DNA of 55,624 bases, taken from positions 1 through 55,624 of IMG/VR virus record IMGVR_UViG_3300049456_000112. The stretch is one strand, 5' to 3'. A program made the position numbers and the translations under genes. The notes beneath the pieces are model-generated. The model had not been told where the DNA came from. It saw only the letters and a list, made by a program, of their open reading frames with translations, and did not search any database. Positions 1 through 55,624 of the stretch are shown here, one piece after another (the stretch's first letter is position 1; each line of letters begins with the position of its first letter). The stretch comes from a virus. Taxonomy: Duplodnaviria > Caudoviricetes.

Positions 1-1
1 C

Positions 2-1255
2 GGCACAATCGGCGAGGCGCTCGGCAATCCCGCGAGCTACTTCGGTCCCGGCGGCCTTCCGGCGAAGGCCGTTATGGCGGCAGCCTCTGGCGCCGGCAGC
101 GAGGCCGCCGGGCAGGCCACGGAAGGCACAGGACTTGAGCCGTGGGCGCGCATTGCCGGCGGGTTGGCCGCCGGTCCACTCGCCGCGCGCGCCATGAAGC
201 CGCAGCTCGCGGCTCCGCAGCAGATGCTGGCCGATCGCGGCGTCACCCAGATGACACCGGGCCAGCTCACGGGCGGGCTCCTGAAGGATGCGGAGGACAA
301 ACTAAGTTCGCTGCCGATCCTTGGGCATTTCATCCAGAACGCGCGCGGGCGCTCGATCGAAAGCTTCAATCGGGCCGTTGCCGATCAGGCGCTGGAGCCG
401 ATCGGCCAGACGCTACCGCGTCGCACGGCAGCCGGTCATGATACGATCACAGAGGTGCATGACAGGCTGAGCGATGCCTATGATCATGTCGTCCCGTATC
501 TGCAGCTCACTCCCGATCGGCAGTGGTTTAATGATCTGCGGGATGTCTATAACCGCAATGTTCAGATGCTGCCGCAGGATCACCAGCAGCAGTTTCAGCG
601 CATCATCACCCAGGAGTTCGGCCGTCCTGGACCTCTGACCGGCGAGCAGGTCAAGGTCATCGAGAGCAATCTCAATCGTCTTGCCGGCAGATACGGCGGG
701 TCCACGGATGCCAACCAGCAGCTCCTCGGCGAGGCATTGGGGAGCACAGTGGCCGCGCTCCGCACCAACATGGAGCGGATGAACCCGGCCTTCGCGCAGG
801 AGCTGCAGCGGATTAATCAGGGCTATGCGATCTATGCCCGCATGCGCACCGCCGCAGCCAACCGAAGGGGAAGCGAAGGCGTCTTCACGCCCGGCGATTT
901 GCTGACGGCGATTAAGCGCGGCGACAAATCGGTGCAGAAGGGATCGTTCGCGCGCGGCGATGCACTGATGCAGGATTTCGCCGAGGCCGGGCAGCGCGTT
1001 CTGCCGAGCAAGGTGCCGGACTCCGGCACGGCCGGCCGATCATTGTTCAGCGCCGCCGGCCTTGGCTACCTCTCGCCGAAGACGCTCGCCGGGGTTGGCT
1101 TGGCGAGCGCGCCCTATCTCCGTCCGAGCATGGCGCTCCTCAACCGATACGTGCGGCCCACGACCGGAGTTCGCGCGGGCTATTCAAATGTGGGGCGCGG
1201 GATGGGCACGTTGCGCCCATTTCTTTCGGCGCTTCCGAATCCATATGCGCCATAG
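2..1255 (+). CDS. Virion-associated/DNA ejection (internal virion) protein, 5'-truncated at window edge
   Basis: Frame is open from position 2. Ala/Gly-rich helical protein directly upstream of the lysis cassette, the usual position of podovirus ejection proteins. Function is inferred. Confidence 0.5.
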   Translation, partial: GTIGEALGNPASYFGPGGLPAKAVMAAASGAGSEAAGQATEGTGLEPWARIAGGLAAGPLAARAMKPQLAAPQQMLADRGVTQMTPGQLTGGLLKDAEDKLSSLPILGHFIQNARGRSIESFNRAVADQALEPIGQTLPRRTAAGHDTITEVHDRLSDAYDHVVPYLQLTPDRQWFNDLRDVYNRNVQMLPQDHQQQFQRIITQEFGRPGPLTGEQVKVIESNLNRLAGRYGGSTDANQQLLGEALGSTVAALRTNMERMNPAFAQELQRINQGYAIYARMRTAAANRRGSEGVFTPGDLLTAIKRGDKSVQKGSFARGDALMQDFAEAGQRVLPSKVPDSGTAGRSLFSAAGLGYLSPKTLAGVGLASAPYLRPSMALLNRYVRPTTGVRAGYSNVGRGMGTLRPFLSALPNPYAP

Positions 1256-1307
1256 CGTGACAGCGGCGAAGATTTGAACTATTGGTCATCTCATGATGAG
1301 GTGACCG

Positions 1308-2006
1308 ATGTCCGATCTCGCTGCGCTCAAGATTGCGAATGCGGCGCGGTATAGCAGGGCGAAGCTGCTGCGCAACTTCACTTCGATCGCTCGCCATCTG
1401 GTGGAGCCCGGAGCGAAGGCTCGATATCAAACTGTCTCGGCGAGAACCTCGGTTCCATGGTGGTTCATCGCCGTGGTCCACGAGCGCGAAAGCTCGCAGA
1501 GCTGGAAGGGCTCGCTCGCGCAGGGCGATCCTTGGGACAAGGTCTCGATCCACGTCCCTGCCAATCGCGGCCCGTTCAAATCGTGGGAAGACGCCGCCGT
1601 CGACGCGCTCATGTCCTGCCCGCCGTTCGCCGGACGCAATCGTGACTGGTCGATCGGCGGCGCGCTCACGATGCTCGAACAATACAACGGCCTCGGCTAC
1701 TTCGCGCGCGGCATCCCGTCGCCGTATATCTGGGCCGGCACCGATCAATACAGCAAGGGCAAGTTCGTCCGCGACGGCGTCTTCGATGCGAACGCCGTTG
1801 ACAATCAGCTCGGCTGCGCCGGCCTCCTCTCCGCGATGCAGACGCTCGATGCGGGCATCTTGCTCTCGTCCGAGGCGGCCGTCCCGCCGCCGGCCCCGGC
1901 GAAGCCCGCATCGCCCTCGATCACGCAGCCGGCCCCGGGCTCGATCGGTGCAGCCATCGCCGCCAGCATTGCGGCCATCCTCTCCATCTTTAGGAGGAAG
2001 TCATGA
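1308..2006 (+). CDS. Endolysin, lysozyme-like (COG5526-type)
   Basis: Motifs VPWWFIAVVHERES, LAQGDPW, GPFKSWEDAAVDAL, LEQYNGLGY, PSPYIWAGT..Y..GKFVRDG..D....D.QLG; SD GAGGTG; followed by membrane proteins. Confidence 0.85.
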   Translation: MSDLAALKIANAARYSRAKLLRNFTSIARHLVEPGAKARYQTVSARTSVPWWFIAVVHERESSQSWKGSLAQGDPWDKVSIHVPANRGPFKSWEDAAVDALMSCPPFAGRNRDWSIGGALTMLEQYNGLGYFARGIPSPYIWAGTDQYSKGKFVRDGVFDANAVDNQLGCAGLLSAMQTLDAGILLSSEAAVPPPAPAKPASPSITQPAPGSIGAAIAASIAAILSIFRRKS

Positions 2007-2359
2007 AATTCGTTTTCCTTATTTTGCCCGGCCTCGCCTGTCTCTATTTCTTCGTCATGAGACCGGCGCTCGCGGCGATGCCGCAGTTCAAGAAGTTCTA
2101 CAGCGAAGCGGACGGCTTCTGGATGAAGGTATGGGCCGTCTGCGGCAAGTCCGCGACCATGGCATGGTCCTACATCCTGGCCGGCATCGGGATGGCGGTG
2201 CAGCTCATCGATCCCGTGGCATCCGCGCTCGGCGATCCCGACCTGCATAATCAGGTCACCAACGCGCTCGCCTCCGATCCGAAGATTCTCGGCTATTTCG
2301 CGATCTTCGTCTCCGTGGTGACCATCGCCTCGCGGCTGCGCACGATCACTAAGGCCTAA
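2003..2359 (+). CDS. Membrane protein of lysis cassette (holin-like)
   Basis: About 3 hydrophobic segments; SD AGGAGG; ATGA overlap with endolysin. Confidence 0.55.
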   Translation: MKFVFLILPGLACLYFFVMRPALAAMPQFKKFYSEADGFWMKVWAVCGKSATMAWSYILAGIGMAVQLIDPVASALGDPDLHNQVTNALASDPKILGYFAIFVSVVTIASRLRTITKA

Positions 2360-2362
2360 CCG

Positions 2363-2761
2363 ATGTGGATGACGATCATCAGCTTCCTCGGCGGCCCCGT
2401 GATCAAGGGGCTCATCGACGCCTATCAGGCCAAGCTCGCCGCCGGCAATACGTCGGAGAAGATCGCATCCGATTTGGCAAGCTCGGAGATCGCGGCGCAG
2501 ACCGCCGAGACACAGGCGATCACGCAATATCGCATCGCTGAAATCGGCCACCCATGGGAACCAGATAAGCTGATGGGCTATTGCGTTGTTGCCTACCTCG
2601 CAAAGCTCCTGGTCTGGGACAAGGTTCTCGGGCTCGGAACCACGGACGGTCTCTGCAGAGTCGGCGACAACTGCTGGGCTGGATGGGTCGCTAACACCAT
2701 TGTCACGGCCTACTTCGTGAAACGTGGGTTTGAAAACGTGGCGCGGATAATTAAGCGGTGA
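2363..2761 (+). CDS. Holin-like membrane protein
   Basis: N-terminal amphipathic segment, two C-terminal hydrophobic segments, basic C-terminus; lysis context. Confidence 0.5.
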   Translation: MWMTIISFLGGPVIKGLIDAYQAKLAAGNTSEKIASDLASSEIAAQTAETQAITQYRIAEIGHPWEPDKLMGYCVVAYLAKLLVWDKVLGLGTTDGLCRVGDNCWAGWVANTIVTAYFVKRGFENVARIIKR

Positions 2762-2997
2762 GTATTGGGGATGTCGCCAATCTCCTTACCGCCATCGGAA
2801 CCCTGATTGCGGCGGGAGCATCAATCATCGGGGTTCTGATGGCATTCCGCAATTCGCAAAAGATTGAAGAGGTTCATGTCGCCACCAATGGCATGAAGGC
2901 CGAGCTGGTCAGGGTGACCGGCGATGCCAAATACGCGGAAGGGCGCGAGCAAGGCGAGAATTACCCGCGCGTGCGCGATCGGAGCCAAGATGAATGA
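2758..2997 (+). CDS. Small single-TM protein (lysis region)
   Basis: N-terminal TM helix followed by EEVHVATNGM; GTGA overlap. Confidence 0.55.
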   Translation: MSIGDVANLLTAIGTLIAAGASIIGVLMAFRNSQKIEEVHVATNGMKAELVRVTGDAKYAEGREQGENYPRVRDRSQDE

Positions 2998-3364
2998 GGA
3001 TTCCGTCTCGCGCGCACTCGGCGAGTTGCAGGGCACGGTGCGCAGCATGGCGGACCAATGGCGGCGTCAGGACGAGATCGCCAATGCCGGGCGCCTCGCC
3101 CTCTATGAGCGCTTCGAAAGCCTTTCCATGCAGATGTTGCGGATGTCGGGCGCGCTCGACGCGGTGACCCAGGACGTCGCGGAGCTGCGCAACGATGTTA
3201 ACAACGAAATTAAGCCGGCGATCGATTCCTATCGGCTAGAAGCCGCGCGCCGGCTCGGTGTGCTCTGGGCCGGCCGCACCATGTGGACCTTCATGGTTGG
3301 GATTGCCGGCGCGGTTGGCTTCGCGGCGCACGAGATGGTGCAGTTCTTCACCAGGAAGCCATGA
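2990..3364 (+). CDS. Coiled-coil protein with C-terminal TM (DUF1515-like, lysis region)
   Basis: Start ATG 2990 after GGAG; RALGELQG coiled coil plus C-terminal hydrophobic helix. Confidence 0.55.
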   Translation: MNEDSVSRALGELQGTVRSMADQWRRQDEIANAGRLALYERFESLSMQMLRMSGALDAVTQDVAELRNDVNNEIKPAIDSYRLEAARRLGVLWAGRTMWTFMVGIAGAVGFAAHEMVQFFTRKP

Positions 3365-3397
3365 AGACCCCCGCGCCGAAGCGCGGGGGTCTTTGTT
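3364..3397 (+). terminator. Intrinsic terminator between convergent genes
   Basis: AAGACCCCCGCGC-CGAA-GCGCGGGGGTCTT, 13-bp perfect stem followed by TGTT. Confidence 0.85.
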
Positions 3398-3668
3398 ATC
3401 GCCCGGGTTTGCCGATCTTCTTGTTGAACCTCCGGCGATACGCCTCCGGGTCTTCCTGGCCATCGCGATCAACGAAACGTTCGTAGTTGGGGCAATCCAG
3501 GATGTCCGAATATTCCGCGACGTCGGAACGGAACCTGACGACGTAATATTCATCCGCCATGGACTTCGCGATAATGGTCGCCGGTCCTTCGATCATCAAG
3601 CCCTTGGCCGGGGACATCTGAAAGATCGTTACGATGTCGCCAAGGTCAAAGCTATGCACGATGGGCAT
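3396..3668 (-). CDS. Hypothetical protein
   Basis: ORF track 3396..3863; start moved to ATG after GGAG SD (MPIVHSFDLGD). Confidence 0.55.
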   Translation of the reverse strand: MPIVHSFDLGDIVTIFQMSPAKGLMIEGPATIIAKSMADEYYVVRFRSDVAEYSDILDCPNYERFVDRDGQEDPEAYRRRFNKKIGKPGR

Positions 3669-3903
3669 TGTCATCTCCACATTGTCAAAGAGCCCGCGCT
3701 TCCTGAGCGCGTGGGTGGAGTATAGCAAATCGACTTTCGCCAAATTCGCGATTTGATCCGTTCTCGCTGTGTGATGTTGCTGCGGCGCAGGGTTAACTTT
3801 GATTTTTAAAAACCGCTTGACGCGGGAAACATCGCGCTGCCGCGTGCAGATCAGCCACGTCACATTCGAGAAGCGACTGCGGCTCTAGGGTAATATTTCG
3901 TGA

Positions 3904-4248
3904 TCAGTGCTGCGTTGGCGGCTTCGGCTTATCGCCGCCGATTTCGATCTTGGCAACGTGGATCGCAACCTTCTCATGAAGAAGCGCGGAATTGAACTCC
4001 AGCGCCTTACGATAGGCATCGTGCAGTTCATCCCATGCGGCATAGGACCGCTTGAGCGCCCTAATGTGAATGAGCGTGGCCAGGGATGAACCGAAGACGA
4101 CGGCAGGAATGACGAACGTCGGCTTCTCTGTGCTGATGAAAATCGTGGCGCCACTCCAGATCAGGAGAAGCAGGTGTCCCCAATGCAGGGACCGCCATGA
4201 CGGAGGCCGAACCAATCTTGCCAGCAGGCTGCGCAGGGTCATAGCCAC
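3904..4248 (-). CDS. Hypothetical 2-TM protein
   Basis: Two hydrophobic segments; overlaps upstream gene, operon-like. Confidence 0.55.
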   Translation of the reverse strand: MAMTLRSLLARLVRPPSWRSLHWGHLLLLIWSGATIFISTEKPTFVIPAVVFGSSLATLIHIRALKRSYAAWDELHDAYRKALEFNSALLHEKVAIHVAKIEIGGDKPKPPTQH

Positions 4249-4448
4249 GTCTCCATGATCACGGGATCGTCGCTCGGGTGCCGATGGAGCTTCGTGAGGC
4301 CGCGCGCCATGAGGACCGCGCGCAGGCTCCCGATGTCCTCGGAATAGAGGTAATCTTCGGTCGGCTGATCGAGCACGAACCGCCGTGCCACGAAGCGATC
4401 CGGGAAATCGCTCGGGTGATCATAGACGGTCCAGATCGAGAGCGTCAT
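4239..4448 (-). CDS. Hypothetical phage protein
   Basis: WTVYDHPSDFP..FVARRF...DDPVIMETWL; coupled start/stop. Confidence 0.65.
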   Translation of the reverse strand: MTLSIWTVYDHPSDFPDRFVARRFVLDQPTEDYLYSEDIGSLRAVLMARGLTKLHRHPSDDPVIMETWL

Positions 4449-5116
4449 GCAAGCTGCCTATTGGCGATGCTCAGAAGATGCTCTTCATCGTATTGGAGGC
4501 AGAGCTTCTGCGCGAGGTGGTGATCAAAGAGCGGGATATCGCTGCGGCAATGCACGCAGAGCCGGTGCGATACCTTGCTACCGTTGAGCACATCGATGTT
4601 GCCGGCGTAGGTATTGGTCCTGATGCGATAGGACTGCTTAGTCTTGCCGCCGACGACCACAAACCATCCATTCTTTTCGAAGGTCGCGCGCTGCGCCGCC
4701 GTGAGGTGTTCAAGGAGCAGCTCTTTTGATCTGGCGAGCGCTGCCACTTGGATCGCATGGCGCCGCCGGCTCTCCTCCGCGCGCTGATTCTCTGCCGCCG
4801 CCTGCGCGGCGCGCTCTTGCTCGGTGCGCTCTCGATAGTAAGCGACCCGGTTATGTGCGAGCGCGAGATATTGTTGATGATCCACCCAAACCCCCTGCTG
4901 AAAATATGCCGTCTGCGCGGCGTTTGTCGCTATCTGAATCGTTGTGCATGTCTGTGTCTGGCAGGTGACCCATGCTTGGGCCTGTGCACTTGCCGTCGTC
5001 GCCGACGTCGATCCCAATCCCGTTGCCCCGATCCATGTCAGGATCGGGGCCGGGCCCATGGTTTGGGTTTGGCTGGTCCAGCCGGCTTGTGTGATCGAAC
5101 TGCCGAAGAGCGGCAT
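4445..5116 (-). CDS. Hypothetical protein (Thr-rich N-terminus, Cys/His C-terminal domain)
   Basis: Coupled to 5116..5367; C-terminal LCVHC..DIPLFDHHLAQKL. Confidence 0.65.
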   Translation of the reverse strand: MPLFGSSITQAGWTSQTQTMGPAPILTWIGATGLGSTSATTASAQAQAWVTCQTQTCTTIQIATNAAQTAYFQQGVWVDHQQYLALAHNRVAYYRERTEQERAAQAAAENQRAEESRRRHAIQVAALARSKELLLEHLTAAQRATFEKNGWFVVVGGKTKQSYRIRTNTYAGNIDVLNGSKVSHRLCVHCRSDIPLFDHHLAQKLCLQYDEEHLLSIANRQLA

Positions 5117-5367
5117 CAGCCACCTTGTCGATGCGGGACCATCATCAGCTTGCCGGCGGCGGGATTGAACTCACGGACGAGATCGCCCTTCTCCTCGACG
5201 ACTATGCCGTTTTCAGAAACGACGTCCATTTGGAATGCCGCGAAGCCCGAGCTGCGCAGCCGGTTAAACTCGCGGCGCGCGTCCGCAACCGATTCCGCGT
5301 TTGTCGGGTCCCAGGTCACCGTGGTGTGCCCGCTGCTATCCATAATATCCATCACATGCTGGTTCAT
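5116..5367 (-). CDS. Small protein ending in Gly-Gly
   Basis: 83 aa, SD AGGAGGAG, C-terminus MVPHRQGG. Confidence 0.7.
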   Translation of the reverse strand: MNQHVMDIMDSSGHTTVTWDPTNAESVADARREFNRLRSSGFAAFQMDVVSENGIVVEEKGDLVREFNPAAGKLMMVPHRQGG

Positions 5368-5606
5368 CGCTCTTGCTCCTCCTTCTTGCGTGGTACTCTT
5401 GTAAATCCGACCGTCAACGCCGGCACCGCCGGATTGCTGGTCTTGCCATCATCAAGATCGTGGCTTGCGATATGCTCACTTACGATCCTGATGCCGTTAC
5501 TTGTTTCATCCGGATAGATGCCGGCGACGAACCGGCCGCTATTGTCGTACACGGAAACGATGCGACGGCCGCTCGCCGAATGGAATGCCATCTTCAGAAC
5601 GGTCAC
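5364..5606 (-). CDS. Hypothetical protein
   Basis: GTG start with AGGAG SD; ATGA overlap with next gene. Confidence 0.55.
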   Translation of the reverse strand: MTVLKMAFHSASGRRIVSVYDNSGRFVAGIYPDETSNGIRIVSEHIASHDLDDGKTSNPAVPALTVGFTRVPRKKEEQER

Positions 5607-5684
5607 GGTCTTGCTCCTGGCGTTGAGGCGTTGACAGGCGTCTAAATTCCTAAGGCCGCAACCTCGCGGCCAGGAGCAAGCTGT

Positions 5685-6113
5685 TTAGGCATTGCTCGCG
5701 GCGGCGACGCCTTCGATCAGGCTAACGAACAGCCGCCGCACGTTGAGGTCATTCACTGACGTGTAAGCCTTCAGCAGGCGCATGCTGAAATGGGCGTCCA
5801 TGGCGAGCAGGGTCTCGACCTCGCGCGACTTGCCATTGCTCTTGTAAAAGAACGTCTCATCGACGCCGAGCGCGGCGGCGATCTGTTGCAGCCGCGCCGC
5901 ACCGACGCGGTTGGTGCCTTTCTCATATTTCTGCACCTGTTGGAACGAGACGCCGAGCTTCTTGCCGAGGTCCTCTTGCGATACCCCAGTTTCGATGCGG
6001 CGAAGCTTGATGCGGTTTCCAAGCTCGGTATCAAACTGCGTGACCCTGCGCGGGTGCGCAGTCGGGACTGCTGTCGGCGGCAGTGTCCGCTTTAGTGCAC
6101 TCTTTCGTGGCAT
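5685..6113 (-). CDS. XRE-family HTH regulator
   Basis: LGNRIKLRR...SQEDLGKKLGVSFQQVQKYEKGTNRVGAARL, the classic alphaproteobacterial XRE motif. Confidence 0.9.
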   Translation of the reverse strand: MPRKSALKRTLPPTAVPTAHPRRVTQFDTELGNRIKLRRIETGVSQEDLGKKLGVSFQQVQKYEKGTNRVGAARLQQIAAALGVDETFFYKSNGKSREVETLLAMDAHFSMRLLKAYTSVNDLNVRRLFVSLIEGVAAASNA

Positions 6114-6116
6114 ATG

Positions 6117-6515
6117 TTATCCTCTATGAGATTTTGATGATGATTTACGCTCGCGCTTCTTTGCGAGCATTGTGTAATACGCCCGGCGCTGCTCGCGAGC
6201 CCTCGGGATTTCCTTGTCAAAATTAACATCGTGGTCAGGAACCAAATCGTATTTGTAGCCCAATGCGCCGGCCATCTTGCCGAAGGTGGTGTGCTGCGGG
6301 CGACGCGTCTTGCCCCCGAACATGTTTTTAACGGTCGAGCCGGCAAGCCCGGCCAGAACGGCGAGATCGGCCTCCTTGATTCGGCTGCCTTGGAAGATGG
6401 TACGGAAACGGTCGACCTCCGGGTCCTTTTCGACATTGTTGTAACTTCGATGTAACCAGAGCGAGCCGCCTGAGTTATGTCCCACGCGACCGTGCCCGTT
6501 TGCCTTCCTAGCCAT
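6117..6515 (-). CDS. XRE/Cro-like HTH protein
   Basis: ADLAVLAGLAGSTVKNMFGGKTRRPQHTT..KMAGALG. Confidence 0.7.
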   Translation of the reverse strand: MARKANGHGRVGHNSGGSLWLHRSYNNVEKDPEVDRFRTIFQGSRIKEADLAVLAGLAGSTVKNMFGGKTRRPQHTTFGKMAGALGYKYDLVPDHDVNFDKEIPRAREQRRAYYTMLAKKRERKSSSKSHRG

Positions 6516-7218
6516 CGTCCGTTTCCTTGTTCTCTGCCTGTTGCTCTATAAGTTTCGCCGCTTCCTTCTTTGCCTTGATGAGCACGCGGTGCCGGCCTTC
6601 GCCGAGCGGGCTGACCAATTTTTCATGGGCAAACTTGGTCAGCAGGGCGCTGACCGAATTTCTCGGGCGCCCATGCTGCTCAAACAGTTCCGTCAGCGCG
6701 TTGACGCTGAACTCATCCTCCGTGCCGATCCTTCTCAGGATGAGATCGCGGTTCGATATGTCGTATCGTGGCGTTTTGCCCTTCTTCCGCGTCTTCGGGG
6801 GTTTGGCGGCCGGCGCCGGCAATGGCGCCTTGGCCGGCGCCGGGAGAGCCTTGATGCCGCCGAGCTGGTAGCTCTTGGGCCCGAGCTTGCTTAGCGTCCC
6901 GTTCTCGGTGAGCGCCTTCGCGGTCGTGTATGCCGTGGTATTGCTGCGGCCGTTCGCCTCGAAATGCTTTGCCAACTCCAGGATTTCAAATTTTGGATGA
7001 TCCTTGATCCAGGTCATCGCGAAATCGAGGCCGCTCACTTCATGCTTTTTGCCGTTGTTTTGCTTATAGACCGGGATGTTGGTAATCAGCTCATAGCCGA
7101 CATTTTCCGCACCCATGAGAATTAGCGCCTTGAGGAGATGCCCGACGCCGTCGATGTTCGTGTCTCCATGGATGCGGAACGTGTCCCATGTCTGCGATGC
7201 CTTTGGAAGTTTTGCCAT
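6508..7218 (-). CDS. Hypothetical protein with two winged-helix-like repeats
   Basis: Two similar blocks (ELAKHFEANGRS..AY..L / ALTELFEQHGRP..SVSALL) joined by a Pro/Ala/Lys linker. Confidence 0.55.
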   Translation of the reverse strand: MAKLPKASQTWDTFRIHGDTNIDGVGHLLKALILMGAENVGYELITNIPVYKQNNGKKHEVSGLDFAMTWIKDHPKFEILELAKHFEANGRSNTTAYTTAKALTENGTLSKLGPKSYQLGGIKALPAPAKAPLPAPAAKPPKTRKKGKTPRYDISNRDLILRRIGTEDEFSVNALTELFEQHGRPRNSVSALLTKFAHEKLVSPLGEGRHRVLIKAKKEAAKLIEQQAENKETDDG

Positions 7219-7572
7219 AAACTTCGCTCCTGCTTTGCTTTGCGTTGATTGGTGACCGTACCTCCGGCACGTTCAGGCCGGGCTGGTCAATATGGCTTGT
7301 GCAAAATTTGACAGTTATTTTGTCATTGACATTAATGCCGAAGGGGTGCTCGCAAATGCGAACGCGGACCGTGGGGGCTCGGCGCAACTTAAGCATGATT
7401 ACAAACTAAGGGTGTGAGTGTCCAATACGAGACTCTAATAAGTGGTTCAAAAATCATACGTCTACTTCCGGATGTTTTCAAGCTCAGCTATCATATCCAG
7501 CGCGGGCCAAGGTGTAAAATGTTAATTTTGCACGCGCAAAGTGCCTTTAACCTTTGAGTGTCAAGCGCCGAC

Positions 7573-8229
7573 ATGCCACTTTTCGACGCCTCCCCATTTT
7601 TAGCAATGGTCTCCGAAGGCAAGGTCACCTCTGACTTTCGCGCCAGCGAGACCGTCTTCCGCCAGGGCGCTCGCGCCGACATGGTGCATTATCTCGTCTC
7701 TGGCAGCATTAAGGAGGTTGTGGCCTCCGGCGGCGCCAGACGCGAGGCCATCATCGGCCTGCTGGAGGCCGGTGATTTCTTCGGGACCGATGGGCTCTAT
7801 GGCGGCGACGTGCTGTCGTGCAGCGCGATAGCCCTGCGGCCGAGCCGGGTGGTCAGTCTTACTAATCACTCCATGGTGGTGGCGCTGCGCGATCCGGGGT
7901 TCTCCAGGCTCTTCGTCGGCTATCTGCTGGAGCGCAATAGCCGCATCGAGGCCGAGAAGATCGATCTCCTGTTCAACAGCACCGAGAAGCGTCTGGCCCA
8001 GCGACTGCTCTCCCTGGCCCATTTCGAAGCTGGCACCGGGGCGTCGCTCGTGATCGGGCCGGAGATCACCCAGGAGGTGCTTGCCAACATGGTCGGCACC
8101 ACGCGGCCGAGGGTCAATTACTTCATGACCAGATTTAGGGACCTTGGCCTGATCCGGTACAAGCCGAACGACTCGATCGAGATCACGGCGCGCCTGCAGC
8201 GCGTCGTCTTACGGGAGGACAAGGAATGA
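7573..8229 (+). CDS. Crp/Fnr family transcriptional regulator
   Basis: cNMP-binding-like N-terminus (VFRQG..AD..YLVSG.I...GDFFG), FNSTEKRLA..LL.LA, HTH ITQEVLANMVGTTRPRVNYFM..FR.LGLI. Confidence 0.9.
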   Translation: MPLFDASPFLAMVSEGKVTSDFRASETVFRQGARADMVHYLVSGSIKEVVASGGARREAIIGLLEAGDFFGTDGLYGGDVLSCSAIALRPSRVVSLTNHSMVVALRDPGFSRLFVGYLLERNSRIEAEKIDLLFNSTEKRLAQRLLSLAHFEAGTGASLVIGPEITQEVLANMVGTTRPRVNYFMTRFRDLGLIRYKPNDSIEITARLQRVVLREDKE

Positions 8230-8495
8230 CGCGTCAAAAACATGAAGATGCGATGGAGCTGATGAGACAGCTTTCAAAGCTTTTGCATGGGCGGGACACT
8301 GATCTCCAAGCCGTTGTGCTGGCCGATCTCGTCGCGCTGTGGCTGGTCGGGCACCATCCATCGCTGCGGGATGAATCGAAAGGACTTTGGCTCGATCTCT
8401 TGGACGACCTTGTTCCGATCGTTGAGGAAGCGGTCTTGGCGCAGGCTGGGGTCACGAGCTGGGATGACCTGCCGGACGGACCAAGCAGGCATTAA
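8226..8495 (+). CDS. Hypothetical protein
   Basis: ATGA-coupled to Crp/Fnr gene. Confidence 0.6.
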   Translation: MTRQKHEDAMELMRQLSKLLHGRDTDLQAVVLADLVALWLVGHHPSLRDESKGLWLDLLDDLVPIVEEAVLAQAGVTSWDDLPDGPSRH

Positions 8496-8530
8496 AAGGC
8501 CCCGCCGGGCGCGAGTCCGGCGGGGCCTCT
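8494..8530. terminator. Intrinsic terminator between convergent genes
   Basis: AAAAGGCCCCGCCGGGC-GCGA-GTCCGGCGGGGCCT stem-loop; A-tract gives a U-tail on the minus strand. Confidence 0.75.
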
Positions 8531-8562
8531 GAGAGCATGCGCGGAGGATTTTGCTGGGGGTA

Positions 8563-8979
8563 TCAGCTCCTCGCGGCGATGCTCTCAATGCGGCCGGCCA
8601 TCTCGCTATTGGAGATCGCGCCGCCGCAATCGCAGGAAAACTCGTGCAGCTCATCCTTGCTCAGTTCGAAGAAGCGCTTGGCCTCCAAGGCCGAGACACA
8701 CCGGCCCTGGATATCCTGCCTAAGCCCGGCCTTCTGCAGCGCCGGGTCCATGCCGGCGAGATCAAATGCCGAGCGGGGATCGTAGGTGGCAGCGAGCTGT
8801 CCGTCCGTCATGTATTCGAGATTGTGGAAGATGACGAAATGGTTGGGCTTGCTAAATAAACCAAACCTCGGGATTTCCCGACGAATGATCGCCCCGAAGC
8901 GGACCAGCTTCTCATGCTTGGACATGCGGGGCGGCGGCAGCGGGATCGGGGACGGCGATGGCTTCAACTTCGGCGGCAT
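8563..8979 (-). CDS. Hypothetical protein
   Basis: ORF track; plausible protein ending at the terminator. Confidence 0.55.
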   Translation of the reverse strand: MPPKLKPSPSPIPLPPPRMSKHEKLVRFGAIIRREIPRFGLFSKPNHFVIFHNLEYMTDGQLAATYDPRSAFDLAGMDPALQKAGLRQDIQGRCVSALEAKRFFELSKDELHEFSCDCGGAISNSEMAGRIESIAARS

Positions 8980-9087
8980 TCAACATCTGATTCATGCAGG
9001 TCTCCCGTTTGCAAAAGCAGTGCTTGCAACATCAGGCTGTTAAATTTTACTGTCAACCGGGGGTAGATGGATTATTGGTGTCTACTT

Positions 9088-9390
9088 TTAGACATGCCAT
9101 GCGCAGATGAGAGCCCATTCCGCAATGGCGGCCAGAGGCACGTCTAATTTTGGACATCGACAGATTTTTTTTAATCGCTGGCCGTTCAAGGCGATTAGCA
9201 CGCTGTGGGGGATATCGAGCGCCGAGGCCAGTGCGCGCAGGTTCTTCGGCAGAATGAACTGCTCCTTGTCCCATTGGTAGATGCGACTGCGCGAAACATT
9301 GCAGCGCTTCGCCACGCTTTCGGCGTTAAGTCCCAGTCGTTCCCGCTCAGCTTTAAGTGTCTTGCCGATATGCCGCTCTGGGTGTCGCAA
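9088..9390 (-). CDS. XRE-family HTH regulator (repressor candidate)
   Basis: IGKTLKAERERLGLNAESVAKRCNVSRSRIYQWD....P..L..LASALDIP. Confidence 0.75.
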   Translation of the reverse strand: MRHPERHIGKTLKAERERLGLNAESVAKRCNVSRSRIYQWDKEQFILPKNLRALASALDIPHSVLIALNGQRLKKICRCPKLDVPLAAIAEWALICAWHV

Positions 9391-9536
9391 TGTCCCTGCT
9401 CCCCGATAGGATTTGGTGCAGATGGTGCTATTGCACGGTCCCGAGCTTCTCCTCGGCCTTTATGCGGGACCCCTCCATCGCCATGACGACGATAGAGGGA
9501 TGCCAGCCGTGCAATCAAGATGTTTTGTTTTGGACA

Positions 9537-10385
9537 TTAGCCGGAGCGCCGGATCATCAACAGGACGCCGCCTACCTGTGGCAGGATGGAGAGCAGCAGC
9601 AGGCGCAGCATGGCGAAGTCGTCCCCGGTCGGCCGGATGGTACCGGCGCTGACCCATGCAACGATTCGGCGGGCCGCTTCGGTCTGGGGGTCCGCCGTCT
9701 GGCCGACCGCCGTTGTGATGGCATCCACGGCCTGCCGCCGCTCGTTTACCGCCGCCTCGCGCTCCCGGCAGAATTTGCCGACCCCGCCGCGACACTCCCG
9801 GTCACGTGACGCCATCGCATCGGCCAGGGCCGTTTGCGCCGAAGAAACGGCCGGCGTAACGCGTGATGCACGTGACGCCGTGACATCCGCGATGTTCAGG
9901 CTGGCGAATCCGACCCCGGCCATCACGGCGAAGGCGAAGGTCATGGCCCAGACCAGCCACGCGGCGAGCGCCGTGGCGCGCTGGCGCTTCTGCCAAGCGA
10001 GGGCGGCAACCGATGGCACGGCCAGGGCGACGCAATCGGCAGCCACGCCAACGGCGAGGAAGAGGTACCCTGCGATATCGGTGGACCCGAGCGAGCGGGC
10101 AAACCAGCCGTTCATGGTGATCCCGACCGCGCCGAGGCCGAGGGCCGACACGCCGAGCATGATGGATGCCGTCGATCGCCGTGACGCCGTGACGGGCACC
10201 GTGATAGACCGTGACGGTCGTGGCGTCACAGTCACGGTTGGAGACGCGAGTGTCGGCGGCGGCGGGACCAAGGTTCCGCCGTTTGCTTTCTTGCGCAGCC
10301 GGTACGCCCGGGCGCGCTCGGCCTGCGTCTTGGGCCGCTTGGGTTGAACGAGGGTGAGGATTGATGCAGAAGTGTCGTCAGCCAT
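9537..10385 (-). CDS. Membrane protein with basic N-terminal helix
   Basis: KTQAERARAYRLRKK, Thr/Val/Ser linker, 3-4 TM segments, CRGGVGKFCREREA; SD AAGGAG. Confidence 0.65.
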   Translation of the reverse strand: MADDTSASILTLVQPKRPKTQAERARAYRLRKKANGGTLVPPPPTLASPTVTVTPRPSRSITVPVTASRRSTASIMLGVSALGLGAVGITMNGWFARSLGSTDIAGYLFLAVGVAADCVALAVPSVAALAWQKRQRATALAAWLVWAMTFAFAVMAGVGFASLNIADVTASRASRVTPAVSSAQTALADAMASRDRECRGGVGKFCREREAAVNERRQAVDAITTAVGQTADPQTEAARRIVAWVSAGTIRPTGDDFAMLRLLLLSILPQVGGVLLMIRRSG

Positions 10386-10469
10386 AGAACCGCTCCTTCG
10401 GTTTGGTGGTTAGGCCGGGCGGCGTGCTTGAGACATGCCGTTCGGCCGATCAGGTTTATCGTGGTATTC

Positions 10470-12176
10470 TTATGCCGCTTGCATCCATCGGCCGAGGCCG
10501 ATTATATTAAGCTTTTGGTAACTCAATGTTGTCTCCGTGGCCAAAAACTTATTAGCGAGTCCCTCCTTTCCAAGCACTTCTTCAGGCGTTCGCATCTTCG
10601 GGAAGAAGTCCACCCCCATAATCGCCGAAAGCCGCGCATAGGGCGTTACCTCGACCGGGCGCCGCTTGCCGGTCACATGGACCACAACCCGATCGAAAAC
10701 GTTGCCGAAGGCGATCCGGAATGGCGCCATGGCAGCATCATCGAGCTTTGTGTCGGTTAGTGCACCATGGAGGGTCTCAAGGTTCTTGCGGAACCTCGTG
10801 ATGGCCTCGGGGTGCAGGATGATCACGTTGCCGTCGCCCTCACTCTGGCGAAGCTTTTCGGCCAGCCCGGCCCGCTCCAGTTCCAGCTTCTTCAGTTTAT
10901 CCATCAGCGGTTTGATCGGCGCGTCGCTATCGCTGATGGCGCTGACGATCCGGTCGACCTGAGCCGTGGCGCGGGTCAGCGCACGCTCGATCTCATCGCG
11001 GTCCCTGCCGGCGGCCTTCCGTCGCGCTGCCCATTCCTCATGGGCGCCCTTCGTGAAGGACATCAATGCATCCACATCAAGGTTGAGCTTGATCCCTTGA
11101 AGAACCGTGGCCTCGATCTGGATCAGATCGTAGCTCTTCGAATTGCTGCAGATGGCCCGGTCTCTGGCATTGCCGCAGCCGACACGCGGATTCTGCCCGG
11201 CCTGTGACCAGACGACTTTCATCATGCCGCCGCATGCGCCGCAGCAAAGTCGTCCTGCCAACATGTGCCGGTCTTTGGTCTTCTGCGTGACGCGGGGTCC
11301 CGAGATTTGGCGGGACCGAGCGGTTCGGAGCCGTTGCGCGCGATCCCATAAATCCTGGCCGATGATGCGAAGGTGTGGGATTTGAACGGTCAGCAGGTCC
11401 TCTGGATTGCCCTTGCGCTTGACACGCTTCTTGGTGTCCGGGTGAATCGCGGTGCGGTGGCTATTCCAGATTAGTTCGCCGATATAGATGCGGTTGCCAA
11501 TGATGCCCTTACCATTGCCGCTACCGGCAATGAAGGTCTGGTGATTCCACGCCGCGCCGCCCATTGGAGGCGGGATGCCATCGCGGTTCAGATCAGCAGC
11601 GATCTGTCGCAGCGGACGCTCATCGGCATATTCGCTGAAAATCCGCCTGACGACTTCCGATGTCTCGGGATCAAGCTCGCGCTCGCACGGCTTATCCGGC
11701 ACGGTGCGGTAGCCATAGGCAGGGCTGCCCGGGGTCAGGCCCTGCTGCACGCGGCCATCCCAGCCACGACGGACCTTGTCGCCGAGGTTCTTGCGGAACA
11801 TGCTGTCAACGATGCCGCTAACCCCGACATGCACTTCGCTGTTGATGCCGTTGAGGGTGATGATCTTCGTGTCATAGAAGTTCATCCGCTTGAAGATGTA
11901 TTGAATGTCTTCCGGATCGCGCGCCAGCCGATCGAGGGCCTCGGCGAAAACAGCCTGATAGCTGCCCTTCTTCACGTCGTTGAGGAGGGTCAGGACACCG
12001 TGGCGCTCGTCCATGGTGGCGCCCCACTTGGCGCGGTCGCTGTAGAACTGGATGATCTCATATCCATGTTGCCGAGCGAGCTTTTCGCATAGCAACTTCT
12101 GGTCATCGATGGAGCGCTCATCGGAGAGGTCGCTTGAAAACCTCGCGTATGCCGCCGCTGGTTTCAATGCCGTCAT
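10470..12176 (-). CDS. Large serine recombinase (integrase)
   Basis: YARFSS catalytic motif, LDRLAR, recombinase domain (YGY..PE..EVVRRIF..YA), zinc ribbon CGACGG.M, coiled coil. Confidence 0.95.
   Translation of the reverse strand: MTALKPAAAYARFSSDLSDERSIDDQKLLCEKLARQHGYEIIQFYSDRAKWGATMDERHGVLTLLNDVKKGSYQAVFAEALDRLARDPEDIQYIFKRMNFYDTKIITLNGINSEVHVGVSGIVDSMFRKNLGDKVRRGWDGRVQQGLTPGSPAYGYRTVPDKPCERELDPETSEVVRRIFSEYADERPLRQIAADLNRDGIPPPMGGAAWNHQTFIAGSGNGKGIIGNRIYIGELIWNSHRTAIHPDTKKRVKRKGNPEDLLTVQIPHLRIIGQDLWDRAQRLRTARSRQISGPRVTQKTKDRHMLAGRLCCGACGGMMKVVWSQAGQNPRVGCGNARDRAICSNSKSYDLIQIEATVLQGIKLNLDVDALMSFTKGAHEEWAARRKAAGRDRDEIERALTRATAQVDRIVSAISDSDAPIKPLMDKLKKLELERAGLAEKLRQSEGDGNVIILHPEAITRFRKNLETLHGALTDTKLDDAAMAPFRIAFGNVFDRVVVHVTGKRRPVEVTPYARLSAIMGVDFFPKMRTPEEVLGKEGLANKFLATETTLSYQKLNIIGLGRWMQAA
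10513..10546. other. Candidate attP-like imperfect inverted repeat within the integrase 3' end
   Basis: TTTTGGTAAC-N14-GTGGCCAAAA (8/10 inverted match) in an AT-rich patch. Confidence 0.35.
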
Positions 12177-12405
12177 TTGGTTCGGTACCCCCATGCTGGC
12201 GTTCCCATTCCTGAGCCGCCATCAGCCGGCCCAGTTCCCGCATCAGCGCCAACCAGTTTGCCCTTTGGCTCGGGTGCTCTGGGTTACGAGGGTCACCTGC
12301 GCCAAGGGGGCGCAGAACCCCCGTGGCCTTCTTGATTCGGGGACGCATTACGGTAATCCCGACATAAGTACAATTTTGGACTGTGTCAACTTGTTATGAC
12401 GTGTA

Positions 12406-12864
12406 TTAACCAGTTGACGCTACCTGCGGCGCGATCTTCCCCTTGAGCGTGGTGCACGTCTTGCGCACCTCTTCCGTCATCAAGGTAACGTCCTCGATCT
12501 GGAGGAAGATGCGCTTGCCCTCCTCGCGATAGTCTGCAGCAAGGTCCTTCACCTCGGCGACCATCTGATGCACACGCGACGTCATCGCCTCGCACCTCCT
12601 GGCCGCGTCCTGCAGTTCGGCGCCCATCGCCTCGATCTCCTTGGCAGCGGCCTCATAATCGCGCACCACGGCCTCGGCCGAGAGCTTGCCGATCTCAGTG
12701 GCGCCCTCGCGGTGCTCGGCATAGCTTGGCAATGGCAGCATCCGTATGGCCGGAGGGGCATATGGCGCGAACTCGTCAGCAAGACGAGAGCCACGCCATG
12801 GCGGCGCGGTCCGAAGGATTTCAGCGTCGATACTCTCCAGATCGAGCATCTTCGGGGTATTCAT
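12406..12864 (-). CDS. Hypothetical coiled-coil protein
   Basis: Start moved to ATG 12864 after AAGGAG; helical heptads. Confidence 0.65.
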   Translation of the reverse strand: MNTPKMLDLESIDAEILRTAPPWRGSRLADEFAPYAPPAIRMLPLPSYAEHREGATEIGKLSAEAVVRDYEAAAKEIEAMGAELQDAARRCEAMTSRVHQMVAEVKDLAADYREEGKRIFLQIEDVTLMTEEVRKTCTTLKGKIAPQVASTG

Positions 12865-13138
12865 CGGCAATCTCCTTGTTACGCTCCAGCAACATGACGC
12901 CGATCGCGCGGCGTCCCTTGATCTCGGTTTCATAGACGACAGATTCGTCAATGATCATCTGTCGATCCGGCGTCATGCCGGCGATCGTCGTATATTTTTC
13001 GTGGCGGACGACGCCATCGACCATGATGTATTCGATGCGGATGAAGTCGCCGGCCGCGAGAATCAGAGGCGGATCGAATTTGCGGCCGAGCTTCATCTTC
13101 ATGCCAGCACCGGCCCGATGGCGATGGCGCGATGCCAT
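12821..13138 (-). CDS. Hypothetical protein
   Basis: ORF fills the gap in the leftward operon; start uncertain. Confidence 0.45.
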   Translation of the reverse strand: MASRHRHRAGAGMKMKLGRKFDPPLILAAGDFIRIEYIMVDGVVRHEKYTTIAGMTPDRQMIIDESVVYETEIKGRRAIGVMLLERNKEIADEYPEDARSGEYRR

Positions 13139-13608
13139 TTCTTGGTCTGCCGTTTTTTTGGCCTCTTCCGTTGCAGCAGCACGAGGCCGTAATTCTGGGA
13201 GCAGCCGATCTCCCTGGCAAAATTTTTTGATCTGGCATAGCCGCCCTCGGCGGCGAGGCGCATCAATTCATCGCGTTGTGCAGGCGTCAACTTCATCTCA
13301 CTCCTCCGGGCCGGTAATGGCGGAACGGTCAATTGTGGATCGGTGGGGCGAAGCTTCAGCTTTCTTGTGCCCCGCTGCAGGTAATACAAAATCGTGGTGT
13401 GGTCCTTGCCGAGGATCGCAGCGATCCTCGGGGACGAATATTTGCGGTGAGCGAGCCGCCGGGTGACTTCGGCACGGGCAACAACGACCGCTCGCCAACG
13501 GCAATCGCCTACAATCATGTGCTGCGAAACGCCAAATTCCAACGCCACATCGGCGATGATCTGTTTGGCCTCCGGCGTCATCGCCGATGATGGTCCATAT
13601 GATCTCAT
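13099..13608 (-). CDS. DnaA C-terminal (Bac_DnaA_C) HTH-domain protein
   Basis: IIADVALEFGVS...IVG..R...VV.AR.......S.PRIAAILGKDHTTILY. Confidence 0.85.
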   Translation of the reverse strand: MRSYGPSSAMTPEAKQIIADVALEFGVSQHMIVGDCRWRAVVVARAEVTRRLAHRKYSSPRIAAILGKDHTTILYYLQRGTRKLKLRPTDPQLTVPPLPARRSEMKLTPAQRDELMRLAAEGGYARSKNFAREIGCSQNYGLVLLQRKRPKKRQTKKWHRAIAIGPVLA

Positions 13609-13787
13609 CCTTGTTGCTCCCACATCTTTCGCCGCGATCGGGGCAGGCCGAGCTTGATGGCGCGGCGCCGCAGCGTATACGGTCGGTGCCCCATCTTCGC
13701 AGCAATCTCGCGTTCGGTCATCTTGGTTGCCCAGAGTCGCCTGAGCATGCCATCGTCGATCGTCTTGCGCCGCCGCTTCGTCGTCAC
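13605..13787 (-). CDS. Small HTH protein (GcrA N-terminal-like)
   Basis: LRRLWAT.MTEREIAAKMG......RAIKLGL. Confidence 0.5.
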   Translation of the reverse strand: MTTKRRRKTIDDGMLRRLWATKMTEREIAAKMGHRPYTLRRRAIKLGLPRSRRKMWEQQG

Positions 13788-13945
13788 CTGCGCTCGCCCC
13801 TGCAATAGGCATCGATGTCCTTGTCGGAGAGCCCGTGATCGCGCATCTGCGCCCAGAACTCTTCCATCGTGATCTTGTCCTCACCGAACAGACGAAGCAG
13901 CTCGGACATGCGCTCGCGCCAGGAGAGCGCATCCTTCTTCGCCAT
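13784..13945 (-). CDS. Hypothetical 53-aa protein (not in ORF track)
   Basis: MAKKDALSWRERMSELLRLFGEDK...; coupled to both neighbours. Confidence 0.5.
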   Translation of the reverse strand: MAKKDALSWRERMSELLRLFGEDKITMEEFWAQMRDHGLSDKDIDAYCRGERR

Positions 13946-14568
13946 CAAGTTCCGCCTTTCTTCTTCGCCAGCTCGGCCTTCTCCTCATCGGAGAAGTCCA
14001 TCGTTGCACCGGTCGCCGCATATTGGGCGCGCTTGCTTGCCGACATCCGCGTCGAGTTGACCATCTGGCCCTGCGCCACGCTTGCGGTTGATCCGGCCAG
14101 ATTGCCGAGGCCCTGCGCCTGATGCCAATTGTCGAAGTCGACGCCGAGCATGATCACCTGCCAGCCCTTTCTTCGGCATTCGCCGAGCATGTGCTTGGCG
14201 ATCTTGCCATCGTGATCTTCCTTGCTCTGGTTCTCCTCGCCATCTGTCATGATGGTGATTGCGACCCTGTCGTAATTGGCGGCGAGCGCCATCGATGCGA
14301 TCTTGACCACCGCGTCGTTGAGCGGGGTGCCGCCGCGTGGCCTGCAATCCTTGTCGGTCACCGGATGCCACGTCGACGGGATGATGCGGTCGCGGATGAT
14401 CTCGAACTTGAAGACGCCAATATCGAAATCAAAGGTCGCCAGCGTGACGCCGGTGTCGACCTTGTCCTCCGCGAGCTTCGCGACGTAGGAGTTCACCGAC
14501 GAGAGCGCCTCGGCCCAGCGCTTGATCATGGAGCCGGAGCGGTCGAGCAGGATGTAATCATGTTGCAT
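13945..14568 (-). CDS. vWA domain protein
   Basis: ILLDRSGSM MIDAS motif, PRGGTPLNDA, IMTDGEENQSKE. Confidence 0.9.
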   Translation of the reverse strand: MQHDYILLDRSGSMIKRWAEALSSVNSYVAKLAEDKVDTGVTLATFDFDIGVFKFEIIRDRIIPSTWHPVTDKDCRPRGGTPLNDAVVKIASMALAANYDRVAITIMTDGEENQSKEDHDGKIAKHMLGECRRKGWQVIMLGVDFDNWHQAQGLGNLAGSTASVAQGQMVNSTRMSASKRAQYAATGATMDFSDEEKAELAKKKGGT

Positions 14569-14582
14569 TTGGACTTCCTTTG

Positions 14583-15557
14583 TTAGCTGACGGCCCATGG
14601 CGGCGAGGGCAGGCGGGAATCAAGATTCTCGGCCTTAAGACGACCCGCAAAGATCGTCTTCAGGCGCCGGTAGCAGGGCGCGCGGTGAAAATCGGTAAGC
14701 ACCCGGCCGCCAAGCCAATCCAGGTATTCCGGTTCAACCGAAAGCGACATCAGGCATTTCTTGAATTGCTCGGTGTTGACCACGACATATCGCTTCGTCG
14801 TGTTGGCATCGCGGTCCTGGTCGAGCACCATCCGGCGATAGAGCCACATACAGATGCCGATGTTGAGGCTGTTCCAGAGGCGCGCATAGTTGGCATCGCG
14901 GCCCCAAGCGGCATGTGCGACGTGAAGAAACTTGCAGAGGTTGGCGACCTCGCTATCATCAATGTCCTTGGCGATATGGGTGGCATTGACGCTCTGCGCA
15001 TTGCGTGTCGGCGTATCGGCTCGCGATCCGTTCCAGAGCCGGAGGACCGCGCTCATCGAGACAATCGATGTGTATTCGTTGCCCTTCCTGATCTGGTCAT
15101 AGCCGACAAAGGGGCATGTCGCGCGGATCACCTGCAAGGCGTGGGTCGACGCCTCAAGTCCGCGTAGGACGTCGTCTGGGCGCATGCGGACAAGAGATTG
15201 CTGCAGCAGAACAAACTCGTCCGCCATATCGGCCATGCTCTCGAACGTGCAGGTGCGCACGTCGGCGATGCATTCCGGCAATTCGCTTATCTTGAACGCC
15301 TCCAGGCGGTGCTGCCCATCCACGATGTAGGTCGCATTGGCGCCCTTGAGCGTGCCGAGCGTGATCACACCGGAGACAAAGCCGCCATTGGTTTTCAGGT
15401 CCTCGGCGAGCGCGCGGACCTTATCATTAATGCGGAGCGGGCGCTGAAACGCCGGGACGACCCAGCCCAGAACGCTCTCGCGGGAGATCAGCATCGTCTC
15501 CATCAAGGAGATTGCCGACTTCGGAATCTTGCGCGATGCCAGTTTGACCACGGCCAT
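14583..15557 (-). CDS. DGQHR (ParB/DndB-like) domain protein
   Basis: FQRPL and YIVDGQHRL motifs. Confidence 0.8.
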   Translation of the reverse strand: MAVVKLASRKIPKSAISLMETMLISRESVLGWVVPAFQRPLRINDKVRALAEDLKTNGGFVSGVITLGTLKGANATYIVDGQHRLEAFKISELPECIADVRTCTFESMADMADEFVLLQQSLVRMRPDDVLRGLEASTHALQVIRATCPFVGYDQIRKGNEYTSIVSMSAVLRLWNGSRADTPTRNAQSVNATHIAKDIDDSEVANLCKFLHVAHAAWGRDANYARLWNSLNIGICMWLYRRMVLDQDRDANTTKRYVVVNTEQFKKCLMSLSVEPEYLDWLGGRVLTDFHRAPCYRRLKTIFAGRLKAENLDSRLPSPPWAVS

Positions 15558-15569
15558 TGTCTTTCCCTG

Positions 15570-15812
15570 TTATGCGACGCGCCAGCAGCGATAGGTTTTC
15601 TTGATCGGATCGACGACACGGATCGTGAATTTGGCGGGCGGGTTGCGCTTTGCGAACTGGCATGCGGCAGAGCGGACTTTGTTCACGGTGCCGCTCTTCA
15701 CCCTGAAGCTGTTCCCGACTTCCATCTCGGCAAATTTGTAGCGCTCGATCAGCGTCTTCGGCGGCATCGGAATGCCGGTCTCAATGAGGGGATAGGCGCT
15801 TTCCTCTTTCAC
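15570..15812 (-). CDS. Small putative DNA-binding phage protein
   Basis: IETGIPMPP..RYKFAEMEVGNSF...RCWRVA. Confidence 0.65.
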   Translation of the reverse strand: MKEESAYPLIETGIPMPPKTLIERYKFAEMEVGNSFRVKSGTVNKVRSAACQFAKRNPPAKFTIRVVDPIKKTYRCWRVA

Positions 15813-16678
15813 GAGCTGCTCTCCATGACGGTGACCGCGCCGTCCGCCGGGGGCAGGGGAGCCATGACAGACGGCGCGGTCGACGTTCCGGACGCATCAC
15901 TAACCGGATCGTCACTGCCGGCAGTGACGCCGGCAGGATTGGAGAGATTGGCATCGACATGGCCGGCATCGAAGCCGCGCGACGATGCAATGCGGCGCTG
16001 GCCCTTCAGGCGTGCCGCGAGGCTTTCCTTCTGCGGCGTGACATCCTTCGGCTCGATAGGTTCGAACTCGTCCCTGTCGTAAACGCCAGCCAGGACCTCC
16101 GGGAAATGCCGGCGGCAAAAGCCGCGTGCGCCATAGTACCAAAGTTGCTGTTTCGGATCGTTGTCATAGAGCGGCGAGCCCTTGACCTTGCCGTAATCAT
16201 TGCGGCCCTTGATCGCGATCAGCTCCTTCAAGGTCGGCGTCTCGTAATCGAGTTCCTCGGTTTGCCCCTTCGGCAGGCCGAGGATCGTCGCCATCATCTG
16301 ATCGCCTTCGCCCGAGTAGACTGCGCGCAGTTTCTTCTGCAGCGGCGCGCGCGCGTTGATCACGGCAACGATGAGCTGCGCCATGAAGGCGATCTTCTCG
16401 GCGCCGGTCCTCGGGTCCTTAACGAGATAGCTCTGCTCGGCGACGAAGAACGGGTCCATGCCCCAGCGCACGGCGCGCACAACGCAGGCATAGCAAATGC
16501 CCGGCATTCCCTGCATGAACTGCGGCACTGCCGGCCCGGAGATCGCCATCAGCTTGGCCACCTCCATGGCGTCCACGAGCCGCTTGATCTCGATGCCGAA
16601 GCCCGCGTCATCAAGTTCGATGCCGCCGGTAACGACCTTGTCGATTTTTTCTTCGATTTTGTTGAGATCAAACGCCAC
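15809..16678 (-). CDS. recT: RecT-like single-strand annealing protein
   Basis: AVRWGMDPFFVAEQSY, AQLIVAVINARAP, PKQQLWYYGARGFCRRHFPEVLAGVY..DE; adjacent to exonuclease. Confidence 0.8.
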   Translation of the reverse strand: MAFDLNKIEEKIDKVVTGGIELDDAGFGIEIKRLVDAMEVAKLMAISGPAVPQFMQGMPGICYACVVRAVRWGMDPFFVAEQSYLVKDPRTGAEKIAFMAQLIVAVINARAPLQKKLRAVYSGEGDQMMATILGLPKGQTEELDYETPTLKELIAIKGRNDYGKVKGSPLYDNDPKQQLWYYGARGFCRRHFPEVLAGVYDRDEFEPIEPKDVTPQKESLAARLKGQRRIASSRGFDAGHVDANLSNPAGVTAGSDDPVSDASGTSTAPSVMAPLPPADGAVTVMESSS

Positions 16679-17620
16679 TTATGCTGCCTCCGCGATCTTC
16701 AATTGCTCATCGAGCACCTTGAGCCGGGTCTCGATGTACTCGGTCTCGGCCTTCGAAATGCCGAAGTACTCACCGGGCTCGCGCCCTGGCCCGGGCCATT
16801 GGCCCGCCTTCATGCACACGCTCATCAAGCGGAGCATGGCGCGGTTCTGCATGCGGCCGAGGGCGAGGTCCTCATCGGGAACCTCGATCACGCGCACGCA
16901 ATACGGCGACGTCTTCTCGACAAAGACCAATGCAAAGCCATCAAAGGGAAGGCCGAGCATCTCACACACTTCCCAGATCAGCGCGCCCTGCTGGTGATAG
17001 GCGTAGCTGCGAAGGCTGCCCTTCAGATCGAGATCGGCGGTGCTGACGGTGGTCTTCAGATCGGCATAGATGCCGTCCGCGCTCGGGATCACGTCAGGCC
17101 GGGCCTTAAGCCAGATGCCGGTATCGGGATCGCGGGCGATGAGCGTTTGCTCAACCGCTCCCTGGAGCAGATCGATCGCCTCCGGCTCGGCGGCGAGGCT
17201 CTTCGCCATGCCTCTGATGGCCTTTACATCGGCGGGCTTAAGCACTGTCCGGCCGGCAAGGGCCATCTGTTTTAGGAAGGCGCGGCATTCGAGCCGATTG
17301 CCTTGCCATGCCACGCCCGCGATCTTCTCGGGCCTCTCTATGAACGAAAGCGAAAAATCATCCTCGCCGAGATAGAGATGATGCGCGGCACGGCCGAGGG
17401 TGAACGCGTCGCTTTCATCCTCATCGTCAATATCGCGCAGCGGATTGTACGGCCACTTTGCATAGAAGTGCTTGGGCGATTTCCGCCAGAGCATGCGGAG
17501 TCCGCTTGAGGACACCGATGGCTCTTTGGTGATGTCCGCCGAGTGGTAAATCGGAAGCGGAATCGCATCGTACCACCCGGCCGCCGTCACCGGCAGCCTG
17601 TTCCATTTAAGACTCTGCAT
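16679..17620 (-). CDS. Exonuclease VIII-like PD-(D/E)XK nuclease (DUF3799)
   Basis: SSSGLR..SPKHF, LGRAAH, LKARPD...DLKTT, YHQQGA, FVEKTSPY. Confidence 0.9.
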   Translation of the reverse strand: MQSLKWNRLPVTAAGWYDAIPLPIYHSADITKEPSVSSSGLRMLWRKSPKHFYAKWPYNPLRDIDDEDESDAFTLGRAAHHLYLGEDDFSLSFIERPEKIAGVAWQGNRLECRAFLKQMALAGRTVLKPADVKAIRGMAKSLAAEPEAIDLLQGAVEQTLIARDPDTGIWLKARPDVIPSADGIYADLKTTVSTADLDLKGSLRSYAYHQQGALIWEVCEMLGLPFDGFALVFVEKTSPYCVRVIEVPDEDLALGRMQNRAMLRLMSVCMKAGQWPGPGREPGEYFGISKAETEYIETRLKVLDEQLKIAEAA

Positions 17621-17922
17621 CCGAATACTCACAACAAAAAACGGCGCGGCCTTTCTTTTGAGGCTCATTGCATTGCTGTGATAGTCCCAAATTTTACATC
17701 GGCCAAAATAATTTAAGTCAATCACCTAGCAGCATTAACTATAACTAATTGACGTAGTGACGCGGCGTTCGCGAATTTTCCTTCGATTAGTTACATCTCT
17801 TTGATGCGTCTCGTTTAACAAGCAGCTTTGTACCAAATGCACACTATAGGACGCTTGACCCGATTTGCGGTGCGCAGATAGCTATGCATGCGCATCGCGA
17901 TTTCCGAGGTTGTTGAGTTTGA

Positions 17923-18190
17923 GATGGGCGTCCCTGCTGCTCTGAAGCCGCCGCGCGATGCGACGCTTAATTACATCGCCGAAAAGAAACTCTGGGGCGC
18001 CGTGGCAGATGCCTGCGGAATCCAGGAGGGCGCCGTCCGTCTGTGGCGGCAGGTACCGGCCAAACGCGTGCTCCATGTCGAGCGCGCGCTCGGACGACCG
18101 CGCCATCTCATTCGACCCGACCTCTACGGCAAGCTGCCACCCAGGAAGAGAGTCAATCATGGCGAAGAAAGCAAACGACAACCCGAATGA
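17923..18190 (+). CDS. Cro/YdaS-like regulator
   Basis: AVADACGI..GAVRLWRQVPAKRVLHVERALG.PRHLIRPDLYG; start uncertain. Confidence 0.85.
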
Positions 18191-18548
18191 GCCCGATGCC
18201 GATGATGTGCGCGGCGCCGTCATCAACATCGAGCAAAGATACACCGAGCTTGCGAGCGAGCGCGGCAGCTACATGCTCAAGTGCCGCAGGATCAGGGAGG
18301 CGATGGCCGGCGATTATGAACACGCCGTCAATCGCGGGATTAGCAAGAAGCTCCTTAAGACCATCATCAAGGAACGTGAGCTGGAGCGCCGGATCGAGAA
18401 CCTCGCGGTTGATCTGGAGCCGGATGAGCGGAGCGAATTGGAGATGCTCGTGGAAAAATTGGGAGATTTTGGCAGCTTGCCATTGGGGCAGGCGGCAATC
18501 TCCCGCGCCGAGGGCGGTACCGATGCGCTGAAGCGAATGGGGGCTTGA
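18159..18548 (+). CDS. GapR/DUF2312-like nucleoid-associated protein
   Basis: Helical IEQ..EL......IRE...Y..A..RG...K.LKTIIKER and C-terminal LG...LPLGQAA. Confidence 0.55.
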   Translation: MAKKANDNPNEPDADDVRGAVINIEQRYTELASERGSYMLKCRRIREAMAGDYEHAVNRGISKKLLKTIIKERELERRIENLAVDLEPDERSELEMLVEKLGDFGSLPLGQAAISRAEGGTDALKRMGA

Positions 18549-18558
18549 AGTTGACCAG

Positions 18559-18643
18559 CGCGCCGCGCCTCATCGCTACTCTCTGCCCCGCGCCACCTCG
18601 CAACGCGACGCTCCGCAGCGCGCCGCAACGCTCCGCAACGCAA
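18559..18643 (+). repeat. Pentamer array A1 (17 x [C/T]NC-NN, mostly CGC-NN)
   Basis: CGCGC CGCGC CTCAT CGCTA CTCTC TGCCC CGCGC CACCT CGCAA CGCGA CGCTC CGCAG CGCGC CGCAA CGCTC CGCAA CGCAA. Confidence 0.95.
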
Positions 18644-18672
18644 GTTCAACGCCCTGACATCTAATTCCCTCT

Positions 18673-18727
18673 CACCGCGCACTGCGGCGCTCCGCGCCGC
18701 GACGCAGCGCAACGCAGCGCGACGTAA
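18673..18727 (+). repeat. Pentamer array A2 (10 units plus terminal CGT)
   Basis: CACCG CGCAC TGCGG CGCTC CGCGC CGCGA CGCAG CGCAA CGCAG CGCGA CGTAA. Confidence 0.9.
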
Positions 18728-18846
18728 ATTTCACCGAACAATAGGAGGCCATCGCCAGAAAAATCTGACTCCCTCTTTTTAAGGCCGCTTCGCACCGCCA
18801 ATCAATGGCATCCGCGAATAAACCCTTAGCAGAAAGAAAAATCTCG

Positions 18847-19404
18847 ATGAGAAACTGTAAAATCAGCATGCAATCAATCACGCCCTATTCACAGAGCCGG
18901 CAGCACGAAACGCCAAAACTCAATGGCGAGACGAACGATGGCCATGAGCTGCGGACATGGCGGGAGAAGTGCAACTACAACAAAGAGGGCTTCCTCTACA
19001 TCCCGGCCATGGCCCTGAAGCAATGCATGGACTCGGCATCCAAGAAGAGCGGCCTGCAAATACCGGGCAAAGGCAAATCGACCTACGCGAAGTATTTCCT
19101 GGCCGACGTGATCTGCGATGCCGACGTGGTGCTGCAGACCAAAAAGGATCAGGTCGACTCTGTGCGGATCAGCGCCAATGTCGATGGCGTGCGCGGGAGT
19201 GGCAAGCGCGTCTGGCGAACCTTCCCGGTGGTACCGAGCTGGTCGGCGGTCGCGCACTTTACGATCCTCGATGATACCGTCAGCAAGGATATCTTTGAGA
19301 CCGTATTCAAGCTCGGCGGCGCCAGCATCGGCATCGGCCGGTTCCGGCCCGAGAAGGGCGGTCTCAATGGTCGATTCCGGCCGACCAAGTTTGAATGGAG
19401 CTGA
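18847..19404 (+). CDS. RAMP/Cas7-like RNA-binding protein (stand-alone, no CRISPR)
   Basis: N-terminal strand ending ITP, RAMP-like LYIPAMALK motif, C-terminal Gly-rich loop GIGRFRPEKGGLNGRF. Confidence 0.6.
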   Translation: MRNCKISMQSITPYSQSRQHETPKLNGETNDGHELRTWREKCNYNKEGFLYIPAMALKQCMDSASKKSGLQIPGKGKSTYAKYFLADVICDADVVLQTKKDQVDSVRISANVDGVRGSGKRVWRTFPVVPSWSAVAHFTILDDTVSKDIFETVFKLGGASIGIGRFRPEKGGLNGRFRPTKFEWS

Positions 19405-19406
19405 TA

Positions 19407-19883
19407 ATGAGCTTCATCCAACGCTCGGACATCGCCGATCTCAGCCGCAGGATCGTCGCCGCATTGGTCGGTACCAATGATGAAGTCTCCGACACCGCGC
19501 TTTCGCAGGTCGTCGGAGAAACCATTGCGCCCAACTCCTACGCGCTGAAGGCCGCATTCCGCGACCTGCAGCGCGCCGACCCGCCCATCCATTTCCGGCG
19601 CATCAGGCGGGTCGGTTGGAAACGGATGCATGACCCCGATTTGGTCGTACATTCGGAGGCCGACCTGAAGAAGATTGCACGCGGTGCGCGCCGTGGTCGC
19701 AAACGGTTGGGTGATGTTCGGTTCTCCGCGCTCAACAACCAAGATCAGCTCCACGCGGCGCGCAACAACACGCGGTTTGCCGCGATCGAGGATGCGGCGA
19801 CAACGGTCAAGAGCCGGATGCCGTCCAGACTTCCTGATCTCTCCGACGTCATCGCAAGGATCAAGGGTGAACAGGTCACGTAA
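19407..19883 (+). CDS. Basic putative DNA-binding protein associated with the pentamer arrays
   Basis: Starts 2 nt after the RAMP-like stop; wHTH-like N-terminal half (ALSQVVG...FRRIRRVGWKR), Arg-rich helix. Confidence 0.65.
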   Translation: MSFIQRSDIADLSRRIVAALVGTNDEVSDTALSQVVGETIAPNSYALKAAFRDLQRADPPIHFRRIRRVGWKRMHDPDLVVHSEADLKKIARGARRGRKRLGDVRFSALNNQDQLHAARNNTRFAAIEDAATTVKSRMPSRLPDLSDVIARIKGEQVT

Positions 19884-19889
19884 ATCCGG

Positions 19890-20002
19890 CGCCCCGCCGC
19901 GCCCCGCAGCACGTCGCTACGCGTCGCGCCACCCCGCAACGCACTGCTTCTCGACGCATCGCATCGCGCCACTGCGCACCACTGCGCATCTCAACGCAAC
20001 GT
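19890..20002 (+). repeat. Pentamer array A3 (22 units plus CGT)
   Basis: CGCCC CGCCG CGCCC CGCAG CACGT CGCTA CGCGT CGCGC CACCC CGCAA CGCAC TGCTT CTCGA CGCAT CGCAT CGCGC CACTG CGCAC CACTG CGCAT CTCAA CGCAA CGT. Confidence 0.95.
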
Positions 20003-20018
20003 CCACCGAGATCACCGC

Positions 20019-20096
20019 CGCAGCGCTGCGCTTCGCCCTGCTTCTCACCACCTCGCGACACAGCTCTCCGCAACGCGTCGCAATGCACCGCAACGT
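20019..20096 (+). repeat. Pentamer array A4 (15 units plus CGT)
   Basis: CGCAG CGCTG CGCTT CGCCC TGCTT CTCAC CACCT CGCGA CACAG CTCTC CGCAA CGCGT CGCAA TGCAC CGCAA CGT. Confidence 0.95.
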
Positions 20097-20113
20097 CTGC
20101 CACAAATTGCCGC

Positions 20114-20176
20114 CGCATCGCCTCGCATCGCTCTGCCTCACCTCGCCTCGCCACGCTCTGCCCCGCAATGCAACGT
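20114..20176 (+). repeat. Pentamer array A5 (12 units plus CGT)
   Basis: CGCAT CGCCT CGCAT CGCTC TGCCT CACCT CGCCT CGCCA CGCTC TGCCC CGCAA TGCAA CGT. Confidence 0.95.
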
Positions 20177-20199
20177 TTTGCCCCGGATCGCTTTCCCTT

Positions 20200-20277
20200 C
20201 GCCGCGCCACGCGCCGCCTCTCCACGCCCCGCCCCGCATCGCCCCGCGTGGCAGCTCGCCGCAGCTCATCGCATCGG
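20200..20277 (+). repeat. Pentamer array A6 (15 units plus CGG)
   Basis: CGCCG CGCCA CGCGC CGCCT CTCCA CGCCC CGCCC CGCAT CGCCC CGCGT GGCAG CTCGC CGCAG CTCAT CGCAT CGG. Confidence 0.95.
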
Positions 20278-20285
20278 TTTTGAAA

Positions 20286-20777
20286 ATGACAGTCGTTTTG
20301 GCATTGGATTTGGCATCAATCAGCGGCTGGGCTCTCGGCGAGCCCGGCGGCACGCCGACGCACGGCTACATCCGATTCGCCGCGCCCGGCTCTTCGCACG
20401 AGGCGATCTTTGCCGCCGCGTGCAGGTGGATGATCGACATGATGGAAAGACGGCCAACGGTTGTTGTCTTTGAGTCGCCGCTCGCGACATCGTTCAAGCG
20501 CGGCAAGACCAACGCGAGCACCACCGGATTGCTCTGGGGACTCCCTGCCGTGATCGGTGCCGTCGCCTACATGTCCGGGTGTTACAACATCAGGAAGGCC
20601 GACACGCGCGATGTCCGCATCCATTTCATCGGAAGCAACCCGCCGCGCGCCAAGGCGAAGGCCATGACGGTGCTGAACTGTCAGCGCCTCGGCTGGAACG
20701 TCACCGACGACAATGAGGCCGACGCGCTCGCGATCTGGCATTTCATGTGCACCATCATCGCGCGGAGCAAATCATGA
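20286..20777 (+). CDS. RuvC-like Holliday junction resolvase
   Basis: VLALDLASISGWA, VVVFESP, DDNEADALAIW catalytic motifs. Confidence 0.85.
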   Translation: MTVVLALDLASISGWALGEPGGTPTHGYIRFAAPGSSHEAIFAAACRWMIDMMERRPTVVVFESPLATSFKRGKTNASTTGLLWGLPAVIGAVAYMSGCYNIRKADTRDVRIHFIGSNPPRAKAKAMTVLNCQRLGWNVTDDNEADALAIWHFMCTIIARSKS

Positions 20778-21052
20778 TCGATTGCCCGTATTGCGCCGGC
20801 AGCGGCAAGGTGAAGTCACGGCCCATTCCGGTGGCGCTCACGCCATTGCAACGGCGCATCTATGAGCTGCTCGCCGCCGTTCCGATCGGTGTCTCAATTG
20901 ATGCTGTTGTTAACCGTGTCTATGTCGATGGCGCACCGCCCAATGCGAGAAACTCGGTATGGGTAACGATCATCAACGCCAACAAACGGCTAGAGCCGTT
21001 CCAGCAAAGAATAATCGCAAAACGCGGCTGGTGCAGTCTGAAGACGATCTGA
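20774..21052 (+). CDS. Zn-knuckle plus winged-helix protein
   Basis: CPYCAGSG, LTPLQRRIYELL, NSVWVTI..NKRL....RG. Confidence 0.65.
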   Translation: MIDCPYCAGSGKVKSRPIPVALTPLQRRIYELLAAVPIGVSIDAVVNRVYVDGAPPNARNSVWVTIINANKRLEPFQQRIIAKRGWCSLKTI

Positions 21053-21074
21053 TGGCGAGCTGGGGGGCCGGCAG

Positions 21075-21785
21075 GTGCTTTTCTATCAACATAACATCGC
21101 GGACTGGATGGACGGGACGGAAAGTCTCGATGCCGAGCCGTACCGCACCTATCACGTCATCTGTCAACTCATCTATCAGAACGAAGAGCCGATCTGCAAC
21201 AATGAACACGGAATCGCAGGACGTTGTAAGCAATCTCTCAAGACGTATCGAACCGCGCTCGCCATGTTGATCAAGCTTGGAAAGTTGACGCTTCAGGACG
21301 GCCGCATCGCCAATGTTCGCGCCGAAAAAGAGCTGAAGAAAGTCGATGTGCGTCGCATCAATAGCGCGCGCGGCGGCAAGAACAGTGCAGGCGTGCCCAA
21401 GATGCGCGGTAAGCCATTGAAAGGTAACGGGCAGGCAACAGTGACACTGTCCGCTGTGAACAGTCTAAAAGACAATACAAGACAAGAAGATACAATAAAG
21501 GATTCAGACGCTCACGCGTCTGACGATGGCTGGCCGGCCGATTATGGCGATGTCTTCTGGAAACTATACCCGAACAAGGTCGGCAAGCCGAAGGCGCTCA
21601 TCAAGCTCGCCGCCTGTCGCAAGCGCGGCATCACTTGGTCTGAAGTTATCGAAGGACTGCGCCGCTATGTTCGCGACAAACCGCCGGACAGGCCATGGCT
21701 CAATCCCGAAACATTCATCAATCAGGAGCGATGGGGGGATCAACCCGCGCTTCCGTTGGGCCGTAACCCGACGAGCATCCTATGA
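21075..21785 (+). CDS. DUF1376/YdaU-type replication initiator
   Basis: FYQHNIADW..GT..L....Y, N.RAEKEL; C-terminal FWKLYPNKVGK..A...NPETFINQERW. Confidence 0.8.
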   Translation: MLFYQHNIADWMDGTESLDAEPYRTYHVICQLIYQNEEPICNNEHGIAGRCKQSLKTYRTALAMLIKLGKLTLQDGRIANVRAEKELKKVDVRRINSARGGKNSAGVPKMRGKPLKGNGQATVTLSAVNSLKDNTRQEDTIKDSDAHASDDGWPADYGDVFWKLYPNKVGKPKALIKLAACRKRGITWSEVIEGLRRYVRDKPPDRPWLNPETFINQERWGDQPALPLGRNPTSIL

Positions 21786-22081
21786 CGGCAGATCAGGCCA
21801 TCGATCTCCTCGCGCGTGTTGGTGCTGATCCGCACGGATTTAGCGGCACCAAATTCTTTCGCTGTCCGATGTGCTCACATCTGCGGCGAAAAAAAACAAA
21901 CCGCTGCCTGTCGATCCGATCCGAAGCCTCCGAATTTTTCTTCCGTTGTTTTCACTGCGACTTCAAAGGGAGCTATCGCTATGACGCTGTCCGTCGCAAC
22001 GATCGAGTTTTTCGAGCGCCGAGGCATCTCGCCGGATTTGATCAGTCGATTCGAGATATATACGGGCGCCCGCGACGCTAA
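21782..22081 (+). CDS. Stand-alone primase zinc-binding domain
   Basis: CPMCSHLRRKK..RCLS.......CFHCDFKG. Confidence 0.75.
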   Translation: MTADQAIDLLARVGADPHGFSGTKFFRCPMCSHLRRKKTNRCLSIRSEASEFFFRCFHCDFKGSYRYDAVRRNDRVFRAPRHLAGFDQSIRDIYGRPRR

Positions 22082-23456
22082 CGGAACCGTGGTCGCGAAC
22101 GCGCGCGGCCGGGTGATCGTGTTTCCGTTTGTCGAGCATGGCAATATCGTGAACGAAAAATATCGCGGCCCACAGAAATCGTTCTGGCATCGCAAGGGCG
22201 GCAAGCGAACATTCTGGAATGTTGATGCTCTCGACGATCCGGCGCTCGAAACCGGACTTCAGCCCTTGGTGATCACCGAGGGCATTGAGGATGCGCTCTC
22301 GGCGATCGAATGCGGATATCCATTGACTGTGTCGGTCCCTGACGGGGCGCCGCCGGAAAGCGCGGAGCCATTGCCAGTGCTAAACCCGGAAGCCGAGAAG
22401 AGCGGCAAGTTTGAGTTCATGTGGCACAACCGCGATCGACTCCGGCGCGTGCGACGCTTCATCATTGCAACCGATAGCGACGGTCCGGGACAACGGCTCG
22501 CGGCCGAGATGGTGCGCCGGCTTGCCGCCGGCCGATGCCAGTTTGTGACTTATCCGGACGGCTGCAAGGATTTGAATGATGTCCTCGTACAATACGGACG
22601 CGATGCCGTCATCGCCGTGCTCCGCGATGCCAAGCCCTACCCCGTGCGGGGGCTGTACCGGCTCTCGGAATATCCCTCGCTTGCGCCAATCGAGCCGGTG
22701 TCGGTTGGTTGGTCACTCTTTGACGGCGAATGCGATGGCAACGGTTGGATGAAGTTGTTTGCGGGTGAGTTTGTGGTCGTCACCGGCGTTCCGAGTCACG
22801 GCAAATCCACCTGGACGCTCAATCTGCTTTACAACCTCGCGCGAGATCATGGCTGGCGATCGGCGATCTTTTCGCCGGAGATGCCGACCGTACCGTTCCT
22901 GCGTGACAAGCTGCGCCGGATCATCGGGGTGGTCGAAGATGAGCCCGACGAATTTATCGAGAGGCATTTCGTCTTCATCGATCATGATCCGACCGACAAT
23001 GACGACGACGATGTGACGCTCGAATGGATCATCGACAAGGCACGCGACGCGGTGCTGCGCGACGGCATCAGGGTGCTCGTCATCGATCCCTGGAACGAGG
23101 TCGAGCACGCGCGCCAGCGCGATGAGAGCATGGCCGAATATATCGGCCGCGCCATCCGCATGCTTAAGCGTTTTGCCCGGCAATATGAGGTCGTGGTGAT
23201 TGTGCTCGCGCACCCGACGAAGGATGTATTCGATCGGGGCAACCTGCGAAAGCCGACGCTCTATGACATCGATGGATCGGCGCACTGGTTTAACAAGCCA
23301 GACCACGGCATCGTCATCTGGCGTGATCCGGTCGCGAGCGAGGCCATCATTTCGATTTCGAAAGTGAGGTTTGAGCAGACAGGTTATCGCGGCGATATCA
23401 GGATGCGCTTCAGCGCGATGTCACAACGATTCATGTCGCTTGATCCGGGGCCGTAA
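21981..23456 (+). CDS. TOPRIM primase / SF4 helicase (T7 gp4/Twinkle-like)
   Basis: ITEGIEDALS, SVPDGA, IATDSDGPG, CKDLND; Walker A TGVPSHGKS, VIDPWN, LAHPTK, YDIDGSAHW; GGGAG SD before ATG 21981. Confidence 0.92.
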   Translation: MTLSVATIEFFERRGISPDLISRFEIYTGARDANGTVVANARGRVIVFPFVEHGNIVNEKYRGPQKSFWHRKGGKRTFWNVDALDDPALETGLQPLVITEGIEDALSAIECGYPLTVSVPDGAPPESAEPLPVLNPEAEKSGKFEFMWHNRDRLRRVRRFIIATDSDGPGQRLAAEMVRRLAAGRCQFVTYPDGCKDLNDVLVQYGRDAVIAVLRDAKPYPVRGLYRLSEYPSLAPIEPVSVGWSLFDGECDGNGWMKLFAGEFVVVTGVPSHGKSTWTLNLLYNLARDHGWRSAIFSPEMPTVPFLRDKLRRIIGVVEDEPDEFIERHFVFIDHDPTDNDDDDVTLEWIIDKARDAVLRDGIRVLVIDPWNEVEHARQRDESMAEYIGRAIRMLKRFARQYEVVVIVLAHPTKDVFDRGNLRKPTLYDIDGSAHWFNKPDHGIVIWRDPVASEAIISISKVRFEQTGYRGDIRMRFSAMSQRFMSLDPGP

Positions 23457-23461
23457 CCAAC

Positions 23462-23731
23462 ATGCTGAAGCCGCAAAACATCGTCCAGGCCGCCGAGGCC
23501 GATCTTGCGCGCCGCAATCACAACGCGCGCGAGGCCGAGCTTGCCGATCCGAGCTATGAGCCATACGCATTTCACCGATTGCATGTCCGAAGGGCAGGCG
23601 ACGCGCGCGAGCTGCTCATCCTTGCGCTCATGGACTCCGGGATGGCCGCGAAGACCGCGAAGAGCAATACGAGGCTGATCTATGGCGACGCCGGATTGCT
23701 TCTTTCCGCCATACGCGAGTCGGCGCCATGA
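23462..23731 (+). CDS. Hypothetical protein
   Basis: ORF directly after the helicase. Confidence 0.5.
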   Translation: MLKPQNIVQAAEADLARRNHNAREAELADPSYEPYAFHRLHVRRAGDARELLILALMDSGMAAKTAKSNTRLIYGDAGLLLSAIRESAP

Positions 23732-23900
23732 AACCGGCCGAATTGCGCATATCGCGCGAACTTGCATTGCGCCTTGGTGCCATCGATCCGGAAACGATGG
23801 CGCACTATCGCGAGATGCGCGATGCGGGCCAGATGCTCTTGCGCGAGCCGGAAACGGGGAGGCCGATGTTCTGGCCAAAGGTCCTCCCGACATCGTCGTC

Positions 23901-24467
23901 TTAGGCCGCCATCAACCGGGCTTTGGCCTCCGAGACGCCAACGGCTCTCAGAACGAATAGGATGGCCGCCGATGCGTCAAAATTTGACCCGTCGGATAGC
24001 GCGTGGATGCCGTAAATCGCGCCCAGCGCCGCGCTGGCGGCCTGCAGACGTGCCTTTGGCGCGAGAGGCGCCGCCGCGTTGATCATGGCGCCCATTTCCT
24101 TGCGCATTGGCGCGAAGTGTCCGGGCGAGGCAAACCGGAATTGCGCCAAGTTGGCAGAGCCAAGACGGCCATAGAATACCACGATAGCGGCGGTTAGCCT
24201 TTCGAGCGGGTCGCCATCTTCGGCCACGGCGCGAACGGCCGCGAGGTCGCCGGCCAAAAGATCGGCGACAACCGCCGCGCGCAGCTCGGCCATGTCCGGG
24301 AAATATTGGTAGAGCAATCCCTTCGATACATCGGCCCGCGCGGCAATCGTATTGACGGAGAGCGCCTCAATGCCGTCGCGCGAGATGACATCGATCGACG
24401 ACGCAATGAAGAGCGCGCGCCGGGCAGAGAGCCCCGCGACGACCTTGGCAGTTTTGCGATAGACCAT
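23901..24467 (-). CDS. TetR/AcrR family regulator
   Basis: GIEALSVNTIAARADVSKGLLYQYFPD. Confidence 0.9.
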   Translation of the reverse strand: MVYRKTAKVVAGLSARRALFIASSIDVISRDGIEALSVNTIAARADVSKGLLYQYFPDMAELRAAVVADLLAGDLAAVRAVAEDGDPLERLTAAIVVFYGRLGSANLAQFRFASPGHFAPMRKEMGAMINAAAPLAPKARLQAASAALGAIYGIHALSDGSNFDASAAILFVLRAVGVSEAKARLMAA

Positions 24468-24469
24468 GA

Positions 24470-24658
24470 TCAATCCCCCAGGTTCCGATACGGATAGCCG
24501 CACCGATCATAATATTGCTGCGCGAGGTCGCGTTCATCTGACCCGCGCGAGCCGGGCAGGGCGCACAGGTCGCGGATGAAAGACGAGAGCACCTCGCGCG
24601 GCGAGATGCCGTCATCCTCGCATTTGGCCAAAAATTCGGGCGGAAGCTGAATATTCAT
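24470..24658 (-). CDS. Hypothetical protein
   Basis: LPPEFL..C......P.EVL..FI.DLC....GSDER.LA..YYDRCGY. Confidence 0.65.
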   Translation of the reverse strand: MNIQLPPEFLAKCEDDGISPREVLSSFIRDLCALPGSRGSDERDLAQQYYDRCGYPYRNLGD

Positions 24659-24855
24659 TGCAATGTCTCCACGCGCGACGGCGCAATATTGCGTTCGATC
24701 ATCAAGAGCAGCAATTTCGCAACCGGCCCCGGGATGGAGCCGGAGGCGGCATAACGTTGCGAGGTCGCCTTTGAGATGCCGAGGACCAACGGCGCCGATC
24801 CCGCGATATTGAGGCCTAGCAATTTAAGCGCGGCCCGGTATTGTTGATTCGTCAT
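24655..24855 (-). CDS. Small HTH protein
   Basis: MTNQQYRAALKLLGL.......LGISKATSQRYA...IPGPVAKLL. Confidence 0.75.
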   Translation of the reverse strand: MTNQQYRAALKLLGLNIAGSAPLVLGISKATSQRYAASGSIPGPVAKLLLLMIERNIAPSRVETLQ

Positions 24856-24949
24856 TGCGATGGCCTCTTGCGTGGTAAAACCCTTTCCCGCGTGAGCGGG
24901 CGCGTGGTGATAGGCCGGGAGGTCGCCAAACTTCCCGGCCGCCTTGTTT

Positions 24950-25153
24950 TCAGTCATTCGATAGCCAATGCTGAACCCGACAACCCGGATTCATGTTGCG
25001 CATTGCGGCGATCACGAGCGGCAACGGCGCGGCCGTTGCGAACGCGGTCGGAACAGTGGCGGTATTAAACGCGTCGATAATTTCCGTGACGTGCGGGCCC
25101 TGATAGGTGGCAAGCCAACAATCCCGGCCCAGGTGTATCAAAATACGGTTCAT
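24950..25153 (-). CDS. Hypothetical protein
   Basis: SD GAGAGGG; preceded by AUGGC hairpin. Confidence 0.65.
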   Translation of the reverse strand: MNRILIHLGRDCWLATYQGPHVTEIIDAFNTATVPTAFATAAPLPLVIAAMRNMNPGCRVQHWLSND

Positions 25154-25169
25154 GGTCCCTCTCTATCTC

Positions 25170-25192
25170 GCGCGATGGGCCATCCATCGCGC
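25170..25192 (-). promoter_or_regulatory. AUGGC-pentaloop hairpin upstream of SD
   Basis: Minus strand GCGCGATGG-ATGGC-CCATCGCGC. Confidence 0.7.
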
Positions 25193-25245
25193 CGGCAATG
25201 TCGCCGTTCATGTCCCGCGCGAGTCGGGACATGCGCCGCGACATG

Positions 25246-25584
25246 TCATCGAATCTTTTCGATCTTGCGGATTGAAGTATAGCGCTTTGCGGCCGGGTCG
25301 CCTCCGCGCGAACGGCGATTGTGCAATTCCAAATGACAGGGTCGCCAGCCGGTTGACTTACCGACAATGAAGCGGCGCGCGGCTGATTGCCCTTCCTCAT
25401 CGGAGTAGCAATCGATAACCTCAACGCGCCAGCCTTCAAGCCCCGTCAACATCGGGCATAGGCCGCTATTATCCCGCAATTTGTCCTTTATCGTCGCGGG
25501 AAGATACATCCATGTTTCCCATGTCATGCCGTCAAGCGTTTCCGGCGGAACAACCGGTGCAACCGGTGGATTGTGCCAAGCCAT
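25246..25584 (-). CDS. Hypothetical phage protein
   Basis: Start ATG 25584; LTGLEGWRVEV...RRFIVGKSTGWRPCHLE. Confidence 0.7.
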   Translation of the reverse strand: MAWHNPPVAPVVPPETLDGMTWETWMYLPATIKDKLRDNSGLCPMLTGLEGWRVEVIDCYSDEEGQSAARRFIVGKSTGWRPCHLELHNRRSRGGDPAAKRYTSIRKIEKIR

Positions 25585-25601
25585 TGTGAACCCTCTCAAT
25601 C

Positions 25602-25668
25602 GAGGCCCCGCCATGGGGCCTTCTGACGCCTTAAGGCGGGTAAGGGTTGCCCCTGCCCGCCATAAAGC
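25602..25668 (-). promoter_or_regulatory. Structured leader motif, copy a
   Basis: GCTTTAT-GGCGGG-C-AGGG-GCAA-CCCT-TA-CCCGCC-TTAAGGC ... GGCCCC-ATGGC-GGGGCC. Confidence 0.8.
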
Positions 25669-25685
25669 CCGAATGATGCCCGATC

Positions 25686-26021
25686 CTATCGGATCACGCC
25701 AAAGAGCCTGCAAACCCGCGCGCGGGACGCTCCGGAAAGCGTCTTTGGGAAGTGCAAAGAGCGCGACTCGGTAATGCCCGTCTGCAGGTTCTCGCGCGTG
25801 CAATCGTTCCACTTGTCGAAAGTGAGCGACGACGCGTCGCGCGCCCTGCAATCTGCCTCGCAGAACCCGCCCCATTCGGGCCGGCTGTATTCGAGGCCAA
25901 GGCGCATTGCATCGCGCAAGCTGGCGTTCTCGATAACGAAACCGCGCTCGTCTGCCTCGCAAACTTCGTCGCCTTCGTCATGCGGAAAATATCGTTCGAA
26001 CGTGACGGAAAAGCCTTTCAT
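25686..26021 (-). CDS. Hypothetical protein
   Basis: Start ATG 26021 after GAAAGGGA. Confidence 0.65.
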   Translation of the reverse strand: MKGFSVTFERYFPHDEGDEVCEADERGFVIENASLRDAMRLGLEYSRPEWGGFCEADCRARDASSLTFDKWNDCTRENLQTGITESRSLHFPKTLSGASRARVCRLFGVIR

Positions 26022-26042
26022 CGCCGTATCCCTTTCGTGTTG

Positions 26043-26059
26043 CTGATGGCCATCATCAG
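26043..26059 (-). promoter_or_regulatory. AUGGC-pentaloop hairpin upstream of SD
   Basis: CTGATG-ATGGC-CATCAG. Confidence 0.7.
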
Positions 26060-26104
26060 GCACCGCCCTACGGTGCGACCGGGGCTTGCCCCGGTTTCGG
26101 CCTC

Positions 26105-26767
26105 TCAATCCTCCCGAACAAGCGAAGGGGTATCGGTCGCGAATTGAAGGAAATAATCGCCCCAATCAACATCGCACAGCTTGCCATCTCCGAACACCCG
26201 CACGACAACGCCACGGCGACGGGCGCAATCGGCGCGACCGGCTTCTGTCGTGCTGGTAAAGTCGCAAAAGGACTCGGTGTATCGAACGCGATTACCGAGA
26301 CTTAGGCCCGACTCGGGCTTGGCAGTGACGGCATCAACGAACGCCTTGCGGGCTTCCGGGAGGCCGATAGCGAGCGGGTCGCCTTTCGTGCGGTTGCCGT
26401 CATAGGCAAGCTTTGCGGCGACCCACGCCTTGAGCACTTTTTGGCCGGCTTCCGGGACGCCTTCGCCGTATGTGTCCAGAAAGGCCTGAGCCTCTTGCCC
26501 ATCGCAATATTCGGACAGGCCCGTCCAATTGACATGTCCGTTATCGTCAAGGAACATTGCGCCACCGAAACGGGCATATGTTGACGCCTTGGGCTTGTTC
26601 CAGACATGGCCGCGCTTTGGGTTGGTCGTCTGACTCACAAACCGGAAGCCGCGCTTGGGCGAGTATTCGAGCCAATATCGAATCTTGCACCGCAAGGTGT
26701 ATCCATAGGGATAATCGTCAATGAGGTAGGCCGACTCTGGCGAGATATGCCCTTTCAGGATTTGCAT
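26105..26767 (-). CDS. Hypothetical phage protein
   Basis: GHISPESAY..DDYPYGY.LRCKIRYWLE...QTTNPK...WNKPKASTY; start ATG 26767. Confidence 0.75.
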   Translation of the reverse strand: MQILKGHISPESAYLIDDYPYGYTLRCKIRYWLEYSPKRGFRFVSQTTNPKRGHVWNKPKASTYARFGGAMFLDDNGHVNWTGLSEYCDGQEAQAFLDTYGEGVPEAGQKVLKAWVAAKLAYDGNRTKGDPLAIGLPEARKAFVDAVTAKPESGLSLGNRVRYTESFCDFTSTTEAGRADCARRRGVVVRVFGDGKLCDVDWGDYFLQFATDTPSLVRED

Positions 26768-26785
26768 GTTCTGGTCCCTTTCCGC

Positions 26786-26847
26786 GAGGCACGCCATGTG
26801 CCTCTACTGCCTTAAGGCGCGTAGGGTTTCCCCGCGCGCCGTAAAGC
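26786..26847 (-). promoter_or_regulatory. Structured leader motif, copy b
   Basis: GCTTTAC-GGCGCG-C-GGG-GAAA-CCC-TA-CGCGCC-TTAAGGC ... GAGGCAC-ATGGC-GTGCCTC. Confidence 0.8.
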
Positions 26848-26863
26848 CCCGATGTGAGTCGTC

Positions 26864-27277
26864 CTATGCGGCCTTGCACCATGCCACGTTTTCGAGCGCG
26901 CCGCGCTTGGCGACCATAAGCGCCGCATAGGTCTTGTCCGCGCGCTCCTGATCGGCTCCCGTCCAGTCTCCCGGAGCTGTTGCCATGGCGCGATTGGCCG
27001 CAGCAACGGCCTTCAAAATGGCCGCGCCGGTTTGGTGAAACGTGCCACTGGCGCAATTGGGCTTGCCGACAGGGACCGCCGCGCGCCGCAATTCGCCCTT
27101 CTGCTTTTCGCGGATTGCCGCGAGTACGGCATTTCCATATCCACGGCGCGTCATGAGCGAAAACTCGGCAAACCCGGTCTTGTCCGCAAGCTTGCGGAAA
27201 TTGAGGACGTCTTTGCCAAGTGTCACGGGATATTCCGGGCCGAATGCTTCCGGCGCTTCTTTTGGTTCATGTGTCAT
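26864..27277 (-). CDS. Hypothetical protein
   Basis: Start ATG 27277 after GAAAGGGA. Confidence 0.65.
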   Translation of the reverse strand: MTHEPKEAPEAFGPEYPVTLGKDVLNFRKLADKTGFAEFSLMTRRGYGNAVLAAIREKQKGELRRAAVPVGKPNCASGTFHQTGAAILKAVAAANRAMATAPGDWTGADQERADKTYAALMVAKRGALENVAWCKAA

Positions 27278-27296
27278 GTGTCGGTCCCTTTCTGCA

Positions 27297-27359
27297 AAGC
27301 CCGCCATAGGCTTCTAACGGCTCAAACCGGGTAACCTTTCGGTGCCCGGTAAAAGCCGC
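27297..27359 (-). promoter_or_regulatory. Structured leader motif, copy c
   Basis: GCGGCTTTT-ACCGGG-C-ACC-GAAA-GGT-TA-CCCGGT-TTGAGCCG ... AAGCCT-ATGGC-GGGCTT. Confidence 0.8.
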
Positions 27360-27371
27360 ATATTGGCGCGG

Positions 27372-27590
27372 TCAGATGTGAACGAACACGCAATCGGGAT
27401 GGACGGAGCGCAGTTCTTGGGCGTGGCGCTGCACGTCACTGATATCGACGCTTTCGCCGTGCACTTCGTATGTTGCCACGTGCAGACGCTGCAAATCGTG
27501 GTCCGGCAATTGAAACCAGCGCAACGGCCCGGTGGGCGCGACTCGGTCCCACACCGAGTCATTTCTGTAAACTTGGATAAAGCTTTTCAT
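27372..27590 (-). CDS. Hypothetical protein
   Basis: MKSFIQVYRND...; GGGAG SD. Confidence 0.55.
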   Translation of the reverse strand: MKSFIQVYRNDSVWDRVAPTGPLRWFQLPDHDLQRLHVATYEVHGESVDISDVQRHAQELRSVHPDCVFVHI

Positions 27591-27606
27591 GTTCCCGTTC
27601 TCCCTG

Positions 27607-27843
27607 TTAGGCAATGCGCGGCATGTCGCCATATTTGCGGTCCGGCCCGCCCTTGATCGTGCGGGACACGTTGCCGTACCGGTCCAGCTCCTGAACGTCG
27701 CAACCCATGGCGAGAACGTTCAAGAGAACCCATCGGGGCAAGGTCTTGGTGTTCGCAATGTTGGCAATGCCCTTCGCGGCCTCGTTTGCGGGATAGGCCT
27801 TGTCCTCTCCGAACACGCTCCGGATTTGGATTTGGATAATCAT
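27607..27843 (-). CDS. Hypothetical phage protein
   Basis: IRSVFGEDKAYPANEAAK.IA.IANTKTL. Confidence 0.7.
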   Translation of the reverse strand: MIIQIQIRSVFGEDKAYPANEAAKGIANIANTKTLPRWVLLNVLAMGCDVQELDRYGNVSRTIKGGPDRKYGDMPRIA

Positions 27844-27858
27844 GTTGCCCTCTCATCC

Positions 27859-27920
27859 GGCCCGCCATGGGCCTCCACGCCCTTAAGCCGGGTAACCTTT
27901 CGGTGCCCGGCCCAAGTGCG
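27859..27920 (-). promoter_or_regulatory. Structured leader motif, copy d
   Basis: GCACTTGG-GCCGGG-C-ACC-GAAA-GGT-TA-CCCGGC-TTAAGGGC ... GGCCC-ATGGC-GGGCC. Confidence 0.8.
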
Positions 27921-27931
27921 ATGTTGATGGT

Positions 27932-28804
27932 CTATGCGGCCTTGATCTGGGCCATACGTTCGGCGAGAACCCACAGGGCCTTATTCAATTTGACATCCTG
28001 ATCAATCCCGTTGACGGCGCGGGTCGTAACCCGGCGCGGGCGGTTTCCCGGGATGCGATTAATGCCCGTCAACCCGCCGCGAATGACGTTTTCCTGCACG
28101 ACGTTAAACGTGGTCCAAAGGTCGTTTGCGGTATCGTCATGGCGACGGGGCGAGAGCAACTGCCGTGGCGTAATCGGAGTCGCCACGTCCCCCGCCGCAT
28201 CGCCGAAACGAAGCACATGTGCGGCCTCTGCGAAAATTTCGCGTTCCTCCCGGGCAAGCTGTTTCTGTGCCCAATCCTGTGGCGCGGCCAAGGTCTTTTG
28301 GGCCTCGCCGAGAACGCGGTATGTCCCCTCGATAACCTTGTGCGTCACCTCGCCGCTGTGCCGCACCTTGACGCTGTCCAAGGTGCTGGTCTGGGAAACG
28401 AGCGAATTCATGCAGGCAATGCGAAAGAGCCCGGCCATAAGATCGTATGCGGAGGTTCCGTCATTTGCATTCTTGAGGAGCATTTCGCAGACGGTATCAC
28501 CAACGCGGTAGGATTCGACGTTATCGAGGCGACGAAGGCGAATCAGATGCTTCGTGAAATCGCCGCGCCCTTCGGCCCTTGCAACGCTCTGCTTAACACC
28601 AACCGGATGAAAGCCCTCTTTTGCGAGCGCGCGGAGGACCTCTATCGTCGGGATGGCGCGGAAGCGCTCCGACCGGGATTCGTGCGGCACCATGGCGAAG
28701 ATTGACGGCGCCTCACGGCGCATTTCGTCTTCGGTCAATGCCCGGGCAACATCGAAGCGAGCGGACTTGGCGTAAACGGTGCCGTTGCGGAAGTGAGCGT
28801 TCAT
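27932..28804 (-). CDS. DUF932/DUF945 domain protein
   Basis: APSIFA..PHESRSERF..IPT.EVL..L..EGF.P, FTKHLIRLRR, NANDGTSAY.L.AGLFR..C.N, DLWTTFNVVQEN, GIDQDVKLNKALW.LAE. Confidence 0.9.
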   Translation of the reverse strand: MNAHFRNGTVYAKSARFDVARALTEDEMRREAPSIFAMVPHESRSERFRAIPTIEVLRALAKEGFHPVGVKQSVARAEGRGDFTKHLIRLRRLDNVESYRVGDTVCEMLLKNANDGTSAYDLMAGLFRIACMNSLVSQTSTLDSVKVRHSGEVTHKVIEGTYRVLGEAQKTLAAPQDWAQKQLAREEREIFAEAAHVLRFGDAAGDVATPITPRQLLSPRRHDDTANDLWTTFNVVQENVIRGGLTGINRIPGNRPRRVTTRAVNGIDQDVKLNKALWVLAERMAQIKAA

Positions 28805-28822
28805 TTGTGTTTCCCTTTCGAT

Positions 28823-28885
28823 TGCGGGGCCATCCCGCACGCCCTTAAGCCCGGTAGCGGTTTCCCGCGCCGGGCGTAATGGCAT
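28823..28885 (-). promoter_or_regulatory. Structured leader motif, copy e
   Basis: ATGCCATTAC-GCCCGG-C-GCGG-GAAA-CCGC-TA-CCGGGC-TTAAGGGCG-TGCGGG-ATGGC-CCCGCA. Confidence 0.8.
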
Positions 28886-28895
28886 GTCGAGAGGG

Positions 28896-29201
28896 CTATC
28901 CGACAGGGCGGGATTGATCGCCCGACATTTCGCACGAGACAATGCGGAACACGGCAATGCCCTTGTGGTTCAATTCGGCGACCTTGGCCCGGGTTAGCTT
29001 TTCCGCCATGCGAGCGCGTTCCATGGCGCGGCGGCATGCAATCTCGGTATCCATGGCGAAAAGCCGCGTGTGAAAATCGCAACCGTTGGCGATACGTCGC
29101 ACGGTTACCTCAAAGGCAATCGGCCTTGTTCGCCGCGCTGGCATCAGGCTTGCGCCGTTGCGGTAAGCTTCGACGGTGGCGAAGTGCAATCGGTTGGTCA
29201 T
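28896..29201 (-). CDS. Hypothetical protein
   Basis: Start ATG 29201 after GAAAGGGA. Confidence 0.6.
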   Translation of the reverse strand: MTNRLHFATVEAYRNGASLMPARRTRPIAFEVTVRRIANGCDFHTRLFAMDTEIACRRAMERARMAEKLTRAKVAELNHKGIAVFRIVSCEMSGDQSRPVG

Positions 29202-29215
29202 GTCTTGTCCCTTTC

Positions 29216-29232
29216 GGCGAGGCCATCTCGCC
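29216..29232 (-). promoter_or_regulatory. AUGGC-pentaloop hairpin upstream of SD
   Basis: GGCGAG-ATGGC-CTCGCC. Confidence 0.7.
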
Positions 29233-29420
29233 TTCAATACTGGTACATCAATTTGAGGCAGAAGAAAAGAGAAATCGTCAACACGAGATGGGATTTTGTG
29301 CTGAAAGATTAATCAAAGCTTGCCCCCGATATCGTCGGAAAGGCCATGTCATGGCCGAAAGAGGCCTGAAACATCGTTCAACTCTTGAGAATGACAGAGG
29401 GGGCTGATATCCAGGAGGAC

Positions 29421-29930
29421 ATGCCAGCGCTCGACAATCCCCGCCACGAACGCTTTGCCCGGGCATTCATGAAATGCGGCCGCGCAAGCGAGGCCTTCCG
29501 TAAGGCAGGGTACAAGAGCGACAAGCCGCGATGCGTCTGGACCGCGTCGTCAAGGCTGTTGAGGCATGTTCGCGTCAAAGCCCGGATCGGGGAGCTAAAG
29601 CGGCAAATGGCCAGTAGAAACCGCATTACGGTGGATAGTCTGCTGGACGATCTGCAGGCTGACAGGGCGCTCGCAAGGGAGCTTGGACAGACTGCAGCGG
29701 CCATTCAGGCCACGCAGCTATCGGCCAAGCTGGTAGGCCTTTTGGTCGACCGGAAGGAAACGGGCAACCCGGGAGACTTCGCAAGCCTGCAGACGCGCGA
29801 CGAGGTTCTGCAGGTGCTCATGACGGAGCTAGGCGAGGATGCCGCGCGGCTGCTCTCTGCGGCACTGTCGGGCGCTCTGCCCGGGCCAATCATCGACGCG
29901 ACGCGCAACCCGGACGACACGCTTAACTGA
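29421..29930 (+). CDS. terS: Terminase small subunit
   Basis: MPALDNPRHERFAR.......SEAFRKAGY.......ASSRLL....VKARIGEL; SD AGGAGG. Confidence 0.8.
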   Translation: MPALDNPRHERFARAFMKCGRASEAFRKAGYKSDKPRCVWTASSRLLRHVRVKARIGELKRQMASRNRITVDSLLDDLQADRALARELGQTAAAIQATQLSAKLVGLLVDRKETGNPGDFASLQTRDEVLQVLMTELGEDAARLLSAALSGALPGPIIDATRNPDDTLN

Positions 29931-30159
29931 CGCTACCAGGGCGCGATTGCAGTGCACAATAGCTGATCTGTCCCGGTATCTTGAGAAAGCGGAACAGCGC
30001 GCCGCTTCCGCCTGTGACATCAATGGCTTAGGCGCCGCGCCGCCGCACTGGAAGGGGAGCCGTCCCCCGGGGTAGGGGCCGCTAATGGCCGGCGCGCGGA
30101 CATAATTGGGAATCCCCCACTCCCCCCTCTCTTTCCCATTTTCTATAATTTTCATTTCG

Positions 30160-30601
30160 GATGGGACCCGTTTCCAGTTTTGGGTCCCATCATCTTACCC
30201 GCTTCTTCCGCCTTTTCCTTTTTTTGGCCTTGCGCAGCCGCCTGCAGCAATCGGCACATTTGAGCCCGTCCTTTGTCCAGGTACCAGCCGGTGTCATGGG
30301 CTTGCCACAGGAGGGGCAGTTTGGGTTAAGCCAGGGCATTTTCTTCCCCATATTTTTCATAATTTTCCACGGGCGCATCTACCCTTCGGGTCCCATCCGC
30401 GCCTATGCTTCCTCTTGCGGTACCCTCCGCATCCAGCCCCGGCGCCGCTTCTGCCTCTCATCTTTACGTGCCGGTGAGGGTGAGCCGGCGGTGACGTCGG
30501 TTTGCCGCCGGGGCTGTTTCCGCATCTTTCCGCCATTTTCCCTTTTGGGGTCCCATCTGTGGCGGTATATGGTTCCGATTCTGGCACAGAAGGGACCCAT
30601 C
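30160..30601. repeat. Five copies of GGG(T/A)CCCATC
   Basis: 30160-69 (inverted), 30182-91, 30388-97, 30548-57, 30592-601. Confidence 0.7.
30190..30378 (-). CDS. Small Zn-finger protein with basic tail (uncertain)
   Basis: CPSCGKPM...CADCCRR followed by KAKKRKRRKKR. Confidence 0.4.
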   Translation of the reverse strand: MRPWKIMKNMGKKMPWLNPNCPSCGKPMTPAGTWTKDGLKCADCCRRLRKAKKRKRRKKRVR

Positions 30602-30602
30602 C

Positions 30603-33600
30603 ATGATCTCGATCGAAATGCCCCGCGCCATCGGCGCCGACGTCCGCCGGTTCGGGCGGCGGATCAGGGCGGCGCTCGTTTCCATCATCATCGCCACGGC
30701 GGTCACCATTCTTGTCTTCGTCGCGCTCGTCATCGGCTTCGCTTTCCCATGAGAAGCGGCCTGTCCGACAATCCCAGATACTTCATCTGCACCAAGGAGA
30801 CGCCCTGGCCCAAGGGCGGGCCGGTGCCGGTCATCCATCCCGATGCGATCGAGGGCGAGCAGCATGACGGTTGGCCCTCCGGGGACTATGTCGACATGCG
30901 ATGCCCGCACTGCCTCCATAGTTGGGAGAAGGAGCTGCCGCAGTGATCAAGATGGCGCAGCCCCCGGTTGATACCAGAAAATAAACACCGTCCCGACTTC
31001 CCATTGCGGTAAAAATCGGCTTAAATCCCGCCGTTTTCTTGAGTCTAATATTTGGATGGGGGATCACCCATGCTGCTTTCGGCCATTGCCATCGCCTGCA
31101 TTTTCTTTTTCTTTTGGCTCCGTGCCATGCTCATCGCGCTGCGCGCGAGCGAGATCATCGACGCGCAGCGCCGCCTCCTGGAGGAGCAGCTTGCCGTCCT
31201 TTCCCGCGATCAGGATTTGCGCAACGCCATGATCAGGCGCCGGTGATGCGCATCGCCATTTGTCCTCGCCGCCATGGCGCTCTTCTTCTCGCTCTTCATT
31301 TTGGCGCCCTCGATCATGATCCCGACATGACAAACCGCATCAAAATCTTCACCGTCGCGAACGTCCCGGAAGAGCTGCAGCAGGAGTGGCTGCAACATCT
31401 CCGAAATTTCGACACGGCCCATCCCAACTGCCATTTTGAGGTCGGCATCGACGGCCCCGACATCCCGATGCGGGAGATGATCGATCGCATCCGGCTTTCT
31501 CCCGGGCTTACCTTCGAACAGATTTGGGAGCGGACGAAATGGGAGAGGCCGCAATGACCCCGCGCTTTCTGTTTCGCGCCGGTCTCGTCCTCTTGGCGCT
31601 CAACCTGCTCGGCATTGTCTTTGTGCTTTGCCTTGCGCTTTGGGAGCTGCCGCGATGAGGCGCGCGGTGGGGAGCCAATCCATGAGCCTATTTTCCATCC
31701 TGCTGGCCCCGATCCACCTCCGGGCTTGGACGTGGCGTTCTATTTCGATCCCGATCCATTGCGTTGGATTTGCCTTCCTGTTGGTCAGCCTCGCGTTTGT
31801 TACGCTTGCTTCGTGGATCGATGGGCGGGCGCCGGCCCCCGTTGACGACGATTGAGGTTTGGGCATGAGCGATCTCTGGCTTATCTACTCCAACGAACAC
31901 CGCGCGTGGTGGGGACCCGGCCGCCATGGCTACACGATAGAGACCGAGCGCGCCGGCAGGTATTCTTTCGCCGAGGCCATGGGCATCTGTCTGCAGGCCA
32001 ATGTCGTGCCGCGCGATCCGCCGAACGAGGTCATGGTCCTGGCGCCAATGCCGACCATTGGGCTGACCGACGAGGAGATCATGGCGGCCCTCCGCGCCGC
32101 CGGTGCCCTGGAGCCGCCGAAATCGTTCCGTGACATGACCGAAGAGGAGATCATGGCCGCCGCGCTCTCCGATCCGGACAACTTGCCGCTCACCGAGGAG
32201 GAGCTGCGCCGTTTGAGGCCGAGGAAGCCGCGATGAGCAATGACATGATCGACGCGCTCATGCTCGCCAATCGGGTTTTGCTCGTCTGCGTCATTGCCCT
32301 TCTTATCGTTGTCGCCATCAGGAGGTTGTCATGACCCATCTCGATTGGGCGCTCGTCGGGGTCCTTCTCTTCCTCGCGCTCGAATTGCTGACATGACCGA
32401 GGTCCAAAAGCTCAAAGCGGAGATTGTGGTCCTGCGCGATCTTCTTGAAACCGCCTATCGAGAGGTCGACAAGGCGCGGGCCGAAAGCGAGAAGGCCGAT
32501 GACGAGTGCATAGAATTAAAGCATGAAATGCTGCGACTGCGCGCGCTGGGGACGCGCGACGGAGAGGATTTGGTTTGGCATTGGAAGCGCAAATACGAAG
32601 CTCTCGCGAATGCCGTCAGCAACTGACGAACTCAGATCGCAAATGGCCAGTTACTTCGGCGGCTCCGGCATCGACGATGGGCCGCCCTATCGTTACCTGA
32701 CCCATCTTGGCTGGACGGAGCGGGCGGGAATGCTGATCGCCCCGAAGCGGGAGATCGCGCAAAAGGAATGGGATTGCGTCGGCTTCCTTTGCGACGAATG
32801 GGACTACGGTTACGATCCGGCCCTTTCCCAGATGCAGACAATGCTGGCCCAGATCACAGCGCCTCACTTCGTTGCCGGGATCGTTCTCGATGATGGCACT
32901 GTGACCACGGCGGCACCGATCGTCAAATACATGATCGGCTGGAATCGAGACCGCGTAAGAGATTATTGCCATCAAAAGGCGTGGCACATTAGAATTATTC
33001 AGCAGGTAAAGCAGGAGGGTTGAATGGATACTTTCAACAAGTTTGGGGTTTGCGTTACCGGCGGCGGCATCGCGATTTTGATGCCTCCAAAAAACGAGAT
33101 TTCCAAAGAAGATGCCTTGATGTTTGCAGCATGGCTGGTCGCCCTTGCTGGCGGGGAAATGGAGTTTAGAAAGGCTCTGAACGCCGTTGAGGCAACCTAG
33201 TTTCTTTTATCATCACACTCGGATCAGCAGAGAAAGTCATGCAGCACGATAGTCACGTGTGGGCATGGCTAGCGGTGAAGTATTTTTACACCGGGTATTG
33301 GCCTTGGCATCACAAAACCGTTGAACCTTCCCGACCCGACGCGTACCAATAAACATTGGATATCGGAACGGGAGATTCGGGATGCAGAACGAGCCACAGA
33401 GGATTCAGGCGCTCGCCGACAAGATACGGGCGCTCCTTAACGCCGAGGAACGGCCGATCGCCATAAGCGCGCTCGCCGTCCTGAGCGGCGAAGTTCTCGG
33501 CAGCATCAGCATCGCGCCGCCCTATACGCGCGCCGCCTCGCTGCAGCTCTTCTGCCAGCAGGTTTCCGACATCACGGCAGCGGTTGAGGATCGGTCCCGA

Positions 33601-33603
33601 TGA
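30603..33603 (+). other. Run of about 12 tightly coupled small hypothetical ORFs
   Basis: Examples: 30603-30752, 30749-30946, 31070-31246, 31327-31557, 31865-32236, 32393-32626, 32610-33023, 33024-33200, 33382-33603; many ATGA overlaps, several single-TM. Confidence 0.6.
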
Positions 33604-34262
33604 TCAAAGCGGTCGCATACATGAGGACGTCGTCCGGCGCCAACGTCGGCGAGGGGAAAGATAGCGAGCCGAGGCAGCGCGCCGCGATCGTTGGCTTCGC
33701 CGATGAGGCCGGATACGAGATCGATGAGAGCGATTTCTATTACGACAAGGTCGTTCGCGGCGCGGATGCGATCACGGATCGGCCGGGCTTCGCCGAAATG
33801 TTGGCCCGGATCGCGGCCAATGGCGTCCGCGTCATCATTGTTGAGAGCCCCGATCGCTTCGCGCGCGATCTCCTGATCCAGCTAACTGGCCACGATCATC
33901 TCAAAAAGCTCGGGATCACGCTGATCCCTGCATCGGCACCGGATTTCTTCACCGAGGAGACACCAACCGCCGTCCTGGTCCGGCAGGTGCTCGGCGCGAT
34001 TGCGCAGTTTGAGAAGGCAACCCTCGTTGCGAAGCTCCGCGCCGCCAGGGAACGCAAGAAGCAGGGTGGGGCGAAGTGCGAGGGGCGGAAGAGCATCGCA
34101 GAGAAGAGGCCGGAGGTGGTTCGGGATGCCATAGCGGTAGCAGATGGCGGGGCGAGCCTTCGGCATGTCTCAGCAGTCCTCGCGACGTTGGGCCATCTGA
34201 CCCCGAACGGGAAGCCCTATTCACCATCCGCAGTCCGGCGTATGCTTTCATCCGGAGATTAA
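33600..34262 (+). CDS. Small serine recombinase (resolvase family)
   Basis: AVAYMRTSS, SEPRQRAAI, DRPGF..ML, IVESPDRFARDL, AQFEK..LV.KL..AR, C-terminal HTH. Confidence 0.93.
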   Translation: MIKAVAYMRTSSGANVGEGKDSEPRQRAAIVGFADEAGYEIDESDFYYDKVVRGADAITDRPGFAEMLARIAANGVRVIIVESPDRFARDLLIQLTGHDHLKKLGITLIPASAPDFFTEETPTAVLVRQVLGAIAQFEKATLVAKLRAARERKKQGGAKCEGRKSIAEKRPEVVRDAIAVADGGASLRHVSAVLATLGHLTPNGKPYSPSAVRRMLSSGD

Positions 34263-34296
34263 GCTGTCCAAAAATGGACACCCCTCTGTCGCCAGA

Positions 34297-34446
34297 TTAG
34301 ACAAGCCACCAGACGAGCGCCGCGATGCCCGCAACAATAAGGGCGATCGGCGATAAGAGCGCGGCGTATATGACCCATCGCACCATCGGCACTTGCACCG
34401 GCGTCACGAATGGAAAATTGGTGCCGCCGTAGATTTGATGTTTCAT
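34297..34446 (-). CDS. Small membrane protein
   Basis: SD GGAGG; C-terminal TM. Confidence 0.5.
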   Translation of the reverse strand: MKHQIYGGTNFPFVTPVQVPMVRWVIYAALLSPIALIVAGIAALVWWLV

Positions 34447-34501
34447 TTGATTCCTCCGTTTCATAAGCTTGGCGACCCAAGCATAGGCGGGAGAAAAAGT
34501 G

Positions 34502-34714
34502 ATGGCTACCGTGAAGATGGGCATTCTGACGCGCGCCGGAGAATGGTGGGTGCACTTGCGGCCCTACGGCAAGCGCGACTTCTGGCACCGCGAGCGCAGG
34601 GCGGCCGAGCGCGATGCCGCCGCGCGGGTCGACGAAGTCGCCGGCATCAATGCGATTGACCGCGAGATTGATTGGATGCTCGATCGATATGACAATCGGC
34701 TGCCGCCGGCATGA
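34502..34714 (+). CDS. Hypothetical protein
   Basis: MATVKMGILT..GEWWVHLRPYGKRDFWHRER; SD GGGAG. Confidence 0.65.
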   Translation: MATVKMGILTRAGEWWVHLRPYGKRDFWHRERRAAERDAAARVDEVAGINAIDREIDWMLDRYDNRLPPA

Positions 34715-34757
34715 CGCTGCTGTCCAAAACTGGACACCAAAAAATTCCAAGCACCGC

Positions 34758-34786
34758 TTGTTTAACAAAATCGCGCATGGCATCAC
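34758..34786 (+). promoter_or_regulatory. Candidate sigma70-type promoter for the Y RNA/Ro60 operon
   Basis: TTGTTT-17 nt-CATCAC; would place +1 near 34792, the 5' end of unit 1. Confidence 0.35.
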
Positions 34787-34791
34787 ACCGC

Positions 34792-34868
34792 TGCCCGTGC
34801 TGAAGGGATCGGTTACTTCTTCATATCGAAACTGAAGTCCAAAAACCGATTTCGTTGCTTGCCGGGCA
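34792..34868 (+). ncRNA. Y RNA-like unit 1 (short loop domain)
   Basis: Closing stem TGCCCG/CGGGCA, TGCTGAAG, upper stem GGATCGGT/ACCGATTT, TACTTC, CGTTGCTTGC. Confidence 0.7.
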
Positions 34869-35013
34869 CCCACGGAGACCATGCTGCAGTTACCGGTTAC
34901 TTCGCCTTGTAAGCAAGAGGTCATTGGTTCGAGTCCAATCGAGGGGAAACCTTCGTAGCTCAGTTGGTAGAGCGCTTACGTCTCCGGTTTCGTCACTTGC
35001 TGGTTTCCGTGGG
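34869..35013 (+). ncRNA. Y RNA-like unit 2 (YrlA-like) with permuted tRNA-Thr(UGU) domain
   Basis: Closing stem CCCACGGAGACCA/TGGTTTCCGTGGG; order is anticodon loop CTTGTAA, T arm ATTGG-TTCGAGT-CCAAT, acceptor closed by GAAA, D arm GCTC-AGTTGGTA-GAGC. Confidence 0.85.
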
Positions 35014-35019
35014 GTCTGT

Positions 35020-35119
35020 GCGGGGTTGATGCTGTAGGCTGCCGTTACTTCGGTAAAGTGCCCTCGGGCGCAGCCGTTCAAATCGGCAAGCACGGCATCC
35101 GTTTCTTGCTCTACCCCGC
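35020..35119 (+). ncRNA. Y RNA-like unit 3 with minimal tRNA-elbow-like domain
   Basis: Closing stem GCGGGGTTGA/TCTACCCCGC, TGCTGTAG, TTACTTC, GGTAAA, T arm GCCG-TTCAAAT-CGGC, CGTTTCTTGC. Confidence 0.75.
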
Positions 35120-35126
35120 TCAGGCC

Positions 35127-35285
35127 GATCTCTATGGGGCCGATGCTGCAGAAGACAGATACTTCTCCCCGCCAATGGGGAGGTAGCTCAACGGGTAGAG
35201 CGCCGGATTTCCAAATCCGGAGATGAGGGTTCGAATCCCTTCTCAAAGCTTCTGTCTCCGACACTTGCTCGGCCCCATAGAGATC
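35127..35285 (+). ncRNA. Y RNA-like unit 4 with permuted tRNA-Trp-like domain
   Basis: 17-bp perfect closing stem GATCTCTATGGGGCCGA/TCGGCCCCATAGAGATC; TCTCCCC-GCCA-AT-GGGGAGG, D arm, CCGGA-TTTCCAAA-TCCGG, T arm GAGGG-TTCGAAT-CCCTT. Confidence 0.85.
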
Positions 35286-35325
35286 ACGGCAGGCGACATC
35301 GCGGCAGAAACAACGGAGATGCCCG

Positions 35326-36642
35326 ATGGCCCAGATCAACGTCGCCAACAAAAATAACGAAAAGACCCACGAGGGCGCGCCCGCGTTCGGGCATCTGACG
35401 CCGATGCAGTCCCTGCGCCGATCGGTCATGTCCTGCCTCCTATGGGAGGACGAGTTCTACGAAGATGGGAAGACGATCGCCGATCGCATTGTCGAGACGG
35501 CGAAGGTCTGCCCGTCCGCCGATGTCGCCGCGCTCGCGATAGAGGCGCGCAAGGTCATGCACCTGCGCCATGTCCCGCTTCTTCTCCTGCGCGCCCTGGT
35601 GCGCACCGCGCCGCACCTTGTTGCGGAGACGATGCCGCGCGTGATCTCCCGCGCCGATGAGATGGGCGAGTTTCTCTCGCTCTACCTTGCGACCAACGAT
35701 GGCCGCCGGACCTTCCCGCGCCAGATGCGTCTTGGTCTCGGCCGCGCCATGGCCGGCTTCGACGAATATGCGCTCGCGAAGTACGATCGCGATGGCAAGG
35801 TGAAGCTGCGCGACGTCCTGCGCATTGCCCGGCCGAAGCCGTTTGGCCCGGAGCAGTCCGCGCTGTGGAAGCGCGCCGTCACGCGGACGCTCGCGACTCC
35901 CGACACGTGGGAGGTCGCGCTCTCTGGCGGCAAGGACAAGAAGGAGACGTTTGAGCGGCTGCTCAAGGGGCGGAAGCTCGGCTATCTCGCGCTGCTGCGC
36001 AATCTGCGCAACATGGCAGAGGCCAATGTTGACGTCGACCTGATCCGCGAGGCCATCCTGGCCCGCCGTGGCGGCGCACAGATGGTCTTCCCGTTCCGCT
36101 ATGTCGCCGCCGCGCGTGTTGCGCCGATGCACGAGCCGCAGCTCGATATCGCATTGCAGGCGGCGATTGCCGAGCTGCCGGTCCTCCCGGGCAAGACGAT
36201 TGTCCTGATCGACGTCTCCGGCTCCATGGACCATGCGATGTCCAGGAAATCGGACATGAAGCGGATCGATGCGGCGGCGGCGCTCGGGGCGATCGTCCAT
36301 GGCGACATCCGACTCTTCACGTTCTCTGATCTCCTTCGCGAGATTCCGCCACGTCACGGCATGGCCGGCGTCGATGCGATCGTGCGCTCGCAGCCGCACG
36401 GCGGCACCAACCTCGGCGCCGCCATCGCGCAAATTAACGCCAATGTGCCGGCGGATAGGCTCATCGTTGTGACCGATGAGCAGAGCCACGATGCGGTGCC
36501 GAACGCCTTCGCGAAAGGCTACATGATCAATGTTGCCAGCAACAAAAACGGTGTCGGGTACGGGAAGTGGACCCACATCGACGGCTTTTCGGAAAATGTG
36601 CTGCGCTACATCAACGAGATCGAGCGCAGCGAGGCGGCATGA
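35326..36642 (+). CDS. rsr: Ro60/Rsr TROVE-domain RNA-binding protein
   Basis: THEGAPA, LRRSVMSCLLWEDEFYEDG, AR..MHLRHVP, FDEYALAKY, PDTWEVALS, LGYLALLRNLRN, vWA DVSGSM, GGT, VTDEQ, IDGFSE. Confidence 0.93.
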   Translation: MAQINVANKNNEKTHEGAPAFGHLTPMQSLRRSVMSCLLWEDEFYEDGKTIADRIVETAKVCPSADVAALAIEARKVMHLRHVPLLLLRALVRTAPHLVAETMPRVISRADEMGEFLSLYLATNDGRRTFPRQMRLGLGRAMAGFDEYALAKYDRDGKVKLRDVLRIARPKPFGPEQSALWKRAVTRTLATPDTWEVALSGGKDKKETFERLLKGRKLGYLALLRNLRNMAEANVDVDLIREAILARRGGAQMVFPFRYVAAARVAPMHEPQLDIALQAAIAELPVLPGKTIVLIDVSGSMDHAMSRKSDMKRIDAAAALGAIVHGDIRLFTFSDLLREIPPRHGMAGVDAIVRSQPHGGTNLGAAIAQINANVPADRLIVVTDEQSHDAVPNAFAKGYMINVASNKNGVGYGKWTHIDGFSENVLRYINEIERSEAA

Positions 36643-37301
36643 TCCGCTTCATCGGCGATGTGCATGGGAAGTTCGGCAGGTACAAAACGTTGCTTGCCGA
36701 CTCTCCCTTCCCGACCATCCAGGTCGGCGATATGGGCGTTGGCTTCCGGAAATGGCCGCACGGCGAGTGGAGCGCCAACCCGCCCTATGACCAGATGAAG
36801 GCCGGCGGCCACCGCTTCATTCGTGGCAACCACGACAATCCCGAGGTCTGCGCGATGCACTCGCAATGGATACCGGATGGCACCGTCGAGGGCGACATGA
36901 TGTTCATCGGCGGCGCGCTCTCGATCGACCGCGCCTATCGATACGAGGACTTCTCCTGGTGGCCGGATGAGGAACTGTCGCAGCAGCGCCTCGATGCGCT
37001 CGTCCATGAGTTTGCGATCGTAAGGCCCAAGATCATGGTGACTCACGAATGTCCGGAGAGCATCGCGGAGATGATCGTTGGTGACATCACCGATCTACGC
37101 GATGGCAAGAAGATGAAGATGGACCCGCGCCATGCTTCACGGACCCGGGTTGCGTTCCAGACGATGTTCGAGGCGCATCAGCCCAAGCTCTGGATATTCG
37201 GGCATTGGCATGTGCCGTTCGGCAGTGTCATAAATGGGACACGCTTCATCTGCCTGCCGGAACTCGCCCATATGGACATCGATCCGGAGCATTTGCCTTG
37301 A
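36639..37301 (+). CDS. Calcineurin-like metallophosphoesterase
   Basis: IGDVHG, QVGDMG, IRGNHD, GGALSID, VTHECP, FGHWH; ATGA overlap with rsr. Confidence 0.92.
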   Translation: MIRFIGDVHGKFGRYKTLLADSPFPTIQVGDMGVGFRKWPHGEWSANPPYDQMKAGGHRFIRGNHDNPEVCAMHSQWIPDGTVEGDMMFIGGALSIDRAYRYEDFSWWPDEELSQQRLDALVHEFAIVRPKIMVTHECPESIAEMIVGDITDLRDGKKMKMDPRHASRTRVAFQTMFEAHQPKLWIFGHWHVPFGSVINGTRFICLPELAHMDIDPEHLP

Positions 37302-37326
37302 CATTTCCCGTGTTAATACGGGAAAT
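37298..37326 (+). promoter_or_regulatory. TTGACA overlapping a 9-bp inverted repeat
   Basis: TTGACA at 37298; ATTTCCCGT-GTTAAT-ACGGGAAAT at 37303-37326. Confidence 0.45.
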
Positions 37327-37360
37327 ACAACCTCCCGCTGCCGAAAGAGAGGTGATTCGA

Positions 37361-37480
37361 TTGCTTTGGCAAGAGCATTTACGAATGGTAGGCGTGGCGT
37401 TTTGTAAGGGGCTCGTAATTCTAAGCGTTGATCTTGTGGTGTTTGCGTTAATCCTTTTTATCCTACTGCTGCTCGCCTGA
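37361..37480 (+). CDS. 39-aa hydrophobic membrane peptide
   Basis: GAGGTG SD, TTG start, LVILSVDLVVFALILFILLLLA; followed by a hairpin at about 37482-37511. Confidence 0.45.
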   Translation: MLWQEHLRMVGVAFCKGLVILSVDLVVFALILFILLLLA

Positions 37481-37769
37481 AGGTTCCCGAGGGGCCACCC
37501 TCTCGGGGACCATCATGCGAATTGACGAAGCCGAAAGACTGGAATTTACTGCAAATGGCCTGCAGGAAAGGGAAAACCTGATGCAATATAAATATCGTAA
37601 GAGATCGGCCTACGAGAGCATAGAGATCAAGCGAGATGCCGATGCATCAAGAAGGCGCCGCGAGGCCGCAGCGGCCCGGCCCGGCTGCAAGACGGTCAGC
37701 CCGGTCTGTAATGGGCAGGGCCACGCAGGGACCGGCTTCGTCGAAGGACGTGTCCAAAACGAGACAGCT

Positions 37770-37844
37770 ATCGGTGTAAGATAACGGTAGTCGGCCGGTC
37801 TCCAAAACCGTGCAGTGCAGGTTCGAATCCTGCCACCCTTGCCA
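37770..37844 (+). tRNA. trnW: tRNA-Trp(CCA), possibly degenerate
   Basis: CGGT-CTCCAAA-ACCG anticodon arm, GCAGG-TTCGAAT-CCTGC T arm, encoded GCCA end; acceptor stem ATCGGTG/CACCCTT has two mismatches. Confidence 0.75.
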
Positions 37845-37909
37845 ACGAGGTAGGACCGGCGGCCTGCGCGCCGTGCGAGGTCCGCAGCCGGGGCAGCATA
37901 CCGGCGCCT

Positions 37910-38248
37910 CTACATCAACTCGATCAGCTTGCGCGCCCGCCCACGGTGTACCTCGCGCTGCTCCTCGGTATAGAACCGCTCATCGTCCCAGGCGCCGCCA
38001 TTGTAGGTCTCGGCCATGAACTTGGCGACGCGCTCAACATCGGCGGTCTCGCGCCCCTCCCAAAGCTTACTGAGCGCATCCGCAAGCAGGTTGCAGCGCT
38101 CGTTCGCGTCCCGATTGCGGGGCTCGCTCAGGCAGAGGAGCGCAAACTGCATGCCGCCAGGGCCGCTGAGGGTGACCCGATTGGTGTCCGGGTTGGGATG
38201 ATAGCTCAGTAATGTTTTCGTGCAGTAAAATGCTGGCAGTTTGCTCAT
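37910..38248 (-). CDS. Hypothetical protein
   Basis: Coupled to pseI stop. Confidence 0.6.
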   Translation of the reverse strand: MSKLPAFYCTKTLLSYHPNPDTNRVTLSGPGGMQFALLCLSEPRNRDANERCNLLADALSKLWEGRETADVERVAKFMAETYNGGAWDDERFYTEEQREVHRGRARKLIELM

Positions 38249-39279
38249 GATGCGATCATCTCAAATGTCATTGGTTCGCCACGCGCGATATCGCGAGCCG
38301 CGCTCTTGCCAAGGAACATGTCAATCGCCGATGGGCGGGCGCCGTGTCCTGGCCGAATAGAGCGCACGGTCTCTTTCGTAAATACCTCGCCGGCCGCTAT
38401 GTCGGCAACGGCAAAAAGGCTCCGTCGCAGGGCTCTGTGGACATCTTCCGCAACGTGCTCTGGCGGCGGCTGCATCGCGGCCCAGGTGTCGTAAACACTC
38501 TCGGCCATGTTGGGAAATGACGTGTCATCGAGCGAGAATGCCGAGTCCTCGGTTTCCGGATGATGAAACGCGCGGAAATGCTTCTCTATAATGCAGGCAC
38601 CGAGCGCCGTGGCTGCGATCGGGATCAACGTGCCGCTGCTGTGATCGGAGAGGCCATCGATGAAGCCATACTTCACGCCGAACTTCAATCGCAAAAGGTT
38701 GGCCTCGTTGAACGGTGTCGGATAGGCCGAAACGCAGTGGAGCATGGCGTGCTGATTGAACCGGTGCGGCTCCAACGCCCGCGCGGCCTCGTTGATCTCG
38801 GCCCCGCTTGCCATGCCGGTGCTTAAAATGACCGGCACGCCGAGGCCGGCGGCATAGGCGATGAGCGGCGTATCGGTGATCTCAAAGGATGCGATCTTGA
38901 CGGCCGGCGCAGAAAGCTCGCGCATCAGATCGACCGAGGTCTCGTCGAAGACCGAGGCAAACCATGTGATGCCGACCTCTTCGGCCTTCTCCTTGATCTT
39001 CGGAAACCAGTCGAACGGCGTTTGCGTCAGGGAATAGAGTTCAAACAGGTTGCGGCCCTTCCACGGCCCCTCCCAAATGAAGAACTCGTCCCTGTCGCAA
39101 TTCAGGGTAATCGTCTCCGGCGTCACTGCCTGAAATTTAACCGCCTCGGCACCGCAGAGCTTCGCAAGCTCGATCAACTCCAATGCGCGATCGAGACTTC
39201 CGCCATGGTTACACGAGATTTCCGCGATGATGTAGGGCGGATGACGGTACCCGATCTCTCGTCCGGCGATGTTCATCAA
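38245..39279 (-). CDS. pseI: Nonulosonate synthase (PseI/NeuB family) with SAF domain
   Basis: PYIIAEISCNHGGS..RA, AVKFQ, KIASFEITD.PLI, ILSTGMA, LHCVSAYP, GLSDHS, IIEKHF, RRSLF..DI..GE, RSIRPG.G. Confidence 0.9.
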   Translation of the reverse strand: MMNIAGREIGYRHPPYIIAEISCNHGGSLDRALELIELAKLCGAEAVKFQAVTPETITLNCDRDEFFIWEGPWKGRNLFELYSLTQTPFDWFPKIKEKAEEVGITWFASVFDETSVDLMRELSAPAVKIASFEITDTPLIAYAAGLGVPVILSTGMASGAEINEAARALEPHRFNQHAMLHCVSAYPTPFNEANLLRLKFGVKYGFIDGLSDHSSGTLIPIAATALGACIIEKHFRAFHHPETEDSAFSLDDTSFPNMAESVYDTWAAMQPPPEHVAEDVHRALRRSLFAVADIAAGEVFTKETVRSIRPGHGARPSAIDMFLGKSAARDIARGEPMTFEMIAS

Positions 39280-39449
39280 AGCTGCTCCAGAAGAAGTTCG
39301 GCCAGACGCTTGGCCAGATGGTAGATATCGATGCTCTTGAGATCGTCCGGGACAGAGAGCATGGCCACCTTATGACCGAACGTCTTTTCCGCCTCCGGCG
39401 ACATGATGATGTTGTCCCGAGGGTCGTAAATCACATGGATTTTCGGCAT
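39276..39449 (-). CDS. Hypothetical 57-aa protein (not in ORF track)
   Basis: MPKIHVIYDPRD...LAELLLEQL; abuts both neighbours. Confidence 0.55.
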   Translation of the reverse strand: MPKIHVIYDPRDNIIMSPEAEKTFGHKVAMLSVPDDLKSIDIYHLAKRLAELLLEQL

Positions 39450-40571
39450 TCATAGCACCTCCTCCGCAGCCTTCTTGAACGCATCCCCGATCATTTTGAT
39501 CTGCGCGTCGGTCGGGCTCCAGGCGCAGTTTTCGAAATAGAAGAGCCGGTTATCATGCAGGTCCTCGGCCACAGGGCAGGCCCGCGCGTGCTTCTTGAAC
39601 GGCGCATTGCGATAGAGCGGCGCCTGATATCCTTCGACAATCGGCACGCCGGCCGCGCGCAGGTTCGCGCAGAAGAATCGGCGTCGCTTCTCAATCAGGA
39701 ACGGGATGGTGTAATACACGTGCGTGCAGCCCCGTTTGACAATCGGCGGGCGGATGCCGGGGATGTCGCCGATCGCCGAGATGATGGCCTCGGCCTGCGC
39801 AATGCGCCCGTTGATGATCTCCCGGCCGCGAGAAAGCTGAACCAGAGCAATCGCCGCGCAGACCTCTGGCATGCGCAGGTTCAATCCAAGCTCGCCGCCG
39901 ATCTCGCCGTGGTTGATGAAGTCTCGCATGGCCATGGCGAGATGCTCATCGTCCGTCGTTATCATCCCGCCTTCGCCGCACTGGATCGGCTTGTGCACAT
40001 TGAGCGACCAGACGCCGATCGTGCCCATGGTACCGACATGGCGGCCATGGGCCATGGCAAACGGCGACTGCGCATTGTCCTCGATCAGATAGACCGGGTT
40101 GCGGCGGCCCAAGCTCCATTCATTTCTGCCGAGATCGCAGGGATGGCCGAACAGGTTGGTGCTAAAAATCGCCCGCGTGCTCTCCGGCATTGGCGGGCAG
40201 ACGAGGCCGAACGTCTCATCTTCGACATCGACGAAGAATGGCGTCGCCTTCGTAAACATCGGCGCGGCAGCCGTGGCGCTCATGGTCATCGCGGAGACGG
40301 CAAATCTGTCGCCGAATCCGAGATCGATGGCAAAGGCGGCGGCCAGGAGGCCCGAGGTTGCGCTATTGCAGGCGATGGCGTGCGCCACATCGAAGGTTTC
40401 GCACCAAGCAGATTCGAGCGCGCGTACATATGTGCCGCCATCGAATTTGCCGGCGAGATAGCCGGAGAGCGGGGCATGGCCGCTGGTACACATCGCCAAG
40501 GCGGTAAGGTTGCCGACCATATTCCGCTCTTCAAGGCCGATTCCATTGAACGGCAGGATTGGCCCCATCAT
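39450..40571 (-). CDS. DegT/DnrJ/EryC1/StrS sugar aminotransferase (PseC-like)
   Basis: AIACNSATSGL, NLFGHP, LIEDNAQ, WSLNVHKPIQCGEGGM, GLNLRM. Confidence 0.92.
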   Translation of the reverse strand: MMGPILPFNGIGLEERNMVGNLTALAMCTSGHAPLSGYLAGKFDGGTYVRALESAWCETFDVAHAIACNSATSGLLAAAFAIDLGFGDRFAVSAMTMSATAAAPMFTKATPFFVDVEDETFGLVCPPMPESTRAIFSTNLFGHPCDLGRNEWSLGRRNPVYLIEDNAQSPFAMAHGRHVGTMGTIGVWSLNVHKPIQCGEGGMITTDDEHLAMAMRDFINHGEIGGELGLNLRMPEVCAAIALVQLSRGREIINGRIAQAEAIISAIGDIPGIRPPIVKRGCTHVYYTIPFLIEKRRRFFCANLRAAGVPIVEGYQAPLYRNAPFKKHARACPVAEDLHDNRLFYFENCAWSPTDAQIKMIGDAFKKAAEEVL

Positions 40572-40747
40572 TTCAGCACACAGAAAGCACGTATTTTGCT
40601 GTCTGAGATTTCCCATGCCCTTGCCTGCGCACGCATGACATCCGCCGCCTTCTCGCAGCGATCGACGCTTGTAAATTCCGTCACCGAGATGATGGGGCCG
40701 GACACGTACCCGCCCATCCAGGTCATCACGAATAGGACCGCAATCAT
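40568..40747 (-). CDS. Small secreted/membrane protein (59 aa, not in ORF track)
   Basis: MIAVLFVMTW...EFTSVDRCEKAA...AFCVLK; coupled both sides. Confidence 0.55.
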   Translation of the reverse strand: MIAVLFVMTWMGGYVSGPIISVTEFTSVDRCEKAADVMRAQARAWEISDSKIRAFCVLK

Positions 40748-41199
40748 GGTGCTGCTTCCTTGCGATAGTAGACAAACTGGTCGTCGCCGCCGGGCATCCT
40801 ACGGAAGCCGCAGCGCTCAAACACTCGGCGCGAGGGATCGTTGTGCGTTCTAATGGTCGCCTTCAGGGTAAACTCCGACATCAGCGCGCAGGCATCGTCC
40901 AAAATGGTCGCCGCGAGTCCCTTGCCGCGCCATCGCGGCGCGAGCGTTATGGAGACCTCGTAAACCATGACATCATCCCGCGCCGCGTCGAAGCGGACGA
41001 CGCCATAATTGCCGTAATCGCTCTCGGCAATGAGGACCCGGTGCTGCGGGTAGCCGTTCTGGACGTTGAACTGCATCCAATGGTCATGGTTTTCGCGCAG
41101 GACAGGAAGCGTGCTTCTAAACGCCGCCCGTGTCACCGGATCGTTGCGCCAGGAGAAAAGCTCGTCGGAATCGCGCATGGTGGCAGGACGGAGCTGCAT
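40744..41199 (-). CDS. GNAT N-acetyltransferase (PseH-like)
   Basis: LRPAT..D...LFSWRNDP.TR, GVVRFD, EVSI.LAP.WRGKGLA, N.PS.RVFE.CGF. Confidence 0.85.
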   Translation of the reverse strand: MQLRPATMRDSDELFSWRNDPVTRAAFRSTLPVLRENHDHWMQFNVQNGYPQHRVLIAESDYGNYGVVRFDAARDDVMVYEVSITLAPRWRGKGLAATILDDACALMSEFTLKATIRTHNDPSRRVFERCGFRRMPGGDDQFVYYRKEAAP

Positions 41200-41870
41200 C
41201 AGCGGACAATGCTCCGCATGGTCATGAAGGCCTCGGCGGCATGGACGCCGCAGGCAAAACCGCGCGATTCCATGAGTGCGGTGACCGCATCATAGCATCG
41301 GGCGTGCGGCCGACGGCGCATCTCGGTATCGTAGCATTGCAGGGCCTCGAATTTCTTTCCGCGCGCCGTCTTTTCACCGGCCATAACATCGATGTCCACG
41401 AAGTGGTTCGGCACAAAGCCGCAGCCCCATTCGGTCGAGGACAGAACCTCAAAGGCATAGATCGCCTTGACGGCGCTCCCTGGCAGCGGCCGGAACGCGG
41501 TCATCACGGCGCGGTTGACGATCTGGTGATCGAGATTGAGATCGCCGGCATGGTGGGTATAGACGATTGTCGGGATGACCGAGAGGGCATGCAGCTCGAT
41601 CAGTTTGGTGATGTCCAAGAGTGCGAGCTGGTCCAACCTTTGGTCACTAAAATCGAGAAAGACCGGCGGCTTGGCGCCGAGCAGCTTAGCCGCCTCGTAT
41701 GCCATGAAATTCCGGTTCGGCCGCGCCTTCATGCCGCGCGCGGTCTCGCCATCGGCGACGAAGAGCAGATGCACGTCATCACCCTCGGCGACATGCCGGG
41801 CGATGGTGCCGCCGCAGCCGAGAACCTCGTCATCTGGGTGGGCGGCAACGATAAGGACGCGCTCGGTCAT
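41199..41870 (-). CDS. PIG-L/LmbE family deacetylase
   Basis: VLIVAAHPDDEVLGCGGTI, YTHHAGDLNLDH, FEVLSSTEW, AEAF. Confidence 0.93.
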   Translation of the reverse strand: MTERVLIVAAHPDDEVLGCGGTIARHVAEGDDVHLLFVADGETARGMKARPNRNFMAYEAAKLLGAKPPVFLDFSDQRLDQLALLDITKLIELHALSVIPTIVYTHHAGDLNLDHQIVNRAVMTAFRPLPGSAVKAIYAFEVLSSTEWGCGFVPNHFVDIDVMAGEKTARGKKFEALQCYDTEMRRRPHARCYDAVTALMESRGFACGVHAAEAFMTMRSIVR

Positions 41871-42064
41871 TGCCTCGGTCCCCCCAGGAAATGCCGCGAC
41901 AGCTTCCCTAGGTAATAGAGGGCGATCAGACCGATACCAAAGGCAAGCCAGCCATAAGGCGCCGTCCAGATGTAGCCGATCGCGAAAGATGCGATGACCA
42001 GACCGACGATGATGCCACATCCATCGGCGTCGACCTCGCTCCCTTCGTCTCTCTCATCGCTCAC
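41867..42064 (-). CDS. Small 2-TM protein
   Basis: Two hydrophobic segments; coupled in operon. Confidence 0.55.
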   Translation of the reverse strand: MSDERDEGSEVDADGCGIIVGLVIASFAIGYIWTAPYGWLAFGIGLIALYYLGKLSRHFLGGPRQ

Positions 42065-42945
42065 ACCCGCTCCTCCACGTAATATCGTCGTACCATGATC
42101 TCCTCCACCCTTTCCGGTGCCACGAACGGCAGGCCCAAGGAGAGTCGGATCGTCGCATCCAGGATGTCGAACCCGGCCATTACCGTGAACATGCAGCTTC
42201 CGCTCAATCGGGGGTTTAGCTCGATGACGAAGAGATCGCCGGTCTCGCGCTCCCTGATGACCTGGATGTTGATCGGCCCCCGGAAAGCAAACAATTTAAC
42301 AATTTGTTTTGCAAGGTCGATGATTTCCTCGTCCATGGATACCTGTCCAATAATGGACACCCCCTTGGCCGCGATTCGCATGCGCGGCACCGCGAACAGG
42401 AAGCCGCCGCCCATGTCGGTAAGGACATCGACGGTGTATTCCATCCCGTCGATGAACTCCTGAACGAGGTAATTGCCGCTCTCGCGCAGCCGGATCGCGG
42501 TCATCGCGTCCCTGGTCCGGAAAATGCCTTTGCCGCCGCGCCCAAACTCCGGCTTCACGATCAGGTCGCCGTCGATGGTCGCGCGGGGCACGGTGATGTC
42601 ATGCTCGCGCAGGATACGATGCTGGACAATCTTGTTCGTGAAGTCGCTGAGCGCCCCTTGCCTTGAGCAGATGGTCTTGTCCGGGATGCCATAGCTTGGA
42701 TTTGCGAAAATCCGCAGCTCCTCGTCGAGAAACGGCAGGTAGAGATCATAATCGATCGTCTGAAGATAATTGGAGTAGCGCCAGGACTCTTCGACCGGCG
42801 GCGATTGATAGAACACGTTGCATATGCGCGCTCCCGCGCCGTGCTTCTGCCGATCATGCCCGATCACGTAATGCCCGAGCTTCTGCAAATGCCGGATGAT
42901 GCCCGGCGCCACGGCGCTGCCGGCCGCTGACATCATGATGCGCAT
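42061..42945 (-). CDS. ATP-grasp protein
   Basis: IVKPEFGRGGKG, LVQEFIDGMEYTVD, GPINIQ, IELNPRLSG. Confidence 0.9.
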   Translation of the reverse strand: MRIMMSAAGSAVAPGIIRHLQKLGHYVIGHDRQKHGAGARICNVFYQSPPVEESWRYSNYLQTIDYDLYLPFLDEELRIFANPSYGIPDKTICSRQGALSDFTNKIVQHRILREHDITVPRATIDGDLIVKPEFGRGGKGIFRTRDAMTAIRLRESGNYLVQEFIDGMEYTVDVLTDMGGGFLFAVPRMRIAAKGVSIIGQVSMDEEIIDLAKQIVKLFAFRGPINIQVIRERETGDLFVIELNPRLSGSCMFTVMAGFDILDATIRLSLGLPFVAPERVEEIMVRRYYVEERV

Positions 42946-43792
42946 AGGATCGCCTTCAGCTCGTCAACCGACATGCGCCGAGCCTTGTCGCTGCTATTTC
43001 CCTCGGCCATGCTCTCGTGCAGCTTCTCCCACGCCGGGAGTCCGATGATCTTCATCTTGACCCCCATGGCATCGGCGAGATCGCCGAGACGATAGGCCGG
43101 GAGCGTCGGGATGATGGTCTCGCCGCCGAACATGCCATAGGTGGTCTCCGATACCAGGGAGACGGCCTCAGCCATCGTCATGTAGAAGCGCGTGCACTCC
43201 GGATCGGTTACCGGAACCATGGCGCCTCCGGCGAGCATCTTGCGCCACGTCGGGACCACCGAGCCGGTGCTATTCCAGACATTCCCATAGCGGACGACCG
43301 CAAAGATCGGACCGTTGTTGCCGCGCGTGTTGTTGGCGGCCAGGAAGAGCGACTCAGCAAACGCCTTGCTCGTCCCGTAGGGGCTGACCGGCTGGAACGC
43401 CTTGTCGGACGAGAGCGCGACGACCCTGCCGACGCCGGCATCGGTTGCGGCCTCGATCACGTTGGCGGCGCCGTCGATGTTGGTCTTCTTGACCTCAAGC
43501 GGGTTGTAGGCGCCGACCTCTATCCGCTTCAGCGCGGCGGCGTGAATGACAACGCCGATGCCCTCCATGGCCCGGCGCAGGCGATCCCGATCGCGGACGT
43601 CGCCGATAAAGAAGCGAAGCCGAGGATCATTGCCGAGTTCGCGCGCCATCTCGGCCTGCCTATGCTCGCCTCTGGAAAAGATAACGACTCGGGTGCCGAG
43701 GTTGCTCTGCAGCAGAAACTTGGCATATGCCGTACCGAACGCGCCAGAGCCACCCGTGATCAGGACCGAGCCGTAGGTCCCATCGCACTTGA

Positions 43793-43796
<4 letters not shown>
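42933..43796 (-). CDS. pseB: UDP-GlcNAc 4,6-dehydratase (PseB/FlaA1-like)
   Basis: ITGGSGAFG, LRFFIGDVRD, IHAAALK, YNP.E..KTNIDGA.NV, LSSDKA..P...YG.SK, VRYGNV..STGSVVP. Confidence 0.88.
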
Positions 43797-45789
<1,993 letters not shown>

Positions 45790-45793
<4 letters not shown>

Positions 45794-46638
45794 AGACCGG
45801 CCTTCTTTCTGACATCGAGCAAAAGGGAGAGCGTTGCGAGGCCGTCCTGGCCGCTCGCGCCATGCGCCCCCTTGCCCTCGGTGCGATCGATGAATGCGCG
45901 CATCTCGGCGAAGTAGTCGTCGTCATAACTGCCGCCATATCGCCATGTGCTAACGGCACCTTCGCGGTAAAAACTGGTTATCAATCGACTCGGCAGATCG
46001 ACCAGAGTGTTGCCGCCATCCCGGCCAACCCAGAACTGACGAACCTCAACCGGTGTGATGAAGTCGAGATGGAATGATGAGCGCACGCCGCTCTCATGCT
46101 GCAGGACGAAGTCCGCGCTGGTGTCATAGGCGGTTGTCGCGGCCACAACGGACGCCGGCCCGAACAGATACAGGGCGAGATCAACCTCGTGTGAGCCCGT
46201 GTTCAGGATGACGCCATCGCCGAGAATGCCGGGCTTGGTTGTCGTCGTCGCGCATATGAAGTGAGCCCACAGCGTTGTTGATACCGATCTTTTCACTTCC
46301 GCGATGCAGGGATGAAAGCGCAGGTTGTTGCCCATCATGATGACGAGCTTCTTCTCCTCGGCCGCCTTGAGCAGGGCAGGAAGCATGCCGATCGAGGTCG
46401 AGATCGGCTTTTCAATCAGGGCATGTTTGCCGCGCTCTATGCAGGCGCGCAGCGGCCCCTCGTGATACGGCGACGGCGTCGCGATCACCACGGCATCGCA
46501 CATGTCATAGATCAGGCGCTCCAAACCGACATCGCGGCGCAGCAACGGGTCATAAACCAGCACATCATGGCTGAGCTTCAGCGCATTCGCCGCGTGGCGC
46601 TGCCCGATCGAGCCGTATCCGACGACGCCGATCTTCAT
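45790..46638 (-). CDS. Gfo/Idh/MocA oxidoreductase
   Basis: IGVVGYGSIGQRH, DAVVIATP, LIEKP, NLRFHP, SHEVD. Confidence 0.9.
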
Positions 46639-47243
46639 GGGACAAGCTCTATCGCGTGCGCAGGCCGGCTCTTCTTCAGCACCGTCACCATGGCATCCCC
46701 TGCGATGACGCGGGTCACGACAAAGTAAAGCGGGTTGCCGAGCCATAGCTTGCTGAAGTCGACGTGGTAGGACAGCACCCCGTCGCAGTGCTCATAGCGC
46801 CGGGCAAACGGCTTCCCGCTCTCGCCGAAGTCATGGATGATGAGATATCCGCCCGGCTTCAGCACGCGGTCGCCCTCGGCGGCGATCTGGAGCCAGTCTT
46901 CGGGGTCGGTCAAATAGAGGCAAAAGCCATAGATGACGAGGTCGAATGCTGCTTTGAGCAGCGGGAGAACTGCCGCTGTGGCATTGATGGTCCGGATGCC
47001 ATCACAGGACGCCGCCGTGCGAGCCTCAAGGCTCGGCTCTATGCCGGTAACCTCGCAGCCATATTTCTCGCGCAGCCGCCCCAATCGCCAGCCATTGGCG
47101 CAGCCGATTTCGAGCACGTTCTTCGGCGTGATCTTGGCATTCTCGATGACTCCGGAGACCAGATCGCGCTCGCCGAGCCGATCGCAGTTCCTGGCAAACC
47201 AAGCGTCGCCCTCGGAAGCAAGGAAGATATGCTTCTGCATCAT
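46635..47243 (-). CDS. SAM-dependent methyltransferase
   Basis: EGDAWF.RN, VLEIGCANG, GIEPS, FDLVIYGFCLY, DRVLKPGG.LIIHDF. Confidence 0.9.
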   Translation of the reverse strand: MMQKHIFLASEGDAWFARNCDRLGERDLVSGVIENAKITPKNVLEIGCANGWRLGRLREKYGCEVTGIEPSLEARTAASCDGIRTINATAAVLPLLKAAFDLVIYGFCLYLTDPEDWLQIAAEGDRVLKPGGYLIIHDFGESGKPFARRYEHCDGVLSYHVDFSKLWLGNPLYFVVTRVIAGDAMVTVLKKSRPAHAIELVP

Positions 47244-47422
47244 CGCCTCGCCAGAATGTCCATCCAATCGGAAACATCACGATCGTTCTGCGTGATCTGC
47301 GCCAGAACCTGCCTTGTTTCGCTCGGGGCGTGGAGGAGCGCGATCTCCATCAGCCGCTTCCACGGGCTATTGTTCGCGACGCGGATTTTGAAGATTTCGT
47401 TAACAATGTCCTGGTCCGTCAT
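47240..47422 (-). CDS. Hypothetical protein
   Basis: DQDIVNEI..IR..NN..W..LM.IAL.HAP.ET; coupled both sides. Confidence 0.65.
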   Translation of the reverse strand: MTDQDIVNEIFKIRVANNSPWKRLMEIALLHAPSETRQVLAQITQNDRDVSDWMDILARR

Positions 47423-47928
47423 CGCGTCCTCCCGAAGAGCAGCGCCGACACCGGCCCGCCCTTGCCCATGAAATGATTCAGAAGCTCGCCCTCCTGCTTA
47501 AATCCCGAGCCATGGATGATCTTGATCATCGCGAGATTGGTGCGCATGGCGCCGGCCTCCAGCTTCCTGACGCCGCCGGCATGGAGCATGTGCTCGCACG
47601 CCGCCTTCCATGCCTCGGAAGCGAGGCCTTTGCCCCAGTATCGCGTCTCGCCGATCATGATGCCCATGTTGGCGACGCCATTTGGCTCGTCGACCGTGGC
47701 GCTGACGTTGCCGATATAGTCGTTGTCATTGATGTGCCAGATCGCCCAGATATGCGACCGGCCCTTAAAACTATCGACATAACGCAATTGCGTGGAGAGC
47801 GTGTGCTCCCGATGCCGCTGCTCCGAGAATTGCACCACATCGGGATCGCGCAGCCAGGACAGGTTGCGCGGCGATGGCTTGCGCAGCGGCCGGAGGGTAA
47901 GCCGCGCGGTCGGGATCGTCGGGGTCAT
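47419..47928 (-). CDS. RimJ/RimL-type GNAT acetyltransferase
   Basis: TARLTLRPL, WL.DP.V..FSEQR, YIGNV, GIMIGE..YWGKGLASEA, N.AMI. Confidence 0.88.
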   Translation of the reverse strand: MTPTIPTARLTLRPLRKPSPRNLSWLRDPDVVQFSEQRHREHTLSTQLRYVDSFKGRSHIWAIWHINDNDYIGNVSATVDEPNGVANMGIMIGETRYWGKGLASEAWKAACEHMLHAGGVRKLEAGAMRTNLAMIKIIHGSGFKQEGELLNHFMGKGGPVSALLFGRTR

Positions 47929-48119
47929 TTGGTCGCCTTCACAAACCGGTCGCACCAGAATGCCGGGTCGATCGCACCCATCACCACCTCGCAGGTGCCG
48001 TAATGGCCAGTCCCCGGTATGAAATGCCGGCAGTATGACTTGTCATCGTGGAAGATTGGGCCGCAATGCGAGTGCAGCATGCCCTTCGAATAGGTGACGT
48101 CCTCCTTGCTGTCCTTCAC
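47925..48119 (-). CDS. HiPIP-like small 4-Cys protein
   Basis: V.Y......HC.........CRHF........CEVV.G.IDP..WC..F. Confidence 0.5.
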   Translation of the reverse strand: MKDSKEDVTYSKGMLHSHCGPIFHDDKSYCRHFIPGTGHYGTCEVVMGAIDPAFWCDRFVKATK

Positions 48120-48283
48120 GGCTTCCTCATCCGCTCCAGCAGGTGATCGATGAGCTGCAGGACCGCCTCCGACGTTGCCCGATTCCATGAGGCGCCGCCG
48201 CCGAAGTCGCCGGCACGCCGCATCGGCTCCATGGTCTCGGCGATGAAGGCTTTGCGCAGCTCGACCAGTTCGTCCCGGTTCAT
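48116..48283 (-). CDS. Hypothetical 55-aa protein (not in ORF track)
   Basis: MNRDELVELRKAF...; GAGGAG SD; coupled. Confidence 0.5.
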   Translation of the reverse strand: MNRDELVELRKAFIAETMEPMRRAGDFGGGASWNRATSEAVLQLIDHLLERMRKP

Positions 48284-48432
48284 GTGCTCCTCGCGGTTAC
48301 ATACTCATCGAGCGCCGAGCCGATGATGGTAGCGATCGAGATGCGATCGACGCGGGCGATCTGATTGATCGCGGCCCTGGTGCTCGGCCTGAGATTGATG
48401 CGGGTGGTCCAGGTAATGCGCGGCTCGCTCAT
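48280..48432 (-). CDS. Ribbon-helix-helix-like 50-aa protein heading the sugar operon
   Basis: TTRINLRPSTRAAINQIA......IATII..ALDEYV. Confidence 0.5.
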   Translation of the reverse strand: MSEPRITWTTRINLRPSTRAAINQIARVDRISIATIIGSALDEYVTARST

Positions 48433-48520
48433 GGCCCGTCGCAGTAGCACGATGCGAGCGCACTGTCAGCAAGAAATGACCGACTGTTCAAAAGCGGATA
48501 GGCGGGGCTATATAGGATGC

Positions 48521-48844
48521 ATGTCCGAAGTCAGGCACATCGTCCCGCGCCAGGGTGGCGAACTCAGGCCCTACAAGACGCCTGATGAGCATTGGCGGGA
48601 GGTGACCGAAGAAATCTATGGCAGCGCCGAACTGCCGGAGACGACCCAGCACATGCACGATCCGGAATGGGATCGCCGGCTCCTGAGCATCCAGAACGCC
48701 AACGATCAGACCAACGCGATCTTCGCGGCATTCGGGATGGTGCCGAGGAGCACTCGGCCGATGCGGGTTGGTTTCTGGTCGGTCATCGCCGTGCTGTTCG
48801 TCGCATCCGAAGCGATGTGGTTCGGGTTCCGGGTGCCGCGATGA
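48521..48844 (+). CDS. Hypothetical protein with C-terminal TM
   Basis: ATGA-coupled to terL. Confidence 0.5.
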   Translation: MSEVRHIVPRQGGELRPYKTPDEHWREVTEEIYGSAELPETTQHMHDPEWDRRLLSIQNANDQTNAIFAAFGMVPRSTRPMRVGFWSVIAVLFVASEAMWFGFRVPR

Positions 48845-50559
48845 CCCATCAGGCCCTCATCCGCGTTCTCGGCGCCGCGCGGCGGATCAAGGAGATTCAG
48901 GACGCCGAACGGCTTGAGGCCAGTTTTTACGAATTTTTCAGAGATGCGTGGCCGCAGTTCGATCCGGCCGACTTCGTCGACAACTGGCACCTGGAGGACA
49001 TCTGCAATCACATGGAGGCGGTGGCGCGCGGCTACATCCCGCGCCTCCTCCTGAACGAGCCGCCACGGACCGGCAAGACCGCGATCATCTCGATCTGCTT
49101 CTGCGCGTGGGTCTGGGCGCAACGGGAGCGCGGGCCATTGATGGGGCCCCAGGTCGCGTTCTTCTATGCCAGCTACGCGGAGGCGCTCTCGCTGGAGCAC
49201 TCGGTCAAATGCGCGCGGCTCATTCAGTCGCAATGGTACCAGCGCCGCTGGGGCCACAGGTTTAAGCTCCTCCGCGTCACGCAGGGCCAGATCGAGAACG
49301 ATCGCGGCGGTTATCGCATGTGCTCCTCGGTCGACGCCAAGGCGGCCGGCTTCGGTGCCGACATCCTGATCGCCGACGACCCGCATCTCGTCAAGGAGGC
49401 GGAATCGGAGGATGTCCGCGAGGGGACCGTGCGTTGGTGGTCGGAAACCATGCCGAGCCGACTCAACAACCGCAAAACTGGCGCCATGATCGTCGTCATG
49501 CAGCGGGTGCACGAAGGCGATCTGGCCGGCGATATCCTTCGCCGCGATGCCCTGGCGCGGAAGGCGGGCAAGCCGGCGAACTATGTCCACTTCTGCGTGC
49601 CCATGTCCTACGTGCCGTGTCAGCACGTCAATGCGTGGGTCGGCGATCATATTGAGACATTCATCGGCGATGATATCGAAACCATCGATGAGGGCGATGT
49701 TTTCTGGGCCGATGGCAGGAGCGAGGACGGCGATCTGCTATGGCCCGATCGTTTCCCGGCGAGCGAAGTTGTGAAGCTGGAGCAGGAGCTGGGTCCCTAC
49801 GCCTATGCCGGCCAATACCAGCAGGAGCCGGCCCCGCGCGGCGGCGGCGTCATCCGAAGAGAGTGGTGGCGCACATGGGACGAGAAGACGGCCGAAGAGC
49901 ACGACACCATATTCGAGGAGGTGAAGGACGAGTTCACCGGCAAGGTGCGGAAGAAGGAGACCTATCCCGGATTCGAATACATCATCGCCGCGTTCGACGG
50001 CGCGTTCACCGAGGATGAAGAGAACGATCCATCCGCGCTCTCGATCTGGGGCATCTTCCGGGATCGGAAGGGCAACCCCAAGATTTTTCTGATCTATTGC
50101 TGGGCCGAGTGGATGCGGATCAACGATGTTGTGACCCGCGTCGGTGCCGACTGCAAGAAGTTCAAGGTCGACAGGCTGATCATCGAAGACAAGGCGTCGG
50201 GTCACTCGGTCGGCCAGGAGCTGGCCCGGCTCTTTGGCATGTTCGACTTCGGCATAGAGCTGATCAACCCGAGGACCGGATTTATTAAGTCACCCGACAA
50301 GGTGGCCCGGCTTCTGACCGTGGTTCACCTGTTCGCCGAGGGTCTCGTCTATGCCCCGGACAAGGAATGGGCCGACGACATGATCACCCAGTGCGCCACG
50401 GTGCCGCGCGCCGTTCATGACGATCTGGCCGACACCTGTAGCATGGCGCTCATCTATCTGCGGCGTGCCGGCTGGGCCGTCCGGAAGGAGGAGCGGGCGC
50501 TCGAAATCGCCGATGAGACCAAATATCGGCCTCGGCGGGGTGCATTGTATCCGGTTTAG
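48841..50559 (+). CDS. terL: Terminase large subunit
   Basis: NWHLE, LLLNEPPRTGKT, ASYAE.LS, IADDPH, VMQRVHEGDLAG, YAGQYQQEPAP.GG, IIEDKASG, HDDLAD. Confidence 0.95.
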   Translation: MTHQALIRVLGAARRIKEIQDAERLEASFYEFFRDAWPQFDPADFVDNWHLEDICNHMEAVARGYIPRLLLNEPPRTGKTAIISICFCAWVWAQRERGPLMGPQVAFFYASYAEALSLEHSVKCARLIQSQWYQRRWGHRFKLLRVTQGQIENDRGGYRMCSSVDAKAAGFGADILIADDPHLVKEAESEDVREGTVRWWSETMPSRLNNRKTGAMIVVMQRVHEGDLAGDILRRDALARKAGKPANYVHFCVPMSYVPCQHVNAWVGDHIETFIGDDIETIDEGDVFWADGRSEDGDLLWPDRFPASEVVKLEQELGPYAYAGQYQQEPAPRGGGVIRREWWRTWDEKTAEEHDTIFEEVKDEFTGKVRKKETYPGFEYIIAAFDGAFTEDEENDPSALSIWGIFRDRKGNPKIFLIYCWAEWMRINDVVTRVGADCKKFKVDRLIIEDKASGHSVGQELARLFGMFDFGIELINPRTGFIKSPDKVARLLTVVHLFAEGLVYAPDKEWADDMITQCATVPRAVHDDLADTCSMALIYLRRAGWAVRKEERALEIADETKYRPRRGALYPV

Positions 50560-50599
50560 GGCCATGATATGACCGATCGTTCAATATTTGGAAGGCCGC

Positions 50600-53245
50600 A
50601 TGGCCGCGCCCCTCTCCCTTCGCCTGATTGACCCGTCCGAAACCCAGGACGAGCTTAAGCCTGCGGAGATCAATCTCGACGAAGGAAGCAGCAGCTCCGT
50701 CACCATCGATGATGACGGCACGGCTCGGATTGAGCATGCCGATGGCAGCGTTTCCTTCCGCGATGGCGCAGAGGCCGGCGATCCGGATGAGGACGATTTC
50801 TATCACAACATCGCCGATCAGGTCGGCGACGAAGAGCTTGGCCGCATCGCCTCCGATCTGCTGACCGGGATTGAGCTGGACCAGCAATCACGCAAGGATT
50901 GGATGGAGGCGAGGGCAACCGGCATCCGTCTCTTGGGCCTTAAGCTTGAGGAGCCGCGCGGCGATCTCGGCACATCATCGGCGCCATTGGAGGGCATGTC
51001 GACGGTGCGCCATCCGCTTCTCCTGGAGGCGACGATCCACTTTCAGGCCAACGCGCTCGGCGAGCTTTTGCCCGCGTCCGGCCCGGTCAAGGTCCGCAAC
51101 GATCTGCCGATGCGGCCCGACATGCCGCAGCAGCCGCCTTCGCCGCCAGTTCCTGGCGCCCCGCCGGAGGGGCAGGCGATGGATGATCTCGGCTCGGCGC
51201 TCGAAAAGGACATGAACCATTATCTGACGGTGACCGCCACGGAGTTCGTGCCGGATACCGACCGTATGATGTTCTACATCGGCTTCGGCGGCGATGGATT
51301 TAAGAAGGTCTACAACTGCCCACTGCGGCGTCGCCCGGTCTCCGAGTCCGTGGATGCCGAGGACATCATCGTCAGCAATTCTGCGACCGACATCAGAAAC
51401 TGCGGCCGGGTGACCCATCGCATCAAGATGCGGCCGTCCGTGATCAAGCGGATGCAGATCGACGGCTACTATCGCGACGTCAAGCTGGGGCAACCCAATC
51501 CTGCGATGCATGTCACCGCGCCCGAGCAGGAGAAGGCCGAGATCGGCGGCTACAAGCCACGACCGCAACAGCCCAAGGATGCCGAGTACGAAGTCTTTGA
51601 GGTCTATTGCGAGCTTGATCTCGACAAATTCGCGCCAGAGAAGTTCAAGGGCAAGGAGTTGCCGCTTCCCTTTGTTGTCACCCTTGAAAAGGAGAGCCGA
51701 CAGGTCCTTTCGATCCGTCGCAACTGGGATGAAGACGACGAGCAGGCGCTCGCGAAGCATTTCTTCGTCCAGTTTCCGTTCATCCGTGGCCTCGGCTTCT
51801 ATGGCATCGGCCTCCTGCACATCCTCGGCAACATCACGATGGCGCTGACCGCGATCGTGCGCATCATGATCGACAACGGGATGTTTGCGAACTTCCCGGG
51901 CTTCCTGTTCGCCAAGGGCGCGGGCCGGCAGAACACCAACCAGTTCCGCATCCCCCCCGGCGGCGGCATGCCGGTCGATGTGCCGCCGAGCATGCGCATC
52001 CAGGATGCGTTCATGCCGCTTCCGTACAAGGAAACCGGTGCCGCCTTCATTAACATGTTCACGCACCTGGAGGAGGGCGGCCAACGCCTCGGGCAAACGG
52101 CAGAGCTGAACATCGGCGAGGGCAAGCAGGACGTCCCGGTCGGGACGACGATGGCGCTGATCGAGCAGGCCACCAAGATCATGGATTCCGTGCACAAAAG
52201 ATTGCACGCCGCGCAGGCGCAGGAGTTCGGCCTTCTGAAGGAGCGATTTAAGGAGGACCCGGAGGCGTTCTGGCGCCACAACAAGAAGGGGCATCGCCCG
52301 GCACGGCAATGGACCGTCGATCAATTTAAGCAGGCATTGGAGGAGCGCGATCTGGTCCCGGTGGCCGATCCGAACAATCCGACGAGCCTGCACCGGATCG
52401 CGAAGGCGACCATTGTTGACACGCTCGTGCAGAAATATCCGCTCGACATCGACAAGCGCGCCGCCCTGAAGCGAATCATGCGGATCGCCGACATCGACTC
52501 CGATGGCCTGATGACGCCGCAGACCGGGCAGCCGCCGCCTGACCCGCGCATGGAGGCGATCAAGGCCAAGGCCGCCGCCGAGCAGATGAAGGCGCAGATC
52601 GATCAGGCCAAGGTTCAAATTCAGGCGCAGACCGCGCAGATGAATTTCCAGGACAAGGAAAAGGAGCGCCAGTTCAAGCATGCGATGCAGCAATACGAGC
52701 TGCAGCTTGAGCAGATGCGGGTGCAGGCCGAGATGATCATCCACGCGCACGATCTGAAGCGCGACGATACGCAGGCGCAGCACGAGATGGGCATGAAGCA
52801 GGCCGAAACCGCGCATGGCATCATGTCCGATCAGGCAAGCAATCAAATGGGCATTCAGCATGATGCACAGAAGCATCAGCTCGAAATCGTCGCCAGCGCC
52901 CATAAGAACCAGCAGGAGATCGCCGCGCAGCGTCAGAAGCACGAGCAGACCCTGCAGGCGCAAAGAGAACAGCATGCCCAGCAGATCGAGCTGGAGCGCG
53001 AGAAGCATCAGGCCGCGCTGGAAAACCAGAAGCAGATCGCGGAGGCGAAGGCCAAGGCGATCGGCCCGGCCGAAGAGAAGCGCGTGGGTATGGAAGCCGA
53101 AAAGCATAAGCAACAGATGCAGCTCGACGCCGAGACGCATAAGCGCGAAGGCGAGACGCACAAGGCCGAGCTGCAGAACAGCAAGGTTCTGACACAGGCG
53201 AAGGCCAAGGCGATGAACAAGCCGAAGCCGGCAGGAGACAAGTGA
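50600..53245 (+). CDS. Portal protein with long C-terminal coiled coil (P22-like podovirus type)
   Basis: Follows terL; D.QSRKDW, V.HPLL.EA...FQA, FKKVY, GFYGIGL.H.LG, PVGTT.ALIEQ..K.M..VHKRLH; Gln/Glu/His-rich tail. Confidence 0.88.
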   Translation: MAAPLSLRLIDPSETQDELKPAEINLDEGSSSSVTIDDDGTARIEHADGSVSFRDGAEAGDPDEDDFYHNIADQVGDEELGRIASDLLTGIELDQQSRKDWMEARATGIRLLGLKLEEPRGDLGTSSAPLEGMSTVRHPLLLEATIHFQANALGELLPASGPVKVRNDLPMRPDMPQQPPSPPVPGAPPEGQAMDDLGSALEKDMNHYLTVTATEFVPDTDRMMFYIGFGGDGFKKVYNCPLRRRPVSESVDAEDIIVSNSATDIRNCGRVTHRIKMRPSVIKRMQIDGYYRDVKLGQPNPAMHVTAPEQEKAEIGGYKPRPQQPKDAEYEVFEVYCELDLDKFAPEKFKGKELPLPFVVTLEKESRQVLSIRRNWDEDDEQALAKHFFVQFPFIRGLGFYGIGLLHILGNITMALTAIVRIMIDNGMFANFPGFLFAKGAGRQNTNQFRIPPGGGMPVDVPPSMRIQDAFMPLPYKETGAAFINMFTHLEEGGQRLGQTAELNIGEGKQDVPVGTTMALIEQATKIMDSVHKRLHAAQAQEFGLLKERFKEDPEAFWRHNKKGHRPARQWTVDQFKQALEERDLVPVADPNNPTSLHRIAKATIVDTLVQKYPLDIDKRAALKRIMRIADIDSDGLMTPQTGQPPPDPRMEAIKAKAAAEQMKAQIDQAKVQIQAQTAQMNFQDKEKERQFKHAMQQYELQLEQMRVQAEMIIHAHDLKRDDTQAQHEMGMKQAETAHGIMSDQASNQMGIQHDAQKHQLEIVASAHKNQQEIAAQRQKHEQTLQAQREQHAQQIELEREKHQAALENQKQIAEAKAKAIGPAEEKRVGMEAEKHKQQMQLDAETHKREGETHKAELQNSKVLTQAKAKAMNKPKPAGDK

Positions 53246-53469
53246 TGCCACATCCGAATGAAAACGATGCACGCCGCTCCCATGGTGACCGGCTCAACGC
53301 CATGACCGGCGAACGTGGCGAATATCCGGTCGATCGCGCCTCGCGCATTGCCGGCATTAAGGTGAGCGCCAGCGCGACGGGCGATTCCGGACACGCTCCG
53401 GAAGAGGTCTTCACGGCCGCGCCCGCGCGGCAAATAAGCAACTACGGCACCGTTAAGGGAGATGATTGA
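53242..53469 (+). CDS. Hypothetical protein
   Basis: Coupled to portal stop. Confidence 0.55.
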   Translation: MMPHPNENDARRSHGDRLNAMTGERGEYPVDRASRIAGIKVSASATGDSGHAPEEVFTAAPARQISNYGTVKGDD

Positions 53470-53470
53470 G

Positions 53471-54019
53471 ATGGCCCATCCCTATCACGCGCACCGCGAG
53501 CACCAGGTATCGCACCGCCGCGTCCACCCGATCCTGAAGGACGAGCCGAGTGGCGCCAAGCAGCACAATGGCAGCCGCGCGTTCAGCAAGGTCACAAGCA
53601 AGAGCGCGGCCGAGAACCACGATGACGCCATCGGCGGCAAGAGTGCATCGAACCGATATGCGCGCGGCGGCAAGGTCGGCCACAAGGGCCACAGCACCAA
53701 CATCGCGATCGTCATGCCCCATCGCCCGGCGACTCCTCCCAACCTCCCCGCCGGGCCAACTGCCGGGCCGCCGATGGGTGCTCCCCCCATGGGCGGCCCG
53801 GGCCTTCCTCCCGGCGGCCCGCCGCCCGGTGGTCCTCCTGGCATGCCGCCGGGCATGCCGATGCACGCCAAGGGCGGCCGCGTGATCGATGGCGAGAGCA
53901 CCAAGGCCAACATCGGCAAATGGGCAGGCCGCGCGAGCAAGAACAGCTACTTCCGTGGCGGCGCCGCAAGCGGTGTTGGCCGCGAGGAGAAGGCCGAGCA
54001 TATGAAGAGGCGCAAGTGA
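53471..54019 (+). CDS. Disordered Pro/Gly-rich head-region protein
   Basis: Repeated (Y/H)A(R/K)GG(K/R)V motifs around a PPG/PPM tract. Confidence 0.65.
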   Translation: MAHPYHAHREHQVSHRRVHPILKDEPSGAKQHNGSRAFSKVTSKSAAENHDDAIGGKSASNRYARGGKVGHKGHSTNIAIVMPHRPATPPNLPAGPTAGPPMGAPPMGGPGLPPGGPPPGGPPGMPPGMPMHAKGGRVIDGESTKANIGKWAGRASKNSYFRGGAASGVGREEKAEHMKRRK

Positions 54020-54216
54020 TCCGAAGCCACCACGCCCGCGTCTTCCATGAGCTGATGATCGAGCATCGCAAACAGATGGTCGACGCCATCATCAACGGCG
54101 GCATCGATTATCCGATGTATCGCCAGATCGTCGGCTCGATTCAGGGCATCGATGATGCCCTGCGAATATCGGAGCAGGCCGACATCAACATTAGCGGCGG
54201 CCAGAACGCCGCCTGA
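54016..54216 (+). CDS. Small head-region protein
   Basis: I..G..DY..YRQIVG.IQGI..AL; GTGA overlap. Confidence 0.65.
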   Translation: MIRSHHARVFHELMIEHRKQMVDAIINGGIDYPMYRQIVGSIQGIDDALRISEQADINISGGQNAA

Positions 54217-54226
54217 CGGAGAACCA

Positions 54227-54652
54227 ATGTCACTGATCCAGCATGCCAAGAAGACCGTCCCGATCAGCGAGGCCGGCAGCACCAAAGAGGCGATTGCCAA
54301 GAACCTCGGCGATCTCAGCGGCGTGGAGGTCTTTTATAACCAGATTTTGGTCGCCACGCGCCCACGCCCACGCATCGGCACGCTTGGCGGCAAGCAGTGG
54401 TACCAGCCCGACGAAAAGATTCAGGAAGACGAATATCAGTCCAAGGTCGGTCTCGTCATGAAGATGGGGCCAACCGCGTTCGAAGACGACGCGGAGACCG
54501 AATATGACGGCCAGCGCGTCAATGTCGGCGATTGGGTCGTCTATGCGGTGAAGGATGGATCGCAGCTTCTCATTAACGAGGTCCATTGCCGCCTCTTGGG
54601 TCCGCAGCATATCCGCCTGCGCCTGAAGGACCCGGACGCAGTGAGCTTCTAA
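54227..54652 (+). CDS. GroES-like co-chaperonin
   Basis: NQILV.......T.GG, VGLVMKMGP.AF, V.VGDWV.Y....G, CRLL. Confidence 0.75.
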   Translation: MSLIQHAKKTVPISEAGSTKEAIAKNLGDLSGVEVFYNQILVATRPRPRIGTLGGKQWYQPDEKIQEDEYQSKVGLVMKMGPTAFEDDAETEYDGQRVNVGDWVVYAVKDGSQLLINEVHCRLLGPQHIRLRLKDPDAVSF

Positions 54653-54663
54653 GGAAAACGCCT

Positions 54664-55624
54664 ATGCCAAGGATCAAACCGCCACGCAATGCCGGCCCGG
54701 TGCCGGAGCGCCCCGATCGCGAAGACCCGACCGAGCCGATTGAGATTTTGCTCAACGATGATGAGCCCGGCGATGTCGATGTTAACCTCGCCGCGCCGCC
54801 CGTGGAGGCCGAGCCCGAACCTGCGCCGGTCGCGCGCAAGGCCGCGCCGGAGCCGGCCGATGATGACGCGCTCGCGAAAGCATTGGAGGCGCAGCGCAGG
54901 GCCGAAGAGCTGCAACGGACCGCGCAGCGCGAACGCGACGATGCCGTGCGCCGAGCGCGCGACAATGAACAGGAGCTAACCCGCGAGCGCGGCGATCGGG
55001 AGGAGGCGCAGTACAACTCGGTGCTTACCGCCATCGCCGCCGAGCAGGGCTCCGTTGCCCGGGCGAAGTCGGACTTCGCCACCGCGATGGGCGCGCAGGA
55101 TTATGCCGCTGCCGCCGAGGCGCAGGCCGCGATGGCATCCGCTGCCGCGCGGCTCGATCGATTGGAGGACGGCAAGCAGGCCTTCGAAACGCGGCGCGAA
55201 ACGGCAAAGACCGAGCCGAAGCCCGAGAAGGTTGAGCCCCGGCCAGCCCGGCCGGATTTTGAGCAGCAGATCGCATCGCTGCCGGAAACCGCCCGCGTCT
55301 GGCTCCGCAAACATCCGGAGTTCATCACCGACACCGCCAAGAACGATGAAATCGGCGCATCGCATGCCTATCTGGTCAACCGCAAGAAAGTTGCCGCGTT
55401 CTCGGATGCATATTTCGATGCGCTCGACGAGGAATTTGGTTTTAAGGCCACATCGACGGCGACGGCAGAGCCGGCCCCGTCGCAACGAAGGAGTCTACCC
55501 ATGTCTGCGCCTGTGTCCCGTCAGGCCCCGTCGCCATCGGGGCAGCGCCAGAACAATAACATGACGCTCTCGCCGGAAGAGCGCGCCATCGCAAGGAACA
55601 GCTTCACCGCCACCGACATGTCCA
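54664..55624 (+). CDS. Putative capsid scaffolding protein, 3'-truncated (absent from ORF track)
   Basis: ATG 54664 after AAGGA; MPRIKPPRNAG..., acidic coiled coil, WLRKHPEF, open to window end; position after portal/GroES. Confidence 0.65.
   Translation, partial: MPRIKPPRNAGPVPERPDREDPTEPIEILLNDDEPGDVDVNLAAPPVEAEPEPAPVARKAAPEPADDDALAKALEAQRRAEELQRTAQRERDDAVRRARDNEQELTRERGDREEAQYNSVLTAIAAEQGSVARAKSDFATAMGAQDYAAAAEAQAAMASAAARLDRLEDGKQAFETRRETAKTEPKPEKVEPRPARPDFEQQIASLPETARVWLRKHPEFITDTAKNDEIGASHAYLVNRKKVAAFSDAYFDALDEEFGFKATSTATAEPAPSQRRSLPMSAPVSRQAPSPSGQRQNNNMTLSPEERAIARNSFTATDMS

Follow-up and report, generated by a model that had tools for sequence, protein, structure and literature searches.

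What are the runs of pentanucleotides that fill two intergenic zones of this phage's early operon, and do the variable bases within them carry a targeting code? The stretch of DNA analyzed here, hereafter the window, comprises the 55,624 bases of an IMG/VR virus record with an estimated completeness of 53%, and its genes encode a serine integrase, an exonuclease VIII-like protein, a RuvC-like resolvase, a DUF1376 replication initiator, a primase-helicase, a terminase, and a portal. The intergenic zones in question, 18549–18846 and 19884–20285 on the + strand, consist mostly of pentamers, each made of a fixed triplet and two near-random bases (NN), which between 18559 and 20274 form six arrays on one strand with 10 to 23 pentamers each. 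The arrays are located in the replication/recombination operon, just upstream of the genes for the RuvC-like protein, the DUF1376 initiator, and the primase-helicase, and the order along the locus is two arrays, a gene annotated here as vipr, a gene for a 162-aa protein, and four further arrays. A prediction made earlier on this DNA, the original prediction, held that the variable dinucleotides constitute a spacer-like, gapped targeting code. Our analysis supports this reading. It agrees with how VIPR (Viral Interference Programmable Repeat) systems, recently described relatives of CRISPR with which phages silence rival genetic elements, are reported to work, and the locus encodes a Vipr homologue. 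We consider it highly probable that 18549–20285 is a VIPR locus, placed within the early/replication operon of a phage that is temperate and from soil. The features of the locus are as follows.

18559–18643, + strand: array A1, 17 CGC/NN units upstream of vipr; NN: GC GC AT TA TC CC GC CT AA GA TC AG GC AA TC AA AA.
18673–18722, + strand: array A2, 10 units; NN: CG AC GG TC GC GA AG AA AG GA; followed by CGTAA.
18847–19404, + strand: vipr, encoding a RAMP/Cas7-like protein of 185 aa.
19395–19883, + strand: likely vap (vipr-accessory) gene, 162 aa, overlapping the vipr stop.
19885–19999, + strand: array A3, 23 units (22, from 19890, in the original prediction).
20000–20018, + strand: spacer or short 3' tail after A3, starting CGT (CGTCCACCGAGATCACCGC), like the spacers of the two closest relatives.
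20019–20093, + strand: array A4, 15 units.
20094–20113, + strand: spacer or short 3' tail after A4, starting CGT.
20114–20173, + strand: array A5, 12 units.
20174–20194, + strand: spacer or short 3' tail after A5, starting CGT.
20195–20274, + strand: array A6, 16 units (15, from 20200, in the original prediction), with 11 nt between its end and the RuvC-like gene at 20286.

An independent parse reproduced, letter for letter, the six NN strings that had been read previously, and the sole difference lies in the degenerate first units of A3 (TCCGG) and A6 (CCCTT), which had been omitted. As a count of guides, six may be too low, since A1 and A3, with 17 and 23 units, are longer than the 9 to 16 units of characterized vrRNAs and may be composite. 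The triplet of the 93 units is CGC in 64, CTC in nine, CAC in nine, TGC in eight, and one of three singletons in the rest, among them a single GGC. The information content at unit positions 1 to 3 is 1.46, 0.95, and 2.0 bits, where the values at positions 1 and 3 are partly built in because the array detector accepts only units with C or T first and C third, and at positions 4 and 5 it is 0.06 and 0.03 bits. A raw listing of 5-mers gives the same picture of a fixed triplet and a variable NN. With up to one mismatch allowed, the pattern (CGCNN)x4+CGC occurs 32 times in the window, as compared to an expected 0.33 (sd 0.70, maximum 3) in 100 dinucleotide-preserving shuffles, and all 32 matches are on the + strand and confined to the two intergenic zones. 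The pentamer-array pattern is thus genuine and far from chance. A search for a sigma-70-like promoter in 17700–20500 found none, and a BLAST search of 17900–21000 against GenBank phages gave no match. Among sequencing runs, one DNA run containing the sequence was listed, from a soil metagenome that may be its source, and no RNA run was.

The gene between the arrays is open from an ATG at 18805 (199 aa), and 20 aligned homologues start close to the Met at 18847, no more than a few residues away. A profile built from 21 homologues, which are 36 to 58% identical to the window Vipr, matches PDB 36pp_D, the 'SUSP1 Vipr protein', with an E of 1.8e-8; this is one solved chain, and the match aligns 88 residues from the thumb region to the G-loop. 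The AlphaFold (AF2) model of the window Vipr has a pLDDT of 93.6 and a pTM of 0.85. A Foldseek search with this model gave 171 matches at E ≤ 0.001; the best (E 5e-8, TM about 0.56) are to RAMPs of the Cas7 type that belong to type VII and type III CRISPR effectors. The loop GIGRFRP...GRF is conserved among Vipr homologues and, in the profile alignment, the residues opposite D177, W178, and R138 of SUSP1 are R, F, and F. In PHROGs the window Vipr corresponds to phrog_4652, which is listed without a function, and a Pfam search of the protein matched no family. The nearest Vipr proteins are encoded in Lichenihabitans, Beijerinckiaceae, Paracoccus, and Devosia genomes (51–60% identity). The product of 18847–19404 thus has what defines a Vipr, namely a minimal RAMP with an RRM core, a G-loop, and a thumb, and the profile match to SUSP1 Vipr together with the Cas7-like RAMP fold therefore identifies the locus as a VIPR system. 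Four other ideas, a binding site for a TRAP-like ring protein, a Rho rut site, an origin or iterons (as a first idea), and a pentapeptide-coding frame, were dropped once the flanking gene was recognized as a Vipr homologue.

The 162-aa ORF that overlaps the end of vipr is likely the vap gene. Its protein model (pLDDT 76) consists of a helix-helix-helix-strand-strand core followed by long helices, and the winged-helix-like core gives weak fold matches to winged-helix regulators, the best with an E of 0.095. Weak homologues of the protein adjoin vipr in eight loci.

How does this locus compare to the systems that have been characterized? According to PMC13142463, VIPR systems are phage-borne and consist of vipr and vap flanked by intergenic arrays; the arrays give vrRNAs of ∼100 nt with 9 to 16 GGY/NN repeats and a 3' tail. 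Only the NN bases determine which double-stranded DNA is targeted, by a '1-nt skip' rule, and natural targets are located in rival phages, satellites, and other VIPR systems. The paper 10.64898/2026.04.26.720927 describes one Vipr protomer per repeat, with two neighbors holding G1, G2, and Y3, one target base extruded per repeat, and, in SUSP1, contacts of D177, W178, and R138 with G1 and G2. The window shares with the type II VIPR systems of Escherichia phage SUSP1 and a Pseudomonas fulva prophage a two-gene cassette of vipr and a likely vap with arrays on both sides, gene-strand pentamers in which two variable bases follow a fixed triplet, and a RAMP with a G-loop; the 1-nt skip at the wobble position is also seen in the clade of the window, as described below. 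It differs from them in several respects. The triplet is CGC/YGC rather than GGY, and the similarity of the window Vipr to SUSP1 Vipr is detected by profile alone, over those 88 residues, with R, F, and F in place of D177, W178, and R138. The spacers are 19 to 21 nt and unstructured, whereas the SUSP1 clade has a ∼40-nt pseudoknot tail, and the arrays have 10 to 23 units as compared to 9 to 16 in the characterized vrRNAs.

The window has hypervariable-NN tandem pentamers that are intergenic, beside vipr, and on its strand, and it lacks the canonical GGY triplet (64 of 93 units are CGC and one is GGC). This affects its subtype and not its membership in VIPR, because the papers allow 'a related consensus' and noncanonical triplets. 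In particular, 10.64898/2026.10.21.760802 reports 21 clusters with noncanonical triplets that were found by entropy periodicity, and names GAC, CAC, WGT, and TGH. These arrays share with the window a period of 5, a non-GGY triplet, and an adjoining protein of Vipr-like fold, and CGC may or may not be among the 21 clusters; the string 'CGC' is absent from the available text of this paper and of the PMC13142463 supplement, in which the logos are in figures. A more distant likeness is to the backbone of Class 1 CRISPR systems, in which Cas7, Csm3, or Cmr4 forms a filament on the crRNA and which provides the best structural matches of the window Vipr model. As described in the papers, Class 1 CRISPR and VIPR both use one protomer per fixed RNA step and a thumb that interrupts the guide-target duplex. 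In contrast to Class 1 CRISPR, the window has a period of 5 nt and not 6 nt, a noncontiguous guide, and a phage-encoded protein, and it contains no CRISPR repeats and no other cas genes.

A scan of IMG/VR with the bare DNA pattern (CGCNN)x6+CGC found at least 142 stretches, many of which carry several arrays on the same strand. Among the matches listed, we examined the DNA of 35 nonredundant sources, of which the window is one, of at least 3 kb with at least 30 units; 26 of the 35 encode a Vipr homologue. Where Vipr-bearing sources among the matches listed were compared for strand, vipr lies on the array strand in 28 of 28. The other nine of the 35 array-rich sources, again among the matches listed, have no Vipr gene in the DNA examined, and two of these nine (L001 and L033) have the look of simple repeats on both strands. 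Loci of relatives contain up to 225 units among the matches listed. The same ORF comparison that found vipr did not find the RuvC-like, initiator, and primase-helicase genes in the other array loci. The two closest IMG/VR relatives encode Vipr proteins that are 77% and 75% identical to that of the window and have the same layout and similar spacers beginning with CGT. Their triplet and spacer are conserved, and their NN strings are wholly different from those of the window.

The Vipr profile also led to 35 genome loci; when these are oriented by vipr, most of them show CGC as the gene-strand triplet, five (L155, L156, L165, L166, and L168) show the canonical GGC, and others CTC, CAC, GAC, or GTT. 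Since either CGC or GGC is read on the vipr strand across loci, C1-G2-C3 is in the register of G1-G2-Y3 and, as the triplets are oriented by vipr, the RNA strand would be the gene strand. A change of D177 to R as the cause of the switch from G1 to C1 was considered and dropped, because relatives of the GGC type carry the same GRFRP loop, where it should be noted that the search pattern that found those relatives required GRFRP. For the same reason, the R, F, and F residues cannot be tied to the CGC handle.

The ends of the arrays are also conserved. Arrays in the window end in CGCAA-CGT, and the stretches between arrays, 19 to 21 nt, resemble the spacers of L225 and L226; for example, the closest relatives have CGTCTATCGAGATCACC where the window has CGTCCACCGAGATCACC. 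For 397 arrays with flanks (median length, 14 units), the last unit is AA in 167, as compared to 12.8% AA overall, and the three bases that follow are CGT, CGA, or CGG in 173. Because AA is over-represented as the last unit, the advice in the original prediction to drop terminal AA units before searching was reasonable. The arrays and spacers fold no better than shuffles (z of +0.83, +1.84, +0.15, and −0.77), which would be expected of guides that are protein-bound and single-stranded, and an Rfam search of the window region and four relatives gave nothing above chance.

The central claim, that the dinucleotides are read with gaps, was examined across the family by comparing gap sizes, as had been proposed together with the outcome that would speak against a code, namely no gap size that exceeds shuffled controls. 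The set consisted of 2413 ten-unit segments, each with at least six distinct dinucleotides, from 404 arrays in 161 nonredundant sources (homologous and pattern-found loci). The target was 1.54 Mb, searched on both strands with arrays masked, and 18 of 20 bases or better was counted as a match. The numbers of matches were as follows.

Gap 0: 4 matches.
Gap 1: 34 matches (24 at 18, 7 at 19, and 3 at 20).
Gap 2: 5 matches.
Gap 1, shuffled unit order: 3, 6, and 6 matches.
Gap 1, backwards reading: 8 matches.

A 1-nt gap is thus enriched over the other gaps, the shuffled controls, and the backwards reading, and the outcome that would have spoken against a code did not occur. After collapsing, 4 distinct guide-target registers are left at gap 0, 19 at gap 1, and 5 at gap 2. 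The enrichment at the 1-nt gap leans heavily on one guide, the source of 10 of those 19; in all, the registers come from 11 different guide arrays. This test, which is filtered for complexity, replaced a first all-against-all count with exact seeds (1070 real, 922 shuffled, and 3575 backwards) that was swamped because low-complexity guides match codon-periodic DNA. The composition of NN correlates with antisense codon positions 1–2 (r 0.67) and with sense positions 2–3 (r 0.62), which does not discriminate between them.

The dominant guide is the first array after vipr in L174 (L174:6568), a Rhodospirillales MAG with CGC handles, and its first 12 units read CG CC AG AA AA GG TA TA GG AG TT GA. 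With a 1-nt gap, these units match 24 of 24 bases in the vipr gene of L015, an IMG/VR phage; the match is in frame, and the skipped base falls on the wobble position. The matched sequence is that of the G-loop codons, which encode the peptide RPRNNGYYGRFE. The vipr gene of L174 itself encodes the same residues as that of L015 at 11 of 12 positions and mismatches the guide in four of the 12 units; three of the mismatches are Arg codons of another spelling (AGG or CGN, against CG or AG in the guide), and at the fourth L174 has a Ser codon in place of the Glu of L015. Based on the 24/24 match, at least one system with a CGC handle follows the 1-nt rule described in the papers. In L015, the first downstream array resembles the G-loop codons of its own vipr, with one unit that differs among the first nine.

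Searches with the strings of the window itself had a different outcome. In a local scan of 839 kb at gaps 0 to 3, the only 20/20 matches were the arrays themselves at gap 3, and the other matches of at least 18/20 were two for A6 at gap 2, with both loci from one contig. In IMG/VR, exact 8-unit seeds with a 1-nt gap were searched for A1 to A4 and A6, with the following numbers of matches.

A1, units 8–15: 7.
A2, units 1–8: 7.
A3, units 2–9: 0.
A3, units 14–21: 8.
A4, units 1–8: 8.
A6, units 2–9: 14.

No match in these searches extends beyond one further unit. In metagenome contigs, all 14 informative units of A4 gave no exact match, and the 10 informative units of A5 gave three exact loci, where about one would be expected by chance as a rough estimate; two of the three are near-identical CT-rich stretches with 36% GC. 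We do not claim L222 as a target of A5, as the match falls where gatA adjoins gatB, skips codon position 2, leaves the terminal AA AA units unmatched, and is near chance. With up to three mismatches, A4 had no match in five genomes with related VIPR loci or in 401 genomes of the order of one of these (the backwards controls also gave none), and A6 had none in the whole records of the five nearest relatives. All guides were also compared at gaps 0 to 2 to six whole records, those of the window and its five nearest relatives, with nothing above shuffles, and the best match of the window to itself was 16/18, a level that shuffles also reach. For the targeting claim, then, the enrichment of the 1-nt gap is borne out across the family, and a target for the six strings of the window did not emerge from searches that used mostly exact seeds of 8 to 14 units. 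The lack of targets says little, because the searches were mostly exact.

This lack of targets could also indicate that the arrays are VIPR-type RNAs that do not guide to DNA but serve as decoys or sponges for a rival Vipr, or as autoregulators of their own early operon. Relatives with up to 225 units per locus among the matches listed, and the resemblance of the first downstream array of L015 to the G-loop codons of its own vipr, are in line with such a role. A sponge, however, needs the triplet alone, whereas the NN bases are near maximal entropy and wholly different between close relatives; autoregulation is not favored by a self-match in the window that is not above chance; and the 24/24 match of L174 to the gene of a rival is guide-like. 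Taken together, we regard a nonguide RNA as improbable.

Two further explanations do without an RNA. The repeats might act as DNA, that is, as iterons, a replication origin, or a site for protein coating, which would suit arrays in a replication/recombination operon beside RuvC-like, DUF1376 initiator, and primase-helicase genes. The search that found vipr in the other loci did not turn up those genes there, however, and the recurrent partner of the arrays is an RNA-binding RAMP protein and not an initiator, encoded on the array strand in all 28 Vipr-bearing sources among the matches listed. In addition, a 5-bp period would presumably set successive sites on opposite faces of B-DNA. We therefore give a DNA element very little credence, and still less to degenerate pentanucleotide microsatellites that arose by slippage in GC-rich DNA and have no function. 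TRF does report short arrays of period 5 and period 10 with 69 to 100% matches, and L001 and L033 look like simple repeats on both strands, but decay would randomize all five positions, and here three stay fixed while two are random. The 32 matches against 0.33 expected, on one strand, and the linkage to vipr also speak against microsatellites, and the conserved array ends (AA last in 167 of 397, and CGT, CGA, or CGG next in 173 of 397) argue for selection.

The interpretation of the arrays as guides is thus supported, and the following model is drawn from the characterized SUSP1 and P. fulva systems. The + strand would be transcribed, and the six arrays would yield vrRNAs. Vipr protomers would polymerize on each vrRNA, one per pentamer, and each pair of protomers would sequester the fixed triplet and expose the two variable bases. 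The exposed NN pairs would then read double-stranded DNA in a gapped manner (NN, skip one, NN) and, by the same analogy, the outcome would be that transcription of a rival mobile element is silenced. The 162-aa downstream gene would be the accessory vap. We infer the transcription of the arrays, the processing of the RNA, and its loading onto the window Vipr by analogy, and we infer likewise what the guides of the window target; CGC would presumably be recognized in the way that GGY is.

With respect to the family, these findings extend VIPR to an abundant group of GC-rich phages represented by at least 142 IMG/VR stretches. The VIPR kind itself has already been described in 2026 preprints, and what sets this group apart is the CGC handle, the short unstructured spacers, and the longer arrays. 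A code that was first read by eye from raw sequence would correspond to real biology, a noncontiguous RNA guide. Within one Vipr clade the handle is GGC, CGC, CTC, CAC, GAC, or GTT, which leads us to suggest, tentatively, that the fixed triplet is an evolvable identity tag and that the CGC system is one orthogonal 'channel' in an arms race of VIPR against VIPR. If this is true, handle switching would stop a VIPR system from loading guides that belong to a co-resident or a rival one, and VIPR systems would aim guides at the vipr genes of others while recoding their own, as in L174 and L015, in part by synonymous Arg codons. If the handle switch is specific, it would provide a second handle without cross-talk, and thus orthogonal programmable DNA binders, and would bear on how a RAMP changes its RNA-handle specificity, a question that touches on how CRISPR is proposed to have arisen. 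With a guide aimed by one VIPR system at another, L174 offers a compact natural example of conflict between phages.

One candidate target for A5, the fifth CGC-type array of the window, was found at L222:311-339, a gatA-gatB junction on a metagenome contig of 62% GC. Ten units match exactly when successive NN pairs are read with a 1-nt gap, skipping every third base. We rejected this site as a chance match because ∼1 such match is expected, the skip falls at codon position 2, and the terminal AA units have no counterpart.

Elsewhere in the window, other phage genes were annotated, of which the fusion at 43793-45793 probably represents sugar-nucleotide modification chemistry in the phage.

Other genes of the window
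35326-36642 (+): phage gene whose product carries a TROVE (Ro60-like) domain and, after it, a VWA domain
43793-45793 (-): cytidylyltransferase domain fused to a class-III aminotransferase domain
13099-15557 (-): leftward gene cluster adjoining the integrase side, which encodes
a DnaA-C-like HTH protein
phrog_7371, which contains a VWA domain
a third protein that matches GmrSD_N below threshold

Array architecture varies among related loci. At L010:1520-3070 (coordinates given in the orientation that places the arrays on the + strand), spacers of ∼43-75 nt lie between the arrays, whereas those of other loci are ∼18 nt. The L010 spacers share a conserved hairpin-like core (…ggcatccag…ctggatgccgggtcgagaggcc…), possibly a hairpin for processing or a ribozyme not yet described; a comparison of these spacers with Rfam returned no family match. 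Three IMG/VR loci (L008, L017, and L049) carry single arrays of 44-53 units with internal CGCAA-CGCAA marks every 10-20 units, consistent with the vrRNA arrays that PMC13142463 calls "staggered". The fixed triplet, or handle, also differs among genome loci L143-L177, all of which belong to one Vipr clade.

Fixed triplets on the gene strand of loci L143-L177
CGC: majority of loci
GGC: five loci
CTC: L143, L159
CAC: L163
GAC: L164
GTT: L162

A guide with a CGC handle in a Rhodospirillales MAG (L174:6568-6627) matches L015:2886-2921, in an IMG/VR phage, at 24/24 bases with a 1-nt gap. The matched sequence consists of G-loop codons of a rival phage vipr (RPRNNGYYGRFE), and the skipped base falls at the wobble position. 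Nine further vipr genes are matched by this guide at 18-19/20. The vipr of L174 itself differs from the guide at 4/12 units, three of which are alternative spellings of Arg codons.

In L015, the first downstream array (L015:2961-3065) opens AA GG TA TA GG TG TT GA AT, which, except for one unit, corresponds to the G-loop codons of its own vipr (L015:2898). This array may target a variant rival or, alternatively, may have an autoregulatory role.

Follow-up and report, generated by a model that had tools for sequence, protein, structure and literature searches.

A covarying two-hairpin element in the intergenic gaps of uncultured temperate soil phages

Introduction

Why should one phage gene array carry five copies of the same folded sequence, each wedged between a different pair of genes? 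The question arises from IMG/VR record IMGVR_UViG_3300049456_000112, analysed here at its full length of 55,624 nt (hereafter, the window). A first-pass annotation had noted five structured leader motifs on its minus strand and listed RNase III-type processing or stabilisation, antitermination or protein binding, and cassette shuffling as possible roles. Here we describe the element, its distribution and its flanking genes, and weigh the explanations for it.

Results

Position and anatomy of the element

All five copies lie on the minus strand where the first-pass annotation had placed them, and each has a bulged C, a facing UA, a 3-4 bp stem (P2) and a GAAA or GCAA loop. The array and its elements are as follows.

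25246..29201, minus: eight-gene co-directional array (28896-29201, 27932-28804, 27607-27843, 27372-27590, 26864-27277, 26105-26767, 25686-26021, 25246-25584), with Pfam matches for DUF932 only
27932..28804, minus: DUF932 gene, 290 aa (PF06067, E 1.8e-37; phrog_12094), with copies 1 and 2 on either side
28881-28802, minus: copy 1, 73.7 bits, separating the 101-aa gene (28896-29201) from the DUF932 gene; hairpin 1 at 28880-28844 (P1 28875-28870 with 28854-28849; bulged C 28869; UA 28856-28855), hairpin 2 at 28839-28823 (AUGGC loop), ATG 28804-28802
27917-27841, minus: copy 2, 85.6 bits, separating the DUF932 gene from the 78-aa gene; hairpin 1 at 27916-27882 (P1 27911-27906 with 27892-27887; C 27905; UA 27894-27893), hairpin 2 at 27873-27859, ATG 27843-27841
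27356-27275, minus: copy 3, 83.4 bits, separating the 72-aa gene (27372-27590) from the 137-aa gene; hairpin 1 at 27355-27321 (P1 27350-27345 with 27331-27326; C 27344; UA 27333-27332), hairpin 2 at 27314-27296, ATG 27277-27275
26846-26765, minus: copy 4, 93.7 bits, separating the 137-aa gene from the 220-aa gene; hairpin 1 at 26845-26811 (P1 26840-26835 with 26821-26816; C 26834; UA 26823-26822), hairpin 2 at 26804-26786, ATG 26767-26765
25667-25582, minus: copy 5, 66.2 bits, separating the 111-aa gene (25686-26021) from the 112-aa gene; hairpin 1 at 25666-25630 (P1 25661-25656 with 25640-25635; C 25655; UA 25642-25641), hairpin 2 at 25621-25603, ATG 25584-25582
29199..29269, minus: degenerate copy in the first-gene leader of the array, 13.7 bits, E 0.19
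26019..26104, minus: variant junction, separating the 220-aa gene from the 111-aa gene, fold z = -2.69, 10.6 bits, matching the 3' half of the model only

Reading 5' to 3', a C-rich tract follows the stop codon and leads into hairpin 1; a conserved linker then joins this to hairpin 2, beyond which lie a Shine-Dalgarno site and the ATG. Hairpin 1 (14-16 bp, about 15; roughly -20 kcal/mol or stronger) consists of P0, a 6-bp P1 (GCCCGG, GCCGGG, ACCGGG, GGCGCG or GGCGGG in the window), the bulged C facing UA, and P2 with a GNRA loop, after which comes UU(A/G)AG. The first-pass annotation had recorded this last stretch but missed its pairing with a conserved 5' YUUAY, which makes P0 a covarying helix. 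It had likewise overlooked hairpin 2, a covarying stem present in all five copies with an AUGGC pentaloop that is invariant within the window phage, as well as the extension to the Shine-Dalgarno site and ATG and the fixed start after the stop codon: window copies begin 14-18 nt past the upstream stop, and each fills the stop-to-start gap (about 95-115 nt) entirely. The description 'leader before five genes' is accurate in that the element abuts the downstream start, but too narrow for a complete intercistronic module that is also tied to the upstream stop.

A full-model scan of both strands of the 55.6-kb window returned the five copies at 66-94 bits, the next best matches scoring 13.7 and 10.6 bits. 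Five of the seven array junctions have the full element, one has the variant and one (27607/27590, 16 nt) has nothing. The element is modular: the first-gene leader, where hairpin 1 has decayed, still has a linker-like stretch, hairpin 2 (29232-29216, AUGGC loop), a Shine-Dalgarno site and its start codon (ATG, 29201-29199), and at the variant junction two different G+C-rich hairpins replace hairpin 1 upstream of hairpin 2 (26059-26043, AUGGC loop), a Shine-Dalgarno site and the ATG (26021-26019).

A selected fold on the sense strand

The claim that selection acts on a folded single strand was upheld by strong covariation, in the window copies as well as in the wider set of 52 distinct copies. 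In the five window copies, 92.4% of pair cells are paired compared with 76.7% in shuffles, and both sides have changed in 9 of 19 pairs, values reached by none of 500 shuffles; shifting the partner by one column lowers pairing to 49-65%. Across the 52 copies, 93.7% of pair cells are paired (73.5% in shuffles) and double changes occur in 17 of 19 pairs, again equalled in 0/500 shuffles, with hairpin 1 pairing at 97.8%. RNAalifold independently predicts P0, P1 and P2. The P0 cells include 40 G-U or U-G pairs versus 14 unpaired cells, and since the former would be A-C mismatches on the opposite strand, the element acts on the sense strand.

The position of the element is fixed as well. In 45/52 copies the first model column comes 13-18 nt after the upstream stop codon, ATG or GTG ends 50/52, and 46/52 lead into a complete ORF no shorter than 50 aa, with 2 more reaching the locus end. 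Pairing of the post-stop tract with the Shine-Dalgarno region, a test of translational coupling, was negative.

Distribution and relation to known families

Built on nothing but the five window copies, a covariance model matched 18 of 19 pattern-selected viral loci at E <= 1.1e-5, including copies with a P1 unlike the search pattern. Confirmed copies occur on 35 IMG/VR contigs and in 42 of 80 metagenome loci, at 1-5 per contig; nothing in the deposited phage and plasmid collections was a real match. The carriers are a group of uncultured temperate soil phages, tailed phages with terminase and portal genes and with serine recombinases. The window portal has a relative in one of the five motif-bearing records, and the window primase-helicase in none (0/5).

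The first-pass view that this is not a named motif was confirmed, in that Rfam 15 returned nothing at gathering score. The only weaker hit was RF03006, the M23 RNA motif (22.6 bits, E 0.72, gathering score 41.2), a poor alignment that covers hairpin 2 and the Shine-Dalgarno site of copy 1. M23 RNAs are described as located upstream of M23 peptidase genes (PMC5737381). We rejected membership on the sub-threshold score and the match of just one of five copies, and the element appears to belong to no RNA family described in Rfam 15.

Flanking genes and cassette exchange

Among 89 flanking proteins compared with Pfam, six matched ArdC, two ArdA and one DUF932, three others accounted for all remaining Pfam matches, and 77 matched none. 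The flanking genes are mostly unrelated ORFans, and no Pfam families recur other than ArdC, ArdA and DUF932. Where two loci resemble each other, the likeness is often confined to the motif; in L164 versus L176 the motif is 93% identical and the genes on both its sides have been replaced. The suggested role as a cassette-shuffling point, while unproven, is indirectly supported by these unrelated flanks and motif-limited similarity. Enrichment of similarity breakpoints at the element is modest (34 of 538 ends versus 19.0 expected, 1.8-fold), the expectation including no baseline for ordinary intergenic regions.

Discussion

Our data suggest, tentatively and at somewhat less than even probability, that the element works in cis, as an RNA, to punctuate a polycistronic early message: it would direct processing, stabilise the products and supply each gene with a standard leader, and it would also act as a homology patch where cassettes can be exchanged. 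The whole array would be transcribed as a single mRNA from a promoter upstream of the first gene. Ribosomes that terminate at the upstream stop would not quite reach hairpin 1, which would therefore stay folded. We infer that a host endonuclease cuts within or beside the element, most likely in the conserved unpaired linker between the hairpins; the upstream cistron would then keep a 3' hairpin as a barrier to exonucleases, and the downstream cistron would receive a standard leader of short tail, hairpin 2, strong Shine-Dalgarno site and ATG. The same self-contained unit would thereby express each gene irrespective of its neighbours. A side effect would be that the roughly 100 nt conserved at each junction provide patches of homology for gene exchange. 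The element is not a general operon punctuation system, because single-copy records exist (G002, G003, G004).

The RNase III-type processing or stabilising role proposed earlier is compatible with the predicted anatomy. The RNase III sites of T7 are irregular internal-loop hairpins between early genes, one of which is anti-restriction, and cut the polycistronic mRNA into stable units ending in a 3' hairpin. The present element resembles them in its internal-loop hairpins repeated between genes, a likeness of predicted layout, to which it adds a second hairpin and a ribosome-binding site. However, classical RNase III substrates span roughly two helical turns, and hairpin 1, at 14-16 bp, is shorter than these and than the T7 sites, which counts against this reading. 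The RNase E core motif RN-WUU, in the form given in PMC5222698, occurs in the linker of 22/52 copies compared with 6.5% of background 11-mers, but is missing from 30/52, including all five window copies. In the puf operon of an alphaproteobacterium, segmental mRNA stability is described as being set by RNase E sites together with stabilising structures (PMC6238624). The plastid IEE, a short intercistronic sequence, is reported to enable the processing of a polycistronic transcript into monocistronic mRNAs that are stable and translatable (Zhou et al. 2007, PMC2230500), the function that we propose here; organism and machinery differ, and the likeness is one of function, not of structure or sequence.

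The conserved bulges (C opposite UA) and near-invariant P1 point to recognition by a host factor rather than a phage protein. A mere stabiliser needs neither, which also weighs against the preferred reading; both features would equally well suit a protein that binds specifically for some other purpose, for instance repression or antitermination.

Alternatively, the element may be a regulatory RNA bound by protein or by RNA polymerase, either a nut/put-type antitermination site or a translational-repressor operator, with contacts at hairpin 1 and its bulges and at the hairpin 2 loop, which is phage-specific. The internal loop is near invariant (C 52/52, U 48/52, A 50/52), as is the sequence of P1, while P2 covaries freely, as is typical of a specific binding site; the AUGGC loop sits on seven different stems in the window and is mostly AUCCC or AUUCC in other phages, suggesting a phage- or host-matched factor; and two hairpins with a conserved single-stranded stretch resemble put and nut sites. 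Nevertheless, we consider this alternative unlikely. Antitermination needs one site per transcript, whereas up to five copies follow one another within 3.3 kb and no terminators separate them. The P2 tetraloop is mostly GNRA but is UUCG in L285, and because UUCG is tolerated the loop is not a boxB-like contact; it is probably a generic stabiliser. Furthermore, no protein family is common to all five motif-bearing records (three of them complete), and predicted folds leave the Shine-Dalgarno site unoccluded.

More doubtful again is a transcriptional cassette like the PeSLs of T4-like phages, in which hairpin 1 would terminate or attenuate transcription, the conserved linear sequence would hold the next gene's promoter, and every gene would form its own transcription unit. 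PeSLs are described as combining a strong sigma-70-like promoter, an AT-rich upstream region and a terminating stem-loop (PMC2839356, PMC4122927). As described there, they share with the present element a stable stem-loop, a terminal Shine-Dalgarno site and start codon, repetition in consecutive gaps between small ORFans of a plastic genome region, and flanking genes that differ between related phages; the roughly 20 contiguous conserved bases that span the 3' strand of P1 and the linker could likewise suit a promoter. The present element nonetheless differs in its two hairpins, conserved bulges and heavy covariation, in lacking a promoter or terminator consensus, and in its carriers, which are temperate soil phages with serine recombinases rather than T4-like myoviruses. 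Between positions 24000 and 32000, no complete sigma-70-like hexamer pair falls within any copy, none of 12 terminator-like sites does (0 within a copy), and no T-run follows hairpin 1. One promoter-like site overlaps a copy, but since it straddles the Shine-Dalgarno region of copy 5 (-35-like, 25599-25594) and the downstream coding sequence (-10-like), it is not a feature of the shared element. Hairpin 2 varies by more than 20 nt in length, so no fixed spacing from the linker to downstream sequence is possible. A single-subunit RNA polymerase was found neither in the five records (the control of that search was silent) nor among the eight largest ORFs scanned from three complete genomes. The array's first gene appears to have its own promoter-like region, separate from the element: the divergent intergenic region 29202-29384 contains the first-gene leader and a -35-like hexamer (29282-29277). 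The element is thus, as far as its sequence indicates, neither a classical promoter nor a classical terminator.

It is improbable that the element works as folded DNA, whether as an attC-like recombination site of mobile cassettes or as an Frpo-like single-strand promoter or priming site. P1 and P2 consist almost exclusively of Watson-Crick pairs and could therefore fold on either strand, but the 40 G-U cells of P0 pair on the coding strand only; attC sites recombine via the bottom strand. Consecutive intergenic copies between mutually unrelated, co-oriented ORFs do form the attC pattern, and the genes beside a conserved copy differ between related loci. The DUF1874 motif, described as having this pattern and as indistinguishable by sequence between folded ssDNA and RNA (Weinberg et al. 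2017, PMC5737381), also has, by that description, bulged bases and a structure better conserved than its sequence. The present element is not of the DUF1874 family, because it has no Rfam match, and it differs from both in its coding-strand P0 and its fusion to translation signals, the Shine-Dalgarno site and start codon standing at conserved spacing within it. Moreover, neither an integron-type integrase nor any tyrosine recombinase was found in any of five records, with a control search positive in 14/14 genomes. In plasmids, ArdA and ArdC genes, here among the flanking genes, are described behind structured ssDNA promoters, the Frpo hairpins, which rebuild -35, -10 and UP elements in their stems and act on transferred ssDNA (Samuel et al. 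2024, PMC11541004). Several structured elements upstream of ORFs, on one strand of anti-restriction-rich arrays, recall the Frpo/ssi elements described there, but the present stems are short, G+C-rich and without -35 or -10 boxes, and the carriers, having terminase and portal genes, enter as double-stranded DNA.

Least of all, and very improbably, the element may be an autonomous processing RNA (either a new ribozyme that cleaves itself, or a minihelix that resembles tRNA and is cut by RNase P): small ribozymes often occur in phage accessory regions such as these intercistronic sites, about ten unpaired nucleotides of the internal loop and linker are near invariant, and P0 and P1 stack over about 12 positions followed by GCCA (16/52) or GGCA (36/52), but no Rfam ribozyme or tRNA-like model matched at E <= 1, fold predictions gave two simple hairpins with no conserved pseudoknot or multi-helix junction, and the linker differs among the window's own copies.

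Returning to an intercistronic RNA that punctuates early mRNA, several of the genes beside the element are anti-restriction genes, and the element probably sets the expression of the genes in these arrays and marks the points at which they are swapped.

Structure and setting of the element

As the first-pass annotation noted, the window carries five minus-strand copies of a motif with a 6-bp stem, a bulged C opposite UA, a 3-4 bp stem, a GAAA or GCAA loop and UU(A/G)AG, and all five have exactly this form. Its further claim, that pairing has been selected despite differing stem sequences, is borne out by the proportion of pair cells that are paired (92.4% versus 76.7% in shuffles) and by both-side changes in 9 of 19 pairs, a level reached by 0/500 shuffles. 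The UU(A/G)AG sequence does extend the helix as described; more precisely, its partner is YUUAY 5' of the stem, with which it makes a further helix, P0. P0, the 6-bp stem (P1) and the loop-bearing stem (P2) together constitute hairpin 1. Whole-leader alignment and folding place a ~10-nt spacer (the linker) and then a second hairpin 3' of hairpin 1; in the window, the stem of hairpin 2 is different in every copy and the pentaloop is always AUGGC. The 3' end of the element is an A/G-rich Shine-Dalgarno site followed by ATG.

The copies lie in an eight-gene, co-directional, minus-strand array running from 29201 down to 25246, delimited by codon-position G+C, with a plus-strand gene (29385-29930) as its divergent neighbor. 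Among the seven junctions of the array, five hold the full element, one holds a variant in which folding places two other hairpins where hairpin 1 would be, and one is a bare 16-nt gap. DUF932 (27932-28804) is the only Pfam family among the array genes. Ahead of the first gene, the interval 29202-29384 holds a -35-like hexamer, and from its sequence we infer that this interval is the array promoter region.

A covariance model built from the five window copies alone (R1), run over the whole window on both strands with filters off, scored these copies at 66-94 bits, and every other match reached at most 13.7 bits. The next two matches were the leaders of genes 28896-29201 and 25686-26021, which keep the AUGGC hairpin and Shine-Dalgarno site and in which hairpin 1 is not intact. 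Because the promoter-proximal leader of the first array gene retains only the stretch from the linker onward, the data fit an element divisible into two halves: a 3' half that would be a standard leader and a 5' half (hairpin 1) that would be needed only between cistrons.

In three of the five window copies, the AUG of the hairpin-2 loop shares its frame with the annotated start 30 nt downstream and no stop intervenes, as read from the sequence:

26797, minus strand, loop AUG in frame with the annotated start at 26767
27307, minus strand, loop AUG in frame with the annotated start at 27277
25614, minus strand, loop AUG in frame with the annotated start at 25584

This arrangement is probably due to chance, since the loops of other phages have no AUG.

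The window, a linear IMG/VR virus record of 55,624 bases with a CheckV completeness of 53% and a G+C content of ~60%, has a single sequencing run listed for its DNA, labelled soil metagenome. Pfam matches include the following:

48592-50559, large terminase
50588-53245, SU10-type portal
21816-23456, primase-helicase
10470-12194, large serine recombinase, integrase-type
33600-34262, small resolvase-like serine recombinase

These genes mark it as a tailed, probably temperate phage. The divergent plus-strand gene beside the array matches Terminase_2 (small subunit; E 8.3e-11) and lies ~19 kb from the large terminase. A partial tRNA-model match at 35183-35242 (46.8 bits, model positions 7-64) precedes a Ro60-like gene with TROVE and VWA domains (35326-36642), 3' of which are a metallophosphoesterase gene (36567-37301) and a tRNA-Trp gene (37770-37844), such that 35183-37844 looks like a phage-borne Ro/Y-RNA-type module. 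An unusual cargo adjoins the terminase: on the minus strand, 38245-46746 holds a nonulosonic-acid-type (pseudaminic- or legionaminic-like) sugar-pathway cluster encoding NeuB+SAF, a DegT aminotransferase, a PIG-L deacetylase, an ATP-grasp protein, a PseB-like dehydratase, a cytidylyltransferase-aminotransferase fusion and a GFO/IDH/MocA oxidoreductase. Other genes give a weak GmrSD N-terminal match (14583-15557; 30.4 bits, under the 33.2 cut-off), a PDDEXK DUF3799 protein (16679-17725) and, at the distal end of the minus-strand array, a TetR-family regulator (23901-24503).

Relatives and distribution

A loose pattern scan of viral contigs returned at least 116 stretches, and none was real among the 80 loci listed (the model gave one match, E 0.55). 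A tie of the element to DUF932 was ruled out: the 44 viral loci with relatives of the window DUF932 protein (44-76% identity) gave no model match at E <= 0.1 and none with a second model, and the motif was absent by eye from three upstream regions of such relatives. A tighter pattern yielded 19 viral loci, 18 of which were matched by R1 at E <= 1.1e-5, frequently with several matches in one locus. Because R1 had been built on the window only and its matches include copies whose differing P1 lay outside the reach of the search pattern, the five copies are independently confirmed as part of a real family. A further 17 loci came from a second pattern, which was based on the conserved 3' half, and 15 of these have model-confirmed copies. 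A retrained model, R2, then recovered 56 copies (52 distinct) from 34 of 36 sources. Counting the window, confirmed copies are carried by 35 IMG/VR contigs.

A metagenome scan returned 87 stretches, and 42 of the 80 loci listed carry 59 model matches. No confirmed metagenome copy is on a contig longer than 45.7 kb, and none of eight pattern-matching metagenome contigs longer than 100 kb was model-confirmed. Whole motif-bearing records hold one to five copies: three in G001, one each in G002, G003 and G004, and five, the highest count, in the window. Three copies lie ~300 nt apart on a 1001-base metagenome contig (L332:3-705), a spacing which indicates that cassettes between copies can be as small as ~70 codons.

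Among 185,579 GTDB species genomes, 72 pattern matches included one convincing copy (36.6 bits), the single match in a Bradyrhizobiaceae MAG (L218). Of 151 sampled genomes from the same family, one had a match and the sample added no new copy, in a search of low sensitivity that scored only 31 of ~3000 first-look candidates per genome. The host range is thus probably rhizobial, as judged from the one L218 match. BLAST of the 3.8-kb array against 50,697 deposited phage records gave no match, and a 105-nt motif query gave chance-level matches only (E >= 1); 72,556 plasmids (PLSDB) gave no BLAST match at E <= 1.

Conserved anatomy

Covariation extended to the wider alignment: across the 52 distinct copies, 93.7% of pair cells are paired versus 73.5% in shuffles, and double changes occur in 17 of 19 pairs, with 0/500 shuffles as high. 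Shifting partners by one column reduced pairing to 46-56%. Hairpin 1 is 97.8% paired, with double changes in 11 of its 13 pairs, and RNAalifold also predicted P0, P1 and P2 on an independent MAFFT alignment. P0 contains 40 G-U cells and therefore can form only on the coding strand.

Several features are nearly invariant. P1 is close to fixed as GCCSGG, all 52 copies have the bulged C, and the U and A opposite it are kept in 48 and 50. The linker consensus is G-S-C-A-U-U-A-G-R-R-G, with UAG kept in 47-50 of the 52 copies, and the 5' flank is C-rich, with a CAACAUCG-like stretch of moderate conservation at its end. The P2 tetraloop is GNRA in most copies. Locus L285 (3061-3144) has the sole copy with a UUCG tetraloop, the remainder of the element being intact, and L289 has a longer loop; on these grounds, the tetraloop is probably a stabilizer rather than a contact. 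Most copies have hairpin 2, its stems ranging from 5 to >10 bp, and loops of AUCCC (seven copies), AUUCC (six) or AUGUC (two); AUGGC occurs in the window only.

The element is also fixed in position. An upstream stop codon lies 13-18 nt 5' of model column 1 in 45/52 copies and elsewhere in five, and the remaining two have no upstream open reading frame by our criterion. The model ends on ATG in 47 copies, GTG in three and neither in two. The downstream reading frame is complete and at least 50 aa long in 46 copies, 38 aa in one, off the locus in two and lacking in three.

Neighboring genes and carriers

The proteins flanking 31 copies are mostly singletons in all-against-all BLASTP. In Pfam, 77 of 89 distinct flanking proteins have no match; the others are ArdC (six), ArdA (two), DnaJ zinc-finger region (two), DUF932 (one) and Ros/MucR (one), placing the element among anti-restriction genes (ArdA, ArdC).

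Gene content indicates that the carriers are more than one phage lineage. Relatives of the window portal are present in one of five other records and those of the primase-helicase in none, and no protein family is common to the five records G000-G004, a set with three complete genomes. Two window proteins considered as partners were rejected: the Ro60 (TROVE) protein falls outside all protein families shared with another carrier, and the small serine resolvase is common to G000, G001 and G004 only. Both window serine recombinases have relatives in G001 and G004 and none in G002 or G003.

By BLASTN, the window is dissimilar to every other motif locus, and many pairs among the other loci have similarity confined to the motif. 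For loci L164 and L176, the phages are ~90% identical and the motif is 93% identical, and the genes on both sides do not align. Longer HSPs ended within 40 nt of the motif in 34 of 538 cases versus 19.0 expected, a modest excess which could be a plain gene-boundary effect.

Comparison with known systems

The motif had not been recognized as a named one, and Rfam 15 agrees: gathering thresholds returned only two tRNA-model matches, elsewhere in the window. At E <= 1, the sole match in 24000-31000 was M23 (RF03006), a family whose RNAs sit upstream of M23 peptidase genes (PMC5737381); membership was ruled out by a score of 22.6 bits, below the gathering threshold of 41.2, on one copy only. Searches of the main-text literature offered analogues and no account of the motif; the supplementary motif lists of PMC5737381 could hold a similar unnamed one absent from Rfam. 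As far as the Rfam 15 and literature searches show, the RNA family is undescribed.

In layout and genomic behavior, the closest described system is the PeSL cassette of T4-like phages (PMC2839356, PMC4122927), though the element has a different structure and lacks the promoter that defines PeSL. Both are anchored to the upstream stop (in 45/52 copies of the element) and to the downstream start (ATG/GTG end in 50/52). PeSL cassettes, however, contain a sigma-70-like early promoter (-35 and -10), whereas the element has no conserved promoter: a search of 24000-32000 found one sigma-70-like site, at 25599-25570, and none in the other four copies. That site starts downstream of hairpin 2, overlaps the Shine-Dalgarno/start end of copy 5 (25667-25582) and continues into the downstream coding sequence; a full sigma-70-type hexamer pair is thus held by no copy. 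In PeSL cassettes, the stem-loop terminates or attenuates transcription; in the element, terminator-like sites (a stem followed by a T-run) were found within no copy, though a stable hairpin is present. By these searches, the element is unlikely to be a classical promoter or terminator. PeSL cassettes also mark places where genes have been inserted, deleted or replaced between related phages, a feature on which the L164/L176 comparison and the HSP-end counts above bear.

Integron attC sites have conserved R''/R' core sites and fold on the bottom strand with extrahelical bases. The element's stem base (YUUAY/UURAG) is unlike that core, and P0 pairs on the coding strand only. Integron-type tyrosine recombinases (PF00589) were found in none of five records (three complete), in a search positive in 14/14 control genomes. 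The element shares with attC sites and the DUF1874 motif a pattern of occupying consecutive gaps (PMC5737381), but it lacks an integrase and is strand-bound to mRNA. A single-strand promoter of the Frpo/ssi type, in which the hairpin stem rebuilds -35, -10 and UP elements (PMC11541004), also differs, the element's stems being of GCCSGG type plus 3-5 G+C-rich bp, with no hexamer pair inside them.

A promoter for a phage single-subunit RNA polymerase was rejected, no such polymerase having been found: PF00940 was found in 0/5 records, by a search left unvalidated because the control genomes were likewise silent, and the eight largest reading frames scanned from three complete genomes held no RNA polymerase domain. 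In lambda nut, a boxB hairpin has a GNRA-like loop as its protein contact, and there is one site per early transcript; in the element, the loop is GNRA in most copies, UUCG in L285 and longer in L289, and an array has up to five copies.

The RNase III sites of T7 early mRNA are irregular double-stranded stems that span roughly two helical turns, contain an internal loop and are cut by host RNase III; the 14-16-bp stem of hairpin 1 is interrupted by one mismatch and a 1x2 internal loop. The RNase E core is single-stranded RN-WUU with U at +2 (PMC5222698). RN-WUU occurs in the unpaired linker of 22/52 copies (background, 6.5%) but in 0/5 of those in the window, for which reason no nuclease is named in our proposed mechanism.

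Three further ideas were rejected. Stoperator-type repressor sites occur in mycobacteriophages, but P2 covaries, which is not required of a double-stranded DNA site. Translational coupling through pairing of the post-stop tract with the Shine-Dalgarno site gave no signal (own pairs -5.8 kcal/mol, cross -5.5, shuffled -6.0), and pseudoknots, either between the 5' flank and the loop of hairpin 2 or between the linker and P0's 5' strand, were inconsistent across copies and showed no covariation by eye.

Proposed mechanism and significance

A mechanism has to account for a selected sense-strand fold, anchoring to the stop codon and ribosome-binding site, repetition along an operon, carriers without a common protein, and conserved bulges and linker. 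We tentatively favor an intercistronic expression element acting through host machinery, a reading which covers most of these facts and which we hold to be a little short of probable. Hairpin 1 would stay folded just past the terminating ribosome and, after a cut, would guard the upstream message at its 3' end; the linker would be an accessible segment between two stable hairpins, and hairpin 2 with the Shine-Dalgarno site would provide a uniform leader. The early RNase III sites of T7 act as such intercistronic elements. The plastid IEE is reported to do so too (PMC2230500), and an alphaproteobacterial precedent, segmental mRNA stability arising from RNase E sites plus stabilizing structures, is described in PMC6238624.

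The remaining probability is shared by four alternatives. The first is a binding site for a regulatory protein or a polymerase. In the window phage, seven different stems carry one uniform AUGGC loop, which is outside what the intercistronic element explains and makes the strongest case for an additional specific binder. The second is a promoter-terminator cassette of PeSL type, which shares the anchoring and lacks the conserved promoter. The third is a DNA-level recombination or single-strand promoter element. The fourth is an autonomous ribozyme or RNase P substrate.

A more ambitious proposal is that the element is a dedicated "cassette punctuation" of phage anti-defense genes, a new class of self-processing or host-nuclease-directed RNA that would supply each inserted gene with one and the same expression unit and would also be a specific DNA exchange point between unrelated phages and thus an integrase-free phage counterpart of attC; we consider this unlikely. 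We rate the element as a structured intergenic cassette junction of phage accessory regions, which is a known kind, and its RNA family as new within the scope of our searches.

Phages bear arrays of small genes that change quickly, and many of these genes counter host defenses. To our knowledge, the free swapping of such genes with correct early expression is poorly understood outside T4-like phages. The element is a compact RNA found in soil phages without a universal protein family; it invariably occupies the space between two unrelated genes, and it belongs to a large, clean family with strong covariation. Were it to act as a standard junction for expression and exchange, it would explain how these arrays stay functional during content turnover. 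Such a junction would also offer, via motif neighbors, a sequence handle for new anti-defense genes in metagenomes, and possibly a natural insulator for building multi-gene constructs in rhizobia. If a specific host factor is bound instead, the element would point to an unknown step of early phage gene expression in Alphaproteobacteria.
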